Source: an uncultured Planctomycetota bacterium
GTDB taxonomy: Bacteria > Planctomycetota > Planctomycetia > Isosphaerales > Isosphaeraceae
DNA length: 64,000 bases
Direction: 5' to 3'
Assembly (NCBI GenBank): GCA_963823665.1
Contig: CAWGMQ010000004.1
Span: 704,001 to 768,000, forward strand
Below, one piece after another: positions 1 through 64,000 of the stretch. A program made the position numbers and the translations under genes. Position 1 is the stretch's first letter, and the number at the start of each line of letters is the position of its first letter. Below the pieces are notes generated by a model, which did not search any database, was not told the origin of the DNA, and saw only the letters and a program-made list of their open reading frames with translations.

Positions 1-7
1 CTGGCCG

Positions 8-89
8 GCCTAACGCAGCGCCTGGCACCCGTCCGAGGCACGCCTCATTTGTAGATCGATCGGGCGTGATCAGGCTGTTTCGGATCGGA
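8..89 (-). mobile_element. degenerate attC-like site
   Basis: Minus strand ends in canonical GTTAGGC (GTTRRRY) with partly complementary arms GCCTG..CAC..CCG / CGG..GTG..CAGGC. The 5' box reads TCCGATC rather than RYYYAAC. Confidence 0.3.
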
Positions 90-303
90 ACTCGGCGGTG
101 GCTGGCCGATTCTCGATTGTGAAGCGGGGCAGCGCGAGTATGACCATCTGGCCTGCCTTTTGGTGGTCGTCTAAATCGCTGAGATCCCCGGCACAGCATC
201 GGTTACCTCATCAACGAAGTGGCCATGCCGGAAGATATCGTAAGGGGCGATGCGATCGCCGCATGGCGCATCGTGGTCGGAGAACGCAACCTCCCAACAA
301 CCA

Positions 304-1348
304 TCAGCGTTTCGCGCCCGCCGCCGGACGCATTGGATCACCTGCGGTGACTCGCGCGGTCGGCGGCTTGCTGCTATCGGGTTGCCGTTGACCGACCACC
401 AGTTCATCGAGTAATGCAAATAAGCGATCCCATGGCCGTGCCCTCCGATTCGTAAAGTCGAGATACTGGAACGCTTCCAGCCGCGGGTGAATGGGCGTTT
501 CTCGGAGAAGCAATGGGACAACCCTTAAGCCTAGCCCCAGTCCGTATGCCCACTCATACGTGACGTACTCCGATGCCTTGCTGTCCGGTGATAAGACAAG
601 GATTACGGCGCGGGAACCAAGGATTGCTTCGTCAATCTCCTTTCTCCAATCGGTACCCGCCTCGAGAACATCTGTGTCGATCCACCCGGTGTAGCCCGCT
701 TGGGCCATGCGGGATTTCAGATTCTCCGCGAAATCACCGTCTTCTTTGGCGTGAGAAATAAAAAAAGTGCGTTGAACCTTCGGGGTTTGATCGTTTTGAG
801 TTGGGCTGTCCGCGGTTCGCTCGGCGCTGCCCTCGCCCGTATCCGTCTTCCGCTGGGCCTCTGCCAGATCCACGTGCAATTCGGGGGGAGATTCTTCTAG
901 CTGATGGAGGATGGCTACTAAGACCTCCGTAAAGTCGGCCCACATTCGGTCTCGTTTTGCCCTCGGCAGTTCGGAGATCGCGCGGCCGTCGCGCGGCCAA
1001 ACCTGATAATACGCCAGCGGAGTCTGAACCCAGAGCGCGGGTCGGACGATGATTGGGAGAACACGAAGCTGTCTCTGCTTATGTTTCTCAAGAAGTTGTG
1101 GCAGCTCTTCTTCCTGAATCCACTTTGATGCCAAGTAGTCTGGCGGAGACCAGTAGGATGGCGAGATCGGCCCGATCGAGAGCTTGAGCGATTTGCTCAT
1201 GCCAGTCGCTACCGGGTTCGGCGGCCCTGTCGGACCACACTTGGAAATCTGCTGTACGTTCGAAGGGCCGTAGAAACCTCAGCAGTTCGTCCGCGATGGC
1301 TTTATCCCGGTGACTGTAGCTCAAGAACACGACAGGTCTCGAAGTCAT
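304..1348 (-). CDS. tandem TIR-TIR domain protein (frameshift near 1140 joins ORFs 1088..1348 and 304..1200)
   Basis: TIR1 reads VFLSYSHRD...VWSD...GSDW..QI..AL..ADLAILLVS, then continues in the other frame as PDYLASKWIQEEEL. After a low-complexity linker, TIR2 reads FFISHAKED...WID...GTDW..EI..AI...VILVLSPDSKASEYVTYEW. Confidence 0.85.
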
Positions 1349-1366
1349 AACCCATTCTCCGAGGAA

Positions 1367-1464
1367 GCTGAACGCAAAAGCTCAGCAGCGGCGAACATGC
1401 TAAGAGACCGAAACTCCGAGAAACCACTATCGCGGCCTCTTTCTGCTGGAGCGTTCGGTTGGGC
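1367..1464 (-). mobile_element. integron attC-like recombination site
   Basis: Minus strand: GCCCAAC-CGAAC(5 nt)-GCTC[C]AGCAG ... CTGCTGAGC-TTTTGC(6 nt)-GTTCAGC. This matches attC geometry, including the extrahelical base in the first L box. The TIR-TIR RBS (GGAGA) and ATG follow within 20 nt. Confidence 0.65.
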
Positions 1465-1750
1465 GTGGAACCAGTCCGAATCCGGAAGGGGGACCTTAAT
1501 TGCGATCGCCCACGTGATGAAGATCCGGTCACGCGCGATACTGACCGGCGCCGTTTGCCCTGGCGCTGAACCGGTTTTCATACTAAGGCACGCCCGTTGA
1601 CCTACCGCGCGCGCCGGGCATCATCGTGCAGCCTGCCCGTTGGCCCGTCACGGTATCAGAACATGCCGCCGAATCTCGGTCAACAATCGACCCTCGGGAC
1701 ACTCCAGGATCGTGGAGCGGCAAATGGCGGTTCGGACGGGGCCGCCCGCC

Positions 1751-1800
1751 GGCCGCCGGATTTTGAGTCCGGCGCGTCTGCCATCTGCGTGACATTGGGC
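1751..1800 (-). pseudogene. 5' half relic of tRNA-Leu(CAA)
   Basis: Minus strand GCCCAATGTCACGCAGATGGCAGACGCGCCGGACTCAAAATCCGGCGGCC has the D-arm TGGCAGACGC and a perfect anticodon stem-loop CCGGA-CTCAAAA-TCCGG. No T-arm (GTTCRA) or 3' acceptor strand follows. Confidence 0.7.
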
Positions 1801-2056
1801 TGATGTTGGATTGACGTTGATTTCAGGGGTTTTGTCGAGGTCTACGATAGCCCTCGGCCTTCGCTCGCATTGTAGTCGCATTGGGCTCGCACGGGCAATG
1901 TGTGCAGAAGAACTGCAGAAGCGCTTCCGCTGGGGCATAAAAGCCAAAGCAGAGACTATGCTCTGTGACGACCGCGGGGCTGAACTGAAGTTGCTATACT
2001 CTAGGGCGCCGTACTTCCGGTTAGTCTTTTGACCTCGCTCCGGTTCGGGTGTCGGC

Positions 2057-5000
2057 ATGGTAAAGAGCGGAACGAGTGGCGGAGCGGCCGCTGCCGGGGG
2101 ATTCTCCTTTCAGGCGAGCATCGCCGCCTGGGCGGCGGTCGGTGTACTCGCGGCCCGATCCGTAACGCCCCGTTGGGGATTAAACCCCAAAGCCTATTTC
2201 ACCGAGGTTCATTGCGAGACAGGGCTGCCCGTCGATGACATAATGATCATCACATCCGAGTCCGGCGTCGTCTATCTGCAAGCGAAGCGTGGTATCTCAC
2301 TGGAGTCCGCGCCGGAGTCGCCGCTTGGATCGACAATCGGGCAATTCGTCAAGCAGTTCCTGTCGCAGCGTCACCAGGAAGGAGGTCAGCGCCCGCGGGA
2401 ACGTCCACTTGATCCGGAGCGCGATCGTCTCGTGCTTATGACCCACGGTCAAGCCCCGAGATGGGCGCATTCCGAATTGCCGCGTGTGCTAGAACGATTT
2501 CGGCAAGACGAGGGATGCGTTTCCCTCACAGATGCCGCCAAGAACAAGAATGAGCGTTCCGCAGCAGAAACAGTAATCGCACACGTTCGAGCATCCTGGC
2601 AGTCTGAAACGCAGACCGCTCCTTCACCAGCAGACCTCCGTGTTTTTTTCTCAGTGATGCGAGTCGATTCGCTCGATGTCAGAATCGACGGTATCGATGG
2701 GCGTGACGATTTCGTGGCAATGGATACGCTACGGCAGGTAGTGTTAAAGGAACCTGAACAGGCCGAAACCGCATACAAGCTCCTCAAGGAATTCTGCGGC
2801 TTACTGATAGCAAATCGTGGCAGTGCGAATGGTCGCGAGCTCGAGCGGCAGCTCTCGCGCAACAATTTAGCGGTTCGGTCGGCCATCGACCGCACTTTCT
2901 ATTCCGAGCTAAAGAAGTATGCCAAGGATTTTGGTGAACTAATCCAAGAAGAGACAAAACGGTTTGTCGGACGGGATCAGATCTTTGAGAAATTGGCGAG
3001 CTTTGCAAAAACGCACCCATGCGGCTACTTCACTATCGTTGCGGATGCTGGGCTTGGTAAGACGGCGCTCGCCGCGATGTGGGCGAAGCGATCGAGCGCA
3101 TCCGCCTTCTTCGCCAACGCGAGCGCGGGCCTGACCCGAGCTGACCAGTGCCTCAACCATCTAGCGGTCGATCTGATCAGACGCTTCGCGCTTCCGCATG
3201 ACCACCTCCCTCTCCGCGCTGGTGAGGACTCAGCTTTTCTGAGCACTGTTCTCTCCGAGGCTGTTGCTAGGTCATCGAAACCAATCTGGATCGTCGTCGA
3301 TGCGCTCGACGAGGCCGAGCCGCCCGGTCCAGGGCGTAACCCGCTACTGCTGCCCGATCGGCTTCCCGACGGTGTACACATCCTCCTGACGCACCGCCCC
3401 GGCCAGATTGCGCTTGTCACGGCCGGTGAGACGGCCGACGAGGAGTATCCGATAGCCTGGGACGACGCGGCTCAGCAAGCCGTCATAGGGGCTTATCTCC
3501 GCCAGGAAGCTGATCGGCCAGAGATCCGCTGGGCGCGTGAATCGGCAAGCCCGCCAATCACGATCGATCGGTTCGTCGACCTTCTGCAATGCAAGAGCGA
3601 GGGGAACCTCCAGTATCTTGAGTACGTACTGGCCGACATCGCCGAGAGCAAGCGGGCGCTCAGGCCGAGCGATCTCGAGTCTCTCCCGAGTAAGCTGCGG
3701 GGCTATTACCAGAAGAAGTTCTGGGAATACATGGAGCAGGTGCGCGACCGTGAGGGCGCCGGGCAATGGGAACAATTCTATGTCCCCGTGATCGAGTTCC
3801 TCGCAGCAGCGAGCGAGCCGGTGACAGCCACTTGGCTGGCCGCGCAAGTCAACCGTCAGCCGAATGAAATCGAGAGGCGCGCGCTGAAGCCCTGGCGGCG
3901 ATTCCTCAGCCAGGAGGGTCGAAGTTCGGATGAGCAAAGGCGTCCCCGACGTTGGCGCGTGGTCCATCAGTCGTTCATCGATTTTCTGGATGAGGAAAAG
4001 GTGGCCGATCTCCGCGCGGCGCACGATCGGGTCGTCAACTATTACCTTTCTGCCTGGGGCGGTCTGGAGGCTGGACTTCCCGCCCTGTTCGACCCCGCCA
4101 GACATGATGAGCTCGATGGTTATGGCCTGCGGCACTTGGCCGAGCACCTCGAACGAGCCGATCGCATCGACGACCTGCACCGACTGCTCCGCCGGGAGCG
4201 GCGCGTGGCGTTCAAGACCGCGCCATTCAGTGTCGAGAATGTCTGGTATGCTGCCCGCGAGCGAGTCTTCCAGACGGAGGGGTACCGACATGATTTGGCC
4301 CGCGCCGCCAGGTTGGTCGAAGCCTCCGCTAATACTTCCGCAGACGGGAGCGTGAAGAAGCCAATCATCGGATTTGCAATTCGCTTTGCCCTGATGTCTG
4401 CTTCCGTCAAGGACATGGCCTCGAACATTCCAGTGCCGCTGATCGCGGCTCTGGTTGCGAGAGAAGTTTGGCCCGCTTCGGAGGGCCTTGCATACGCCAG
4501 GATGCTAGCCCCAGAGGACCGGTCCGACGGTTTGATCGAAATCAGCTCGTATCTTGACGAGCACGGCAAAGAGAGGGTGCTGCGAGAGGCACTAGACGCC
4601 GCGAGGATGATCGGTGACAAATTTCGCCGGTCCACCAAGCTTGCGGACATGGGACAGATAGAGGAGGCATTGACGGCGGCGTGTGCGATCGATGATGAGC
4701 GGCGGCGCGTCGAGGCCATCGGAAATCTTGCACCGTACCTCGCAGATCCAGCGCACGTTGATCAGGCGCTGACGGTCGTCAGGGAGGTACGCGACTCAGC
4801 ACATCGAGCCCGCGGCCTGGCCGCGCTGCACCGGCCGGAGGACGCACTGACAGCGGTGCGGGACATCGACGACGAATGGGCGCGAGCCGGCGTTCTGAGG
4901 AATATCGCGCCTCGCTTGATGTATCTGTCCGAGGTTGAGCAGGCGCTCGCCATGGCAAGGGATATCCGCGACGAAGAAGCTTGCGCCCACGCTGTCGAGC

Positions 5001-6607
5001 CATTGACGATCCGCTTGACGGATCTGTGCTCGGTGGAGCACGCAGTTGCGATCGCGCGGGGAACCGAGGATCAATGGTTAAAGCGCCGAGTGCTGGCGGC
5101 ACTCGCCCTAAAGCTCGCGACGCTTGGCCTTCTAGATGAGGCATTCGTGCTCGCGCAGGAGTCCGACGACGACGAAACTCGAGCCCGGCTACTGGCACGG
5201 TCGGGGCGAGTGGCGGACGCGATAACGGCGGCTGAGCGGATCAAAGAGGACGGCGATAGAGAGTGGTTTTTGAGGGAGCAGACGTGCGAACTGGTGGAAG
5301 CGGGTCGGATCGACGACGCACTGGTCGTGGCGCGAAGGATCGATACCGAAAATGCTCGCGCTGCCGCTTTTGTTGTTCTTTTGCCAAGACTTGCCGAGGC
5401 GGGCCGAGTCGACGAAGCGCTGGCGATGGCGCAGGGGATCGGAGACGAATGGTATCGCGCCACTGCCCTGGCGGATTTGGTACGACACCTCGATCCAACG
5501 CGCACGACACAGCTACTCGCCGAAGCAAGGGAGATCGACGATGCTAGAAGCCGAGCCGAGCTCCTCGCGGCCTTGGATGAGTTGCAAGACGCCCTGATCG
5601 CCGTCGGCCAAATCGGAGTGGAGGAGGACGACCAAGACAACGTTCTGCTGGCGCTCGTGAACCGCCTTGTGATGCTGAGGAAAATCGAGGCTGCACTGGC
5701 GCTAGCGTCGAAAATCCGCGACGAAGGATCTCGATTCGAGGCGATATTCGTACTCGTGCCGCATCTCACCACGGTCAGTCAGCTCAGGGAGGCACTGGCC
5801 GTGGCACGGGTAATTGGCGACGCGTCAGAGTCGGACAGCGCACTCGCGGAGCTGGCACCGTGGCTGGCTGAGTCGCGTGGCATCGACGAGGCGCTGGCAC
5901 TGGCGTGGAGGATCAGGTCTCCCTGGGACAAGGCCCTAGCACTAGCACTGCTCGGCCGACTCCATCAGGCTATCGCCTCGGCTCGGAGAATCGATGACGA
6001 CGACTCACGGGACTTTGCCTGGGATCAAATTGTTCGCCGGCTCACCGAACTCGACCGGTTGGATGAAGCGATTGCAGCGGTGCGCGAAATTGGGAAAGTG
6101 CACGGTCGTGAAAGTGCACCCGCGGTTATCGTGTGCCGCCTGGCCGAGTCGGGTCGGGTCGAGGAGGCGTTCGCGAAACTGCGGCAGATCTTCCACAAAC
6201 AGACAAGTGAGCGCGATTTCGCGCGACTCGCTCCGAGTTTGGTTCAGTCCGACAAACTGGAAGGTGCCTTCGAAGCGAAGAACGAGTTCTACGGTCCCGC
6301 GGCTCGAGCCCTGGCCCGGGCGGAACTCGGTATGGTGGGTGAAGTGCACGAAGCGCCAAGCGAGATTGGGGAAGAGCACCGCCGTAAAGACGCGCTCGCG
6401 GCTATCGTACCTCGCCTCGCGATGCTGCCGCAGGCAGAAGCTCTGTCGCTCTTGCTTGATACGATACGTGTCTCGGCGACGCGACCGCGCTCTAGTCTCC
6501 TGCTCGACCTTGTGGCTCTCGCACCGATCATCGCCGCGATTGATCCAATGGAGGCAATCGCAGAGACATGTCAAGCGATCGAAGACGTTTTCCGCTGGTG
6601 GCCGTGA
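2057..6607 (+). CDS. PD-(D/E)xK nuclease - STAND (NACHT-like) NTPase - helical repeat protein, Avs-like antiviral NLR
   Basis: N-terminus GGFSFQ...ETGLPVDDI...VYLQAK (restriction-endonuclease-like). Walker A ADAGLGKT, Walker B WIVVDALDE, SEGNLQY motif. About 650 aa of C-terminal repeats like AL.AAR.I.DE..RA.AL. Confidence 0.85.
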   Translation: MVKSGTSGGAAAAGGFSFQASIAAWAAVGVLAARSVTPRWGLNPKAYFTEVHCETGLPVDDIMIITSESGVVYLQAKRGISLESAPESPLGSTIGQFVKQFLSQRHQEGGQRPRERPLDPERDRLVLMTHGQAPRWAHSELPRVLERFRQDEGCVSLTDAAKNKNERSAAETVIAHVRASWQSETQTAPSPADLRVFFSVMRVDSLDVRIDGIDGRDDFVAMDTLRQVVLKEPEQAETAYKLLKEFCGLLIANRGSANGRELERQLSRNNLAVRSAIDRTFYSELKKYAKDFGELIQEETKRFVGRDQIFEKLASFAKTHPCGYFTIVADAGLGKTALAAMWAKRSSASAFFANASAGLTRADQCLNHLAVDLIRRFALPHDHLPLRAGEDSAFLSTVLSEAVARSSKPIWIVVDALDEAEPPGPGRNPLLLPDRLPDGVHILLTHRPGQIALVTAGETADEEYPIAWDDAAQQAVIGAYLRQEADRPEIRWARESASPPITIDRFVDLLQCKSEGNLQYLEYVLADIAESKRALRPSDLESLPSKLRGYYQKKFWEYMEQVRDREGAGQWEQFYVPVIEFLAAASEPVTATWLAAQVNRQPNEIERRALKPWRRFLSQEGRSSDEQRRPRRWRVVHQSFIDFLDEEKVADLRAAHDRVVNYYLSAWGGLEAGLPALFDPARHDELDGYGLRHLAEHLERADRIDDLHRLLRRERRVAFKTAPFSVENVWYAARERVFQTEGYRHDLARAARLVEASANTSADGSVKKPIIGFAIRFALMSASVKDMASNIPVPLIAALVAREVWPASEGLAYARMLAPEDRSDGLIEISSYLDEHGKERVLREALDAARMIGDKFRRSTKLADMGQIEEALTAACAIDDERRRVEAIGNLAPYLADPAHVDQALTVVREVRDSAHRARGLAALHRPEDALTAVRDIDDEWARAGVLRNIAPRLMYLSEVEQALAMARDIRDEEACAHAVEPLTIRLTDLCSVEHAVAIARGTEDQWLKRRVLAALALKLATLGLLDEAFVLAQESDDDETRARLLARSGRVADAITAAERIKEDGDREWFLREQTCELVEAGRIDDALVVARRIDTENARAAAFVVLLPRLAEAGRVDEALAMAQGIGDEWYRATALADLVRHLDPTRTTQLLAEAREIDDARSRAELLAALDELQDALIAVGQIGVEEDDQDNVLLALVNRLVMLRKIEAALALASKIRDEGSRFEAIFVLVPHLTTVSQLREALAVARVIGDASESDSALAELAPWLAESRGIDEALALAWRIRSPWDKALALALLGRLHQAIASARRIDDDDSRDFAWDQIVRRLTELDRLDEAIAAVREIGKVHGRESAPAVIVCRLAESGRVEEAFAKLRQIFHKQTSERDFARLAPSLVQSDKLEGAFEAKNEFYGPAARALARAELGMVGEVHEAPSEIGEEHRRKDALAAIVPRLAMLPQAEALSLLLDTIRVSATRPRSSLLLDLVALAPIIAAIDPMEAIAETCQAIEDVFRWWP

Positions 6608-6911
6608 GCAACATGCACGCGCGCTTCCCAGCCGGAGGTGTTTACGGGTGAGAGCCTTTCGAGCAAGCCTCGGCTTTCCGCGATGTGGTTCAGGCTATGC
6701 TCGGTTTTCCTCTTTCGGTGCAAACCGCGACTCGAGGCGAAGGGCTTCGTCCAGCGCCGCGAGCTCTTCCGGCTAATCGACCAGGCATAATGACGCGATG
6801 TACAGCCCTTACCACCGGTTGCCAGGGCTTGACGCAGTGATGCGCATCTGACCCATTTTCACCTACCGCCGACGTTGATTCGCCTATAGTGTTCCGATAT
6901 ACACTATCGAA

Positions 6912-7196
6912 ATGAGGATTCTCAGCCGAAGACAAGCACAGGCGACCCGCGACCGAATCAGGCCCATGATGGAGTTCGTGTACCGCTGCCGTTGCCGCAT
7001 GGACGAACTGGGGTTCGACCCCAGCGGACCGATCTACGTTGCGATCCACCAAGCTTACGAAGCGTTGCAGGACCTAAATGCGGAGTTGTTCTGCCAATCG
7101 CACGGGCGCGAATCAGCGAAGCCACCTGCTAAGCCGCCAGGCGTCACTCGGGCCAAGGATCAGGCTCAACAATCACCCGACCGTCCGGATGATTGA
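6912..7196 (+). CDS. small hypothetical protein
   Basis: 94-aa ORF with plausible helical composition (RMDELGFDPSGPIYVAIHQAYEALQDL) in an otherwise empty gap. Confidence 0.5.
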   Translation: MRILSRRQAQATRDRIRPMMEFVYRCRCRMDELGFDPSGPIYVAIHQAYEALQDLNAELFCQSHGRESAKPPAKPPGVTRAKDQAQQSPDRPDD

Positions 7197-7258
7197 TCGC
7201 AACTCCCCATCGTTGGGAAGCGTCACAAGCCGAACCGCGGTCGGTGCGAATTTTGTCA

Positions 7259-8302
7259 TCAAGCAGGTTTGACTCCCGTCGACTCCTCGGATTTGAGGTC
7301 TCTGAGCAATCGGGCGAAGGCGGATTCAAACGAGTCGTGGTCTTTCCAGTTCGTGAAGTCGGGTATAAAGAACTTCCGAACTTCCGCTGCCAAATCTTCT
7401 CCAGAGCTGTCCGGCAGTTCCCAGGCTCTGATCCTGTCGAAGTCCGTGATCCGAATCGGGAACAGCTTGCGTCGGCCCTCGCGCTTTTCGGCTGACCTTG
7501 CTCGGCGAATTTCAGTCGCCACCCAAGTGCTCTTCATGCTGGATTCAGAGAGGACAAGTAGGAGCTTGTCGTGAATTCGGATCGCCTCGTCGATCTGGGG
7601 GTGTAGTTCTCGTCCAGCTTTCATGTGCTCTTCGTCAAGCCAAACGCGAGTACCTTGATCCCTCATGCCTACGAAGAGGCGCCGAGCAAAATCCTTGTCC
7701 ACCGAGCTATGGCTGATGAAACACGAATAGAACTGGATTGGGTTCATCGAGCCAATCAATGACGGTAGATACTCGACAAACGCGTCTGGCACACCGCAAC
7801 CTCGTAGAAATTCTTCTGGGATGTTGCCATTTACGCGCAAGAGCGTATCGATGCTGATCGTGCTCGGACCATGGTGTTGCACGGTTTCGAGGCCCTTCAC
7901 GTCGGAAAGATCCACTTTTGTGAAGGCTGTGTTCAGACACTTGCAGCTGGGAAGTTCAGCGCCGCTAAGCTTAGCCTCGGTTAAGTCGGCTCCCCTGAGG
8001 TCGGCCCCGCTGAGGTTTGCCCTGACGAAGGTGGCGCCGCCGAAGTCGCATCTAGCGAGAACGGCCCCTCGCAAGTCGACCTCGGTGAGGTCGGCGCCGT
8101 CGAGGTGGGCCTCACTGAGGACGGCCCCCGCGAGGCGGGCCATTCTGAGGTCGACCTCGTAGAGGTCGGCTTTGCTAACGATAATCCCTTGTAAGTTGGC
8201 CGCACGAAGGTCGGATTTGTAAAGCTCGGCCCGGCGAAGGCTAGGGAATTTCTCGCCCGTCCTTCGCCGTTTATTCCATTCGATGCGCCTCTGCCGCTTC
8301 AC
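7259..8302 (-). CDS. pentapeptide-repeat plus C-terminal TIR domain protein, native N-terminus probably lost
   Basis: A(D/N)L(S/R)G-type pentapeptide repeats, the linker GLETVQHHGPSTISIDTL, then TIR FYSCFISHSSVDKDFARRL...SMKSTWVATEI. The ORF part above ~8300 is antisense to the S1/P1 fragment, so the start is uncertain (GTG at 8302 used). Confidence 0.85.
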   Translation of the reverse strand: MKRQRRIEWNKRRRTGEKFPSLRRAELYKSDLRAANLQGIIVSKADLYEVDLRMARLAGAVLSEAHLDGADLTEVDLRGAVLARCDFGGATFVRANLSGADLRGADLTEAKLSGAELPSCKCLNTAFTKVDLSDVKGLETVQHHGPSTISIDTLLRVNGNIPEEFLRGCGVPDAFVEYLPSLIGSMNPIQFYSCFISHSSVDKDFARRLFVGMRDQGTRVWLDEEHMKAGRELHPQIDEAIRIHDKLLLVLSESSMKSTWVATEIRRARSAEKREGRRKLFPIRITDFDRIRAWELPDSSGEDLAAEVRKFFIPDFTNWKDHDSFESAFARLLRDLKSEESTGVKPA

Positions 8303-8737
8303 GCCGTATCGATGTTCACACACGACTTCGTTCCACCAGAAGGCGACAAAGGCGGCAACAAAGTATTCGTGAAGGTGAGGGAAGATTCGCATACCATCAA
8401 TCTACATTCTCTCTGGGACGGTCTAATTCAAGGCGCGGACCGGTTCCAGTCCGTACGCAAGCGGGCGCTTGGTTTGCTTGGAAGGCCAGACATGACCAGG
8501 AACAAGTTCCCACAACTTTCGTCCGTAACCGCTGAAGACTGGACGAGAGAGCGCTTCGAGCTTGCGAAGTCGGTCGCCTACCAGGACGGTGCTATTCAGG
8601 GAAGCGGGGATAAGAACGACGGAGACGTTCTGCCGGATAACTATCCATCGACGTGCAAGAGCGTTGCTGAGCAGCATGTCGTACTCGCCGGCTACCGACT
8701 GGCTGACTTGTTGAAAAGCTTGGGGCCCTCGCTCTGA
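8294..8737 (+). pseudogene. C-terminal fragment of an S1/P1 nuclease
   Basis: PLHAVSMF...GDKGGN...NLHSLWD...LAGYRLADLL are hallmark S1/P1 motifs. The N-terminal half and the HxxxDxHQ segment before PLH are absent. Confidence 0.8.
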
Positions 8738-9062
8738 GACTCTCCGCGGATGGTCAAGACTCCGTCCGTGCGGTTTGCACGCGGATTTGCCGGCAATGGC
8801 GAGTCAGGATACCCGACCTGAGCTGCATCTAGTGCGCATGCAGATCATCTGCTAAGCTAGCGCCGCCCGGGACAGGACTTCTGGCGTTCTACGATCCTCG
8901 AGCTGCCCTATAAGGTCTGCCTCGCTGGTGTTCACTGGCTTTGCCTGTGCAATCCGTTGCTAACCGTTCGGTAGGTCAATATCTCAAGTCTGTAGATCGT
9001 CTGCCAATCGACCGAGTCTGGTCTCCACCGCCTGCGTTGCGCTCAAAGCGAAGACAAGGTGG

Positions 9063-10553
9063 ATGACTGTGAAAAAACCGTTCGACGACGCCACGGAACT
9101 GTTTGACTTCCTCGAAGCGGATGAGCCCGACCGCTACGTTTTCCGGGGCCAGACAAGAATGTATGACGGCCCGGTGCTTCCGTCCGCGCTGAGAGATCGT
9201 TTCACGCCCTTCGATACATCGAAGGGACCATTGAACTGGGCTGGCGTGACCCTGTCCAAGACGATGATCGACGGTCAATTCGCGGCCCGAAGGCGAGCTG
9301 TTTGCAATTTGGACGAGAAGTCAGAAGAGGCTGACGACGGGAAGACAACCTGGGAGTTGCCGGAAACCGCCCATCAACACGGTTTCCGTGAGTTCTTCAA
9401 CCGATCGCATTCTCAACGAATCAGGGACGTAGGAAATGTTCTGCGCGAGAGCGCAATACCTGGGATTTCAGAGCTTTTCGGGAGCGACCTAGGTGACCTT
9501 CTATGCCAGCAGTACGGCTTCACTTCGAACGCGCTATATGTGACGACCGACACCTCAGTCGCTATGTTTTTTGCGACACGCGAAGCGCCATTTTACGGCG
9601 TGGTTCCAAATTCCCCGCATTGTGGAGTCGTTTATCGATGGCCAAAAGATCGCGCGACGATCGCCCGAAATTATCTACTACCACTTGAAGAAAATGCTGG
9701 TTTCGATTCGATACCAATCAGCTTCTCCAACTTCATCAAGGACAGCGCCGATCTGAAAATCGTCAAAGACACGCTGGTGCGGTACACTTCCGCAACAGGC
9801 GAACGCCAGAAGCGCATGATGTGGATCGTTAGCGAAGGCGAGCGCCGCAGCCTCGATGCCCTCTGTTTTCCCACGGGCGCACTAAATCGAAGCCGAGTGG
9901 GACGTCAGCGTGCAGCCCTGCTTTGGCCCCACTTCGAGATCGTCAACTCCCTCGTGCCTCGAAATGATGGAGATCATGTTGCGCTGATTGGTGACCTACT
10001 CAAGACGCACTGCGGCGAGGCTTTCAGTTTCCGACACCGCGGCGTAAGCCCTCCCGAACGGCTAAGTAAGTTTGACCTCTGGCCATCGATCCGGGAAGCC
10101 AGACATCCACCCTCTAGACTCGGTTCCGGGAAGCCAGGGAAGCCAGGCAAGCCAGACATCCACCCTCTAGACTCGGTTCCGGAAAAACCGAGGGAAGCCG
10201 GGAAGCCAGGGAAGCCAGACATCGGGAAGCCAGACATCCACCCTCTAGACTCGGTTCCGGAAAAAGCGAGGCAAACACGGCTCGGAGCGGAGCCCGAGGG
10301 GTTTGCCCGGGTTTGCCAGACACCCACTAATCCTACGGGGTTTGCCAGACACCCACTAATCCTACGGTGGGAAGCGAGTTTCTGGAATTCTGGTGGCCCG
10401 CGGAACTTGGGTGTCTGGGATTCTCGCGACAGCAGTTCAGCGATGCGATTGGGAAGCCGGATCACGAAGAAAGCGGCAGCGCATCGATTCGCTAGACCAG
10501 GCGGTGTAGGGCGTATAACGCCGACGATTCGGCTGCGAATCTTGGACACTTGA
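9063..10553 (+). CDS. FRG domain protein whose 3' end reads through a repeat cluster
   Basis: YVFRGQ and CQQYGFTSNALYVTTDTSVAMFFA match the FRG motifs (FRGQ; QHYG.PT.LLD.T....ALFFA). After ~10093 the translation is repeat-derived (GKPGKPDIHPLDSVPEK). Confidence 0.7.
   Translation: MTVKKPFDDATELFDFLEADEPDRYVFRGQTRMYDGPVLPSALRDRFTPFDTSKGPLNWAGVTLSKTMIDGQFAARRRAVCNLDEKSEEADDGKTTWELPETAHQHGFREFFNRSHSQRIRDVGNVLRESAIPGISELFGSDLGDLLCQQYGFTSNALYVTTDTSVAMFFATREAPFYGVVPNSPHCGVVYRWPKDRATIARNYLLPLEENAGFDSIPISFSNFIKDSADLKIVKDTLVRYTSATGERQKRMMWIVSEGERRSLDALCFPTGALNRSRVGRQRAALLWPHFEIVNSLVPRNDGDHVALIGDLLKTHCGEAFSFRHRGVSPPERLSKFDLWPSIREARHPPSRLGSGKPGKPGKPDIHPLDSVPEKPREAGKPGKPDIGKPDIHPLDSVPEKARQTRLGAEPEGFARVCQTPTNPTGFARHPLILRWEASFWNSGGPRNLGVWDSRDSSSAMRLGSRITKKAAAHRFARPGGVGRITPTIRLRILDT
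10093..10420. repeat. short repeat cluster with core CCAGACAYCCA
   Basis: GG(G/C)AAGCCAGACATCCACCCTCTAGACTCGGTTCCGG occurs three times (10093, 10146, 10224) with partial GGGAAGCCA units. GGGTTTGCCAGACACCCACTAATCCTACG occurs twice in tandem (~10309-10366). An inverted core TGGGTGTCTGG lies near 10408. Confidence 0.9.
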
Positions 10554-10620
10554 GCCATTTTTCGGTATCGACGCGCAGACCTGGGATCAGATCCGGTAGA
10601 GATCCTTGGATACCGCTTGA

Positions 10621-12436
10621 TCATTCCGCAGCGCTGAACACCATGACGCCCGGCTCGTTCACCGCGGTTCGCTTCCCGGTTTTCGGATCGATTGCCACCA
10701 CTGCAAGTGTGCCACGCAGACCCCCTGCGGTCGCGGCGGGTACCTCGGTCACGTTCCAACCGCAGGCTTTTAGCTTCGCGACGAACTCGGAGCTGTAGGC
10801 TCCCTTTGGAATCGACGCCCGCTCCGGCGACCCGATCGGAGCGACTTCGCCCGAGGCAAGCTCGGCAAGCAGCGGCGGAGCCGCCAGGACCGTCGCAAGA
10901 TCCTCGCGCCGGCCCAGAACCCCAAGCAGCAACCGGATGCTCTCCGGTATCAGCGACGCACCAATCGAGCCCGTCGCCAGCACCGGCTTGTCGTCCGCGA
11001 ATGCAATGGTGTCAATGATCTGATGCGGAACGCGTTCGCCCGGCTTGAGCCCTGCGAGCGTCGTCTGCTGAAACCCCGCGGAATCAGGGATCGGCACGCC
11101 ATCCACAACGATACCCGTATCACCCCAGATAACGGCATTGATCGTATGGGTCACGGCCGCAATGTTCCCCTCCTTGTCGATGACGACAATCGCATTGGAG
11201 TGTTTCGGGTCGTCGCTCCCAGACCGCTGCCCAGAAATCTGCCCGAGCAACGGCGCAACCGCCGCGGCGAAACCCTTCCCGAGTTGCTCGCCGGCCGAAA
11301 TGTCGACGCCCTTGCCGCGCAGCAAGCTCGATGTCTTTCTATCGAGTGCAGGAGATGAGCCGGCGATCTGGCTAATGCGGTTCATGGCCTGGAACGTTTC
11401 CAGCGTCATTCCAGTAAGGACCTTTCTGGTCAAGTTTCAGTGCCTCGGCCAGATTCAACCCGACCAACAAGGCGTACGCACCGAGATTCGGTGGACCGTT
11501 CACATACACCGTGTGGCCGAACATCGTCTCCTTGTAGGGCTCGCTCCATACTGGCTTGTATCGCTTCATGTCTTCAAGAGTCGCTTTCCCGCCTTCGCGC
11601 TGGATGATCCTCACGAAGTTTTGCCCCCACTGACCGGTATACATGTAGCGTGATCCCTGCTCACTAACCGCTTTCAACGTTTGAGCCAGCTCGGTTTGGA
11701 CGAACAGATCACCGGCCTTGGGCGTCTCGCCGCGTTCCTGGCGGCTGAACTGCCAACCCTCCGGCGTGCGGGCTAAAGCCTTTGCGCGAAACGCGAAATA
11801 ATACTGAAGAGCCGGAGAAATGCGGATGCCGTGCTCCGCATACCAGACGGCCGGCTCGAATAGCTCGCGGAAGGGCAGACGCCCGAAACGGCTGTGCATG
11901 GCCTCAACACCCGCCATGAACCCCGGCACGAGCGTCTCACGCCCCTTGGCGCCACCGGCGGTCGGTTTGGGCACTAACTTCGCCAGGGCCGGGCCCAGGT
12001 CGCTGACAGGGATGCTCTTCGGATCAGTCTCGCCCAGATACGAATTGAAGCCCGCATCCATCGAATAAACCTTGCGGGTTTTGGCGTCGTAATAGACCAT
12101 TGTGAACACGCCCGCGTACGACACAACGGAACCTAACTGCGTCGCGACCTGCGTCAGTGCGGTGGTCGCGGCCGCATCCGCCGCACTTCCTCCGAGCTTG
12201 AGCGCCCGGATCCCGGCGTAAACCGCAATTGGCGAGACCGTCGCCGAAACAAGACCACCCGTGCCTTCAATTTGTCGTTTTTCGGGCGGCGACACAACAA
12301 GGCTCTCAAGTTTCTCGACTCTCTGTCTCTCGGCGTCTGGCCAGTTTGAAGGCGATAGTCCGTCGCCGTAGCAACTCGATGCGCTCGCGAGCACAAGCAC
12401 GACGCTTGGTGCGATTAAATTCTTGAACGCAACCAT
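10621..12436 (-). CDS. ggt: gamma-glutamyltransferase family protein, secreted (frameshift near 11400)
   Basis: Signal-like N-terminus, GGSAADAA, VPGFMAG..AMH.RFG.LP, GG..TLEDM..Y. The small subunit reads HSNAIVVIDKEGNIAAVTHTIN..WG. Confidence 0.85.
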
Positions 12437-12644
12437 GAGCACTCCTTTGTGAGCGAGCCTACAGGATGTCCTTAGACGCGCAGAGTGATGGCGATGCGGG
12501 AGGGCCTTGATCACTTGAATTCTTGGCGCCAGATCGCCCGGGCCGTCGGAACGCTCCCAGTATACGCTCGCGCTGACCAGCCCTGTTACGACCCGCCGCG
12601 CCCGACGTAACCGTCGAGTGCCCGACCGCCTCGCGAAGCCCTAA

Positions 12645-13106
12645 GTGGCCCCTTTTCAGAAATAACTGTGGGGTTGCAATTTTAGTGTGTTTGGCTCGGT
12701 GAAGCACGCTTTGAGCGAACCTATCTCGACAATTGATTGTGAAGACGCTACGCACAAACAACCTTTAGAATTCTCTTGGTTTCCTTCGTTTCCTTCTGTT
12801 CCAAAAAGGCACAGTTGCTCAGTTACATGAAATTACTCGACGTGCCGCTGGGTCTGTTGTTCAACTTCCACGAGATCAAGCTCTCGGACGGGATTTCGAG
12901 GCTGATCCTGCCGGGTGCAAATCAGTCTTGACCAGAAGGAAACAGAGTCAACGAAGAGCGGTGGCTCGCAGTTTGGGCGGGATTGGCGGAAGAGTGCACT
13001 GGAACTCGCCGCTTCACTCACGCTTTCGTCGTCGGGAAGGAGGCTCGGCTCGCAGGAGCACGCTTTGAGCGAACCTGACTCCACAACTAACTGTGAACTG
13101 GACCAC
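12645..13106. mobile_element. MITE-like non-autonomous element
   Basis: Flanked by TAA direct repeats (12642-12644, 13107-13109). Imperfect terminal inverted repeats GTGGCCCCTTTT...TGTGG versus GTGGTCCAGTTC...TGTGG. An internal ~41-bp direct repeat starts AGCACGCTTTGAGCGAACCT at 12703 and 13057. Confidence 0.5.
12806..12931 (+). pseudogene. C-terminal fragment of a GxxExxY protein
   Basis: Translates as KAQLLSYMKLLDVPLGLLFNFHEIKLSDGISRLILPGANQS*, the typical GxxExxY C-terminus (AQLL.Y.KL....GLL.NF). It has no N-terminus and is absent from the ORF track. Confidence 0.8.
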
Positions 13107-13347
13107 TAAGGCGGTGATGGCCAAGCGATTTACAGGCATTGCACTCACCCAAGCATTCGTAGTTGGTGTGTCGTTGCGGCGAGCGCTCGCTCGTGCGACG
13201 CCAGGACTGCCCCTTTTGTTGCCTGTTCGGGTAAGATGGTGTAATCCATCGGCACGGAAAGCGAAGTACTTCGAGGCACCAAGCTGGGAGACAGGGCAGC
13301 CGCGGCATAAACTATGGCCCGGCTTGGCGAAAGGATGAGCATTTGCG

Positions 13348-16300
13348 ATGAAGCGGACGGGTCGTAGCCGCGCTCGACGCCTCTGGCGGGCCGGGGCGCT
13401 TCTGGTCCTTCTGGCCGCCACGGGGTTCATCGCGGCGCTGCCGTGGGTGCTCGCCTTGCCGTTTGCGCAGCAGCAGCTCAAGGCCGCCGCCAATCGAATT
13501 CTCGCGCCAAGCCGAGTCGAGTTCGGCTCGATCGCACTTTCCTGGAATCACTCCACGACGATCAAGGGTCTGGTGCTCCATGACGCACAGGGGGATGAGC
13601 TGCTGGTTTCGCCCCGCGCGGTCCTCAACTGGAGTCTATCGCAAATCCTCTTCGCACAACCGATCGATGCCTCGCTCGCGATCGAGAAGGGCGATCTCGA
13701 CATCGAGCGGTTCACTGATGGCTCGGTCGACCTTTACGAAACCCTCAAGCCTGTCATCAGCGAACATCCCCCAAAACGCCTCGTCATCCGTATCCCGAGT
13801 GGAAGCCTCCGGTTTCGCGACCCGGCTTTCTCCGAGCCGGTCGTTGCCGAGCAGGCGGAAATGACGATCAATCTCGGAATGCTCAATGAACCGATCCGCT
13901 GGGACATTCACCTGAACCGGACCGATCAGGAGAAACGGCTCGACTTGGTCGGGATGTACAGCCGCGCTGAGATCGATTCGAGCGGCGAACACGATCTGGA
14001 GCTGTCGCTCACAGCAGCCAACTGGCCGTGGACGCTGACTAACCCATGGATTGACTCGCGCGGCCAGTTGAACGGCGCGCTCGCAGGAAGGCGAAAGCTC
14101 GGACGCATCTCGATCGAAGGTGACGCAACTGTGAACGATCTCGTCGCTCTCGGCCCGATCATCGGCTCGGATACGCTCCACATCGAGACGGCACGGGCGA
14201 GTTGGAAGATCGACGGCGACGGCACGGCCTGGACCGTCGAGCGGCTCGACCTCACATCTCCGCTGGCAACAGTGCAAGCGGCAGGGTGCGTGCCGCCGAC
14301 TCCCGATCGCGGCGCCTGGTTCCAGGGCGATCTGGACCTGGCCGCGCTGGCACGCCAGCTTCCGCAGACGCTCCATCTGCGCGACGACTTGCGAGTCGAG
14401 CGCGGCGCGGCGCGACTGCGAGCCGATGTCGAATCGAACGCATCGGGAGATCTCCACGTCTGTAATGTTACGGGAAACGTGACAGACTTGATCGCCCATC
14501 AGGGCCAAAAGACCCTGACCCTTACGGAACCCGCGAGCTTGAATGCGAAGATCCGGAAGTCCGGCGACACGACCGTGCTCGAGCGATTCCAGATCCAGAC
14601 GCCATTTCTGACGGCCGAGGGAGAGGGAGACCTCGATCGCGGCATCGCCGCCCGGGCGACCGTCGATCTTGCCGTCTTCCGCGAGCGCTTTCGCGACTGG
14701 CTTGATCTGGGAGGGGTCGTTCTCGCCGGCAAGGGAAAGTTGAACGCTTCGTACAGGCGGCAAGGGGAGGCTTTCGATGCCCGGGCGACTGCCGAGCTCC
14801 GCGACGTGCGCCTCGACGGCTTGCCGGTCCTCGGGCAGATCGAGCGCGAGCTGGTCACGTTCGTTGCGAGTGCCGACGGTGGTACCTCGGGCTCGGGCTT
14901 GCCGCGTGATTGGCGAAACCTGACTCTCGAGGCCAGGAGCGGCGCGGCCCAGGGCAAGGTCGCGGCGGCCAACGATCGAGCGGGCCACATGAGCTTGCGC
15001 GCAACCGGCCAGGCCGATTCTAGCCTGAGTGGCCGGCAGGGCCGCGCTTTGGCCGAGCTGAGCGCGATTGGAGACGCGGCGGGCTGGACTGCCGAACGCA
15101 TCGTGCTCGGTCTCGCACCGAGCAAGCCCGGAGAGGCAAGCAGCATGGATGAGGCAACCGTGCGCTGGAACGGCCGCGGGCGCTACGACTGGGCCGGCGA
15201 CGTACTGACCATCGAGTCCTCGCCGACATCGCTGCCCGGCGGTGAGAAAGCGAAGCACCTGACATGGATCGCGGGTGACCAGAAAGTGCGGTTGAGCGGG
15301 TTGCGATCCTGGCCTTCCACGCAGATCGAGGCGGCCGCGAAGCTCGATCTGGCCTCGGCGGGAAGGGTGCTGGCGCCCGACCAGGAAGCCTGGGCGGGCG
15401 GGCTCGATGCGCTGCGTGCGCATTCGGCCCGATCGGGACCTCTGGAACCTGGGTATTCGGGTTGACCTGCATGAGCCGGCGCAGCTCAGCAAGGGAAAGC
15501 CGCGGTTCAAGATCGATGGCGACGTGAGCCTCGCCGTGACGGCAAAGTATACGCCCGCTCTGGATAAACTCGATGTGATCGAGATGGGGCTCACGGCGCC
15601 CTACGTGCAGCTCGACGGAACAGGATCCGTCATGAACCTGGCCGACGGGCCCGAGCTGGACTTGAAGGGCATGCTCGCGCTGGATTGGCCGGCGATCGAG
15701 AAGCAACTGGCACAGAAAGTTGAGCCCGGTGCGCGGATCACGGGCCGGCCACGGCAGTGGCGTCTCTCGGGAAAGCTCCCGGCCAACCCCGCGATCGACC
15801 GGCTCGGCTCGCTGCGCGGTGAGATCGGCGTTCAGATCGACTCGCTCGACATCTTCGGGATGCGGCTCAGCCAGACACCAATCGTGGTGCGAGCCTCGGA
15901 CGGCCGGCTCTCAATCGACCCGATCGATGCCAGGTTGAACGGAGGCATATTGCACGCCGACCCGGAGATCTCGCGCATGAAGGACAATTCGAGCTGGCTG
16001 AGGCTCAGCTCGGAGACCCGTCTGGAAGGGGCCGTCATCAACGACGAGGTCTCGCATCGAGTGCTCTCGTTCGTCGCTCCGGTGCTGGATGGTGCCACCC
16101 GTGTCCAGGGCCGGGTTTCGTTCGAGCTGGCAGAGGCAGTCTTCCCGATCGCGGGGGCGCCGGAGGCACCGTATCTGGCCCAGGGCAAGGTCCTCTTCGA
16201 CGACGTGCGGTTCATGCCCGGAGAGCTGGCCGATCAGTTGCTCGGCGTATTCCGGCTCGATAGCAAGCCCCTGATTGAGCTGAGCGAACCGATCTCGGTC

Positions 16301-16776
16301 CGAGTCACCGAAGGGAAGGTCCATCAGCGGGGTCTGGTGCTCCCGGTGGGCAACCTGGCTAGAATCGCACTCGACGGCTCGGTCGATTTCCAGAAGAACA
16401 TCGACATGGTGGCGCGGTTCGCGCTCAATCCGCCGCAGAACGCGACTGCCGGTACTCTCACCACTGGTCGAGACGGCCCGGTTTGAGCTTCCCGATCCGC
16501 GGAACTCTCGCGAAACCGAAGATCGACGGCGAAGCCTTGAAAGAGAAATGGAAGACATTCGGGGGCGGCCTGCTGCAAGGTTCACTCGAAGCCGGGGTCA
16601 ACGGCCTGCAAATGCTGCTTCAAGGCATGCCCGATCAACCATTTCGCGGGATCTTTCCGCCCGCGCGTGCCAGGCCGGCGAGCCCCGAAGACCGGCGCCG
16701 GTTGAAAGATGACCGGCGGAAAGACCGGCTGGAGAAGAAAGCCGCTCGCCAGAAAACGCAGCCGCCACCGGAGTAG
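13348..16776 (+). CDS. large AsmA-like envelope protein (frameshifts near 15410 and 16460)
   Basis: N-terminal TM anchor followed by a long beta-rich body. Three consecutive same-strand ORFs join, and the C-terminal PIRGTLAKPKID motif is typical of AsmA-like proteins. Confidence 0.65.
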
Positions 16777-17060
16777 CACCAAGCGAAGCATCATGACTGT
16801 CTGCACACGCGAGTTTGCTGCGGCAGATCGCGTGTTGATTCGGGTTGAGATCGGCGCATGTCGTTATTCAGGTAATGTTCTGGGTTTCCTATCCCTTGCG
16901 TGATCGAGGGTGCGTTGCTACTCTATTTTCTGCGAGGCTTTCGGGCACCAGTCTCGTCCAATGCATGGGCAGGTGGAGCAGCGCGCCCTCCCTGCGATCG
17001 CGCCTCCGGCGGTGCGACGGACGGTCGCTCGCTCAGCGCATCTGGTGACGGAACTGGCCG

Positions 17061-17687
17061 ATGGGTGATTATCTACGGCTCCTGACTGTCGATGACAAGG
17101 ACATACCGCTCGCCACGCTGCAACGGGCCGTGCCGGCGGTTGCAATCTGGTCGGTGGATCATCCCGGCATGCTCGGCAATTACCTGGCGATCGGCCCCAA
17201 GTTGGGCTCGATGCAGGATGTTTGGGTGACCATCGAGCGCAACCCTGTCGGGCCCAATACGCTAGGCGCCGAGGAAGTAGCCGAGTTCATCGACGGGCTG
17301 GATTCCGGCGGCCCGCCGGCCGCCGTGCGATGGCTGAGCGATTATCTCGAGACGATCCGCGCGATCTACGCGATGCGTCTCTATCCCGAGGCGATCGCCG
17401 GCCACCCCGAAGCGGAAGACACAGTCTATGCCGTGCGCACGGCCTTGCGCGACGCAGTCGGCGGCATCGGCCAGTGGGACGGGCACGGCTTCACCAACCA
17501 GGATGACCGGCTCATCTGGTGCGATCCGAGCATGGATTTGACGGGAATCACCGAGGCAGCGCTCCTGGACGAATCTACGGGCGAGTGGATCGCGATCGAG
17601 CTCAACCTGGGAGATCCAGAAGAACTGGCCGGGTTCCTCCGCGGCGAGTTTCCCAAGCGATCGAGGCATCGCATCCCGCCGAAATAG
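17061..17687 (+). CDS. hypothetical protein
   Basis: 208-aa ORF with normal codon usage and no recognised motif. Confidence 0.7.
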   Translation: MGDYLRLLTVDDKDIPLATLQRAVPAVAIWSVDHPGMLGNYLAIGPKLGSMQDVWVTIERNPVGPNTLGAEEVAEFIDGLDSGGPPAAVRWLSDYLETIRAIYAMRLYPEAIAGHPEAEDTVYAVRTALRDAVGGIGQWDGHGFTNQDDRLIWCDPSMDLTGITEAALLDESTGEWIAIELNLGDPEELAGFLRGEFPKRSRHRIPPK

Positions 17688-17804
17688 CAACACGTCCAGC
17701 GAACGGTTGCATTCAAGGTCGCGGCGTTCTGGCAGATCAGGTCGTGCGAAACACGGGCCCTTGGCTGTCGCCACCCGGCCCACCAGATTGTACGGGCCAA
17801 ACGG

Positions 17805-19736
17805 ATGACATCGCCGAGAAAGGCCGTTTCAGGAAAAGTGGTCATCGGCGGCGCGGCTGTCGTGATCGCGGTCGCGGGATTCGTTTACTGGCTTCGAAAA
17901 GAAGCGATCGAAGGCATCTACGCATACGTGAAGCCAGCGCCTCCTGCGCCGATTCAGCCGGGCCAATCGTCGAGCCGCAATCGACACACTGGACCCTGGG
18001 GGAATCGTCACACCGGTCTCGACTGGGCATTCAAGGTTTACCGGCAAATGCCGGCCGAGGACTGGCAGGCAAGCGACTGCTACATGCTCGCCGAAACACT
18101 GTTGAGAGAGGATCGCCTTGCGCTGGCTCGTGCAGCGCTCGAAGCCGCGCGGCGGATCGACGGTAATCACCGAGAAACCATCGAGGGCCTCGACTTTTTG
18201 AAGCGACAGCAGGCCGCGGCGCCACCCCGGAAGCGTGCCGAGCTGCGCAATGCGCTCAGCCGGATCGAGCCGCTGCAATCGGTTCCGAGCGGCCCGGCAC
18301 TCGGCCTTCTGGTGCTGGCTGTCGCCAGTTACACGCGAGACCAGTTTCACGAAACGGAATTCCTCGATCGTATCCGCGCTCGCTATAACGCGTCCCTCAA
18401 GCGACTGCAAACGCCCGACGATGTCGTGAAGCTCGTGGCACGGCTGCTGCTGGAAACCGGGCGTGCGGTCGAGGCGCGCGAGCTGCTCGAGCCGCTGCTC
18501 GAACCCGGCAAGAGCAGCGGCCCGTCTCCCGATCCGCCGGCTCCCGACCAGGAAGCGGCTTGGCTGATGAGCCGCGCGGCGCTTCAGCTCGGCACGCACG
18601 ACACAGCAGACCGGATGCTCACGCTGGCGGATGACTTCGGCAAGAGCGCCGCCGCGGAGGTCGAGCCTGCACCGTTCGTTGGATCCAGGCGATGCGGGGA
18701 ATGTCATCGCACGATCTATCGCACGCAGCAGCGAGCGAACCGTCACTCGCAGACGCTGCGCTTCGGCACAGACCTCAAGGACGTGCCGCTCCCGCACGAG
18801 CCGATCGCGGACGCGGCGGTCCCCGGCATCACTCATTCGTTCAAACGGACGAGCGACCGCGAGATCGAGATGCGATCGCAGAAAGATTCCCAGGTCTTTC
18901 AGGCAATCGTCGAATATGCCGTCGGCTCAGGCCGGCACGGCATCACGATGCTCGGCCGGGATGAAGAGGGGATCGAGCGCGAGCTGCGGGTCTCTTATTC
19001 CGGCCTGGACGGTACCTGGCGCCAGACCAAGGGGATCACGTTCGCCCCACAACAGCCGGGAGACCACAATGGTGTGGCGCTCGGACAGCAGGAGGTCAAT
19101 CACTGCCTTTCGTGTCACTCGACATGGTTTCGCTCGGTTTCTCCGGACCACACCGGTACGCGGCCGCCGGAGGGCGAGGACCGTGGAATCGGCTGCGAGA
19201 GCTGTCATGGACCCGGGTTGAACCACGTCAGGGCAGCCAAAACGGGATTTGCCGAGCTGGCGATCACGCTGAGCACAAAGACGCCGTCTCGCGCGCAGCT
19301 CAGCTCGTGCGCCCAGTGCCACTCCGAAGACGGCACGGTCCCGCCGAGCGACCCCGAATTCACGCGGTTCCAGGGAACGACGTTTCTCTACAGCCGCTGC
19401 TTCATCGCAAACCAGGACCGCTTCGCGTGCACGACCTGCCATGACCCGCATGGTGCTCTGGAGACGGACAGCGCTCGCTATGAGGCAAAATGCCTGGCCT
19501 GCCATGCGACAGAGCCTCGCCTCGCGCCGGCCGCCGCAGCCGCCGTTCGTGGGAAAGCGTGCCCCGTCAATCCCGCCGGCGATTGCATTTCATGCCACAT
19601 GCCAAAGGTGGAAGATCCGTCGCGGAATGCGCGGTTCACGGACCATCACATTCGCCCCCACCGGCGCGAGAGCCAGGCGGAGAACCGCGAATCGAGCCAG
19701 CGGCGGGTGCCCATCCACGGTGAGCGGCTCAAGTAG
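17805..19736 (+). CDS. membrane-anchored helical-repeat multiheme cytochrome c (7 CxxCH)
   Basis: N-terminal TM segment and TPR-like helices, then CGECH, CLSCH, CESCH, CAQCH, CTTCH, CLACH, CISCH and a terminal FTDHHI motif. Confidence 0.9.
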   Translation: MTSPRKAVSGKVVIGGAAVVIAVAGFVYWLRKEAIEGIYAYVKPAPPAPIQPGQSSSRNRHTGPWGNRHTGLDWAFKVYRQMPAEDWQASDCYMLAETLLREDRLALARAALEAARRIDGNHRETIEGLDFLKRQQAAAPPRKRAELRNALSRIEPLQSVPSGPALGLLVLAVASYTRDQFHETEFLDRIRARYNASLKRLQTPDDVVKLVARLLLETGRAVEARELLEPLLEPGKSSGPSPDPPAPDQEAAWLMSRAALQLGTHDTADRMLTLADDFGKSAAAEVEPAPFVGSRRCGECHRTIYRTQQRANRHSQTLRFGTDLKDVPLPHEPIADAAVPGITHSFKRTSDREIEMRSQKDSQVFQAIVEYAVGSGRHGITMLGRDEEGIERELRVSYSGLDGTWRQTKGITFAPQQPGDHNGVALGQQEVNHCLSCHSTWFRSVSPDHTGTRPPEGEDRGIGCESCHGPGLNHVRAAKTGFAELAITLSTKTPSRAQLSSCAQCHSEDGTVPPSDPEFTRFQGTTFLYSRCFIANQDRFACTTCHDPHGALETDSARYEAKCLACHATEPRLAPAAAAAVRGKACPVNPAGDCISCHMPKVEDPSRNARFTDHHIRPHRRESQAENRESSQRRVPIHGERLK

Positions 19737-20725
19737 CCGAGATGGCCGCCGTGGCGCACCAGCTCGACGTCGAGCGCCGGGGGTGTCGCAATGTTCAGGA
19801 ATGGCTCGGCGCCGATGAAGGGGTCGTCGAGGGCGTGGACCACGAGCCCCGGCAGTGCGATACGCCCGAGCCCGTCCTTGACGCTGCACCGAGCGTAGTA
19901 GTCGTCGGCCGATGCAAAGCCGCCGCGCGGGGCGGTGTACCTGTCGTCGAAGTCGTAGAGTGTTCTCACCCCCTGCAGGCCCGACGGTCCCAGGTCGGGA
20001 AAGTGTTGATGCAGACGATCGACCATCGCGCGTAGCCAGCGCACGAAGTTCCAGTTGTACATGCGGTTCTCGCGACGGCGCATCTGGCGTGCGCAGTGGA
20101 TCAGATCGATGGGGGCATTGGCCGCCAGCAGGCAGTCCAGGCCGTCCACGGGGTTGTCGGCCGCTTCAATGCCGGCCTTGAGCACGAGACTCGCTCCCAG
20201 GGAAAAGCCGATCAGGGCGATGGGCGAGCCTTCGGTCCGCCCGTGCAGCCAGCGCACGACTTGAAGCAGATCATCGCTGCGCCCCGCGTGGTAAATCTGG
20301 CGAGCAAGACCGAATCCATCGCCAGAGCCGCGCAGGTTCATCCGCACGACGCGGATGCCCAGTCCGATGAGTCGCTGGCTCAGGCGGCCCATGTAGTTGG
20401 CGTCGGCACAACCCGCGAGCCCATGCACCAGAACCGCGGCAGGCATCGGGGGTTCCCAGCCCTCGGGAATCGATTCCAGAACCAGGAGCCGGTCGCCGTC
20501 GGGCAATGCAATCTGGTGCGGCGCGGCGGCAAGCTTCAATCGCTCGCCCCCGATGTATCGCCCAACGATGGTCTGGACGTGCGCTCCCTTCAACAGCGGG
20601 TGCGGCTCGAAACCGGGAACGCCCATTTCACACACGGCCGGCTCGAGCCGGTCTCGGTAGCTTTCAACACTCATCGTCGCGCTACCGGCATAAACGAGCC
20701 GGTCCCCAGAAAACGCTAGGACCAA
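19646..20725 (-). CDS. YheT-family alpha/beta hydrolase
   Basis: GAHVQTI, VHGLAG, YHAGRSDDL, GFSLG nucleophile elbow, HALDDPF, GGHLGY. Confidence 0.9.
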   Translation of the reverse strand: MVLAFSGDRLVYAGSATMSVESYRDRLEPAVCEMGVPGFEPHPLLKGAHVQTIVGRYIGGERLKLAAAPHQIALPDGDRLLVLESIPEGWEPPMPAAVLVHGLAGCADANYMGRLSQRLIGLGIRVVRMNLRGSGDGFGLARQIYHAGRSDDLLQVVRWLHGRTEGSPIALIGFSLGASLVLKAGIEAADNPVDGLDCLLAANAPIDLIHCARQMRRRENRMYNWNFVRWLRAMVDRLHQHFPDLGPSGLQGVRTLYDFDDRYTAPRGGFASADDYYARCSVKDGLGRIALPGLVVHALDDPFIGAEPFLNIATPPALDVELVRHGGHLGYLSRSPWMGTRRWLDSRFSAWLSRRWGRM

Positions 20726-20840
20726 TGACCATTCTAGGCTAACATTTTGTAGTAAGCTAGGTCAGAGTATACTAAGTTCATTCGGCGAATTCGCCTCTGT
20801 AAGCCATGCCACGTCGGCTATTCGGGAGCTTCGAAAAGCG

Positions 20841-22397
20841 ATGGCAGACATCGTCCTGATCAATCCTCGGTTCGAGATTTCGTATTGGGGAATGGAGTAC
20901 GCGCTGCCGTTCCTGGGAAAACGGGCCAATTTACCGGTGGCGTGCTTGCCCCTGCTGGCTGCACTAACTCCATCTGAACACACGATCACAATCATCGACG
21001 AAAATGTCGAGCCGATCGATTGGGAACGTTGCGAGCGGGCCGACATCGTCGGCTTGACCGGCATGAGCGTGCAGCGGTTCCGGATGAAGGAGATCATCAC
21101 CGAGCTGAAAGAGCGCGGGTGTTTCTGCGTGGTGGGCGGGCCCTGGATCACAGTCCAGGAAGACTACTTCGGCGATCTGGCCGACGCGATCTTCATCGGC
21201 GAGGCCGAAGATACCTGGCCGCAATTTCTGACCGAGTGGAAGCACGGCTTGCACCAGATGCGTTATGAGCAGATTGAAAAGACCGACATGACGAAGGTGC
21301 CCACTCCGCGTTTCGACCTGCTCAAGATGAAGTACTACGGATTCGGCAGTCTCCAGTTTTCACGCGGCTGCCCGTTTCAATGCGAGTTCTGCGACATCAT
21401 CGTCACGTTCGGCCGGCGCCCGCGAATCAAGACGGCCAAGCAAGTCGTGGCCGAGCTGGACGCGATTTACGAGTCGGGCATTGATCTGATCTTCATTGTC
21501 GACGACAACCTGATCGGCAACAAGAAGGCGATCAAGGACGTGCTGCGCGCGATGATCGAATGGCAGGAGCGCCACGATTACGACCTGACTTTCTTCACCG
21601 AGGCGTCGATTGACCTGGCCGACGATCAGGAACTGATGGACCTGATGGTACAGGCCAATTTCATCGCGACGTTCGTGGGTATTGAAAGCCCCGATGAAGA
21701 TGCACTCCGCGAGGCCAAGAAATACCAGAACGTGCGCAAGGGAGGCACGCTGCTCGAGAAGGTGCACCGCATCCAGGACGCCGGAATGGAAGTCTGGTGC
21801 GGGATGATCATGGGTTTTGACAGCGATGACGACGGAATCTTCGACCGCCAGGTCGATTTTATTCAGCACGCGCGGATTTCGTTCTCGATGAGCGGAATGC
21901 TCTCGGCGATTCCCAAGACGCCGCTCCACGAACGTCTCGCCGCCGAAGGCCGGTTGGACCTGTCGGATGTATCCGAATTTGGAACGAATGTTGTTCCGCT
22001 GCAGATGACCCGTGAAGACCTGCGCTCCGGGTACCTGCGGGTGCTCAACGAACTTTACGATCCCAGGGCCTACTTCGAGCGCACCGAGGCTTTGTTCCTG
22101 AAGCCGGAATTCGAGATCGGCATCAAAAAGAAGAAGCGATGGTACGCCCCGCGATTCATTCGCAAGGAGCTGGGGTTCATCGTCAAGGGGATCGGACTTT
22201 TTCTGCGACTGATGACTCACGTCCGTGACGCAGAGTTGCGCAGCGATTATCGAAAGCGGCTCTGGCGGTTCTTGAAGGTACACCGGCGTCCGGGATTCGT
22301 CCTTTTCTATTTGTTTCACATGACGATGCACTATCATGCACATTTCCTCGCCCGGAAGATGGTCAGCCACGAGCTCCAGCTCGTGAATTCATTCTGA
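20841..22397 (+). CDS. B12-binding radical SAM protein (DUF4070-type C-terminus)
   Basis: IDENVE/VVGGP cobalamin-binding region, SRGCPFQCEFC CxxxCxxC motif, FIVDDNLIGNK, FVGIES. Confidence 0.92.
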   Translation: MADIVLINPRFEISYWGMEYALPFLGKRANLPVACLPLLAALTPSEHTITIIDENVEPIDWERCERADIVGLTGMSVQRFRMKEIITELKERGCFCVVGGPWITVQEDYFGDLADAIFIGEAEDTWPQFLTEWKHGLHQMRYEQIEKTDMTKVPTPRFDLLKMKYYGFGSLQFSRGCPFQCEFCDIIVTFGRRPRIKTAKQVVAELDAIYESGIDLIFIVDDNLIGNKKAIKDVLRAMIEWQERHDYDLTFFTEASIDLADDQELMDLMVQANFIATFVGIESPDEDALREAKKYQNVRKGGTLLEKVHRIQDAGMEVWCGMIMGFDSDDDGIFDRQVDFIQHARISFSMSGMLSAIPKTPLHERLAAEGRLDLSDVSEFGTNVVPLQMTREDLRSGYLRVLNELYDPRAYFERTEALFLKPEFEIGIKKKKRWYAPRFIRKELGFIVKGIGLFLRLMTHVRDAELRSDYRKRLWRFLKVHRRPGFVLFYLFHMTMHYHAHFLARKMVSHELQLVNSF

Positions 22398-22426
22398 ACG
22401 ACCGCGGTGGGCTCGAGGAGTGACCC

Positions 22427-23202
22427 GTGAGCGGTCTGGCAAACGGTCGAAACGGCTTTCCCGAGCTTCCGATCCTGCACTCAGTGCCTCCGCCGCCGCC
22501 GCGCACCGAGCGCGAGAAGTATGGCGGCCTGCTCTATCTCGGCGCCGGCGGCCTGGTGGTGCTCGTTCTTTTCATCGCCTGGTTCGGCTTACGCGTCTGG
22601 CAGCTCCGAGACATGTGGGCCGAAGTCTACGCCCTTCATGACGCGACGCGGTCAGAGGCCCAGCGCGTCGAATCGGCGATCAAGCTCAGCCGCGACAAGC
22701 GAGTCACCGACCACCAGTTGATGGAGATCTGCCTGAGACGCGACCTGCCCGATCGTGCTCGGTACATCCTGGCCGAGGCGATCTCGACGGAGGCGGTGGC
22801 ACGGGATCCGCGCGCTACGCGCTCACCCTGGCTAGAAGCCAGGACTGGCCCGACTGGCTGCGCCTCGTGCTCGCGCGGAGGCTCGCATACGGCGCGGCCC
22901 GCGGCTACGCCATTCCCGCATCGGCACTCGAGGAGCTAGCACAGCACACCGACCCGATGATCCGCATCTGGGCAAACTACTCGCTGGCAGTAATGCCCGG
23001 TTTGAAAACCGATGCGGGAGCAAAGCTTGAAGAAGCCCGGCGCACTCAGGACGACAACGGCAAGCTCGCCGAGATGCTTTCCGACGCAACGACCGGGCCG
23101 CTAGAGGAGCGCGACCGCCGTCTCGATGAAGCCACGATGTGGATGAGAGAGCATCATCCGCAGGCGGCAAAGATCTGGGCCACGGCCGGTGGCGGCATCT
23201 GA
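22427..23202 (+). CDS. hypothetical membrane-anchored helical protein (frameshift near 22815)
   Basis: TM segment GLLYLGAGGLVVLVLFIAWF. Two overlapping same-strand ORFs (22427..22939, 22867..23202) read as one protein. Confidence 0.6.
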
Positions 23203-23476
23203 GCGGGGATGTTGATTCTGCTGACCACGCTCGTTAGAGCGTAGTTCGGACGGAACGGATGTCCTCCAGCCTGGCGCGTGCGCCAGATCTTCGATGCCGG
23301 TCGATCTGGGGCGAGGGGCGTTCGAGGTTCGCCAGCAACACGGCGATCGGACGAAAGCGGCCGCGCCATGCCGAACCGCCGCGGTGCTTTTCAGGGACAG
23401 CGTGACTCCGCCGTTGCCGCTGTGCGGAATTTCGTGATAAATTCATCGAGTGGACAAACAACACGAACCGAGGTGC

Positions 23477-23710
23477 ATGGTGGTAGTGACTCTCACCCCA
23501 GAACTGGAAATCACGCTCGAAGAGATGGCCCGGCGGCAAGGAGTGTCCGTTGAAGATCTCGTACGAACTGTCCTCCGCGAATGGGTTGAGCGTGTTGCGA
23601 AAGGGAACGGTTCGGCGAATGACTGGGTCACACTGGTTCTTTCAGCGGGCACTGACTGCGGCGTTTCGCTACCCGACAGCGCGTTGAGTAGCGATGGGTT
23701 GTATGAGTAA
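23477..23710 (+). CDS. ribbon-helix-helix/CopG-like antitoxin
   Basis: RBS GAGGTG, then VTLTPELE..LEEMARRQGVSVEDLV. The stop overlaps the next start (TAATG). Confidence 0.7.
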   Translation: MVVVTLTPELEITLEEMARRQGVSVEDLVRTVLREWVERVAKGNGSANDWVTLVLSAGTDCGVSLPDSALSSDGLYE

Positions 23711-23768
23711 TGGCTTATCTTGTTGACACGAGCGTTCTGGGCCGATTAGCGAACAGCGCCGATGCGCC
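23710..23768 (+). pseudogene. vapC: N-terminal stub of a PIN/VapC toxin
   Basis: MAYLVDTSVLGRL is the PIN first strand with its catalytic Asp. Similarity stops at the cinA stop codon, and the rest of the ORF is cinA antisense. Confidence 0.7.
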
Positions 23769-25019
23769 TCACCACTCTCGCAACAGCGTCAACCGCGCCC
23801 AGTTGATGGCGGCTTTGGAGGCGCGGTGCTGGATGATGGCCCGCGGCTGGTCTGATCCGATGTCGAGCCGGCGCGTTTGTGTTCCCCGCGGTGTCGACAT
23901 TCCCAGGTACACCAGACCGACGGGCTTTTCCGGCGTGCCGCCCGTGGGACCTGCGACACCCGTGGCGGAAACGGCGATCCCGGCATTGAATCGCGCTCGA
24001 GCTCCAAAGGCCATCGCCGCGGCGACTTCGGCGCTCACGGCGCCGTGCTCTTCGATCAAAGCCGCCGCAACGCCGAGCAGCTCGACCTTGGCCTCGTTCG
24101 CGTAGCTCACGACGCCTCCCGGGTAGTAAGGGCTCACGCCCTGCACCGCGGTGATCATGTGGGCGATCAAACCGCCGGTGCACGACTCGGCCGTGGCAAG
24201 GGTCGCCCCGGTGCGCACCAGTTCCGCGAGAAGGGCCTCGGGCACGTCGGTCGAGCCTTCACCGACAATGAGTGTTCCAAATCGCTCGTAAATCAGCCGG
24301 GCGGTGGGTTCGATCAGCTTCGCGGCCTCGTCGTCGGTCCTGGCGGAAGCGCGGATGCGGAAGCTGATGGTAGCGTCGTGAGCGGTGATGCCGACCTCAG
24401 GCTCGCGGCCGCGGGCCGTCAAGTCCAGCGCCTGCGCTTCGATGTCGGATTCTCCCTTGCCGAAGAGGTTGATCTTGCGATGGACAATGACTTGCTGGTT
24501 GAAACCATCCTGACGCAGCCTGGGAATCACCTGCTCGCGGAACATCAGCTTCATCTCCGACGGAACGCCTGGTAGACACGCGAAGCAGGCACGGCCGATT
24601 TTCATCCAGATGCCCGGAGCCGTTCCAACCGGGTTAGGAAGCGGAACGGCGCCTTGCGGAAAGTACGCCTGGATGCGGTTTCGCTCGGTCATCACCCGGT
24701 TGCGGCGGGCAAACATCGCTGCGATTGCCGCGAGTGACTCAGCGTTCTCGACCAGAGAAACTTCGGCGCAGCTCGCGAGGGCGTCACGCGTCAAATCATC
24801 CTGCGTTGGGCCCAGGCCCCCCGTGACGACAACGAGATCAGATCGCTCGGTCGCCGCGCGGAAGACCGCGACATCGTCTGCCAGCACGTCACCCAGCGTG
24901 GTGTGCAATTCGACCGAGATTCCCAGATCCGAAAGCTCGCGGCTGAGCCACTGGCTGTTGGTATCGAGCGATTGACCACTCACCAGCTCGCTGCCGATCG
25001 AGATGATTTCCGCCTGCAT
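23769..25019 (-). CDS. cinA: competence/damage-inducible protein CinA (MocF domain plus PncC NMN deamidase)
   Basis: AEIISIGSEL..G..LDTNS, TGGLGPTQDDLT, GTAPG, LPGVPSEM, AESCTGG, HGAVSAEVA..MA.G, TGVAGPTGGT.EKPVG. Confidence 0.95.
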   Translation of the reverse strand: MQAEIISIGSELVSGQSLDTNSQWLSRELSDLGISVELHTTLGDVLADDVAVFRAATERSDLVVVTGGLGPTQDDLTRDALASCAEVSLVENAESLAAIAAMFARRNRVMTERNRIQAYFPQGAVPLPNPVGTAPGIWMKIGRACFACLPGVPSEMKLMFREQVIPRLRQDGFNQQVIVHRKINLFGKGESDIEAQALDLTARGREPEVGITAHDATISFRIRASARTDDEAAKLIEPTARLIYERFGTLIVGEGSTDVPEALLAELVRTGATLATAESCTGGLIAHMITAVQGVSPYYPGGVVSYANEAKVELLGVAAALIEEHGAVSAEVAAAMAFGARARFNAGIAVSATGVAGPTGGTPEKPVGLVYLGMSTPRGTQTRRLDIGSDQPRAIIQHRASKAAINWARLTLLREW

Positions 25020-25051
25020 GGGTGATTCTCACTCCCGCGACCCGTTCGTGA

Positions 25052-25190
25052 AGTTCTTGCAAACATGAGGGTATCAACTGAAAGAGTCTCTGGCACCATT
25101 GCTTTTCCGTCGGTTAAGATGTCCAGGACCAAGGGCGACTCCCGCACGCAGCCAGGGAGACATGCAGGAGTGCTCTTTCGACCAAGAACT
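25052..25190 (+). ncRNA. candidate structured RNA upstream of the HNH gene
   Basis: Nested complementarity: AGTTCTTG(25052)/CAAGAACT(25183); GAAAGAGT(25080)/GCTCTTTC(25172); GTCTCTGGC(25086)/GCCAGGGAGAC(25151); ACTCCCGCA(25138)/TGCAGGAGT(25163). Confidence 0.35.
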
Positions 25191-25210
25191 GAGCCGAGAG
25201 GTTGCGACCC

Positions 25211-25812
25211 ATGAGAGGCAGTGTGCTGCAACGGCCGACTCTCGTCTTGAATCGCCACTGGCAGCCGGTGCACGTGGCTCCGGTGGCGCGGGCGCTCGTG
25301 ATGGTCTGGAATGACGCGGCGTACGTGATCGACCCCGACGACTTCCAGCTCTACACCTGGTCCGACTGGGCGAAGCTCGCGCCCGGGAGGGAGAACCTTT
25401 CATCCGGACGGTGCGATTTCATCTGCGTGTGCCGGAGGTGCTGGCGCTCACGCGTCACGATCGGGCACGGCACCAAACCGTCACCTTCAGCCGTCGGAAC
25501 CTGTTCAAGCGCGATCACTCGACCTGTCAGTACTGCGGCTGCCAGCCGGGCACGGAAGAGCTGACGATCGACCATGTGATACCCAGGGCTCAAGGCGGGC
25601 AGACCACCTGGGAAAACTGCGCGCTGGCCTGCGTGCCTTGCAATGCGAAGAAGGCAAATCGAACGCCGGACCAGGCTGGGATGAGGCTGCGCCGCGTGCC
25701 GGTGCGTCCCTCGTGGAAACCGCTCTATGATGCAGCCGGAATCCGGATCGCAAGCTGGTCACGATTCCTGAGCGACGCCTACTGGAATGTGCCGCTCGAA
25801 AGCGGGCGGTGA
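25211..25812 (+). CDS. McrA-like HNH endonuclease (frameshift in a G-rich tract near 25390)
   Basis: TLVLNRHWQPV N-terminus, then FSRRNLFKRD..TCQYCG...LTIDHVIPRAQGG.TTWENC.LAC..CN.KKANRTP. Confidence 0.92.
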
Positions 25813-25816
25813 GTAG

Positions 25817-26913
25817 TCATTTCGCCACCGGAACATCGTCGATCCTTGCATAGGTTTTCGACTGCCAGATCGCCTTGTTGTCACGCGTATAGATGACAAG
25901 ATTGCCATCGTCTTGACATCTCAAGAACGCACCGGGATGCCCTTGTGTGCGCGTTTGAAAGCAGACCTTTTCGTCTTCGTCGTAAACGATGAAGTTGCCG
26001 TCGCCTTTCATCACGCAATAAGCGGCCACGCCCGCGCTGGGGCCGGCGGCGTGCGTGTTCGTCCACCACATGGCGTCGTGATAGATCTCCATCAAGTCCA
26101 GCGAATGCGACACGACCTGTGCGGCATCCACCGGAATCCGCGTGTCGTCGATGACGTAGAGAACAAGGTTTCCATCGTGCTGGAAGACCAGCCGGAAACC
26201 GGCCAGTGGCGAGAACAGACTGTCGCCGGGGTTCAGCCGCCACCCGGGTCTCAGGTCCCTTGAGAAGCGCGCGGGCATTCCCCGGTCGGGCCGCATGACG
26301 CGGCCGGGAGCGGCTTGTGCCGGACTCGCCGCTTGGCGAATCACCGGCCTGGCGGCGGAGTTCGTCGACCAGGCCGGTTTCAAGTCATGGGTATAGACGA
26401 CCAGATTGCCGTCCGTCTGAAGTCTCAACAGAGAGCCGGGATGGCCCGTCGTGCCGGTCTCGAACACGGGGCGCCCGGCTTGATCGCAAACCAGAAAGTT
26501 ACCGTCCTCCCTCATGACGCAGTACGACCCCCGGCCTTTCCCTTCCTTGGGCACATGCGTACCCGTCGACCAGATGGGCTTGGCATAAAGCTTCATGACG
26601 TCGGGCGTGCAGGCAAAGACACGCAAGATGTCCGCGGGAAGCTTCATATCATCGATCGCATAGAGCACCAAGTTGCCGTCATTCTGCATGACAAGCCGGA
26701 ATCCACCCAGCGCAGCGAACAGGCTTTCTCCCGAATTGAGCCACCAGCCGGAATTGAGATCGGTGCACAGGTTAACCGAAACTTGAAGCTCGCGGCCGCT
26801 CGCGGCCGCCGAGCCGGCGCGAGCGCGGGCCCGAACAGGGCCGGTGATCGCGCAAAGTCTAGCGCAAGAAGAACGGCCGCGGCTACCGCAACGGTTTTCT
26901 GGGTGGCGGTCAT
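25817..26913 (-). CDS. secreted tandem bulb-type (GNA-like mannose-binding) lectin domain protein (frameshift near 26770)
   Basis: Two homologous domains with QxDGNxVxY motifs (QNDGNLVLY, QTDGNLVVY, QHDGNLVLY, QDDGNLVIY). A signal-like MTATQKTVAVAAAVLLAL lies in the upstream frame. Confidence 0.85.
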
Positions 26914-27391
26914 CGTGATCCTCCTCGCGAAGGAGTCTCGGACCAACCATCTTAACGGATTTTGGCCCGGCAGCTAAGGGCCGTATCAGCGCCGCCAGAG
27001 CGCCCAGACGATCACGCCGCCGATTCCCACGAACAAGACGGGCAGGAACCACTTGTCAAGAAAGCCTTGAAGTGTTCGGGGTTGTTTCTTGGCAGGCGCG
27101 ACGGTCTTCGGCTGTGAGTTCTTCATCGGAGCGACCGGCTCTCTGCGGAATTGCCGCAAGAAGTGTCCGTGCGGAAGCGGGGACAGTTGTCATAGGATAA
27201 GTGTACTTCCCGTCAGCCGATCAATCAAGTGTGTAAGGTTTTAAATTTTTTGAATTTTTCAACTATTTGTATCAGCGTACACTGTAACGTCGACACGCGC
27301 AGCACGGGAGCGTGCGCTGGGGATTCTGCCCAGTCGCTTCCAAAAGTCGGATTCGCCACGCCCAGTGCACGGGCGCTGGCCGTTGCACGTG

Positions 27392-27841
27392 TTATCTGGG
27401 CTTGACGGTCACGTCCGTCTTGACGGAGCTGGCGATGAAGCACGCGTGGTGAGCGGTCTCATGCATCTTGGCGATCTCTTCCGCCGACGGGATCTTCTCG
27501 CCTCCAAACTTGATCTGCGGCTGCAAGGTGACCGTCGTGATGGCGAGCTGGCCCTCCGCATTCTTCGCGAGCATGCCGACGGCTTCGTCGTGGTAGTCGT
27601 CTACGCTGAGTTTCTTTCTCGCGGCGATCGCTAGAAATGTGAGCATGTGACAGCTCGAAAGGCTGGCCACGAATGCTTCCTCCGGATCCACGCATTGCGG
27701 GCTTCCCAGGTAGCCCGGGGCCGCAGAAGCTCGCACCTTGATCCCGGCATCGAATTCCCAGTCGTGGTCGCGGTTGTAGTTCTCGTACTGGAAGTCGGGC
27801 GTTTCACGCCGCCAGTGGATCGTGGCCTTGTGTTCGGACAT
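27392..27841 (-). CDS. OsmC/Ohr family protein
   Basis: YNRDH.W.F, VDPEEAFVASLSSCHMLTFL, HETAHHACFIASSVKT (two conserved Cys). Confidence 0.92.
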   Translation of the reverse strand: MSEHKATIHWRRETPDFQYENYNRDHDWEFDAGIKVRASAAPGYLGSPQCVDPEEAFVASLSSCHMLTFLAIAARKKLSVDDYHDEAVGMLAKNAEGQLAITTVTLQPQIKFGGEKIPSAEEIAKMHETAHHACFIASSVKTDVTVKPR

Positions 27842-28005
27842 TGTGATGCTCCTTGAGAGTGCTCGTTCCAGGAACACCGAGCATTGCACACGGCCGTTCG
27901 AATCGCAACGCCTCCGGCACCCAGGACGGCGAGTATGAGCGGGAAGTGTATCCCGGTCGTTCGGGCGCGGTGAATATGAGTTGCGGCCGCCCTCTCGCGT
28001 CGGAT

Positions 28006-30249
28006 TCAATGTGGTTGAGGAAGGGCTTGCCAATCAAGACGGCGGTAATGGCCGTCGAATTCGGTGATCGAGATGGCCTGGTCTGCCGCGACGTTGCGGA
28101 AGACCTGGGTGGTGTGGCTGGCAGGCCACGAGACTTCGAGTGTCGCCACGCGCGTTGCGTCGGCGAGGCCGATGGTCTGCTCCAGGGTGTTGGCGCCGAA
28201 GCTGCTGCCTGAAGAGACCAGCCGGTGAATCGATCGCGGCTGCGATCCTTCCGTCACGACCTTGATGCGCGCTCCGATCGCAGACCGGTTGGTTTTCCTG
28301 CCGATGAACTTCACGGTCAGCCAGTGGTTCCCTTGCCCGGGATTTTGAAAAAGCACATTGTGATATTTGTCGCCGTTGACTGCGCCGCCCATTTCGATGA
28401 AGAGGTCGACATCGCCGTCGCGGTCCCAGTCGCCGCAGGCGACGCCGTGGCCTTTCTGGAGGTGGCCGGTGCGCGAAGAGCCGGTGATGTCGGCGAATCG
28501 AGATCCACAGACGTTCTTGAACATCCGGTTGGGGACGAGGGTGGCCACGCTCGGCTCGCCGGTTCCCAGGTAGAAATCAAGCCAGCCGTCATTATCAAAG
28601 TCAGCAAAGTTACAACCCATGGGCGCATACACGCCTCCCAGGCCGGCCGGCTTGGTAAGGTCTTCAAACGTTTCCCCGTGAGAATTCCGGAAAAGCCTGC
28701 CAGAGGAAAGATTGTGGGGCTTACCGATCATTCCCTTGACGAAAGAGGTCAAGTCGCGATCAATCGACGCCGCGAAGATGTCGAGCCAACCGTCATTGTC
28801 ATAATCCCAGGCCCAGCAGGCAAAACCGTAGCGCGGGCCGTCGATGTTCATCTCGAGCGTTGCTTCCGCGAAACGGCCGTCGCCCTCGTTGTGATAGAGC
28901 CTGCCGGTATCCGCGAGGTTGTTCACGAACAAATCCTGGAACCCGTCGTTATCGTAGTCGATCCAGGTGCATCCCTTGGCGAAGCGGGAGGGATCTGCTT
29001 CCAGGCCGGCGGGCGACGTGACGTCTTCAAAGGTGCCATCGCCGCGATTGTGGTAAAGCCGGTTGCGCTGGCGCTCGCACGCGACGAAAAGGTCGATCCA
29101 GCCGTCGTTGTCGTAGTCGCCCCAGGCCGCCGCGTTCGAGTTTGCCGGATCAAGCAAACCGGCTTCACGAGTGACGTCGGTGAATCGGCCGGCTCCGCCG
29201 TTTCGCAGGAGTGTGGGTCGGATCGGCGAGTCGAGCCAGGCTCCGCGAGGAATAAAGATGTCCAGCGTACCGTCGTTGTTATAGTCGGCCTGGTAGCAGA
29301 CAAGCCCACCAAGCTGGTCGTTGATTCCCGCCGCCTGGCTGCGATTCTCGAACGTGCCGTCGCCCGAGTTTCGGTAGAAAGCCATCGGCACGGTGGGATC
29401 GGAGGTAGTGACGACGAGGTCAAGGAGCCCGTCGCCGTCGAAGTCGTCCATGATCGCGCCGCCGCCCTGATTGAATCGGTCGACTCCGGCCTCATGGCTC
29501 TTGTCCCGAAACTCGCCGATGTCGAATTCGGACCGGAAGAAGCGATCGATGGCTCGGTGGAATTCGGGATCGCCGTCATCCGAATGCTCGCCAAGGGTCA
29601 TGCGTGCGATCTTCAGCAGCCATCGCACCCCCACGTCGTCCGGGAAGAGCTCGAGGTATTCCTTGAAGTGCTTGACAGCCAACCGCGAACCAGTTGGATT
29701 CGAATGCACGGCCGCCGGTGCGATGGGAACAATGCACGAGCTCTCGCCGCGGCAGGCGATGCAATTGTCATTCTCACCGCGTCTCATCGCCGCGGCACCC
29801 TGAAGGAAGATGAGCGTGGCGAGCGACAGTCGCGCCGTATTCGGGTCGGTCTCGACGCTGGCTCGAAGCCCGGAGATCGTCTCGTAAGAACCCTGGGCGT
29901 CACCGTCAAAAAGCTGAAACTGAGACCTCATCATCGAGAGTTGAAGACGCTTGATCGGCGGGAGCCCGGGTTTGGCCAGTTCCGCGTCCGCCATCATCAC
30001 GCCACGACGTCCGACTCCTTCCCACCGCCGGGCAATTTCCGCAAGCGTGGCGTCGGCTGGCCACGGCTGCAACACGTCGGTGACCACGCTGAAACCACTG
30101 ACATCCAGATTCGGATGTCGCGGATGCATTTCTCCGCGTGCAACCATCACTTTCGCGCCGGTGTCCGTTGGCCGCGCCGACGTCATCACAAAGGCGCACG
30201 CCGCAACCACGACGATCGCCAGAAGCGCCGCGCGACGAAACACGACCAT
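28006..30249 (-). CDS. CRTAC1-family FG-GAP/ASPIC-UnbV protein
   Basis: Multiple DYDNDG.LD repeats, C-terminal NHWL.VK..G..TNRSAIGARI ASPIC/UnbV domain, N-terminal signal/TM and ENDNCIAC motif. Confidence 0.92.
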   Translation of the reverse strand: MVVFRRAALLAIVVVAACAFVMTSARPTDTGAKVMVARGEMHPRHPNLDVSGFSVVTDVLQPWPADATLAEIARRWEGVGRRGVMMADAELAKPGLPPIKRLQLSMMRSQFQLFDGDAQGSYETISGLRASVETDPNTARLSLATLIFLQGAAAMRRGENDNCIACRGESSCIVPIAPAAVHSNPTGSRLAVKHFKEYLELFPDDVGVRWLLKIARMTLGEHSDDGDPEFHRAIDRFFRSEFDIGEFRDKSHEAGVDRFNQGGGAIMDDFDGDGLLDLVVTTSDPTVPMAFYRNSGDGTFENRSQAAGINDQLGGLVCYQADYNNDGTLDIFIPRGAWLDSPIRPTLLRNGGAGRFTDVTREAGLLDPANSNAAAWGDYDNDGWIDLFVACERQRNRLYHNRGDGTFEDVTSPAGLEADPSRFAKGCTWIDYDNDGFQDLFVNNLADTGRLYHNEGDGRFAEATLEMNIDGPRYGFACWAWDYDNDGWLDIFAASIDRDLTSFVKGMIGKPHNLSSGRLFRNSHGETFEDLTKPAGLGGVYAPMGCNFADFDNDGWLDFYLGTGEPSVATLVPNRMFKNVCGSRFADITGSSRTGHLQKGHGVACGDWDRDGDVDLFIEMGGAVNGDKYHNVLFQNPGQGNHWLTVKFIGRKTNRSAIGARIKVVTEGSQPRSIHRLVSSGSSFGANTLEQTIGLADATRVATLEVSWPASHTTQVFRNVAADQAISITEFDGHYRRLDWQALPQPH

Positions 30250-30366
30250 CGCGTCTCCCTTCAAGCAAGGCGCGCGCAAACCTCGAACGTTTCCAGAGGC
30301 GTGTCCCGGCCTGGAGCCGCGTCGTCACGTAGCGTGGATACGCACCATCTCCTAGTGGCTTAGGCG

Positions 30367-30409
30367 TCAATTCGCGGCGAGTGGGCCCGATCAATTCGCG
30401 CGAATTGAT
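30367..30409. promoter_or_regulatory. perfect 20-bp palindrome plus half-site, possible operator
   Basis: ATCAATTCGCGCGAATTGAT at 30390-30409 is self-complementary. TCAATTCGCG also occurs at 30367. Confidence 0.4.
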
Positions 30410-30508
30410 GGAAGCGCGAGCGTCTGGCGGCGTCTTGGGGTCTGGCGCTGGCCGGCTTGAGCCGAGGACCGCGAGGGGATCCAAGAAGCTTGACGCGCGA
30501 TTCCCCGC

Positions 30509-31336
30509 TCAGGTAGGCGTTTTACCTGGCGTGTCGCTTGCAGCCAGGAACTCAATCCCGTCCAAGACTTGCAACAGATCTGCGACACTCTCGATGACGC
30601 GATGCGCGCCGGCCCGTCGAAATTCCTCCGCGGCGGATTCCAGGCGGGCCGCCAGGTCGTCGCGATCGAGTCGCGCCAGCTCTTCCAGGGAGAGCCCAAA
30701 AGAGTTCCCGGTCCTCGTAATGGCGACGGTCCACGCGCCCGCGTTCAGGCCGGCCTCGATGCCGACGCGTGTATCATCGACGACGACGACTTCGGACATC
30801 GGGTAGACGTCGAGCCGCTCCGCAGCCCGGAAGAGCATCCAGGGGGCCGGACGGCCGCGGGGAACATCATCGGCGCAGATCATCACATCCGGCTCGTAGC
30901 CGCCCGCGCGGGCAAGGGGGGCGGCCACTTCCATGAGCGCCTGCGTATATCCCGTCGTGGCTCCGATCTTCATGCCTCGTTTTCTGCATTCCGCGACAAC
31001 TTTCGGAACGCCCGCGATCACATCCGCATGGCGCTCGAGCACGACGCTTTGGAGGGGCAGAAAATCGTCATACAGCCGGTCGACGTCCGCGGGGCCGGCG
31101 GGCCGGCCGTGTATGGCATGCCAGGCCGCGGCGACGCGCGGCAGCGAGAAAAGCTGCTCGAGGTGGTCGCGCTTGGCCGTGCCCATAGGGCCGCGCGCCT
31201 CGGCCGGGGAGAGTTCGACGCCGGCGCGGTGGAAGACTTCGAGGAAGACCTCGACAGGAGCCCGGCTGCCGTGGTCCACGGTGGTACCTGCCCAGTCAAA
31301 TAAGATCGCGCGAATCCTTGGCCGACCATCTCTCAT
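30509..31336 (-). CDS. phnX: phosphonoacetaldehyde hydrolase (phosphonatase)
   Basis: FDWAGTTVDHGSRAP, EARGPMGTAKRDH (Schiff-base Lys), TTGY, GRPAPWM, DDT.VGIEAGLNAG.W. Confidence 0.93.
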   Translation of the reverse strand: MRDGRPRIRAILFDWAGTTVDHGSRAPVEVFLEVFHRAGVELSPAEARGPMGTAKRDHLEQLFSLPRVAAAWHAIHGRPAGPADVDRLYDDFLPLQSVVLERHADVIAGVPKVVAECRKRGMKIGATTGYTQALMEVAAPLARAGGYEPDVMICADDVPRGRPAPWMLFRAAERLDVYPMSEVVVVDDTRVGIEAGLNAGAWTVAITRTGNSFGLSLEELARLDRDDLAARLESAAEEFRRAGAHRVIESVADLLQVLDGIEFLAASDTPGKTPT

Positions 31337-32493
31337 GGCAAGGTCTCCCAGAATCGCTCGGCAAGGCCAAACGACATCGTCATTCCCGCGCCGCCGGTTC
31401 CCGTTTGCACGTGGACTCCCGGCAGAGGCTCAGCTTCGAAGACCGGTCGCGCGCCATTTTTCGCGTAGACGCCGTGCCAGCGCTCCCCGATCTCCCAGTG
31501 CGGCAGACGGACGACGCGGCTGAGCTCTCGCAAGATCAGATTGTCGATCACCGCCTTGCCGAACGGATCGATGTCCGGGCCATACTCGTGCGAGTCGCCC
31601 AGGATCACTTCACCGGCATCATTCTGCGATGCCATCACATGGATGCCGAAGCAGTCGAGCTCGGGAGTCTCAACGGCGATGCGCTTTTTCAATGAGTCGA
31701 GACTCGACGTGACGGCGAAGTTGGCGTAGTGCCTCAATGTCAACCCGCTCGCCAGGTGCGGGCCGATCGAAAAGCCTTGTGGCTGCGGCACCGTCCTCTG
31801 CATCTGGAGCTTGCAGCGCGAGAGGCCGGAGTCACGAAATACTTCTGGAAAGAGCGTTTCGAAATCGGCGCCGCCGCATACGACCGTGCGATCGAAAGCC
31901 CACGTGCGGCCTGAAGCGCTGCGCACCCGGCCGGGCTCGACGTTCGTGATCGTCGTTCCAAACTCGAAGCGCACATCCAGGCGACAGGCAAGCCAGCCGG
32001 GCAACGTGCGCATCGCCGTGCGCGGGTTGATGGCAAGCTCCGTCGGGCTGAATAACCCGCCGAGCAAGCCGTCCGGATTCGCGGCGGCAGTGCTATGCAA
32101 AACCGCCTCGCGAGTGAGCAGCTCGACGGTGTAACCGAGCCCCGACGCGACGCTCGCGAACTCTTCGAGCACGACCCATTCATCCTGGCGGTGGGCGAGG
32201 TGGATCGAGCCGCACGGATTCACCCAGAGGCCTGCCTCGCGGGCCAGCTCCAGCCACGCCTGCCGGCTGCGCAGGGCGAGCGTGTGTGCTTCGCCAGCAG
32301 GCTGACCGATTGGCCAGACCATCCCGAAGTTGCGGATCGATGCACCGGAGGCGCCAGCGCCGCGTTCAAAGACAGTCACGCGGTGGCCACAGCGTGCCGC
32401 CGACCATGCATGGGCGAGCCCGACGATCCCGGCGCCCACGACGCCGACTTCTTCGATCGGGCGGGCTCCTCCAGCCGGCGACTGGTCGGTCAT
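31333..32493 (-). CDS. TIGR03364-type FAD-dependent oxidoreductase (phosphonate-associated)
   Basis: VVGAGIVGLAHA, GASIRNFGMVWPIGQP, CKLQM, GLTLRHY, GIHVM.SQ..GE.ILGDSHEY, GGAGMTMSFG. 4-bp overlaps with both neighbours. Confidence 0.9.
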   Translation of the reverse strand: MTDQSPAGGARPIEEVGVVGAGIVGLAHAWSAARCGHRVTVFERGAGASGASIRNFGMVWPIGQPAGEAHTLALRSRQAWLELAREAGLWVNPCGSIHLAHRQDEWVVLEEFASVASGLGYTVELLTREAVLHSTAAANPDGLLGGLFSPTELAINPRTAMRTLPGWLACRLDVRFEFGTTITNVEPGRVRSASGRTWAFDRTVVCGGADFETLFPEVFRDSGLSRCKLQMQRTVPQPQGFSIGPHLASGLTLRHYANFAVTSSLDSLKKRIAVETPELDCFGIHVMASQNDAGEVILGDSHEYGPDIDPFGKAVIDNLILRELSRVVRLPHWEIGERWHGVYAKNGARPVFEAEPLPGVHVQTGTGGAGMTMSFGLAERFWETLP

Positions 32494-33076
32494 TGCGCGC
32501 GCCGCGCGGCGCGGGCGGCAGTCGCCAGCGCTTCCTCAATGATGGGGATGTACTCATCGAGCCCGGCGACGGAAAGGGTTGGATCCTTGGCCGCGTCATC
32601 CCAGCGCCTCAGGGCAACGGCCCCATCGGCGTGAGCAGATTCCCGGAAGGTCTCGACCTCCTCGCCGTTCATCGGGCCGCCCTGCAGCGCCAGGCTTACG
32701 AGAGATGCAGGGCTGAGTTGCCGCCGATAGTCCGGCTCGACGGCGCAAAGGAACCTCTTGGCATCGACGTGCATGCGCACGGGCTCGATGACCTCGGCCC
32801 CGAACCAGCGCGCCAGCCAGCGGCCGGCCAGTTTCTCATGGAGGTCGTCCACGCCTTCGTCCGGGGCATGGTCCGGTAGATGGTGCAACAAGTGCCCGAT
32901 ATCGTGCAAGAGCGCGGCCGTGATGAGAGCGGCCGACGCGCCGCTCTGCGCGCGAAGTGGGCGGCTTGGAGCGCATGTTCGCGCTGAGAAACAGCCTCGC
33001 CCCCGTATGCCGAATCGCCGCGCTCGCCAAACAAAGTCCGGATCTGTTCAATCGCCAAAGCGCGGTCTGTCGCCAT
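32490..33076 (-). CDS. phnZ: HD-domain phosphonate dioxygenase (frameshift near 32950)
   Basis: YGGEAVSQREHALQAA, LLHDIGHLL, D.LHEKLA, PVRMHVDAKRFLC, LSPAS..SL.LQGGPM, LRRWDD.AK. Confidence 0.88.
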
Positions 33077-33198
33077 CCTCACATCCTCCACACGACCCTC
33101 ACACAAACTTTGCAACCTGGTCAAGCCGGCAGCACATGGCGACTGCCGCCTGGCTTGGGGATACTGGCGGTCAGCCCAGTGATTCGTGAGGGCTGCGA

Positions 33199-34564
33199 TG
33201 AGTGCACCACAAAAAGATTATCCCATGACGAACGCCGAGCGACAACTAGCCCCGGCCCGGCCCGAGCTTTCCGCACCGATGCTCGCGTTGTGGTCAGTTG
33301 TCGCCGCGTTTGGCACTTATTTCTGCATGTACGCGTTCCGAAAGCCGTTCACTGCTGCCGCGTTCTCCAGCATGACATCATGGGGAATCGCCGAGAAGAC
33401 CTTGCTCGTTACCGCACAGGTGCTCGGGTACACGGCATCGAAGTTCCTGGGCATCCGCGTGATCGCCGAGACGCCGCCGCAGCGCCGCGCGGGCATGATC
33501 GTGGCGCTGGTCGTCGCGGCGGAGGTGGCTCTGCTGCTGTTCGCACTCGCGCCGCAGCCGCTCCTTGCCCTCTGCATGTTCGCGAACGGCCTCTCGCTGG
33601 GGCTGGTCTTCGGCCTGGTGCTCGGGTTCCTGGAAGGCCGCCAGGTCACGGAAGCTCTGATGGCAGGCCTCTGCGCGAGCTTTATCCTGGCTGACGGGAT
33701 CATGAAATCGGTCGCTACCTGGCTGCTCGAGCAAGGTGTCACCGAGCGCTGGATGCCGGAGCTCGCGGGCCTCGTCTTCTTACCCCCGTTGCTCTTCTTC
33801 GTGTGGATGCTCACGCGGATTCCGCGGCCCGGCCGCCCAGACCTGGCGCTGCGGAGCGAGCGGCCCATGATGAGCCGCGCCGATCGAGCCGGGCTGGTGC
33901 GACGCCATGGCCCAGGCTTGTTCCTGATCGTCACGGCCTATTTCCTGGTGACGATCGCCCGGAGCATCCGCGCTGACTTCGCGCCGAGATCTGGCGCGGC
34001 CTGGGAGTTGAGGTGGTGCCCACGACCTTCGCGAATTCGGAAATCCTGGTTGCGATCATCGTCCTGGCCGCGAGCGGACTCAGCGTCTTGATCATCGACA
34101 ATCGGCGGGCGTTCTTCACGTCGCTCGCCATCTCGCTTTTCGGTGGCGTGCTCATGCTGGCCGCGCTCGCCGGTTGGTCGCGTTCGGTACTCGACGGCTT
34201 CACGTTCATGGTGCTCGTGGGCACAGGGCTTTACCTTCCCTATGTCGTCATCCAGACGACCGTCTTCGAGCGGCTGATCGCAATGACACGCGAGCGGGCG
34301 AACCTCGGGTTCTTGATGTACGTCGCCGATGCCTTCGGGTACCTGGGCTACGCCGGGCTGATGATCGCCAGCAGCGCCGTGCCGGCGGGGGGCGACTTCC
34401 TGCGGTTCTTCATGGTAACGTGCGGCGTGACCGCGGTGCTCACGTGCGCCAGCCTGGTGCTAAGCTGGGCTTACTTCGTGAGGCGAGGCGCGTCAGTCGA
34501 CTCGGTATTTTTCGAGCGTCTCACGGTTGAGCTCGATGCCGAGGCCGGGGGCATCACGGACTGA
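33199..34564 (+). CDS. DUF5690-like MFS transporter (frameshift near 33985)
   Basis: AAFGTYFCMYAFRKPF, QVLGY.ASKF.GI, FLEGR, VFERLIA, NLGFLMYVADAFGYLG, and many TM helices. Confidence 0.8.
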
Positions 34565-35665
34565 GATCAGGCCGTCGACAACCGGCAGGTCCTGAATCAA
34601 CAGCTCGCGACGCAGCGCAGACTCGGCAAGCTCTATGGGAAGGAACTCGATGTAGGGGCAGCAGTCGCACGCAGCCGCGAGATGCGCGCTCGCGGCGATT
34701 CCAATCCCGCTCTTCCAGCAGTGCGGAACGATCAGGCGTTTGCGCTCGGCGGCAATGCGGCAGACCCTCATCGCTTCGGTGAAACCGCCGACGCGGCCCA
34801 CGTCGGGCTGAAGCACGTCGAGCTGACCGCGGTCGGCGAGGTCGAGGAACTCGAAGCGCGTGTTCTGCCACTCACCGGCGGCAATGCGAATCGGCGAACG
34901 ATCATGAAGGTGTGCATAGCCGTCCAGATCATCAATGTCGATTGGCGTCTCGACGAAAAAGAGGTCAAATCGCGCGAGTCGCTGGAGGACGCCCAGCGCC
35001 CATAGCGCGTCAGGCCAGGCATATGCGACATCGACCATCAGCACAAGATCGGGCCCAACCGCGCGACGGCACTCCTTGACAAGCTCCACGACCGCATCGT
35101 CATTTTCGTCCAGCCCGTGATGACTGTAAGGTCCGTTCAAGCAGACCTCAAGCTTGGCGGCCCGATAGCCGAGAGCTTTTGCCACGATCGTTTTTTCGAC
35201 AAGCGACCGTGCGTAATCCTCGAGCGTTCTGCCCGTGGGTAATAGCGACGCGTACGGGGTGACGGCCTTCTTCTCGTCCGCGCCAGAGAGCAAGCGCCAT
35301 ACCGGTTGGCCCAAGGCTTTGCCTCTGATATCCCAAAGCGCCATATCGAGCGCGCCCAGCGCGCAGATGAGCGCACCGCGCCGGCCGGTCATCTTCGATC
35401 CCTCGTACAGTTTCTCCCAAAGAAGCTCTGGCTCCATCGGGTCTGCGCCGATCAACATCTCCTGCAATCCCAGTCCCATGCAGTGCGTGCCGCGCGCGCG
35501 GATGCACTCCCGCGCAATCCAAGGATTCGTGTCTGTCTCCCCGATGCCGACAATTCCTTCGTCGGTGTGCACCTCGACGACCAGGTCGTCTTGCGCCGAC
35601 GAACAAGCTGTAACGTCACAATCCGGGATGAGCAGCACGTGCAAATCGATATGGGTGATTTTCAT
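34493..35665 (-). CDS. mandelate racemase/muconate lactonizing enzyme family protein
   Basis: VEVHTDEGIVGIGE, GALDMALWDIRGKALG.PV..LL, LMVD, FVETP, IAAGE, DVLQPD..RVGG, VPHCW. Confidence 0.92.
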   Translation of the reverse strand: MKITHIDLHVLLIPDCDVTACSSAQDDLVVEVHTDEGIVGIGETDTNPWIARECIRARGTHCMGLGLQEMLIGADPMEPELLWEKLYEGSKMTGRRGALICALGALDMALWDIRGKALGQPVWRLLSGADEKKAVTPYASLLPTGRTLEDYARSLVEKTIVAKALGYRAAKLEVCLNGPYSHHGLDENDDAVVELVKECRRAVGPDLVLMVDVAYAWPDALWALGVLQRLARFDLFFVETPIDIDDLDGYAHLHDRSPIRIAAGEWQNTRFEFLDLADRGQLDVLQPDVGRVGGFTEAMRVCRIAAERKRLIVPHCWKSGIGIAASAHLAAACDCCPYIEFLPIELAESALRRELLIQDLPVVDGLISVRDAPGLGIELNRETLEKYRVD

Positions 35666-35787
35666 GGGGTTGGACGTTTCCAGTAGGAGTGGCGGCGCGT
35701 GTTTCAAGACGGCATAATAGCCTGCCAGAACGCAGAAATCATGCTTGGCTCATTCGGCTCCTCTCTTCGATTCCAAGGATGCTTACC

Positions 35788-36647
35788 ATGCGGCGACTTC
35801 GCACCTGGGCTGTTCTGGGCATCCTGATGGAGCTCGGCGGTGCACGCGGGCCGACGTTGCGGGCGAGCGAGCCGCCGGTGTACGAGGTTTATGCCGTGCG
35901 GTACGCCAGGCTGCTGGGCTATCCGGTCGCATCGCTCGTCCAGGGGGCCGATCCCGAGCGCAAGCTCGACCTCGCCATGACCGTCTGGGTGCTGAAGGGG
36001 CCCGGCAATCGAACGGTCCTGGTCGACACGGGGTTCTACCGGCCGGAGATCATGGAAGCGCAAAGATGTCGCCGATTACACCCGGCCGGACAAGGCACTC
36101 GAGCGGCTCGGGATCAGCGCGGAACACGTCACCGACGTCGTCATCACGCACATGCACTGGGACCACGCCGACGGCGTCGACCTGTTTCCGAAGGCGCAGG
36201 TCTGGATCCAGAAGAAGGAGTACGACCATTCCGCAGGTGCGGACCGGAAGAGCAGCCGCCAACGACGACGGCAGGCTCCCGGGTCATTACGAGGCGATGA
36301 TCAAACTCAAAGAGCAGGGGCGGGTTCAACTGGTCGACGGCGACGCCAATGAGATCGTTCCGGGCGTGACCGTCTACACCGGCGGCAAACACACGTTCGA
36401 GTCGCAGTACGTCGGCGTGAATACGAGGGCCGGCGTGATGGTGATCGCGTCGGACAACCTTTACCTGTACGAAAACCTCGACAAGCACGTGCCGATCGCC
36501 CAGACCCTCGACGCGAAGTCGAACCTGGCGGCGCAAGACAGGATGAAGCAGCTCGCGTCGAGCCTACGGCTGATCATTCCGGGCCACGACCCGGAGGTGT
36601 TTGATCGATTCCCGAAGCCGGGGAATGGTGTGGCGCGGTTGGACTGA
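35788..36647 (+). CDS. secreted N-acyl-homoserine-lactonase-like metallo-beta-lactamase (frameshifts near 36060 and 36240)
   Basis: VLVDTGF, ITHMHWDHADG (HxHxDH), GKHT..SQ, IASD, IIPGHD, spread over three frames. Confidence 0.8.
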
Positions 36648-37059
36648 CGTTAATGGCATCCTGGATCTCGGTCCACAGCCCCGGTGAGACGTCGGCCGGG
36701 CCGGATTCCGTCGCGGCGATCAGGCCCTCGGCAAATGTGCAGCCGCGGGCAATTGCAATCGCCGCGCCGGCGACCGCGGGAGAACGGCTGATGCCGGCGC
36801 TGCAGTGAACTAGCGTCGGCGTGCTCGAGCGCAGAAGAGATGCCACCGTTTCGACGACCGCCCGCAGAAGCCACTCGGGATTGCCAGTGCCGTCAACCAA
36901 GGGAAAACGGCAGTAAACCAGCTCGCGCGGCAGAGCCAGTGGCGGCTCGCTTTGAACCACACAGACGACAGCCGAGATGCCCGCGTCGAGCAGGTTGGTG
37001 GGATCGCGAACGTCGCCGGCATGGCCAATCCAGAGGGGATAACCCGTAACTTTTCGCAA
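36574..37059 (-). CDS. dual-specificity protein phosphatase family protein
   Basis: FPLVDG acid loop and VHCSAGISRS (CX5R) motif. Confidence 0.85.
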   Translation of the reverse strand: MRKVTGYPLWIGHAGDVRDPTNLLDAGISAVVCVVQSEPPLALPRELVYCRFPLVDGTGNPEWLLRAVVETVASLLRSSTPTLVHCSAGISRSPAVAGAAIAIARGCTFAEGLIAATESGPADVSPGLWTEIQDAINVSPTAPHHSPASGIDQTPPGRGPE

Positions 37060-37081
37060 CGGTCGGGTACTCCAAGGGCAC

Positions 37082-37132
37082 GTCAGGCTTTAGCCTGACC
37101 TACAAAAGACTTCAGGCTAAAGCCTGACCTAC
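37082..37132. repeat. two GTAG-type REP-like palindromes
   Basis: GTCAGGCTTTAGCCTGACCTAC and TCAGGCTAAAGCCTGACCTAC. On the minus strand each is GTAG followed by a hairpin. Confidence 0.8.
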
Positions 37133-38501
37133 AAGCGATTGGGCTCGGGATTGGTCAGCGGATTTCGGATATACCCCGAATCTCCGGGCGGCTCATAGTC
37201 GATCGTCGCCAGATCCGGCGTCTCGATCCGGCGGTGATCGCGGATCCGGCTTTCGAGCGCGACGTCCAGAATCCCACCCGTAAGCAAGGTTCGCTCGACG
37301 GGGTAGGGGGGCTTTCGTGTGCGGAAGAAGTCTTCGATGCGCAGTACCAGCGGGTCGAAGAAGCAGGCGCCGGGGGCGCGGGTAGATACATCAGTGTCGA
37401 GACGATCGTCTCGCCGCCTCCCGAATTGCTGATCCGGGCCGCAAAGGTCGTATCGTCCACGTGGCCGTTCAAGATCAAGACAGTCGCGCGCAGGCCGTCG
37501 ACGTACTCTACGATAAAGGCGACGGGGTGCCGGAACTTGGTTTGCTCGTCGCGCCCCGGGGCTTTTGGTGGCATGAAATCACGTGTATTTTGTTTGATGT
37601 CGCCGATGTTCCGAGTGTGGCTGCGGCCGAGGGCGGCTTCGAGCAGATTCCAGGACCAGACTCCCTGATCACCGGCTTTCCATACAGCATCGCCCTCCAG
37701 GCAAGTGACAGTGGCAACGCCCTGTGGTTTGCCGTTTCGCCTGCGTCGCTCAACCATACACTGCACCGTCTCGAGCGCATGGAAACCGTAAATCTCGAGG
37801 TCGCCGCGCGATGCCACCAGAACGTCCTTGAAGTCTCGCTCGAGTGGGATCTCGAGCGCAGGGAACCGCCAGGTCACGGGCAAGCTCGAGCCGGCCATCA
37901 GCGGAATGTGCAGGGCTTTGGCCTGCGCGACCATCTCGCTCGCTTCAGCCCGGCTGTATGACAGGTGCTTGTCGATGAACACCGGTACGGCCGAGCCCGA
38001 CGCGCGGATCACTTCGAGCACTTCCCGAAAGAACCTGCCGCGGGGATAGAGTTTTTGCAACTTCTCGTTGAAGGGATAGTCGCCATGCTCGGCGATCAGC
38101 AGAACGCCGTCGACCGCAAGTTTGCCGGTGCCCAGGGTAAGGGCGTCGGCGATGGTGGGACTCAGCCTGACGTGTTTCTCTGCGGCGTGAGCACGGCCCA
38201 GATCGGTCGCCGGCGAAACCTGCTCGATAAACAGGCTGGCGATATCAAAGGGAGGCTTGTGCAGGCCATGTCCGTCATGAACGACGAAACCGTCAAGGAA
38301 CCGACCGACGATGTGATAGGCGTGCGAAAGGTAGTAATAGGTGCTCGCGAGCGCCGCGATCTTGGGGCGCGGGGGAGACAGAGCGGTTCGGATCGCGCTT
38401 ACTTCCGTCCTGCGACGAGCTGCAGCAACCGGAACGCCGGCCATTCCGGCCGCGGTGCCGGACAATTCGAGGAAACGACGTCGAGTGGGACGGGAAGTCA
38501 T
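37129..38501 (-). CDS. Tat-exported conserved protein (frameshift near 37375)
   Basis: TRRRFL twin-arginine signal, VDGVLLIAEHGDYP, PVFIDKHLS, MAGSSLP, YGFHALE. The shifted frame continues PYPVERTLLTGG and stops inside the REP. Confidence 0.75.
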
Positions 38502-38640
38502 GGCGCTGGTCCTTCGAAACTCTGGGCGACATCCTGGTTAGCGGAACGCCGACGAATACCGCATTTTGACGGGCGCGTGGGTAATATAGAAGTGGTCTCA
38601 AGCAATCGACGCCACCGGAATCCCAGCCGCGGGGGAGCCC

Positions 38641-39432
38641 ATGCCTGTTCATGACTGGACACTCGTCGACGCTGGCATCTTCCATCATTTCCACCAGCGA
38701 TGGATATCCGCGCTGACGGACATCCTCAACGAGCGCCTGCTCCCGGACGAGTATTATGCATTGGCGGAGCAGCAAAGCGGCCGGTTCGAGACCGATGTCC
38801 TGACGCTAAAGTCGGGTGATGGGCCCGACGCCTGCAGCGAACCGGAGCACTCCGATTGGGGAGACGCCGCACTCAAAAATGGCGGCAGCGGATCACAGCG
38901 TAAAAGTGTCGTGCTCGCGGAGCCGCCCGTTCGTCTCACCGCGACCAGCGACCTCGAATTCTACCGCCGCAAGCAGAATGTCGTGGCAATCCGGCATGTC
39001 TCGGGCGACCGTCTCATCGCGATGATCGAGATCATTTCGAAGGGCAACAAATCCGGACGAATGGCTTTCGACGACCTCGTGCGTAAAGCCGCGGACCTTT
39101 TGTTTCATCAAGTCCATCTGCTGATCGTCGCCTTGCAGCCGCCGACGCGTCGTGATCCAGACGGCGTCCACGGTGCGATCTGGGACGAGGTGGCCGGGGA
39201 GCCATACACGCGTCCGCCGGAAAAGCCGCTCACCCTCGCGGCTTACGAAGCGGGAACGAGCGTGCGAGCCTTCATCGAGCCGGTTCGCGTCGGAGACACC
39301 CTCTGTGATATGCCGCTCTTTCTCGAACCTGGGCGGTTCGTCGCCGTGCCGCTGGAAGAGACATACCAGGCGGCATTCGCCCGCGTACCGAGACGTTGGC
39401 AGATCGTGCTTGGACCGCAAGGTGGGGAGTAG
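38641..39432 (+). CDS. DUF4058 family (Uma2-like nuclease fold) protein
   Basis: MPVHDWT.VDAGIFHHFHQ.WI, IEIIS.GNK, KPLTLAAY, VGD.L.DMPLFL, VPLEETY. Confidence 0.85.
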   Translation: MPVHDWTLVDAGIFHHFHQRWISALTDILNERLLPDEYYALAEQQSGRFETDVLTLKSGDGPDACSEPEHSDWGDAALKNGGSGSQRKSVVLAEPPVRLTATSDLEFYRRKQNVVAIRHVSGDRLIAMIEIISKGNKSGRMAFDDLVRKAADLLFHQVHLLIVALQPPTRRDPDGVHGAIWDEVAGEPYTRPPEKPLTLAAYEAGTSVRAFIEPVRVGDTLCDMPLFLEPGRFVAVPLEETYQAAFARVPRRWQIVLGPQGGE

Positions 39433-39453
39433 ATGTCGCGGGCTCTCTCCCTT

Positions 39454-41865
39454 TCAGGGTGAGTGGGTTTTCGAAGCCTTCTCGGACTCTGCCACCATGG
39501 TTTCAACCTCGCGCAACAAATCCTTGTATCTGGAATTCTCGGAATTTGATTGCACGAGTTTTTGATACATCGTTCGCGCCTCCATGAAAGCCTCGTGCGC
39601 CTCGCGGTGCTGGCCCAGCTTTGTCAGCGTGTAGCCAAGCAGCTCACAAGAGTTAGCGAGATTCTCCTGACAAGTCGTGGAGTTCGGCTCCTTGATCAGG
39701 ACTTGATGAAGGAGAGCCCGACTCTCCTGGAAGAGAGCCCGAGCATCCTGGGGCTGTCCGCCTTCGTGCTGGTCGCGCCCCAAGGCGTAGTAAGTCCGCG
39801 CCAGGTGGCGCCGAAATACGAGATTGCCCGGCAGCGCCTCGGCAAGCTGTTTCCGGAGTTCGAGTGCCTGTTCCAGGAGCGCTCGCCTTTCCTGCCCAGT
39901 CTTCGCCAAGAAAGAGAGATTGTGATAGGTGAGTGCCAGGTCGCTCTTGAACCCGACCTCGGCCGGATCTTGCCGGACCAAGTCCTTCTGAATCTCAAGC
40001 GCCCGCAGCTAGGCTCGACGGGCCTCGGTCTGGTCGTTCGCGATCGAGCAAAGGTTCGCGAAATTGCCGAACGCGGCGGCCAGATCACGCTTGAGCTCGA
40101 CGTTTTGGGGCTCGCTCTTGACGATCTTCTCGAGGATGCCAAATCCGCGCTCATAGTCTCGCCGCGCGGACACGAAGTCGCCTTGAGCGCTCTCCACCAT
40201 CGCCATGCAGTTGAGACAGCGATGCAAACGCAATTGGACCCGGCGGTCATCGGCCTGGTCAGCGGGCAGGCGCTCGAAGTGTTCAAGCGCTCGCCGGAGG
40301 ACGGCCAGCGCGTCGACCTTGTTTCCCTGGTCTTTGGTGAGGTTCCCGAGCCGCAAGCAGGTCTCGGCGAGCTCGAGGCGCAGCGCCGGGTCATTGCGAT
40401 GCTGGTCGAGGAAATCCCTGTAGTACTGAATCATCTCGCCGAGCACCTCGCGGCGGACCTTCTCGAGCCCAGGGACGGCGAGAACGCCTTGCTCGTAGAA
40501 TCGCGTATAGAACTGGTCGACGGCCCGGCGGCTGCGTTCGAAGTTGACCTGAGATTCCTTGAGATTGCGCTCGGCGCGCCGCCATTGCCAAAGGACGCCG
40601 AGAAAACCGGCCGTGAAGACCAGGAACAGGGCCGCAGCGAGCCCGGCGACTCGCGGGCTGCGGCGGGCCCAGCGATAAGCTCGTTCGAGAAGGCCCACGG
40701 GCCGGGCCTGGATCGGCTCGCCTTTCAGCCAGTGCCTCAAGTCGCCGGCGAGGGCAGCCGCGGAGGGATAGCGGCGGGCCGGCTCCTTGGCCATCGCCTT
40801 TAGACAGATCGTCTCGAGGTCGCGGGGCACCCGGTCGCACAGCCGTCGCGGCGGCAACGGTTCTTCCTCGATCACCTGACGGAGGACCAGGTGCGGAGCG
40901 CCGCGAAAAGGAATCTCACTGGTCAGGGCCTGATACAAGGTCGCGCCCAGGCCGTAGACGTCGGTGCGGGCGTCGAGGATTGAATCTCCGCGCGCCTGCT
41001 CGGGGCTCATGTAGGTCGGTGTCCCGGCCAGGAAGCCTTCACGAGTCAGACTGCTCGGTCCGGCCTCGGTGCGCGCCAGGCCGAAGTCGGTGATCTTCGC
41101 CCGGCCGGTCGCCTTCTCGATCAGGATGTTGCTCGGCTTGACGTCGCGATGGACCAGTCCCGTAGCGTGGGCCGCGTCGAGCGCATCGGCGACCTCGGCC
41201 GTCCAGGTGGCGATCGCCTTGGGCTGGGGACGCTCCGGCGAATCGATCAACTGCGCGAGGTTAGGGCCCAGGACAAATTCCATCACCAGGTACGCGAGAC
41301 CATGATCCGGACAGGCGACCGCGTGGACCATGACCGCGTGGTCGTGCCGGAACTGGGCGGTGATCTGCGCTTCTCGAATCAGCCGGTGCCGGTCGGTCTC
41401 ATGGGATTGCTCGGGCCTGAGCATCTTGAGTGCGACCAGCCTGCGCAGGGATTCATCCCAGGCGCGATAGACGATTCCCATGCCGCCGCGGCCCAGCTCG
41501 TTCAAGAGCCGATAGTGGGCGATGGTTCCCAGTTCAGCCGTGGGTCGGGAAAGCGCCTCCGCACGCATGGAAGGGCCATTTGCCGCGGTCGTCGGCACCG
41601 ACGCGGGACCATCTTGATCCGGAATCGTCATGATCGACTGAAGCCTTTCGATCAGTCGGTCGAGAAACCGTGGGTCGATCGCGGCGCGTCTGTCTTGCTG
41701 GGGCGACCGGCGCCAGGCGAGCAGGCTGGCTTCATCGGTCTGGCCGTCGAGGATCGTCTGGCAATGAACGCAATGACGAACATGGGCGCGGATGTCGTCG
41801 GCCCGTGCCTGCGGCAGCTCTCCGGCTACCCAGCTCCAGAGTGTCTCGACAGGCTCGCATGTCAC
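39454..41865 (-). CDS. ZAS - Ser/Thr kinase - TM - TPR protein, copy 1 (in-frame TAG at 40009-40011)
   Basis: HVRHCVHC zinc motif; LGRGGMGIV, VALK, HRDVKPSN, DFGLA, GTPTYMSPE; TM VAGLAAALFLVFTAGFLGVLW; TPR-like helices continue in frame after the TAG to 39454. Confidence 0.9.
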
Positions 41866-42524
41866 TTTGTGGCCCAGAAATAGTCCATACTGGAGAAATC
41901 GTCGACGATTTCCTCGACTTCTTGTTTCAACCGCTTGAGAACGCGTGCCTTCGAATAATAGACCAGGTCGATATTGAGAGCGAGAGCGGCGGCCGTTTCG
42001 GCTGCGGACCGATTTTCGATCCAGACAGACTCGAATGCTCGCCAGGTCGTCGGCTCGAAGCTGGGGCGTGATCGATCGAGAGCGACCTGCAACACCCGAT
42101 CCGTGAAATCCTGGTTCCAGTCGACGTCGGGCGGGTCGCCGTCTCCGCTCAAGCCCTCGACCTCCGAGCAGCCAATCGACTCCTCCGGCCGCCTGGCGAT
42201 TTTCTGGTGAAAATCGGCGATTTGACGCCTGGTGATGGTCAAGAGCCAGTTGCGAAACAAGCCCTTGGCCGGCTGATACTCAAAGGACCGGATCGCGCAC
42301 GCGACCCTCTGCATCACCTCTTGACACAGATCGGCCGCATCGGCGTCCTGAAGACCGTGGCGGCAACAATAGCGATAAATCAGGGGCGCGTAGATCATCA
42401 CGAACGTCTGCCACGACTCGTCGTCGTTCCGGTCACGGATTCGCATCAGCAGACTGGGACGAGTACGCAGCTCGGATTCGTTTGCAGCCATCGAATTAGA
42501 TTCACTCAAACCGCGTATTGACAC
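41862..42524 (-). CDS. ECF RNA polymerase sigma factor, copy 1
   Basis: TRPSLL.RIRD, W..FV..YAPLIY, DAADL.QEV, G.FRNWL, and a sigma4 helix-turn-helix VY.SKARVLKRL. 4-bp overlap with the kinase. Start may be 42491. Confidence 0.92.
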   Translation of the reverse strand: MSIRGLSESNSMAANESELRTRPSLLMRIRDRNDDESWQTFVMIYAPLIYRYCCRHGLQDADAADLCQEVMQRVACAIRSFEYQPAKGLFRNWLLTITRRQIADFHQKIARRPEESIGCSEVEGLSGDGDPPDVDWNQDFTDRVLQVALDRSRPSFEPTTWRAFESVWIENRSAAETAAALALNIDLVYYSKARVLKRLKQEVEEIVDDFSSMDYFWATK

Positions 42525-42704
42525 TTCATTCTAACAGGAATACCACGCACGCATCGATTCTCTGAACATTATTTCAGCGATCGCTCTCGAAGTCGAGATT
42601 TTGGAAAAAAATCTGCCGTTCGGCGCCAGATCGATCTGTTCGACCAGTATACCCGATCGAGCGGGGTTTCCGGCGTCCGTGACCACACCAGGGAGTTATG
42701 AACC

Positions 42705-45700
42705 ATGATCGGTTCTTCGATTCGAGCGCGTGCGAATTTCGTGACCCCGTTTGGAAAGGCGCCTGTCAGCCGCCGGCGGGGGAGGCGGAGGGTTGCCTGC
42801 GCTCTGGAATCCCTTGAACAGCGGATCTTGTTGTCGAACGTCGAGTGGAATGGCGGGACGGGAGACTGGAGCGACGTTCTGGATTGGTCGGGCGGATACC
42901 TACCGGGCGGCGGCGACGACGTCACGATCCCTGCCGGATCGAATGTCACCATTTCGACCGGCGAATCCGCAAACACGATCACGACCGCCATGGGTAGCAC
43001 GGTGACGCTCGAGAGCGCGGGACAGTTCAGCGCAAGCAATGGCGGCACGATCGATGGAACCTTTAACTGGAATGGGTCGATCAGCGGCAATAGCGATACG
43101 ACTCTGACGTTTGCCGGCACGACTGTGGTTGCCGGGGGTACCAACGGTGGAGACTTCGCCAACACTGGCGACATGACGTTCAACGGCGGCGGAATTGGCG
43201 GCGGTCAGTTCACGAACAGCGGTGCGGTCACGGTCACAGGCGGCATTGTTCTGGGCAACAACGGCACGTTCACGAACTCCAGCGACGGAACGTTTACGAT
43301 CACTGACGACAGCAGCTTCGCGCCGACCACCTACATAGGCACCCACAGCGGCACGTTCATCAATCAAGGTACTTTAACCAAGTCGGGCGGCACAGGCACC
43401 TCGGAATTTCCTGCATATACCGATCCAACGAACAGCTATAGCGCCGTGTTCGAAAACATCGGCGGCACCGTCAATATCGACTCCGGCGATTTCGCGATCA
43501 ACGCAACCACCGACCTCGAAGGCGGGCAAATCAACGTCGCGACTGGATCCACGTTCACGTTCGTCGGACAACCGAACGTCAATCTGGCGGGAACGCTGAC
43601 GGGAAGCGGCGGAGGGACGATCTCGCTGGCCGGTGGCAACTATTACCCGCAGGGGCCCGGCGAAGCGGCCGCCAACGCCACGCTGGATTTTCCCAGCGGC
43701 ATGGTCCAGATCGGCGATGTCACCTTTCAAGGTGATTCCAACACGCTGACGAACGCCGCGTTCCTCAATTTCACCAGCTCGACCGGCAACGGTACGATCA
43801 CCATGGTCAATCAGGGAACGATCACGAATTCCGGGTCGTCCGACCTTCCGCTCTATGTCTTCGTCAATGACCCGACGGGGATTCTGGATCTTGAGACCGA
43901 CGCCGGACTGGCACTCGTTGATGGCAACTTTACCGGGCTCACCAACATGGGGGTGATCCGCAAGTCTGGCGGCACGGGCGTGAGCGTGCTCACCACGACG
44001 TTCTTCAACGACGGCGGATCGCTCGACGTCCAGACCGGAACCCTCAGCTTTCAGGAGAACGACTTCGCCTTCAATGCTGGGCCCATCAACATTGCCACCA
44101 GCGCGGTCCTGAATTTCGCGACAAGCAACCATGTGGACTTGAGCGGCACATTCACGTCCACCGGTGGCGGCACCGTGACGGTGACCAGCGGTTTCCTGGA
44201 TGGGCCCGACGCCGACGAAGGCCAGGATCCCAGTACCCCCGCGACGCTTGATTTCGCCCCCAACACTCTGTATCTGGAGGGCGGCTACATCACCAACAGC
44301 GGGTGGAATAGCATCATCAATGCCGGCTCGATGTACGTCCCGGATGGCGGAGCGTTGGCCCAGTTCACCAACACGGGGACGACTGATATCGGCGGATCAA
44401 GCCTCTTGATCAACAAGGGTGAGATCATCACCAACGCGGCCGGCGGCGAGATTGATTTCACGTCCGCCATCACCATCGCCACGGGAATCAACGCGCAGCT
44501 CGTCAACCAGGGCACGGTGCTGGTTTCTGTGGGGACGGGCGAGCTCGACCTGGCGACCCCTTTTCCACTTGACTCGCTCACGGGCGGCCCGGCCTTCACC
44601 AATATGGGGACGGTCGAAGTGGCGTCGGGCACTCTGAAGCTGGCGGCGGTGACCTTTGGAGCGGCAGGCACGATCGGCACGGGACAGACTTACCAGATTG
44701 ATGCCGGCGCGTCGCTCATCACCGATGTGAGCGACCCCATCACCACCAACAACGGCGCCGTCATCCTTAACGGCGCCGGCACATTCTTCCCGGATATCGC
44801 CAGCCTGACCACCAACAACGGCACGTTCGAGGTCGATAGCGGAGGTTCGTTCACGACCGCGGGATCGCTCAGGAACACGGGCACTCTGACGGTCGGCGGC
44901 TCGGTGACCGTGGCGGGAAACCTGGTCGAAAGCGGATCCGCATCGAACCTGGAGTTCGCCGTCGCGGCCGCACCCGGCACGAGCGGTGCGCCCAGCCTGA
45001 GCGTTACCGGCCAGACCACACTGGCCGGCGACCTGGGGGCGGAAGAGGCCGGCGGGTTTGCACCTGGACCGGGTGAGGAATACACGGTCGCCACGTTCGC
45101 CAACGCCAGCGCTGGCACATTCGCGTCAACCGCGGGCGCCGGGCCTGACTTCACGGCGAACGTCAGTTTCACGAACATCAAGCTCAACAGCACCAATGCG
45201 GGGTCGGCCAATCTCGCCGCCAGCGCAGTCACCGTGATGACCTCGGCTTCACCCGGATCACCCGCGACAATCACCTGGCAAGTCACGAATCAGGGAACTG
45301 GCGCGGCCGACGGCGCGTGGAGAGACTCGGTCTACCTGACGACCAGTGGCGTGATCGACAGCTCGGCGATTCTGCTCGGGCGCGTCGATCACACGGGAGC
45401 ACTGGCGGTGGGCGCGACTTACACCGGCACCCTCACTACGGCGTTCCCGTCGGTTCCCGTGGGCACTTACACGATCGTCGTGCTTGCCGATTCGGGAATG
45501 GCGGTTCCGGAAACCAGCCGAGCCGACAACCAGGCTGACTCTGTACCCTTCACCACGACCATTCCGTCGTTGAGCTTGGGAGCGACCACGAACGGGAACA
45601 TCAACGTCGGGGAAGACATTCTCTATGTCCTGAATCTTCCTACCGGATCGGACGTCGACTTGAACGCCGCCTTTGCCGCCGGGCAGGAGGCGGATCTCTA

Positions 45701-48700
45701 CGTCAGTTATGGCTCGATTCCGTCGCCTACGACCTTCGATGAATCGGCGCCGGCGACGGGCGGCAACTCGGCCAGCCTCATCATCCCGGTCCACCAGGCC
45801 GGTAACTATTACGTACTGGTCAAGGGGGATGTGGGAGCGGGCGCCGGGCCGGCTTTCAGCCTGACGCCGGTGCTAACTCCGTTCGGCGCAAACGGTCACG
45901 CCAAATTTCGGAGGCGATAACGCTGACGCCACTGTGAAGATTACTGGCTCGGGCTTCACCGGCTCAACGACGGCGGCCATGGTTTCCGGCGACATGACGC
46001 TCGCGGCGTCTACAGATCAAGTGCTTGATTCCAACACCCTTCTGGCCACGTTCGATCTTAAAGGGTTTCCAACCGGCAGCTATGGCCTGAAGATGACAAA
46101 TGTAACCAGTACCGCTACGCTTCCGAACGCCTTCACGGTGCAACCGCCGTCAAACAAGGGTTTGGTATTCAGCCTGGACCTTCCAGGCGTGAGCCGCGGC
46201 GATCTGCCCGATACGATGTACCTCCAATACGCGAACACGGGAAACACGGACATTCCGGCGCCGTACTTTTTCATTTCGGGCGACAACACGGAATTCGAGC
46301 TCCCTGGGCAGACGGCTTATAGCGACGATTCGATCGAGGTGCTGGGCATCGCGCCCACCGGAGTCGCGAGCACACTGGCGCCTGGGCAGAGTAATTCGAT
46401 TCCGATCACGTACACCCAGATCCAGATCATCGGCCACCAGCAAGCCCAGTTACAGGTCTCCGACGTCGATCCCGCGGACGTGATTGACTTGCCGGTGCTG
46501 CAAACCGAGATGCAGCCGGTCAACGAGCCGGCCGACGCGTGGAACGCGATCTTTGGCAACTTTCTTGCCGAGGTCGGCAATACGGTGGGTGGGCTGGGGA
46601 ACGTGCTTCGCAACGCCGCCGACGCCTTGAGCACGCAGGGCACACGCACCGGTGATCTGGACCAGTTGCTCAACTACGCGCTGGAAGAGGCCGGCGATTT
46701 CGGACAGATCACAGCGCGCTACGAGCTTGGCCCCTTCGGCCGTGGGCAGGGCGATCCGGTCGGCGAAGTCGCGACCGCCGACTCGAGCGGAAATGTCTAC
46801 ATCACCTCGGGCGGCACCGAGGAGATCTTCATCAAGCAGCTCAACGGGACGTACCAGGGCACCCCAGGCGATACGTCCCGGTTGACGGAGGGCGGCGGCA
46901 TCTACACGCTGACCGACACATCGGGCGAGATGACCGTCTTCAATGCCGACGGCACGCTCAACTATTTCCAGGACGCCGACGGCAATCGGCTCACAGCCCA
47001 TTATACGGGCGGGCTCTTGACGAGCCTGGTCGCAACCGACGGCGATACGTTTACAGATACATATAATGCACAATTGCGAATCACGCAGGTCACCGATCCC
47101 GAAGGAAGAGCGACGACGTATGCTTACGATCCGACCGGCCAGCTTCTGACATCGATCACGACGACGCAAGGGACGACGACGTTCACCTATTACAACGGCC
47201 CGAACCTCGCCGACCGGTATGCTATCACCTCGATTGATTACCCGGACGGAACCGACGAGTTTTACACTTGCGACGCAATGGGCCGGCTGATCGGACAGTC
47301 GCTCAACGGTGGCGCCGAGCCGGTGACCTACACCTACGACGATCTGGGGAATGTCACGAGCACGAACGCGCTGGGTCAGACGCAGGTTTCCTCGATGAGC
47401 TCGAATCAAATCAATCAGGTCTCAACCGTCGAGGATGGGCTGGGTGATATCGCCAGAACCGCGTATGACCAGAATGGCCAGCCAACCGCCACTACCGGGC
47501 CCAATGGGCTCTCCACGACAACGACCTACGACACTGATGGCAATCCCACTTCGATTACCGATGCCGCCGGCAGCACGATTCATTTTTCCTACAGCCCGAC
47601 CTTGAACGAGCTCTTGTCGATCACCGATCCCAATGGCAACGAGACAACAAATGCCTACGATGCCGACGGTAGTCTGACGAGCACCACAGACGCCGCGGGT
47701 AACACGACGTCCTACACCTACGATTCGGCCGGCAACGTGACGAGTGTCACGCACCCGAATGCCACCGGCGAGACCGACGTTTACAACGCCCAGAACCTGC
47801 TCATAGAGCGCACCTTTTCCGACGGCACGACGATCACATGCACCTACGATGCGCATCGCAATCTTCTATCTGCAGACGACTCGGCGAGCGGTACGGTGAG
47901 TTACACGTACGATGCGGCAGACAATCTGACGAGCTTCACTTATCCGGATGGCCTGTCGCTCCAATATACGTATGACGCTGCCGGCCAGTTGAACAACGAG
48001 GTGGATCAAACAGGCTTCACGACAAACTACATCTACAATGCGCTCGGCCAACTCACAGAGTTGACCAATGCATCCGGTCAGATGATTACGGCGTATACCT
48101 ACAACGCCGCGGGGAACTTGTCTCAAACTTCCAACGCCAACGGAACATTCACCACCGACACCTACAACATCGTGGGGGAAACCACCAGCATCGTCAACCA
48201 TGCCCCTGGTGGTGCCGTGAATTCCAGCTTTGCGTACACATACAACAGCGCCGGTGAAGAGACCAGCGTGGTGAGCAACTCGGGAGCGACCACCTATTCC
48301 TATGACGCAACGGGTCAGTTGACCCAGGTCGTTCTTCCCGGCGGACGAACCATTACCTACGCATACGACTCCGTTGGCAACAGGATCGAGGTATCCGACT
48401 CGGCGGCGTCAACTGTCAGTTACACAACCAACAATCTGGATGAGTATGTCACGGTCGGGGGGACGACTTACACCTACGACCGGGACGGCAATCTACTTTC
48501 GAGCACGACAGGGGGTGTGACCACCACTTACACCTACAACGCGCGCGGAGAACTGGTGTCCGTGACCTCGCCGGGAAGCGCGATCACCTATCTCTACGAC
48601 GCCGTCGGCGATCGCATTGCGTCCACCGACAACGGCGTGACTACGCAGTACTTGATCGACCCCATGGTCGGCGACAACGTTGTGGGCACGTTCGCACCGA

Positions 48701-51204
48701 GCGGTGACGTCACTAACCATTACGTTTACGGTGTCGGTCTTTCCAGTTCGTTGGATGCCTCGGGCGCGGCGAGTTTCTACGATTTCGACGCCACCGGGAA
48801 TACGGCCGATGTCACCGGGTCCAACGGCTCGGTCGAGAGCAGCTATACGTATCTTCCCTTCGGACAGATCCTCTCCAGCACCGGTTCGACTTCCAACCTG
48901 TTTACATTCGGTGGTCAACTCGGCGTCCAAAACTCTGGTGACGGCCTTTATGCGATGGGTGCTCGCTTCTACGATCCAAGTATCGGCCGGTTCACCCAGC
49001 AAGATCCGCTGGGACTCTCCGGAGGTGACATCAACACCTACCGTTACGCTGGAAACGATCCGATCAACCGGGCTGATCCGACCGGACTCGCCTCGATCGG
49101 CCTGGTGTCTGAATCTGCCAACGCCAGCTTGAACATGCTGGGTGAACTTACTGACGGCGCTGTCCCGAGCATTCAGAGCTGGTGTCGTTTTGAGGTATCG
49201 GCTCTGCAGAATATCCAGCAGGCGTTAACGGTGGACGCCAAGCAGGCGACGGTGGATTCCGTTGTTGCCACGCTGAAAGCCCAGCTCGGCGACCAGCTTG
49301 CCACCACGACCGTCAGCGACATGGGTAACGCGTCGGTCTCGGACGTGATCGCAATCCTGTCGGCCCGGGCCCTCGCTGATGCCGCACAGTTACAGGCTGA
49401 CCTCGCCACAGCGCTCAGCCTGAAGCAAGCCGAAGCCGACGCCTTGGCCGCCCTCAACGCGGCGATCGCCCAGAATCAGGGGGCGATGCTCGAGACGCAG
49501 GCAACTGGGGCCTTTTTGAACGCCGCGACGGGTGGCGCGACGATCATCTATAACAGCATGAAGGCGATTGCCGACGCCGAGAATTTCAACGCGGAGTTTC
49601 CCGACGGCATCCCGATTCAGCCCGAGGAAGTCATCGCCGGTCCGGCATACTCCAATGCCATGAAACGGCCTCTTGCCCAGCAATTGATTCAGAATCTCTT
49701 GAAGCAGGGCATCACGCCGACGGAAGACTTCATCGCCATGGCGATCAAGCTGGATGCCGACCTCGTTCGCAAGCAGAACGGCCCCCCGCTACCCGATACG
49801 CCGACCAACTATGGGAACACGCAATTCATCAACGCCGACGACCCGAATGACTTGATTGGTCCGGCGGGGTACGGGCCGGCGGGGTATGTGCCGGTCGACC
49901 AGACGCTGCCTTATGAGATCACCTTCGAGAACGCGCCCACGGCCAGCACGCCGGCCAAGGTCGTCACCATTACCGAGCAGCTTGACGCCAATCTCGACTG
50001 GAGCACTTTCGAGCTCGGCAATATGCGGTTCGGCGCGTTTACGGTGAACGTTCCGGCGGGCCTCACGTCCTATCAGACTTCGGTTTCGGTCAGCAGCTCG
50101 CTTAGCGTGGATATTAGTGCGCAGTTCAACGTCCTGACGGGTATGGCCACGTGGACTTTGACCAGCATCGATCCGTCCACGGGCGATGTGCCCGCCGGCG
50201 CACTTGCCGGGTTCCTCCCTCCCGATCAAGCCAACAGTGAGGGCTGGGGATATGTGACGTACACGGTCAGCGCCCAGCCGTCCGCCGTTTCCGGCACGGC
50301 GATCCACGCGCAGGCGACGATCGTGTTTGACAACAATCCGCCGATCAACACGCCCAATTTCCTCAACACGATCGACGCGGGCAACCCCACCAGCAGCGTC
50401 GCGCCGCTGCCGCCCACGGAGCCGACCAGCTTCACCCTAGGCTGGGGCGGCCAGGGTGATCCCAATGGGTCGGGCGTTGACACATACACCATTTTCGTCT
50501 CAGACGACGGCGGCCCGTTTGTGCCATTCCTGCTCGACACGACGCAAACGAGCACCACCTTTACCGGCCAGGTCGGCCACACGTATGGTTTCTACAGCAT
50601 CACCACCGGCAACGTCGGCAACATCCAGCCGACGCCGGCGGCCGCGCAGGCGAGGACGTCCGTGATATTTATTCCGCTGGTGACAGTCGAGTCGTTGCAG
50701 GTTGAGAAGGTCAAGGTCGGCAAGGGAAAAAAGGCGAAGCGCGAAACGGTGTTGGTCCTCCGATTCAGCGGAGCACTCAACGCCGGCGCCGCCGACAATG
50801 TCGGCGCTTACCAGCTCGCGCCGGTCATCACGGTTAAGGCCAAGGGGAGGGGCAAGCACAAAAAGCCGGCGACAACCAAGCTAGGCACGCCGGTAACGCC
50901 GGCCTCGGCAGTCTATTCTGCATCCAGCAACCAGGTGACGCTCACGCCCAGGGGGACGCTCAACCTGAGGAAGCCCGAGGAGCTGATCGTGAGTGGAGCA
51001 CTGCTGACCGATACGCTGGGCCGCGAGATCGACGGCAGCGGCAATGGGCAAGCGGGCAGTGAATACATCGCAACCTTGAGCGGAGGTCGAGCCGCCGTCG
51101 GTGGGCTGCCCCTGGCGCGAACTCAGCAACAGTCGGCCTTCGTCGCAGCCGCGATCGACGACCTGCTTGCGCGCGGTGAGCTGACGCGCAGAAGGATCCG
51201 GTAA
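42705..51204 (+). CDS. giant surface RHS protein: LEPR-XLL motif, beta-strand repeats, CARDB/PPC-like, YD repeats, RHS core, Ig-like C-terminus (frameshift near 45900)
   Basis: ALESLEQRILLS; G/N/T-rich repeats; ITWQVTNQG...W.DSVYL (CARDB-like); YD repeats; GARFYDPSIGRFTQQDP...NTYRY..NDPINRADPTGL; DPNDLIGPAG; Lys-rich terminal domain. About 2800 aa if joined. Confidence 0.88.
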
Positions 51205-51327
51205 TGCGTCCACGACAATTGTTGACGCACGCCTCGTACTCTAGGTCGGCGGCGCAGGATTGCCGGATTCGTCCGTCACCAGTCGCTTCTCGACGTCACG
51301 CATGCGAGCCTCGAGCTCGACAAGCTC

Positions 51328-51538
51328 CAGAAAAGACACGCTCGGTCGATTTCTCAATGGGGGCACGGTTGCCGTCGCCATCCTCACCAAGGGTAAAGCG
51401 ACGATCGAGGCTGTGGCCGAGAACCGGGCCGTCGCGTCAGTCGCCCTGAAGCGGGCCGCGGTCGACGCCGTGCTCGAGCGGGAAGAAACCGTCCCGTCAA
51501 AACACTCCACCAGCCGCGCGCGTTCGATACGAGCCTGA
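51328..51538 (+). pseudogene. orphan C-terminal fragment of a related surface protein
   Basis: DTLGRFLNGG..AVAILTKG.A......AAVDAVLER parallels the RHS protein end DTLGREIDG...YIATLSGG.A......AAIDDLLAR. Confidence 0.5.
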
Positions 51539-51575
51539 TCCCCAAAGACCGTTGGATCGGAGGAGGCAGTGGGAT

Positions 51576-51598
51576 GTCAGGCTGAAAGCCTGACGTAC
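51576..51598. repeat. REP-like palindrome of the same family as 37082-37132
   Basis: GTCAGGCTGAAAGCCTGACGTAC, lying between convergent genes. Confidence 0.7.
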
Positions 51599-51605
51599 GT
51601 GATTG

Positions 51606-54044
51606 TCACGGTGAGTTCGTTTTCGAAGCCTTCTCGCACTCGGCCAGCATCGTCTCGATCTCGAGCAACGACGCTTTGTACCGGCCGTTCTCGGAGTTTG
51701 ATTGAGCGAGTTTCCGATACATCGTTTGCGCCTCCTTGAAAGCCTCGTGCGCCTCTCGGCCAAGGCCGAGCTTGGTCAGCGCGTAGCCGAGCAACTCACA
51801 CGCGTCGGCAAGATTGTCCTGATACGTCGTGACGTTCGGCTGCTCGATCACGACTTGGTGGAGGAGAGCCCGACTCTCCTGCAGGTAAACCCGAGCGCTC
51901 TGGAGCTGCCCCGACCAGAGCTGATCGTGACCCAGGATATAGTAGGTCCGCGCCAGGTGACGCCGGAATACGGGATTGGCCGGCATGGCCTCGACAAGGT
52001 GTTTCCGGAGTGCGAGTGCCTGTTCCAGGAACGTTCGCCTCTCCTCGCCGGCGTTCGCCAGGAAGGCGAAATTGTGGTACGTGAGCGCCAGGTCGTTCTT
52101 GAACCCGACGTCAGCCGGATGTTGCTGGACCAGGTCCTTCTGAATCTCCAGTGCCTGGAGGTAGGCTCAACGCGCCTCGGTCTTGTCCTTCGCAATCAAG
52201 CACAGGTTGGCGAAATTGCCTAATGAGACGGCCAGCTCGTGCTTGAGCTTGAAGTTGCCGGGTTCGTTCCGGACGATCTTCTCGAGGACCCGAAACCCGC
52301 GCTGGTAGTCACGCCGGGCCGATTCGGCATCGCCCAGGTCGGACTCCATGAGTGCCATGTAGTGGAGACTTCGATGCAGCCCAAACTGAACTCGGCGGTC
52401 ATTGCCGGCACCTGAGGGCAACTGCTCGAAGTATTGCACGGCTTGCCCGAGCACGTCGAGCGCGTCTTTCTTGTTTCCCTGGTCTTTGGTCAGGTCTCCG
52501 AGCCGCAGGCACGTCTCGGCGAGCTCGAGTCGCAGGGCCGGGTCATTGCGATGCTGGTCGAGGAAATCCCTGTAGTACTGAATCAGCTCGCCGAGCACCT
52601 CGCGGCGGACCTTCTCGAGCCCGGGGACGGCGAGAACGCCTTGCTCGTAGAAACGCGTATAGAACTGATCCACGGCCCGGCGGGCTCGGTCGAAGCTGGC
52701 CTGGGCGTCCTTCAAGCTCGCGTCGGACTTCTGGCGATTGAGCTCGGCGCGTCCGGCGTTGCGCTCGGCCCGCCGCCATTGCCAGACGACGCCGAGAAAT
52801 CCAGCCGCGAAGACGAGGACCAGCGCAGAGCCGAGCCAGGCGATTCGCGGGTTGCGGCGGGCCCAGCGATAAGCTCGCTCGACAACGCCCACAGGCCTGG
52901 CCTGGATCGGCTCGCCTTTCAGCCAGTGCCTCAAGTCGCCGGCGAGGGCAGCCGCGGACGAATAGCGCCGAGCCGGCTCCTTGGCCATCGCTTTGACACA
53001 GATCGTCTCGAGGTCGCGGGGCACGCGGTCGCTCAGCCTTCGCGGCGGCAATGGATCTTCCTCGATCACCTGGCGCAGCACCAGGTGCGGAGCGCCGCGG
53101 AACGGAATCTCACCGGTCAGTGCCTGATACAACGTCGCGCCCAGGCTGTAGACGTCGGTGCGGGCGTCGAGGTTTGAATCTCCGCGCGCCTGCTCGGGGC
53201 TCATGTACGTCGGTGTGCCGGCCAGGAAGCCTTCACGAGTCAGACTGCTCGGTCCGGCCTCGGTGCGCGCCAGGCCGAAGTCGGTGATCTTCGCCCGGCC
53301 GGTCGCCTTCTCGATCAGGATGTTGCTCGGCTTGACGTCGCGATGGACCAGTCCCGTAGCGTGGGCCGCGTCGAGCGCATCGGCGACCTCGGCCGTCCAG
53401 GTGGCGATCGCCTTGGGCTGGGGACGCTCCGGAGAATCGATCAACTGGGCGAGGGTAGGGCCCAGGATATACTCCATCACCAGGTACGGCAGGCCATCGT
53501 CCGGGCAGGCGACCGCGTGGATCATCACCGCGTGGTCGTGACGGAACTGGGCCGTGACCCGCGCCTCTCGAACCAGCCGGAGCCGGTCGGCCTCGTCGGT
53601 TTGCCCGGGCCTTAGCACTTTGAGCGCGACCTGCCTTTGCAGGGATTCGTCCCAGGCGCGATAGACGATTCCCATGCCGCCGCGGCCCAGCTCGTTGAGC
53701 ACGCGAAACGACGCGATCCGACCGGTGCCACCGGAGGAAATGGCGGAAGGAGCGACGGTAGACGAGCGGGCCGGAGGTTGAAGATCAGGCCCCTCCGTCC
53801 TTGCGGGCAGTGCGACCTGGATTCGATCGACCAGACCGGCCAGGGCCAAAGCGTCGAGCTCGGCGACGGTCTCTGGACCGCGCTCGAGCCAGCGGCGAAG
53901 ACCGGAGTACTCGGTCTGCCGGTCGAGTACCAACTGGCAGCGTGCGCAGTCGTGGACGTGGGCGCACACGGTGTCGGCTTCGGCCGGTTCGAGCGCACCG
54001 CCCAGCCAGCTTTGCAACCTCTCTTCCGCGAGGCAATTCGTCAT
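51606..54044 (-). CDS. ZAS - Ser/Thr kinase - TM - TPR protein, copy 2 (in-frame TGA at 52167-52169)
   Basis: HVHDCARC zinc motif, the same kinase motifs as copy 1, TM IAWLGSALVLVFAAGFLGVVW, and TPR-like helices continuing in frame after the TGA to 51606. Confidence 0.9.
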
Positions 54045-54150
54045 GGTGGTCGACCGCGGGACAGGGCGGCTCCGGCACCGAGCGACCGAGTGAAGCGGGC
54101 GGGCGGGCACACGCGCTCCGGTCCCGCTCGGCAGCCTCGGGCATCCGCTC

Positions 54151-54795
54151 TCAGAGTGATTCGAATGAGTCCAGCCAGGTGAATTCTTCGACGATCTCGT
54201 GCACTTCTTCGGACAACCTCTTCAAGACTCGCGACTTGGCGATGTAAACCTGCTCGATCCGCAACGACAGCTCCTCGGCCGCCTCGGCCGCTGACCGGTG
54301 TTCGACCCAAACGCACTCGAACGCTCGCCATGTCAACGGCTCGAACGAAGGCTGAATCCGTTGCATCGCCACCCGCAAGACCCGGGCGTTGAAGGCATCG
54401 TCCCAGTCGACGTCGGCCCGATCATCCTTGAGCGCTTCCAGCACCTCGATGTCGCAGGCCCGTTCCGGCCGCCGGGCGATTCGTTCATTGAATCGCACCA
54501 GGAGGTGGCGCGTGACCGTCAAGAGCCAATGGCGGAATCGGCCGCGCTCCGGCCGATACTCGAATGATCGAATCGCCCGCGCGACTTCCACCATCACATC
54601 CTGGGTCAAATCGGCTGCATCGGCATCCTGCGAGCCGTGGCGGAGCGCGTACTGGTAAACCAGCGGAGCGTAAACCGTCACAAACGTCTGCCAGGCTTCA
54701 GCGTCCTGGGCGTCGCGAATCCGTACGAGGAGACTGGGTCGCGTCTGGGTGCTGGAAATGTCTCCACTCACGTAAGAATGCCTCCACGCCGACAT
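54151..54795 (-). CDS. ECF RNA polymerase sigma factor, copy 2
   Basis: TRPSLLVRIRD, DAADLTQDV, RGRFRHWL, VYIAKSRVLKRL. Clear paralogue of 41862..42524. Confidence 0.92.
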   Translation of the reverse strand: MSAWRHSYVSGDISSTQTRPSLLVRIRDAQDAEAWQTFVTVYAPLVYQYALRHGSQDADAADLTQDVMVEVARAIRSFEYRPERGRFRHWLLTVTRHLLVRFNERIARRPERACDIEVLEALKDDRADVDWDDAFNARVLRVAMQRIQPSFEPLTWRAFECVWVEHRSAAEAAEELSLRIEQVYIAKSRVLKRLSEEVHEIVEEFTWLDSFESL

Positions 54796-55191
54796 GGCTC
54801 ATTCTTTCATAACACACGGATCCAATCAAGGAGCGATAAGCCGGACCGGAAAACAGGATATCGGTTGAAGCTCGCAAAGACCACCTCGCCGGGGGCAAAA
54901 CCGCGATCTTAACCCATTCCTGGTGCGTTCATTACGTCTGAACTCGTTCCGCTGCGTTGCGATTGGGCAACACCCTCGCTCTTGGAGAAGTTCCAACTTT
55001 GTTGCCCTCTCCGTGCAAGATCGATCGATGAAATGCCTATCCACTTCTAGAGAAAACAACAGTGCGCGGGCCGGAGTGTTCGCGTGAGCTGAGTCACGCT
55101 GTCTGTGGCCGTGTGCATCCACAGCGATCGCGGTTCGTCTTCGATCGCGACACCACCTTTGTAGCATCAGACCGCGCGAGACGAGGGGTCG

Positions 55192-56595
55192 ATGACAATC
55201 AAATTGGTCGAGACATCATTTCCCGGCTTCCGTCCTCCGTCCTCCGTACTCCGTCCTTCCCTCCTGGCCCTTGCGATCGCCCTGGCTGCAGCCACTTCGG
55301 TGCGGGCAGGATCGGTGACGATCAGCAACTCGGGGCCGGGCCCAGCCGCCGAGCTCGATCCAGCGACCAGGAGCATCCTCGAAATCAAGGATGCGATCAA
55401 GAGCTTCGAGAAACGCGACTTTGACGGGTGCCTGAAGCAGCTTGCCCAGGCCCGAGCAGCCCACCCCGAGCTGCCTCCGCCCCATGCACTCTTCGCCAAA
55501 CTCGCATTCCTCTCCAACCAGGGCCCACTGATCCGGCCCGCGCTCGAGTCGGCCATCGGTGAGGATCCGGAACATCCGGAGATCTTCATCCTCTTCGGCA
55601 ACCTCGCCTTGGCCGAACGCCGGGTGACCGACGCCGCGGTGCACTTCGAAAAGGCCAAAGGGCTGGCGGCAGGGAAACGATGGACCGCCGAGCAGAAAAG
55701 CCGCTTTGACCGTTTCGCCGTTCAGGGTGACGCGGTCGTCGCGGAGAGCCGAGGCGACTGGAAGGCCGCGCGGGCGGCCCTGGGAGATTGGCTGAAGGTC
55801 GAGCCTGGTAACGCCGCCGCCCGCCAGCGGCTGGGAAAGGCGCTCTTTCAACTCGCAGAGCACAAAGCGGCCTACGAACAGCTCGAGCTCTCAGCCAAGG
55901 CCGACGCCGCCCTCGAGCCGCCGGCAATCACCATGGCGTGGCTCTTCACTCGTGGCGGCGACCTCAAGAAGGCCGAGGAGTGGATCAACTACGCCAACAA
56001 GACGGCTCCCGAGTCCCTTGCGGTCCAGATGGGATCGGCCGCGTGGCTGCTCGAACAGGGTCGCGGCGACGAAGCAGCGAGCCATGCCGAGCTCGCGGCG
56101 AAGCTCGATCCCAGGTCGACCGCGATCAAACGACTCATGGGGCTGGCGGCGCGGCAGCGAAAGGACTTCGGCAAGGCTGAGCAGATCTTTGAGGGGCTCT
56201 CGCACGACGCGCCCGCCGATGCCTGGGTTCGCAACCAGTTGGCCTTGGCGTTGGTTGAGCAGAATGATGAGATCAAACGCCGCCGGGCCCTTGATCTGGC
56301 AGAACTGAGCGTGCGCCAGAACCCCAAGGCCGGCGATTCGCTCGCAACGCTCGGAACCGTCTCCTTCCGGCTCAATCGGCTCGACGACGCCGAGAAACTC
56401 CTGTCGGCCGTATTCCAGAATGGCCAGTCCCAATCGGACGACGTGCTGGCGCTGGCTCGCGTCGAGGCCGCGCGAGGAAAGAAAGACGTGGTCGTCCCGC
56501 TCCTCAAGAAAGCACTGGCCGCGTCGGGGCAGTTTCTCGAACGTGACGAAGCCAGGCGATGGCTCGACGAACTGGAGAAATCCACGAAGAAGTAG
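55192..56595 (+). CDS. secreted TPR repeat protein
   Basis: Signal peptide LLALAIALAAATSVRA, followed by TPR-like helical repeats (L..EPGNAAARQRLGKALF, AAKLDPRS). Confidence 0.85.
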   Translation: MTIKLVETSFPGFRPPSSVLRPSLLALAIALAAATSVRAGSVTISNSGPGPAAELDPATRSILEIKDAIKSFEKRDFDGCLKQLAQARAAHPELPPPHALFAKLAFLSNQGPLIRPALESAIGEDPEHPEIFILFGNLALAERRVTDAAVHFEKAKGLAAGKRWTAEQKSRFDRFAVQGDAVVAESRGDWKAARAALGDWLKVEPGNAAARQRLGKALFQLAEHKAAYEQLELSAKADAALEPPAITMAWLFTRGGDLKKAEEWINYANKTAPESLAVQMGSAAWLLEQGRGDEAASHAELAAKLDPRSTAIKRLMGLAARQRKDFGKAEQIFEGLSHDAPADAWVRNQLALALVEQNDEIKRRRALDLAELSVRQNPKAGDSLATLGTVSFRLNRLDDAEKLLSAVFQNGQSQSDDVLALARVEAARGKKDVVVPLLKKALAASGQFLERDEARRWLDELEKSTKK

Positions 56596-56701
56596 TCCCA
56601 TGGTCCCGCGTGGCGCTGGCACGCCGCCCTTTCGGTTCCCGGAATGTCGTCGAATCTGTCAGGAAGTCCGAATCGTCAGCGTCAACCCCATGGAGTCAGC
56701 A

Positions 56702-59700
56702 ATGGCCAATCGCTTCGTTCTCCCTCGGCTCCCGCGAGCAACGCTTCCAGCCCTGATCACCATCGCTGTTCTGGCCCTCGCGGTCCAGAATGCGAGCGCG
56801 CAGTCCAGTTGGAACGGTGGAACCGGCAACTGGAACTTGGCCGGCAACTGGACGCCCAGCGGCGTACCCAACAGCAGCTCGACCGACGTGTACATCACAG
56901 GCACGAGTACGACTGCCTCGGTAGTCACGCTCGACAACCTGAGCGCCTCGGTGCACAACCTGTCGCTCGACCAGTACAGCACGCTCTCGATCCTCGGAAC
57001 GCAGAATATCAATATCTACGGTTCGAGCATCGCCAATGCCGGTCAGATCCAGGCTGGCAACGATTCCGATATTTTCCTGATCGGCAGCGGCGCGACCTTC
57101 AACCTCACGGGAGCGGGGACGCTCAGTCTGGGCGCTTCGAACACCGTGCTCGAGGGTTATTTCGGCAACGAGAACCTCGTCAACCAGGGAAACACGATCG
57201 AGGGACAGGGCTCCATCAAGTACCTGGCCTCGTTCAACAATCAGACCACGGTCAATGCCAACGTCTCGGGCGGGACGCTCACGATCAACTCCATCAACAA
57301 CGTCAAAAACACCGGAACCCTCGAGGCCACCGGCGGCGGCACGCTCTATATCAACTCCTCGACGGTCAACAACGCGGGCGGAACGATCTACGCCGGGCCT
57401 TCCTCCACCGTGACCTTCTACGGCGCGACGATCAACGGCGGCAACCTCTCCTCCGCCAGCAGCGGCGTGATCCAAGGCCTTTTCACTGACACGCTGAATG
57501 GCGTGACCATCACCTCGGGCTCGACCTACTTCCTCAACAACAACAACACCTACCTCACCGGCGATCTGACCAACAAGGGAACGGTTATTGTCGGGAATAG
57601 CAGTGCAGACTCCGGCCTCCTCGTTCAAGGTACTGTTGCCAATAACGGCACGATCAACCTCTCCGGCGGGGGCACGATCAACCTCAACAACGCCGGCTCC
57701 GAAATCGAGGGCGTCAGCGGCAACGAAACCCTGGTCAACCACGACAATTTGATCCAGGGACAGGGCTCCATCGCGTTCCTGAGCTCGTTCAACAACCAGG
57801 CCACGGTCAATTCCAACGTCTCGGGCGAGACTCTCACCATCAACTCCATCAACAACGTCACCAACACCGGAACTCTCGAGGCCACCGGCGGCGGCACGCT
57901 CTATATCAACTCCTCGACGGTCAACAACGCGGGCGGGACGATCTACGCCGGACCCTCTTCCAACGTGACCCTCTACGCCGCGACGATCAACGGCGGCAAC
58001 CTCTCCTCCGCGAGCAGCGGCGTGATCCAAGGCCGTTTCACCGACACGCTGAACGGCGTGACCATCACCTCGGGCTCGACCTACTTCCTCAACAACAACA
58101 ACACCTACCTCACCGGCGATCTGACCAACAAGGGAACGGTTATTGTCGGGAATAGCAGTGCAGACTCCGGCCTCCTCGTTCAAGGTACTGTTGCCAATAA
58201 CGGCACGATCAACCTCTCCGGCGGGGGCACGATCAACCTCAACAACGCCGGCTCCGAAATCGAGGGCGGCAGCGGCAACGAAACCCTGGTCAACCACGAC
58301 AATTTGATCCAGGGACAGGGCTCCATCGCGTTCCTGGGCTCGTTCAACAACCAGGCCACGGTTGATGCCAACGTCTCGGGCGAGACTCTCACCATCAACT
58401 CCATCAACAACGTCACCAACACCGGAACTCTCGAGGCCACCGGCGGCGGCACACTGCGAATCTCCGACTCGACCGTTACCAATACCGGCGGGACCATCTC
58501 CACTGACAGCTCGTCGTCGGTCATCATTACCGCCTCAACGATTATTGGCGGCAACCTCACGAGCGCCAGCGGCGCCGTGATCCACGGTGTCGATTCCTTT
58601 CTGAGCGGCGTCACCATCACCTCCGGTTCAACCTACTCGGTCGACCCCAACACAAGTAACTTCCTCAGTGGCGACCTGATCAACAAGGGAACGGTCGTGA
58701 TCGGGGGGGCCGGCGCTAGCTCCAATTCCTCTGATCTCGCCGTCTACGCCTCGACCGTCAACCTCTCCGGTGGCGGCACGATCGTCCTCAACAATGCCAG
58801 TTCCCAGCTCGACGGCTACTACGGCAACGAAACCCTCGTCAACAAGGACAACATCATCCAGGGGCAGGGCTACATCGAGGCGTTGGCGAGTTTCACAAAC
58901 GGGGGAACCGTGAACGCCAACGTCTCGGGCGGGACGCTGTTCATCGATTACGCCCCAACGACAAACACGGGGACGCTCGAGGCCCAGGCAGGCGCAACCC
59001 TGAATCTCAACAACACCACGCTCACGAATTTCGCGAGCACGGGCGCCACGGCGGGCACGCTCAGCGGCGGGACCTACCAGGTGTGGAGTGGCACCCTGAG
59101 CTTCAATAACGGGAACTATACGAACGATATCGTCACCAACGCCGCGACGATTCTGCTGGATGGCGCCTCGGGCACGCCGAACTTCATCGATCAGAACGGC
59201 AATAACGCCCTGGCCCACATCGCGACCAACGCGGCCGCCGGGAGCTTCACCATCCAGAACGGCGTGAGCGTGACCTCGGACCCCTCAACTGACTTCCACA
59301 ATGCCGGCACAATGAACATCGGCGCCACCAGCACATTCACCGTTGGCGGGGGGCACGACTACACCCAGAGCGGCGGTCTCACCTATCTCCAGGCCGCCAC
59401 CAGCGACCTCGTCGCCCATACGATCAACATCAATGGCGGCACGCTTCAGGGATTCGGCACGGTCACTGGTAACCTGGTCAACGGCGGGATCGTCCACCCC
59501 GGCGACGGACCGGGCATCCTTTCTGTTACGGGGAACTACACCCAGACCTCCTCAGGCATTCTGGATATCCAGATCGGCGGCCCGAACGCCGGTACGGGTT
59601 ATTCCCAGCTCAGCATCACGGGCACGGCGGCGCTCGGCGGGACTCTCGACGTCAGTCTGTTCAATGGGTTCACGCCGTACAACGGGGAGACCTTCACGAT

Positions 59701-59935
59701 CTTGACGTCGGGCGGACTGAATTCGTCGGTCTTCTCCGAGTTCAACGGCCTGCAAGAGGGAAACGTCACCTTCACCGTCGCCTACACATCCGGTGATGTG
59801 ATTCTCGACGCCATCGTTCCGCAGTCGGTGCCGGAGCCGGCGTCGCTGGTCATGCTGGGAATCGGCATCGCCGGGCTGGGGGCTTATGTTGTGCGGCGGC
59901 GCCGTCATGCCTCACAGGGATGCATTGCGAACTAA
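56702..59935 (+). CDS. PEP-CTERM surface protein with autotransporter-like beta-strand repeats
   Basis: Signal peptide ...LAVQNASA, WNGGTGNW..AGNW, N/G/T/S-rich repeats, and C-terminal VPEPASLVMLGIGIAGLGAYVVRRRR. Confidence 0.92.
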   Translation: MANRFVLPRLPRATLPALITIAVLALAVQNASAQSSWNGGTGNWNLAGNWTPSGVPNSSSTDVYITGTSTTASVVTLDNLSASVHNLSLDQYSTLSILGTQNINIYGSSIANAGQIQAGNDSDIFLIGSGATFNLTGAGTLSLGASNTVLEGYFGNENLVNQGNTIEGQGSIKYLASFNNQTTVNANVSGGTLTINSINNVKNTGTLEATGGGTLYINSSTVNNAGGTIYAGPSSTVTFYGATINGGNLSSASSGVIQGLFTDTLNGVTITSGSTYFLNNNNTYLTGDLTNKGTVIVGNSSADSGLLVQGTVANNGTINLSGGGTINLNNAGSEIEGVSGNETLVNHDNLIQGQGSIAFLSSFNNQATVNSNVSGETLTINSINNVTNTGTLEATGGGTLYINSSTVNNAGGTIYAGPSSNVTLYAATINGGNLSSASSGVIQGRFTDTLNGVTITSGSTYFLNNNNTYLTGDLTNKGTVIVGNSSADSGLLVQGTVANNGTINLSGGGTINLNNAGSEIEGGSGNETLVNHDNLIQGQGSIAFLGSFNNQATVDANVSGETLTINSINNVTNTGTLEATGGGTLRISDSTVTNTGGTISTDSSSSVIITASTIIGGNLTSASGAVIHGVDSFLSGVTITSGSTYSVDPNTSNFLSGDLINKGTVVIGGAGASSNSSDLAVYASTVNLSGGGTIVLNNASSQLDGYYGNETLVNKDNIIQGQGYIEALASFTNGGTVNANVSGGTLFIDYAPTTNTGTLEAQAGATLNLNNTTLTNFASTGATAGTLSGGTYQVWSGTLSFNNGNYTNDIVTNAATILLDGASGTPNFIDQNGNNALAHIATNAAAGSFTIQNGVSVTSDPSTDFHNAGTMNIGATSTFTVGGGHDYTQSGGLTYLQAATSDLVAHTININGGTLQGFGTVTGNLVNGGIVHPGDGPGILSVTGNYTQTSSGILDIQIGGPNAGTGYSQLSITGTAALGGTLDVSLFNGFTPYNGETFTILTSGGLNSSVFSEFNGLQEGNVTFTVAYTSGDVILDAIVPQSVPEPASLVMLGIGIAGLGAYVVRRRRHASQGCIAN
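57200..58450 (+). repeat. intragenic tandem repeat, period 555 bp (185 aa), about 2.3 copies
   Basis: CGTTCAACAA recurs at 57231, 57786 and 58341. Long stretches are near-identical at the DNA level. Confidence 0.9.
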
Positions 59936-59949
59936 TGATGCCGGCAACT

Positions 59950-61197
59950 TCAAGCCTGGCGCGGTGCAGTCTGAACCGTTCCACTCAGCCCGGCGGCGAC
60001 CTTTCCCGGCAACTGCGGCCATCGATGGGTCGCCGATGAGACCGTCAAGTACCGCTGACCTCGCGATCTGTCCGCACGCGCCCGGAGCCCTCGAATAACG
60101 AACGGAATGAAGTTGAGATAGGCAATTCCGGTGCAGGTCACCGGGACGTAGCGAAAGCCGCGCCGGATGAGCCAGAAGGCGATCGTCGCCGCCGTTCGTC
60201 CGGACATGAGGCCCTTTCCCATTCGCGAACAAAACGCCGACGGCACGACATGGCGGTAAAGGATGTGAGGATCATGCATCAGCGTGGCCGCCGCCCGCGC
60301 AAAGGCGCGCTTCGAGCGGGCGTATGACCACAAGCCTGGATTCCCAAACGTTGGATGGCACTCAATTTCCGAGCCGACGGCCCAGACCTCCACCGGAACC
60401 TGTCGATGCAAGGTGAGGCTCTTGAAGCGCTCGAAGAGGGCCAGGAACGAGTCGCAGTTGGCCTGCATGGCCTGCTCGCCCTTGGCTCCGTGAGCGAGGA
60501 CGAGAATCTCAGCCGACTCGAGCACGGCATCGGCACCCGAGTAATCTTCATAGTTCCAATCGACGCCGAACCGCAGCGGGATCACAGTGGCGCCAGCGTG
60601 TTCCAGCAGGTTTCTCATCGCAGAACCGAATGACCCCGAGGCCCCCGTGAGTGCGACGCGACGCCCTCTGACCTGACAAGCCGTGCCCATCAGGCCGTCG
60701 AACAGGGTCGTGTACGAGCTCAGGTAGCTGTCGGGATAGATGTGGTGCATGGCGTGATACGGCGCACGCACGAAGAAGGTTGTTCGCGGCACCGGAATGA
60801 TTGAGAACGGGATGTGGTTGTGGTCCTTGCCCTGCAGGAACATCGCGCTGGCGAAGAGCGCCGTGAAGATTGACATCACGACCATGACCGGGAGCGAGTC
60901 CAGCACGAGAAGCGCCAGGCCGCAAACGACCAGTTGGGTCGCGTACTCGGGAATCACGTGATGCAGCAGGTTGGACACGGTCACCGCTTCATGGTACCGC
61001 AATCGACGGTCGAAGAAGAGGTGATGGGCCTCGTGTGGGCTGGCCAGTCTGCGCAGCCAGCGATAGCGCGAATTCAGGCAAAGGTGCAGCGAGAAATGAA
61101 TCGCGTCGAAGACGAACGTTGCGACCAGGAAGAGTCCCACGGACTTGAGCATTACTCCTGACAATTGCTCCAGCATGATCAGCGTCGATATCAACAT
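59950..61197 (-). CDS. fatty-acid-hydroxylase/sterol-desaturase plus SDR fusion, MgdE-like
   Basis: His boxes (DAIHFSLH, HEAHH, YHAMHH) in a hydrophobic N-terminal domain, then LFDGLMGTA..VRGRRVALTGASGSFG, EVWAVGSE.E..P and YARSK (YxxxK). Confidence 0.75.
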   Translation of the reverse strand: MLISTLIMLEQLSGVMLKSVGLFLVATFVFDAIHFSLHLCLNSRYRWLRRLASPHEAHHLFFDRRLRYHEAVTVSNLLHHVIPEYATQLVVCGLALLVLDSLPVMVVMSIFTALFASAMFLQGKDHNHIPFSIIPVPRTTFFVRAPYHAMHHIYPDSYLSSYTTLFDGLMGTACQVRGRRVALTGASGSFGSAMRNLLEHAGATVIPLRFGVDWNYEDYSGADAVLESAEILVLAHGAKGEQAMQANCDSFLALFERFKSLTLHRQVPVEVWAVGSEIECHPTFGNPGLWSYARSKRAFARAAATLMHDPHILYRHVVPSAFCSRMGKGLMSGRTAATIAFWLIRRGFRYVPVTCTGIAYLNFIPFVIRGLRARADRSRGQRYLTVSSATHRWPQLPGKVAAGLSGTVQTAPRQA

Positions 61198-61658
61198 TTC
61201 GGTTTCCTTCCCGAGTCCAGCTCGTTCGTGGCGACCAGAGGACCCAGGTCGCTCAGACCCAGACGCGGCAGGCAGGCGATGGCCGGCGCCGGCGCCGGAA
61301 CAACGCCGACGTTTACGAAAGCTGCCGGCTCCGTCGCGCGAAGATCATATTCTGCTCCAGGAAAAACGGGAAGGCCGTCTGCGTGGTAGGGCCGGGCGCC
61401 CGGGAGGGCTAGGTGCCTGGCAAGATGAAGATCGGCCGTGGCGACGACGTGATCTACCGGAGGGCGGGTATCTGAAGGCAGCCTCCTGCACGGTATTCAA
61501 GCGGCGTCCTTTCTACCACCGTGATCCGAGCTCGATCGCTCGAGATTCCTCAACCTAATAAGATCCAATAGGGGCAAGACCGGACGCTGATTTCTCGGGG
61601 TCGCACGGGAAAACATCGCAAAGCGAACGAGGGTACGGCGTTAATACCAGGCCGAGCT

Positions 61659-61763
61659 AACACGGTCAACATCAATGGCGGCACCCTCCAGGGCTTCGGC
61701 ACGGTCACCGGCAACCTGGTCAACGGCGGCACTGTCCGTCCCCGCGACGGCCCGAGAATCCTT
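61659..61763 (+). pseudogene. 105-bp remnant of a paralogue of the PEP-CTERM gene
   Basis: NTVNINGGTLQGFGTVTGNLVNGGTVRPRDGPRIL aligns without gaps to 59417-59521 (HTININGGTLQGFGTVTGNLVNGGIVHPGDGPGIL). Confidence 0.85.
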
Positions 61764-61866
61764 CTCGCCGCCGGGAAGAAACTCCGTGTGCGATCGTGCT
61801 CGAAAGTGTAAGCTTAGCGCCTCGATCGAAGGGATTCCCTGTTGCAAGGAAGGGATCGGGAGCCCG

Positions 61867-62970
61867 ATGGAAACGTCAGCCGACTTGATCGATCACGAAG
61901 CCGCAACGCCGGCGACGGAGCCGCGGAGCGTCGAGCACGAATAGACGTTGAACTGGGCGCCGATCCTCAGGCAGCTTGGCGCATCAGTGTTGATCTCGAC
62001 GTACCAGGCCGGCAAGGTGGTGGTGGTCAGTGAGGGGTCGTCGCTGGATGGTCTCGACATTCACCTGAGCTGTCACAATTTCGAACGAGCCATGGGGGTT
62101 GCCGTCGCTCCGGGAAGGCTCGCCGTCGGCGCTCGGTCGCTGGTGTGGATCCTGCGCAATGCGCCTGCGATTGCTCCCCAGCTTGATCCGCCGGGAAGGC
62201 ACGACGCCTGCTACCTGACGCGCGCTGCGCTTTATACCGGGGGGATCAACTGCCACGAGCTGGCCTGGGCCGATGAAGAGCTGTGGGTGGTCAACACGCT
62301 GTTCTCGTGTCTCTGCACGCTGGACGACCAGCACAGTTTCGTGCCGCGCTGGCGGCCACCGTTCATTTCCCAGTTTGCCCCCGAAGACCGCTGCCACCTG
62401 AATGCCCTGGCAATGGCGGAGAGGAAGCCGAAGTTCGTGACGGTCTTCGGAACAACGGATACGCGAGATGGCTGGCGCCCTTCCAAGGCCTCGGGCGCGT
62501 GTCTGATCGATGTCGTCTCTGGCGAAGTGGCAGCTCGCGGACTGGCCATGCCGCATTCACCGCGGATCCATGGCGGGCGGGTCTGGCTGCTCGACTCGGG
62601 AAGGGGACGGTTTGTCCATGTTGATATTCGGGACGGATCGATCGACACGGTGGCCGAGCTGCCGGGGTACACTCGCGGACTGGCTTTCTGCGGATCACTC
62701 GCGTTCGTGGGACTGTCCAGGATCCGGGAGAGCTCCACCTTCAGCGGGGTGCCGATCGCGGCCGACCGGGATCGCTTGAAGTGCGGGGTGGCGATCGTGG
62801 ACCTGACCTCGGGGCAAACCATCGGGCTGCTCGAGTTTCACACGGGAATCGAGGAAATCTTCGACGTCCAGCTCGTGCTGGGTGTGCGCTGGCCCTATCT
62901 GTCGGGGCCATACCCCGACGTCGATCAGCAGTCGCCGATCTGGCTGGCGCCGGCGCCGGGCGTTGAATGA
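61867..62970 (+). CDS. TIGR03032/DUF4915 family protein (in-frame TAG at 61942-61944)
   Basis: LISTYQAGK, F.RAMG, VNTLFSCL, SFVPRWRPPFIS..APEDRCHLN.LA, GL.MPHSPR, LPGYTRGL, VGLSRIRE, EIFDV. Confidence 0.88.
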
Positions 62971-62977
62971 TATCAGT

Positions 62978-64000
62978 TCATCGCCCGGGGCGGGCGTTGC
63001 TCGCTCGTGAGGTCTGGATCACGAGCGCGCTCGACAGGTTGCCCGAGCTGTCCGGCTCCAGCGAAGACAGCACGCTGGGCGGGCCGGTATTTCCCGTCTG
63101 GGTTGCGGTCACAGCACGGTTGCCGTCGCTCAGCTTGAGGTGGCTTTTCAGCGTCCACGACCCGTCGCTCCTGCTGGCTTTGACCTGGCCGATCGAGACC
63201 GGTTGATTATCGCCTTGTTGCTGCGCCCAGAGGGTTACTTCGGCCCCCGGCGTCGCCACGCAGGCGAATGTCGGCTTCTCGGTACCGCTGACGTTGGTCC
63301 ATTCATCGTATGAGTAGTCCGGCGCCTGCTTGGAGCGATGCCGGTAGTCCAGGCCGCCCGAGACGCTGTCGAGCCCGCTGATCCGCACAATGCTCGAGTT
63401 CGCAGTAGTCAACCAGAGATTGCCATCAGGGCCCGCGGCCATGCCGCCGCCGCTCCCGTAGGAGTTGCCAGAGACATACGGGCTTGGAAGGTCTTGAGGC
63501 ACGACGATTCCCGATCGAGTGGCCACACCCAGCCCTGGTGCCATACCTGGGCGACTGGTCGCAAACCAGACCTGGCCGTCCGGCAGACGCACCAGATTGG
63601 ACGAGAAATTGTCGGCCGGCATGACGGGACCCAGCGCTCCGCTGGTTGAAATCCGAACGATCCCCGGACCTAGATTGCTGAGCGCGTTGCCGTTGCTACC
63701 GTACCAGAGCTTTCCGTCCGGCCCGCAAATGAATTCGGTTACAGCGTAGTTACCCTACCCGGCTGAACGCGACTCGACCCAGTGGGACATGTGGATTGAG
63801 CCCCGGACCGTGATCTGCCCGAAGAGTCCCACCAGATCCTGCTTGCCGTCATAGCTACGCATGAACCAGAGCTCGCGGTCAGGGCCAGGCATGATGCTTC
63901 CCAGCGACGGAAGGCCTTTCGCCGGGAGTTTTACGCGGAATGTCTTGATCTGGCCCTTGGGGCGTGATCCGGCCGATGGCTACCGTGTTGGCGGCAGCGT
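62978..64000 (-). pseudogene. Vgb-like beta-propeller plus Ig-like domain protein, partial (in-frame TAG at 63755-63757, frameshift near 63960)
   Basis: GPDRELWF, GPDGKLWY, LPDGQVWF and GPDGNLWL blades; AIGRITP; C-terminal PTF...ATPGAEVTL...DGSWTL...LSDG Ig-like domain. Runs off the window end. Confidence 0.7.

Follow-up and report, generated by a model that had tools for sequence, protein, structure and literature searches.

The 64,000-nucleotide stretch of DNA analyzed here (the window) includes a 10-kb region of a soil bacterium that carries a TIR-TIR gene, a gene for a 1516-aa STAND protein, a pentapeptide-repeat-TIR gene, half of an S1/P1 nuclease gene and an FRG-like gene, together with an attachment-site-like junction and a small conserved module (Table 1). 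The genes, domains and tRNA relic named in a preliminary description of this region are real, but an attC-like site listed there was not confirmed, and several of the gene models had to be corrected. The region fills a variable chromosomal slot, the content of which differs between relatives. In a comparison of five relatives, the fifth of which (G443) yielded no MFS match, the distance between the MFS and DUF748 genes is 0.3-0.4 kb in G442, G435 and G437 and 6.05 kb in G429; in the source genome, it is 16.76 kb. In G429, which belongs to the same genus, four unrelated ORFs occupy 3.5 kb, compared with 13.9 kb in the source genome, and no blastn match was detected. On the left, the slot begins 3.3 kb ahead of the first position of the window, and the right border is the gamma-glutamyltranspeptidase (GGT) gene. 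The GC3 of the island genes is 0.60-0.69, against 0.76-0.77 in three flanking genes and 0.68 in GGT.

Table 1. Features of the variable slot (positions in the window)
Feature	Position	Strand	Evidence or remark
TIR-TIR gene, ~345 codons, one-base frameshift	304..1348	-	TIR_2 matches, homologue alignment
attR-like junction	1756..1921	-	paired 8-nt direct repeats, ~120-nt spacer, tRNA-Leu(CAA) fragment
Intact chimeric STAND gene, 1516 aa	2057..6607	+	Cap4-fold head, NACHT/NPHP3-like NTPase, predicted helical-repeat C-terminus
Nuclease head of STAND, PDC-M54A family	2057..2887	+	PADLOC match; D60, D61, Q75-x-K77 intact
Conserved module: promoter-like leader, short palindrome, 94-codon ORF (6912-7196)	6822..7226	+	DNA identity to other copies
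Pentapeptide-repeat-TIR gene, first ~18 conserved codons missing	7259..8290	-	Pfam, homologue comparison
S1/P1 nuclease gene, C-terminal half	8293..8737	+	PF02265 positions 131-255 of 258
FRG-like gene, ORF of 496 aa	9063..10553	+	22 homologues at 36-65%
Short direct-repeat block interrupting the FRG-like gene	10092..10366	.	families D2, D10, D11
GGT gene	10621..12450	-	common to same-genus G429; right border of the slot

No pair fitting the strict attC consensus (RYYYAAC...GTTRRRY) was found in positions 1-14000, and loose pairs (four in positions 1-11000) are no more common than in 50 Markov-simulated controls (mean, 4.86); on both scans, membership in an integron cassette is rejected. ARAGORN predicted no tRNA in the window, Rfam returned two matches in positions 1-14000, both at chance level, and the first single-protein scans of genome contigs and of metagenomes gave no matches.

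Damaged TIR, nuclease and FRG-like genes

The TIR-TIR gene is a single gene that extends from position 1348 down to 304 and is broken by a one-base frameshift near 1140-1146: the TIR_2 domain is detected in two reading frames (102 bits in 304-1200 and 46 bits in 1088-1348), and all five homologues tested align with one frame over residues 1-73 and with another from about residue 70 to the end. The frameshift may be a sequencing or assembly error because the DUF748 gene is split into four pieces in the source assembly, compared with an intact orthologue, and short-read contigs differ from the window by one-base indels at 16980 and 26820. At E<=1e-20, the family numbers 263 proteins, with the best match to another protein at 67%. 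Both putative catalytic glutamates are present in TIR-TIR; among 105 homologues, one is kept in 97% and the other in 100%. The ThsB model PDLC00420 weakly matches the first TIR domain only, the NCBIfam model ThcB4 reaches 25.8 bits where 220 are required, a plasmid search produced no match, and ThsA is missing among the 95 neighbor ORFs scanned from TIR-TIR loci. If the frameshift is a sequencing error, TIR-TIR is likely to be a separate, solo defense gene.

The third TIR domain, which brings the count to the three domains in two genes that had been described, belongs to the pentapeptide-TIR gene (TIR_2, 78 bits) and retains its glutamate. The ORF as listed (7259-8392) runs into antisense S1/P1 sequence; the genome encodes two paralogues of this protein, and the limited literature collection searched contains no description of such a gene in phage defense. 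The S1/P1 half-gene (~8293-8737) and the 94-codon ORF are the two parts that the preliminary description overlooked. The N-terminal half of the S1/P1 gene was not found between positions -6000 and 14000, and the one short-read contig that spans 8195-8429 shows no difference from the window.

The assignment of the FRG gene is tentative: its own match to PF08867 scores 18.2 bits, below the Pfam cut-off of 25 bits, although two of the seven homologues scanned pass it, and the C-terminal part of the gene is lost. Homology covers residues 1 to ~345 of a family of ~455 aa, so that the conserved C-terminal ~110 aa (a quarter) are missing; since this homology ends near 10094-10115, the last ~150 codons of the ORF represent repeat DNA and downstream read-through. 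One contig is identical to the window over 10259-10514. In this assembly, a frameshift or a truncation affects each of four genes (TIR-TIR, pentapeptide-TIR, S1/P1 and FRG-like). The STAND gene is the only intact defense-type gene of the region, and the region reflects ordinary island decay.

The chimeric STAND protein

The previously described gene combining a nuclease and an NTPase in 1516 aa was confirmed, with an intact 4.5-kb frame and with the nuclease head in residues 1-277, Walker A in 329-336 and Walker B in 411-419. Residues 7-299 match positions 2-291 of the 1657-position PADLOC model PDC-M54A (E 9e-66), and the head groups with the full-length M54A proteins P0026, P0033 and P0035 (support 99/97). 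The PADLOC search that had been suggested for the region detected no Avs, ThsA or cyclase model among the seven island ORFs tested. The structural model of the head (pLDDT 89.8; 37 for a single-sequence fold) is closest by VIA to Avs3 (8dgc; Z 14.1, rmsd 4.3, 225 aligned), followed by Cap4 (Z 12.5) and HamA (Z 11.6). The residues D60, D61, Q75 and K77 are present and are 95-100% conserved in 149 homologues. In the central part, Pfam detects NPHP3_N (26.1 bits, cut-off 24.8) and, weakly, NACHT; the Walker residues are kept and are invariant in 17 sequences, and neither PADLOC nor NCBIfam has a model that matches the core. The C-terminal region contains DNA-level repeats and resembles designed solenoids, without a Pfam TPR match in the protein itself and with TPR_30 in homologues. 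A plasmid search with the head gave four weak matches.

The STAND protein is a chimera: at residue ~280, a PDC-M54A-type head gives way to a body of other origin, composed of a NACHT-like NTPase and repeats. PDC systems are candidates from 10.1101/2024.01.29.577857; the STAND head matches the M54A N-terminus, but ~1240 aa of the protein remain unmatched, whereas in all five M54A-type proteins that were tested, the match runs the full length of the model. As the body alone matches nothing, we reject STAND as a member of PDC-M54. No other M54 component was matched among the seven island ORFs tested, P0026, queried for a possible identity of PDC-M54A with Avs7, has no sequence match in PDB, and PDC-M54 by name does not occur in the limited literature collection searched. 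In the closest bodies, which share up to 70% identity in the part that matches, the head is DUF4062, trypsin, CHAT, caspase or a short leader rich in Gly/Val/Ile. These leaders might be amyloid (BASS-type) motifs. STAND resembles the bacterial NLRs that have either variable effectors or short amyloid-type motifs at the N-terminus (PMC7159879, 10.1101/2024.11.07.622273) and, unlike the short-leader forms, bears a nuclease head in the place of the leader, which leaves no motif for signaling to a neighbor. The protein represents a natural effector swap: its NLR body, on which a protease, DUF4062 or else a short leader is the usual head, has a Cap4 head of the PDC-M54A type.

The proposed Avs-like nature of this protein stands as a way of working but not as membership in a named Avs family. 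Avs3 and Avs7 are antiviral STAND proteins with Cap4 effectors (PMC13581612), and STAND shares with them the single-gene organization, an N-terminal nuclease of the Cap4 fold, the central STAND NTPase and a long C-terminus of predicted helical repeats; by its modeled fold, the head would act as an effector of cell death, its active site being intact, and both Walker motifs are in place in the NTPase. Unlike Avs3 and Avs7, STAND matches neither Avs chains in PDB nor PADLOC Avs models by sequence, with none of the named Avs1-21 families recovered in PADLOC (2023), NCBIfam or PDB, and its NTPase is of the NACHT/NPHP3-like type, from a family with variable heads. By analogy, an Avs-like mechanism appears reasonably probable, and STAND likely acts alone as a phage sensor that kills infected cells. 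As in Avs3 and Avs7, the repeat region might bind a phage protein, the NTPase would oligomerize, and the clustered Cap4 heads could then cut DNA and abort the infection.

It is unlikely, in our estimate, that STAND is instead a recent accidental fusion or a non-immune signaling protein with no anti-phage role. The body is absent from all of the best 150 head homologues and, among 104 matches, P0001 alone spans the junction; the neighborhood is decaying, the cargo at other attachment-like copies consists mostly of ECF, kinase and TPR signaling genes, and STAND clades often switch between defense and other roles, according to PMC13581612. Against these points, the frame and the nuclease and Walker residues are preserved, the six best structural matches of the head are all anti-phage nucleases, and a second instance of the fusion, with 65% identity across the junction, implies that the combination is old and retained. 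If STAND, as we favor, protects the cell, it demonstrates that DNA cutting can be wired directly to this family of NLRs, and one more sensor is added.

Co-occurrence of the TIR and STAND families

The three TIR domains are clustered beyond chance: 3 of the 18 TIR_2 matches of the 16.46-Mb genome fall within 7.3 kb. Of the two interpretations offered originally, that of a hotspot of independent modules draws support from synteny, from the attachment-like copy between TIR-TIR and STAND, from gene damage and from the scattered homologues, whereas a multi-component TIR-NLR system is not supported. Such a system, in which TIR-TIR and/or pentapeptide-TIR would act as signal makers or NADase effectors of the STAND sensor, is consistent with the clustering, the three preserved glutamates, TIR domains inside the STAND ORF in 5 of 59 core loci (distant relatives), an adjacent TIR and TIR-nSTAND1 pair elsewhere in the genome (L025) and one TIR-TIR locus, among 40, that adjoins an unrelated STAND gene, nSTAND1-WD40 (at another, a protein with an LmuA-type head is encoded close by). 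We nevertheless consider it highly improbable. The three genes alternate in orientation, the junction separates TIR-TIR from STAND, pentapeptide-TIR lacks a start, STAND has its own effector, and no ThsA or cyclase model is matched.

Co-location of the homologues, proposed as a check, did not materialize: the STAND, TIR-TIR, pentapeptide-TIR and FRG-like families never occur together in the loci examined, 32 of the 59 core loci reaching 18 kb and 15 of the 40 TIR-TIR loci reaching 4 kb. Pentapeptide-TIR, FRG, S1/P1 and the head are absent from all 59 STAND core loci; with TIR profiles built from one family, any TIR is absent from the 12 closest core loci, and a TIR ORF separate from STAND occurs in 3 of the 59, again in distant relatives. 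Conversely, partner genes are found in none of 13 pentapeptide-TIR stretches or 8 family core stretches, and the core, head, pentapeptide, FRG and S1/P1 families in none of 80 TIR loci. Among 120 genomes of the family, the core is present in 8 and pentapeptide-TIR in 11, and the two that have both carry them on different contigs.

With respect to known systems, the TIR domains resemble Thoeris ThsB in their conserved glutamate and in the weak model match, TIR-TIR being frameshifted in this assembly; unlike in Thoeris, there is no ThsA in the island and only the first TIR domain of TIR-TIR matches ThsB. As stated originally, no ThsA-like effector is seen: none was detected among 7 island ORFs (PADLOC), 13 ORFs (Pfam) and 13 ORFs of the upstream 20 kb, and the locus is accordingly rejected as Thoeris. 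Nucleotide cyclase models (Pfam, PADLOC) match none of the island ORFs or the upstream ORFs scanned, so no cyclase stands beside a TIR or Cap4 effector, and CBASS and Pycsar are rejected as well. It is quite probable that the region is a patchwork of separately acquired genes rather than one multi-gene system and, taken as a whole, probable that the slot holds mostly broken, separately acquired immunity-type genes along with one intact, solo, Avs-like chimeric STAND. An unsupported TIR-NLR system is thereby removed from the candidates, and one testable gene remains.

The tRNA-Leu(CAA) junction and the 94-codon module

The tRNA relic noticed earlier was verified: positions 1756-1784 are identical to positions 15-43 of the genome's own tRNA-Leu(CAA), ending just past the anticodon stem. 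The direct repeats of the junction lie at 1903-1910 and 1914-1921, with the arm side toward the STAND gene. The genome holds about 30 such attachment-site-like copies (arm repeats plus tRNA-Leu(CAA) fragment) over seven contigs; of the 40 tRNA-Leu(CAA) matches scored among 50 candidates, 1 is an intact tRNA, 21 are 3' fragments that are nearly complete and 7 are fragments truncated at positions 41-46. The junction copy is on another contig than the tRNA-Leu(CAA) gene. Integrases follow two of the copies, and a block from integrase to RepA-ParA precedes a third.

The conserved module shows 80-87% DNA identity to three other copies, and its 94-aa product, with seven matches in the genome, has no match in Pfam, PADLOC or NCBIfam and no usable Atlas match. 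Five of the seven matches lie 4.9-6.3 kb inside an attachment-like junction, in identical orientation, and this geometry is repeated at 3.8 kb in G442; in G443, a 94-aa fragment and pentapeptide-TIR are separated by 1 kb and converge as they do in the window. The junction and the 94-codon ORF bracket an integrase-less unit of ~5.5 kb, and elsewhere unrelated cargo lies between them. The far boundary of this unit rests on the 94-aa module because only one attachment end was found, no second fragment being present in or near the window among the candidates scored. The unit is probably the remnant of an integrase-less element that would have entered a secondary site at the core in the anticodon loop, by means of an integrase from another locus.

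Somewhat doubtful, as we see it, is passive transfer of the copy by rearrangement from a tRNA-Leu tandem array, the segment from the junction to the 94-aa module never having been mobile as a unit. Relatives do have tandem arrays of these copies stacked at tRNA-Leu(CAA), a second attachment end is missing, tyrosine recombinase matches come no closer than ~140 kb (tblastn with three of the genome's integrases gave no match within the window), and the 136-nt spacer between junction and head shows no homology to its counterpart at the locus of the second head. However, the copy ends exactly after the anticodon stem, as do six others in the genome and several in relatives, which fits secondary-site recombination, and the spacing to the 94-aa module recurs with different cargo. 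No excision joints were seen among public contigs, which cover the region sparsely (150-370 nt each) and leave positions 1-1736, with the TIR-TIR frameshift, uncovered.

The unit that we favor resembles CIMEs, integrase-less segments closed by arm repeats and a tRNA 3' fragment, which are described, as is tandem accretion at tRNA attachment sites, in PMC5704250. The attachment site indeed combines a tRNA fragment with arm-type repeats, but, unlike in CIMEs, the junction is cut after the anticodon stem, lies away from the tRNA contig and has one recognizable end, so that attL and attR are not both kept, with no integrase in the window. The limited literature collection searched contained nothing on tRNA-Leu islands or fragments in planctomycetes.

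Both Cap4 heads of the genome are located inside anticodon-truncated copies, at 136 and ~450 nt, one on the NACHT-repeat body and the other on a TPR body without an NTPase. It is conceivable, if improbable, that tRNA-Leu(CAA)-att integrase-less units, spread to secondary sites, form an immune-receptor workbench in very large planctomycete genomes, that the att-proximal head is a mobile effector capturing sensor bodies and that STAND founds a new Avs-type family. The repeated junctions provide a traceable route of cargo build-up in such genomes. As general markers of defense hotspots, these copies were mostly rejected, their neighbors being chiefly ECF, kinase, TPR and WD40 genes (in the second half of the loci labeled mostly by BLAST, with 16 ORFs put through Pfam); two of the neighborhoods, L010 and L020, are loci of the methylase or RM type.

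Architecture of the STAND protein

The 1516-aa STAND ORF, borne out by the ORF list and the family scans, is a chimera of a head (residues 1-277) and a body that consists of a NACHT/NPHP3-like NTPase and repeats. Among the 104 homologues of residues 1-700 are two sets, namely head matches and matches that start at around residue 282; three members of the head set align at 56-59% over residues 1-277, and more distant ones extend weakly to residue ~420. The predicted head is a confident fold (pLDDT 89.8), and its best structural match is the Cap4 domain of Avs3 (Foldseek E 8e-5; VIA Z 14.1, rmsd 4.3, 225 aligned), followed by Cap4, HamA and LmuA. The residues D60, D61, Q75 and K77, which we take to be a putative PD-(D/E)xK site, are present in the head and conserved in its homologues.

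Five head-type proteins tested match the PADLOC candidate defence model PDC-M54A end to end, and the body of the window's protein has no match in PADLOC. PDC systems are put forward as candidates for future study (10.1101/2024.01.29.577857). Among the best 150 of the 1179 head homologues (E<=0.001, 50%-representative library), classified by body, the M54A body is seen in 108 and some other body in 12, 30 consist of the head only or are cut, and none has a body of the window type. The homologue P0001 aligns over the head-body junction at 65%, so that at least one further sample has the fusion. Body relatives have DUF4062, trypsin, CHAT, caspase or a short leader at the N-terminus; in close relatives of the body (P0003, P0007, P0009, P0011, P0021, P0022 and locus L192), a Gly/Ala/Val/Ile-rich short leader, possibly an amyloid signalling motif, replaces the effector. 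No library model tested matched the combination of a Cap4 head with a NACHT body.

By analogy with Avs3 and Avs7, as described in PMC13581612, the repeat region would bind a phage protein, whereupon the NTPase would oligomerise and the Cap4 heads would cut DNA, killing the infected cell; such action would need no TIR protein. The likeness would be one of mechanism, the window's protein being known here from its sequence and predicted head fold.

The head was found in three of 401 genomes of the phylum, this one counted. The second head of this genome (see the table) also lies just inside an anticodon-truncated att copy; the body fused to it, a hydrophobic segment plus TPR repeats, has no NTPase match. 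In the head tree (30 rows, midpoint root), both heads belong to one clade (99/97), which also includes P0225 and three M54A proteins; support for grouping the two heads directly is limited (88/72).

Att-like repeats with tRNA-Leu(CAA) fragments and the proposed att-linked unit

The tRNA relic of the preliminary description is indeed a tRNA-Leu(CAA) fragment (positions 15-43 at 100%); the attC-like site did not hold up, with no strict pairs and four loose pairs versus 4.86 in simulated DNA. The att-like sequence matches 23 other places, nine at close to full length, and 31 when the threshold is relaxed; every copy examined comprises paired direct repeats and a tRNA-Leu(CAA) fragment beginning in the D-arm, separated by a spacer of ~120 nt. 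With the intact tRNA (contig C8) as the query, 40 matches were obtained, including 21 near-complete 3' fragments and seven cut at positions 41-46, the window's fragment among the latter. Tyrosine integrases immediately follow two att copies, and an integrase, methylase, RepA and ParA block, which looks like an integrated plasmid-like element, precedes a third. Behind another copy (L009), there are an integrase, a coupling protein and ParB. The copies in this genome have arms of two types and are alike in the layout of the spacer and in the tRNA fragment, suggesting that two related integrase specificities are at work.

In related genomes, stacks of 1-10-kb segments, each ending in arm repeats and a tRNA 3' fragment, are located behind tRNA-Leu(CAA) (L058-L071, among the segments listed, in G442, G410, G446, G409, G433, G445, G439, G429 and G437). 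BLAST with three integrase queries detected an integrase in few segments and none in most; the cargo includes ECF sigma factors, Ser/Thr kinases, TPR/WD40 proteins and small toxin-antitoxin-like pairs. That islands build up at tRNA att sites is already known: PMC5704250 describes accretion of cis-mobilizable elements in the same pattern as these stacks, by analogy with which the direct repeats would be integrase arm sites.

Since the arm side of the window's att copy faces the STAND gene, the TIR-TIR gene lies outside the unit. Neither a second att fragment nor an integrase was found near this copy, the nearest of 20 PF00589 matches being ~140 kb away. The far side of the unit is marked by the 94-aa ORF, which, like half of an S1/P1 nuclease gene, had been overlooked. 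Five of its seven genome matches lie 4.9-6.3 kb inside an att junction, all in the same orientation; the cargo between ORF and junction is of the kinase-WD40, kinase-TPR or STAND kind. The chance of this spacing is roughly estimated at 0.002 per copy, although nearby copies may share descent. The geometry is repeated at 3.8 kb in G442. No tRNA fragment was found in the fetched stretches of the other two matches or of seven loci of a more distant 94-aa subfamily. The ORF family occurs in 10 of 121 family genomes and has no library match. Most copies keep a TTGAC-type -35 box and, just 5' of the start, a palindrome that we presume to be akin to a repressor or SOS-type box; the gene is possibly leaderless. 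The unit probably entered a secondary site via the anticodon-loop core, by means of an integrase encoded elsewhere.

Features discussed in the text (bare coordinates are window positions; G000, this genome, with contigs C; other G, relatives' genomes; L, fetched loci)
Feature	Location	Content
att-like copy	1756-1921	
STAND gene	2057-6607	
94-aa ORF	6912-7196	
94-aa ORF module with -35 box and palindrome	6822-7226	
GGT gene	10621-12514	split in two
DUF748 gene	13348-16776	island neighbour; 4 pieces vs intact orthologue
Dispersed intergenic repeats	12693-12743, 13047-13097, 12773-12958	51-nt pair, 29-nt inverted pair
Stretch with short tandem repeats	G000 C4:700700-704000	3.3 kb before the window, within the same variable slot
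Apparent integrated plasmid-like element	L010:987-9789 (G000 C4:565-574 kb)	integrase, Eco57I-type methylase, RepA, RHH protein, ParA, then att copy
Second defence-type cargo	L020:11042-19967 (G000 C8)	GMT-wHTH + DUF5131 pair, type III restriction-modification pair, arm side of att copy
Second Cap4 head	G000 C10:1460564-1464651 (L015:6065-10152)	60% identical, sole other such head in genome
TIR ORF and TIR-nSTAND1-WD40 ORF	L025:7756-11832 (G000 C10:1207.8-1211.8 kb)	adjoining, 23-nt overlap
94-aa fragment and pentapeptide-TIR	L159:8774-10913 (G443)	convergent, 1 kb apart, like window; 1 of 13 stretches
G429 slot cargo	L137:7284-10779	Imm10 immunity gene, M78 peptidase gene, two small ORFs

Distribution of the island genes

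The three TIR domains in two genes were recovered by the ORF list and family scans, and their clustering exceeds chance, with 7.3 kb holding three of the 18 TIR_2 matches of the 16.46-Mb genome. The proposal that TIR proteins partner the NLR in a multi-component system fared poorly, given that homologues of the parts are not co-located in the loci examined, and we consider it very improbable. The NTPase core has a relative in 59 loci (32 reaching 18 kb), none of which contains the pentapeptide-TIR, FRG, S1/P1, 94-aa ORF or head; a TIR ORF apart from the STAND match is present in three (L132, L134 and L135, the last perhaps a split N-terminus), a TIR inside the STAND ORF in five, and no TIR in the 12 closest. 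In 120 family genomes, many incomplete, the core occurs in eight and the pentapeptide-TIR in 11, both being present in two, on different contigs; the TIR-TIR and FRG-like genes were found in none (one single-TIR match). Partner genes are absent from all 13 pentapeptide-TIR stretches and all eight family core stretches.

The best 80 of 261 metagenome TIR loci (40 matching both TIRs, of which 15 reach 4 kb) likewise lack the core, head, pentapeptide, FRG and S1/P1. Their neighbours are varied (95 of 108 ORFs scanned), with ThsB, PDC-S64, HEC-09, NsnA, AbiU, an LmuA-type head and SEFIR once each and no ThsA; one locus adjoins an nSTAND1-WD40 gene (38 ORFs scanned). Given these varied neighbours and absent partners, TIR-TIR looks like a solo gene frequenting defence neighbourhoods. 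The overlapping ORFs of L025 are either a TIR pair or a frameshifted TIR-TIR-STAND gene.

A variable slot with damaged genes

The MFS-DUF748 distance is 0.3-0.4 kb in G442, G435 and G437, 6.05 kb in the same-genus G429 and 16.76 kb here; no MFS match was found in G443. Here, the MFS-GGT interval spans 13.9 kb, starting 3.3 kb ahead of the window and ending at 10621, and has no DNA match to the 3.5-kb interval of G429, which holds four unrelated ORFs. The G429 cargo is conflict-type, of a kind different from the window's. GC3 is 0.60-0.69 in the island genes versus 0.76-0.77 in three flanking genes, and the 20 kb upstream contain ordinary genes, including DUF1559 genes, which along with the ECF-kinase modules indicate a planctomycete. 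The island genes probably arrived independently in one slot, with later deletions and a repeat insertion producing the damaged neighbours.

Each of the five TIR-TIR homologues tested aligns as a single protein over two frames; the surplus base is near 1140-1146, a site outside short-read contig coverage, and the frameshift may stem from misassembly. Indel errors are likely present in the assembly, considering the split GGT and DUF748 genes and the one-base differences of short-read contigs from the window at 16980 and 26820. Each of the five pentapeptide-TIR homologues tested aligns only from that homologue's residue 19, at 8281, and the S1/P1 half starts at ~8293 on the opposite strand, its N-half not being found in -6000..14000; these are thus two divergent genes without 5' ends at a single junction, crossed by one contig (8195-8429) that does not differ from the window. 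The FRG-like ORF is present as described, minus the C-terminus: its 22 homologues are mostly 449-500 aa, alignment of the full-length ones ends at 10088-10115 (one continues weakly to 10256), where a repeat block begins, and their conserved C-terminal ~110 aa were found nowhere in the window. Frg domains are regarded as ART-superfamily effectors, possibly NADases (PMC9503650).

The codon model calls no gene in the 3.3 kb before the window, where the short tandem repeats lie. One of the dispersed repeats at 12693-13097, which are probably REP-like elements, is common to L013 and other soil contigs.
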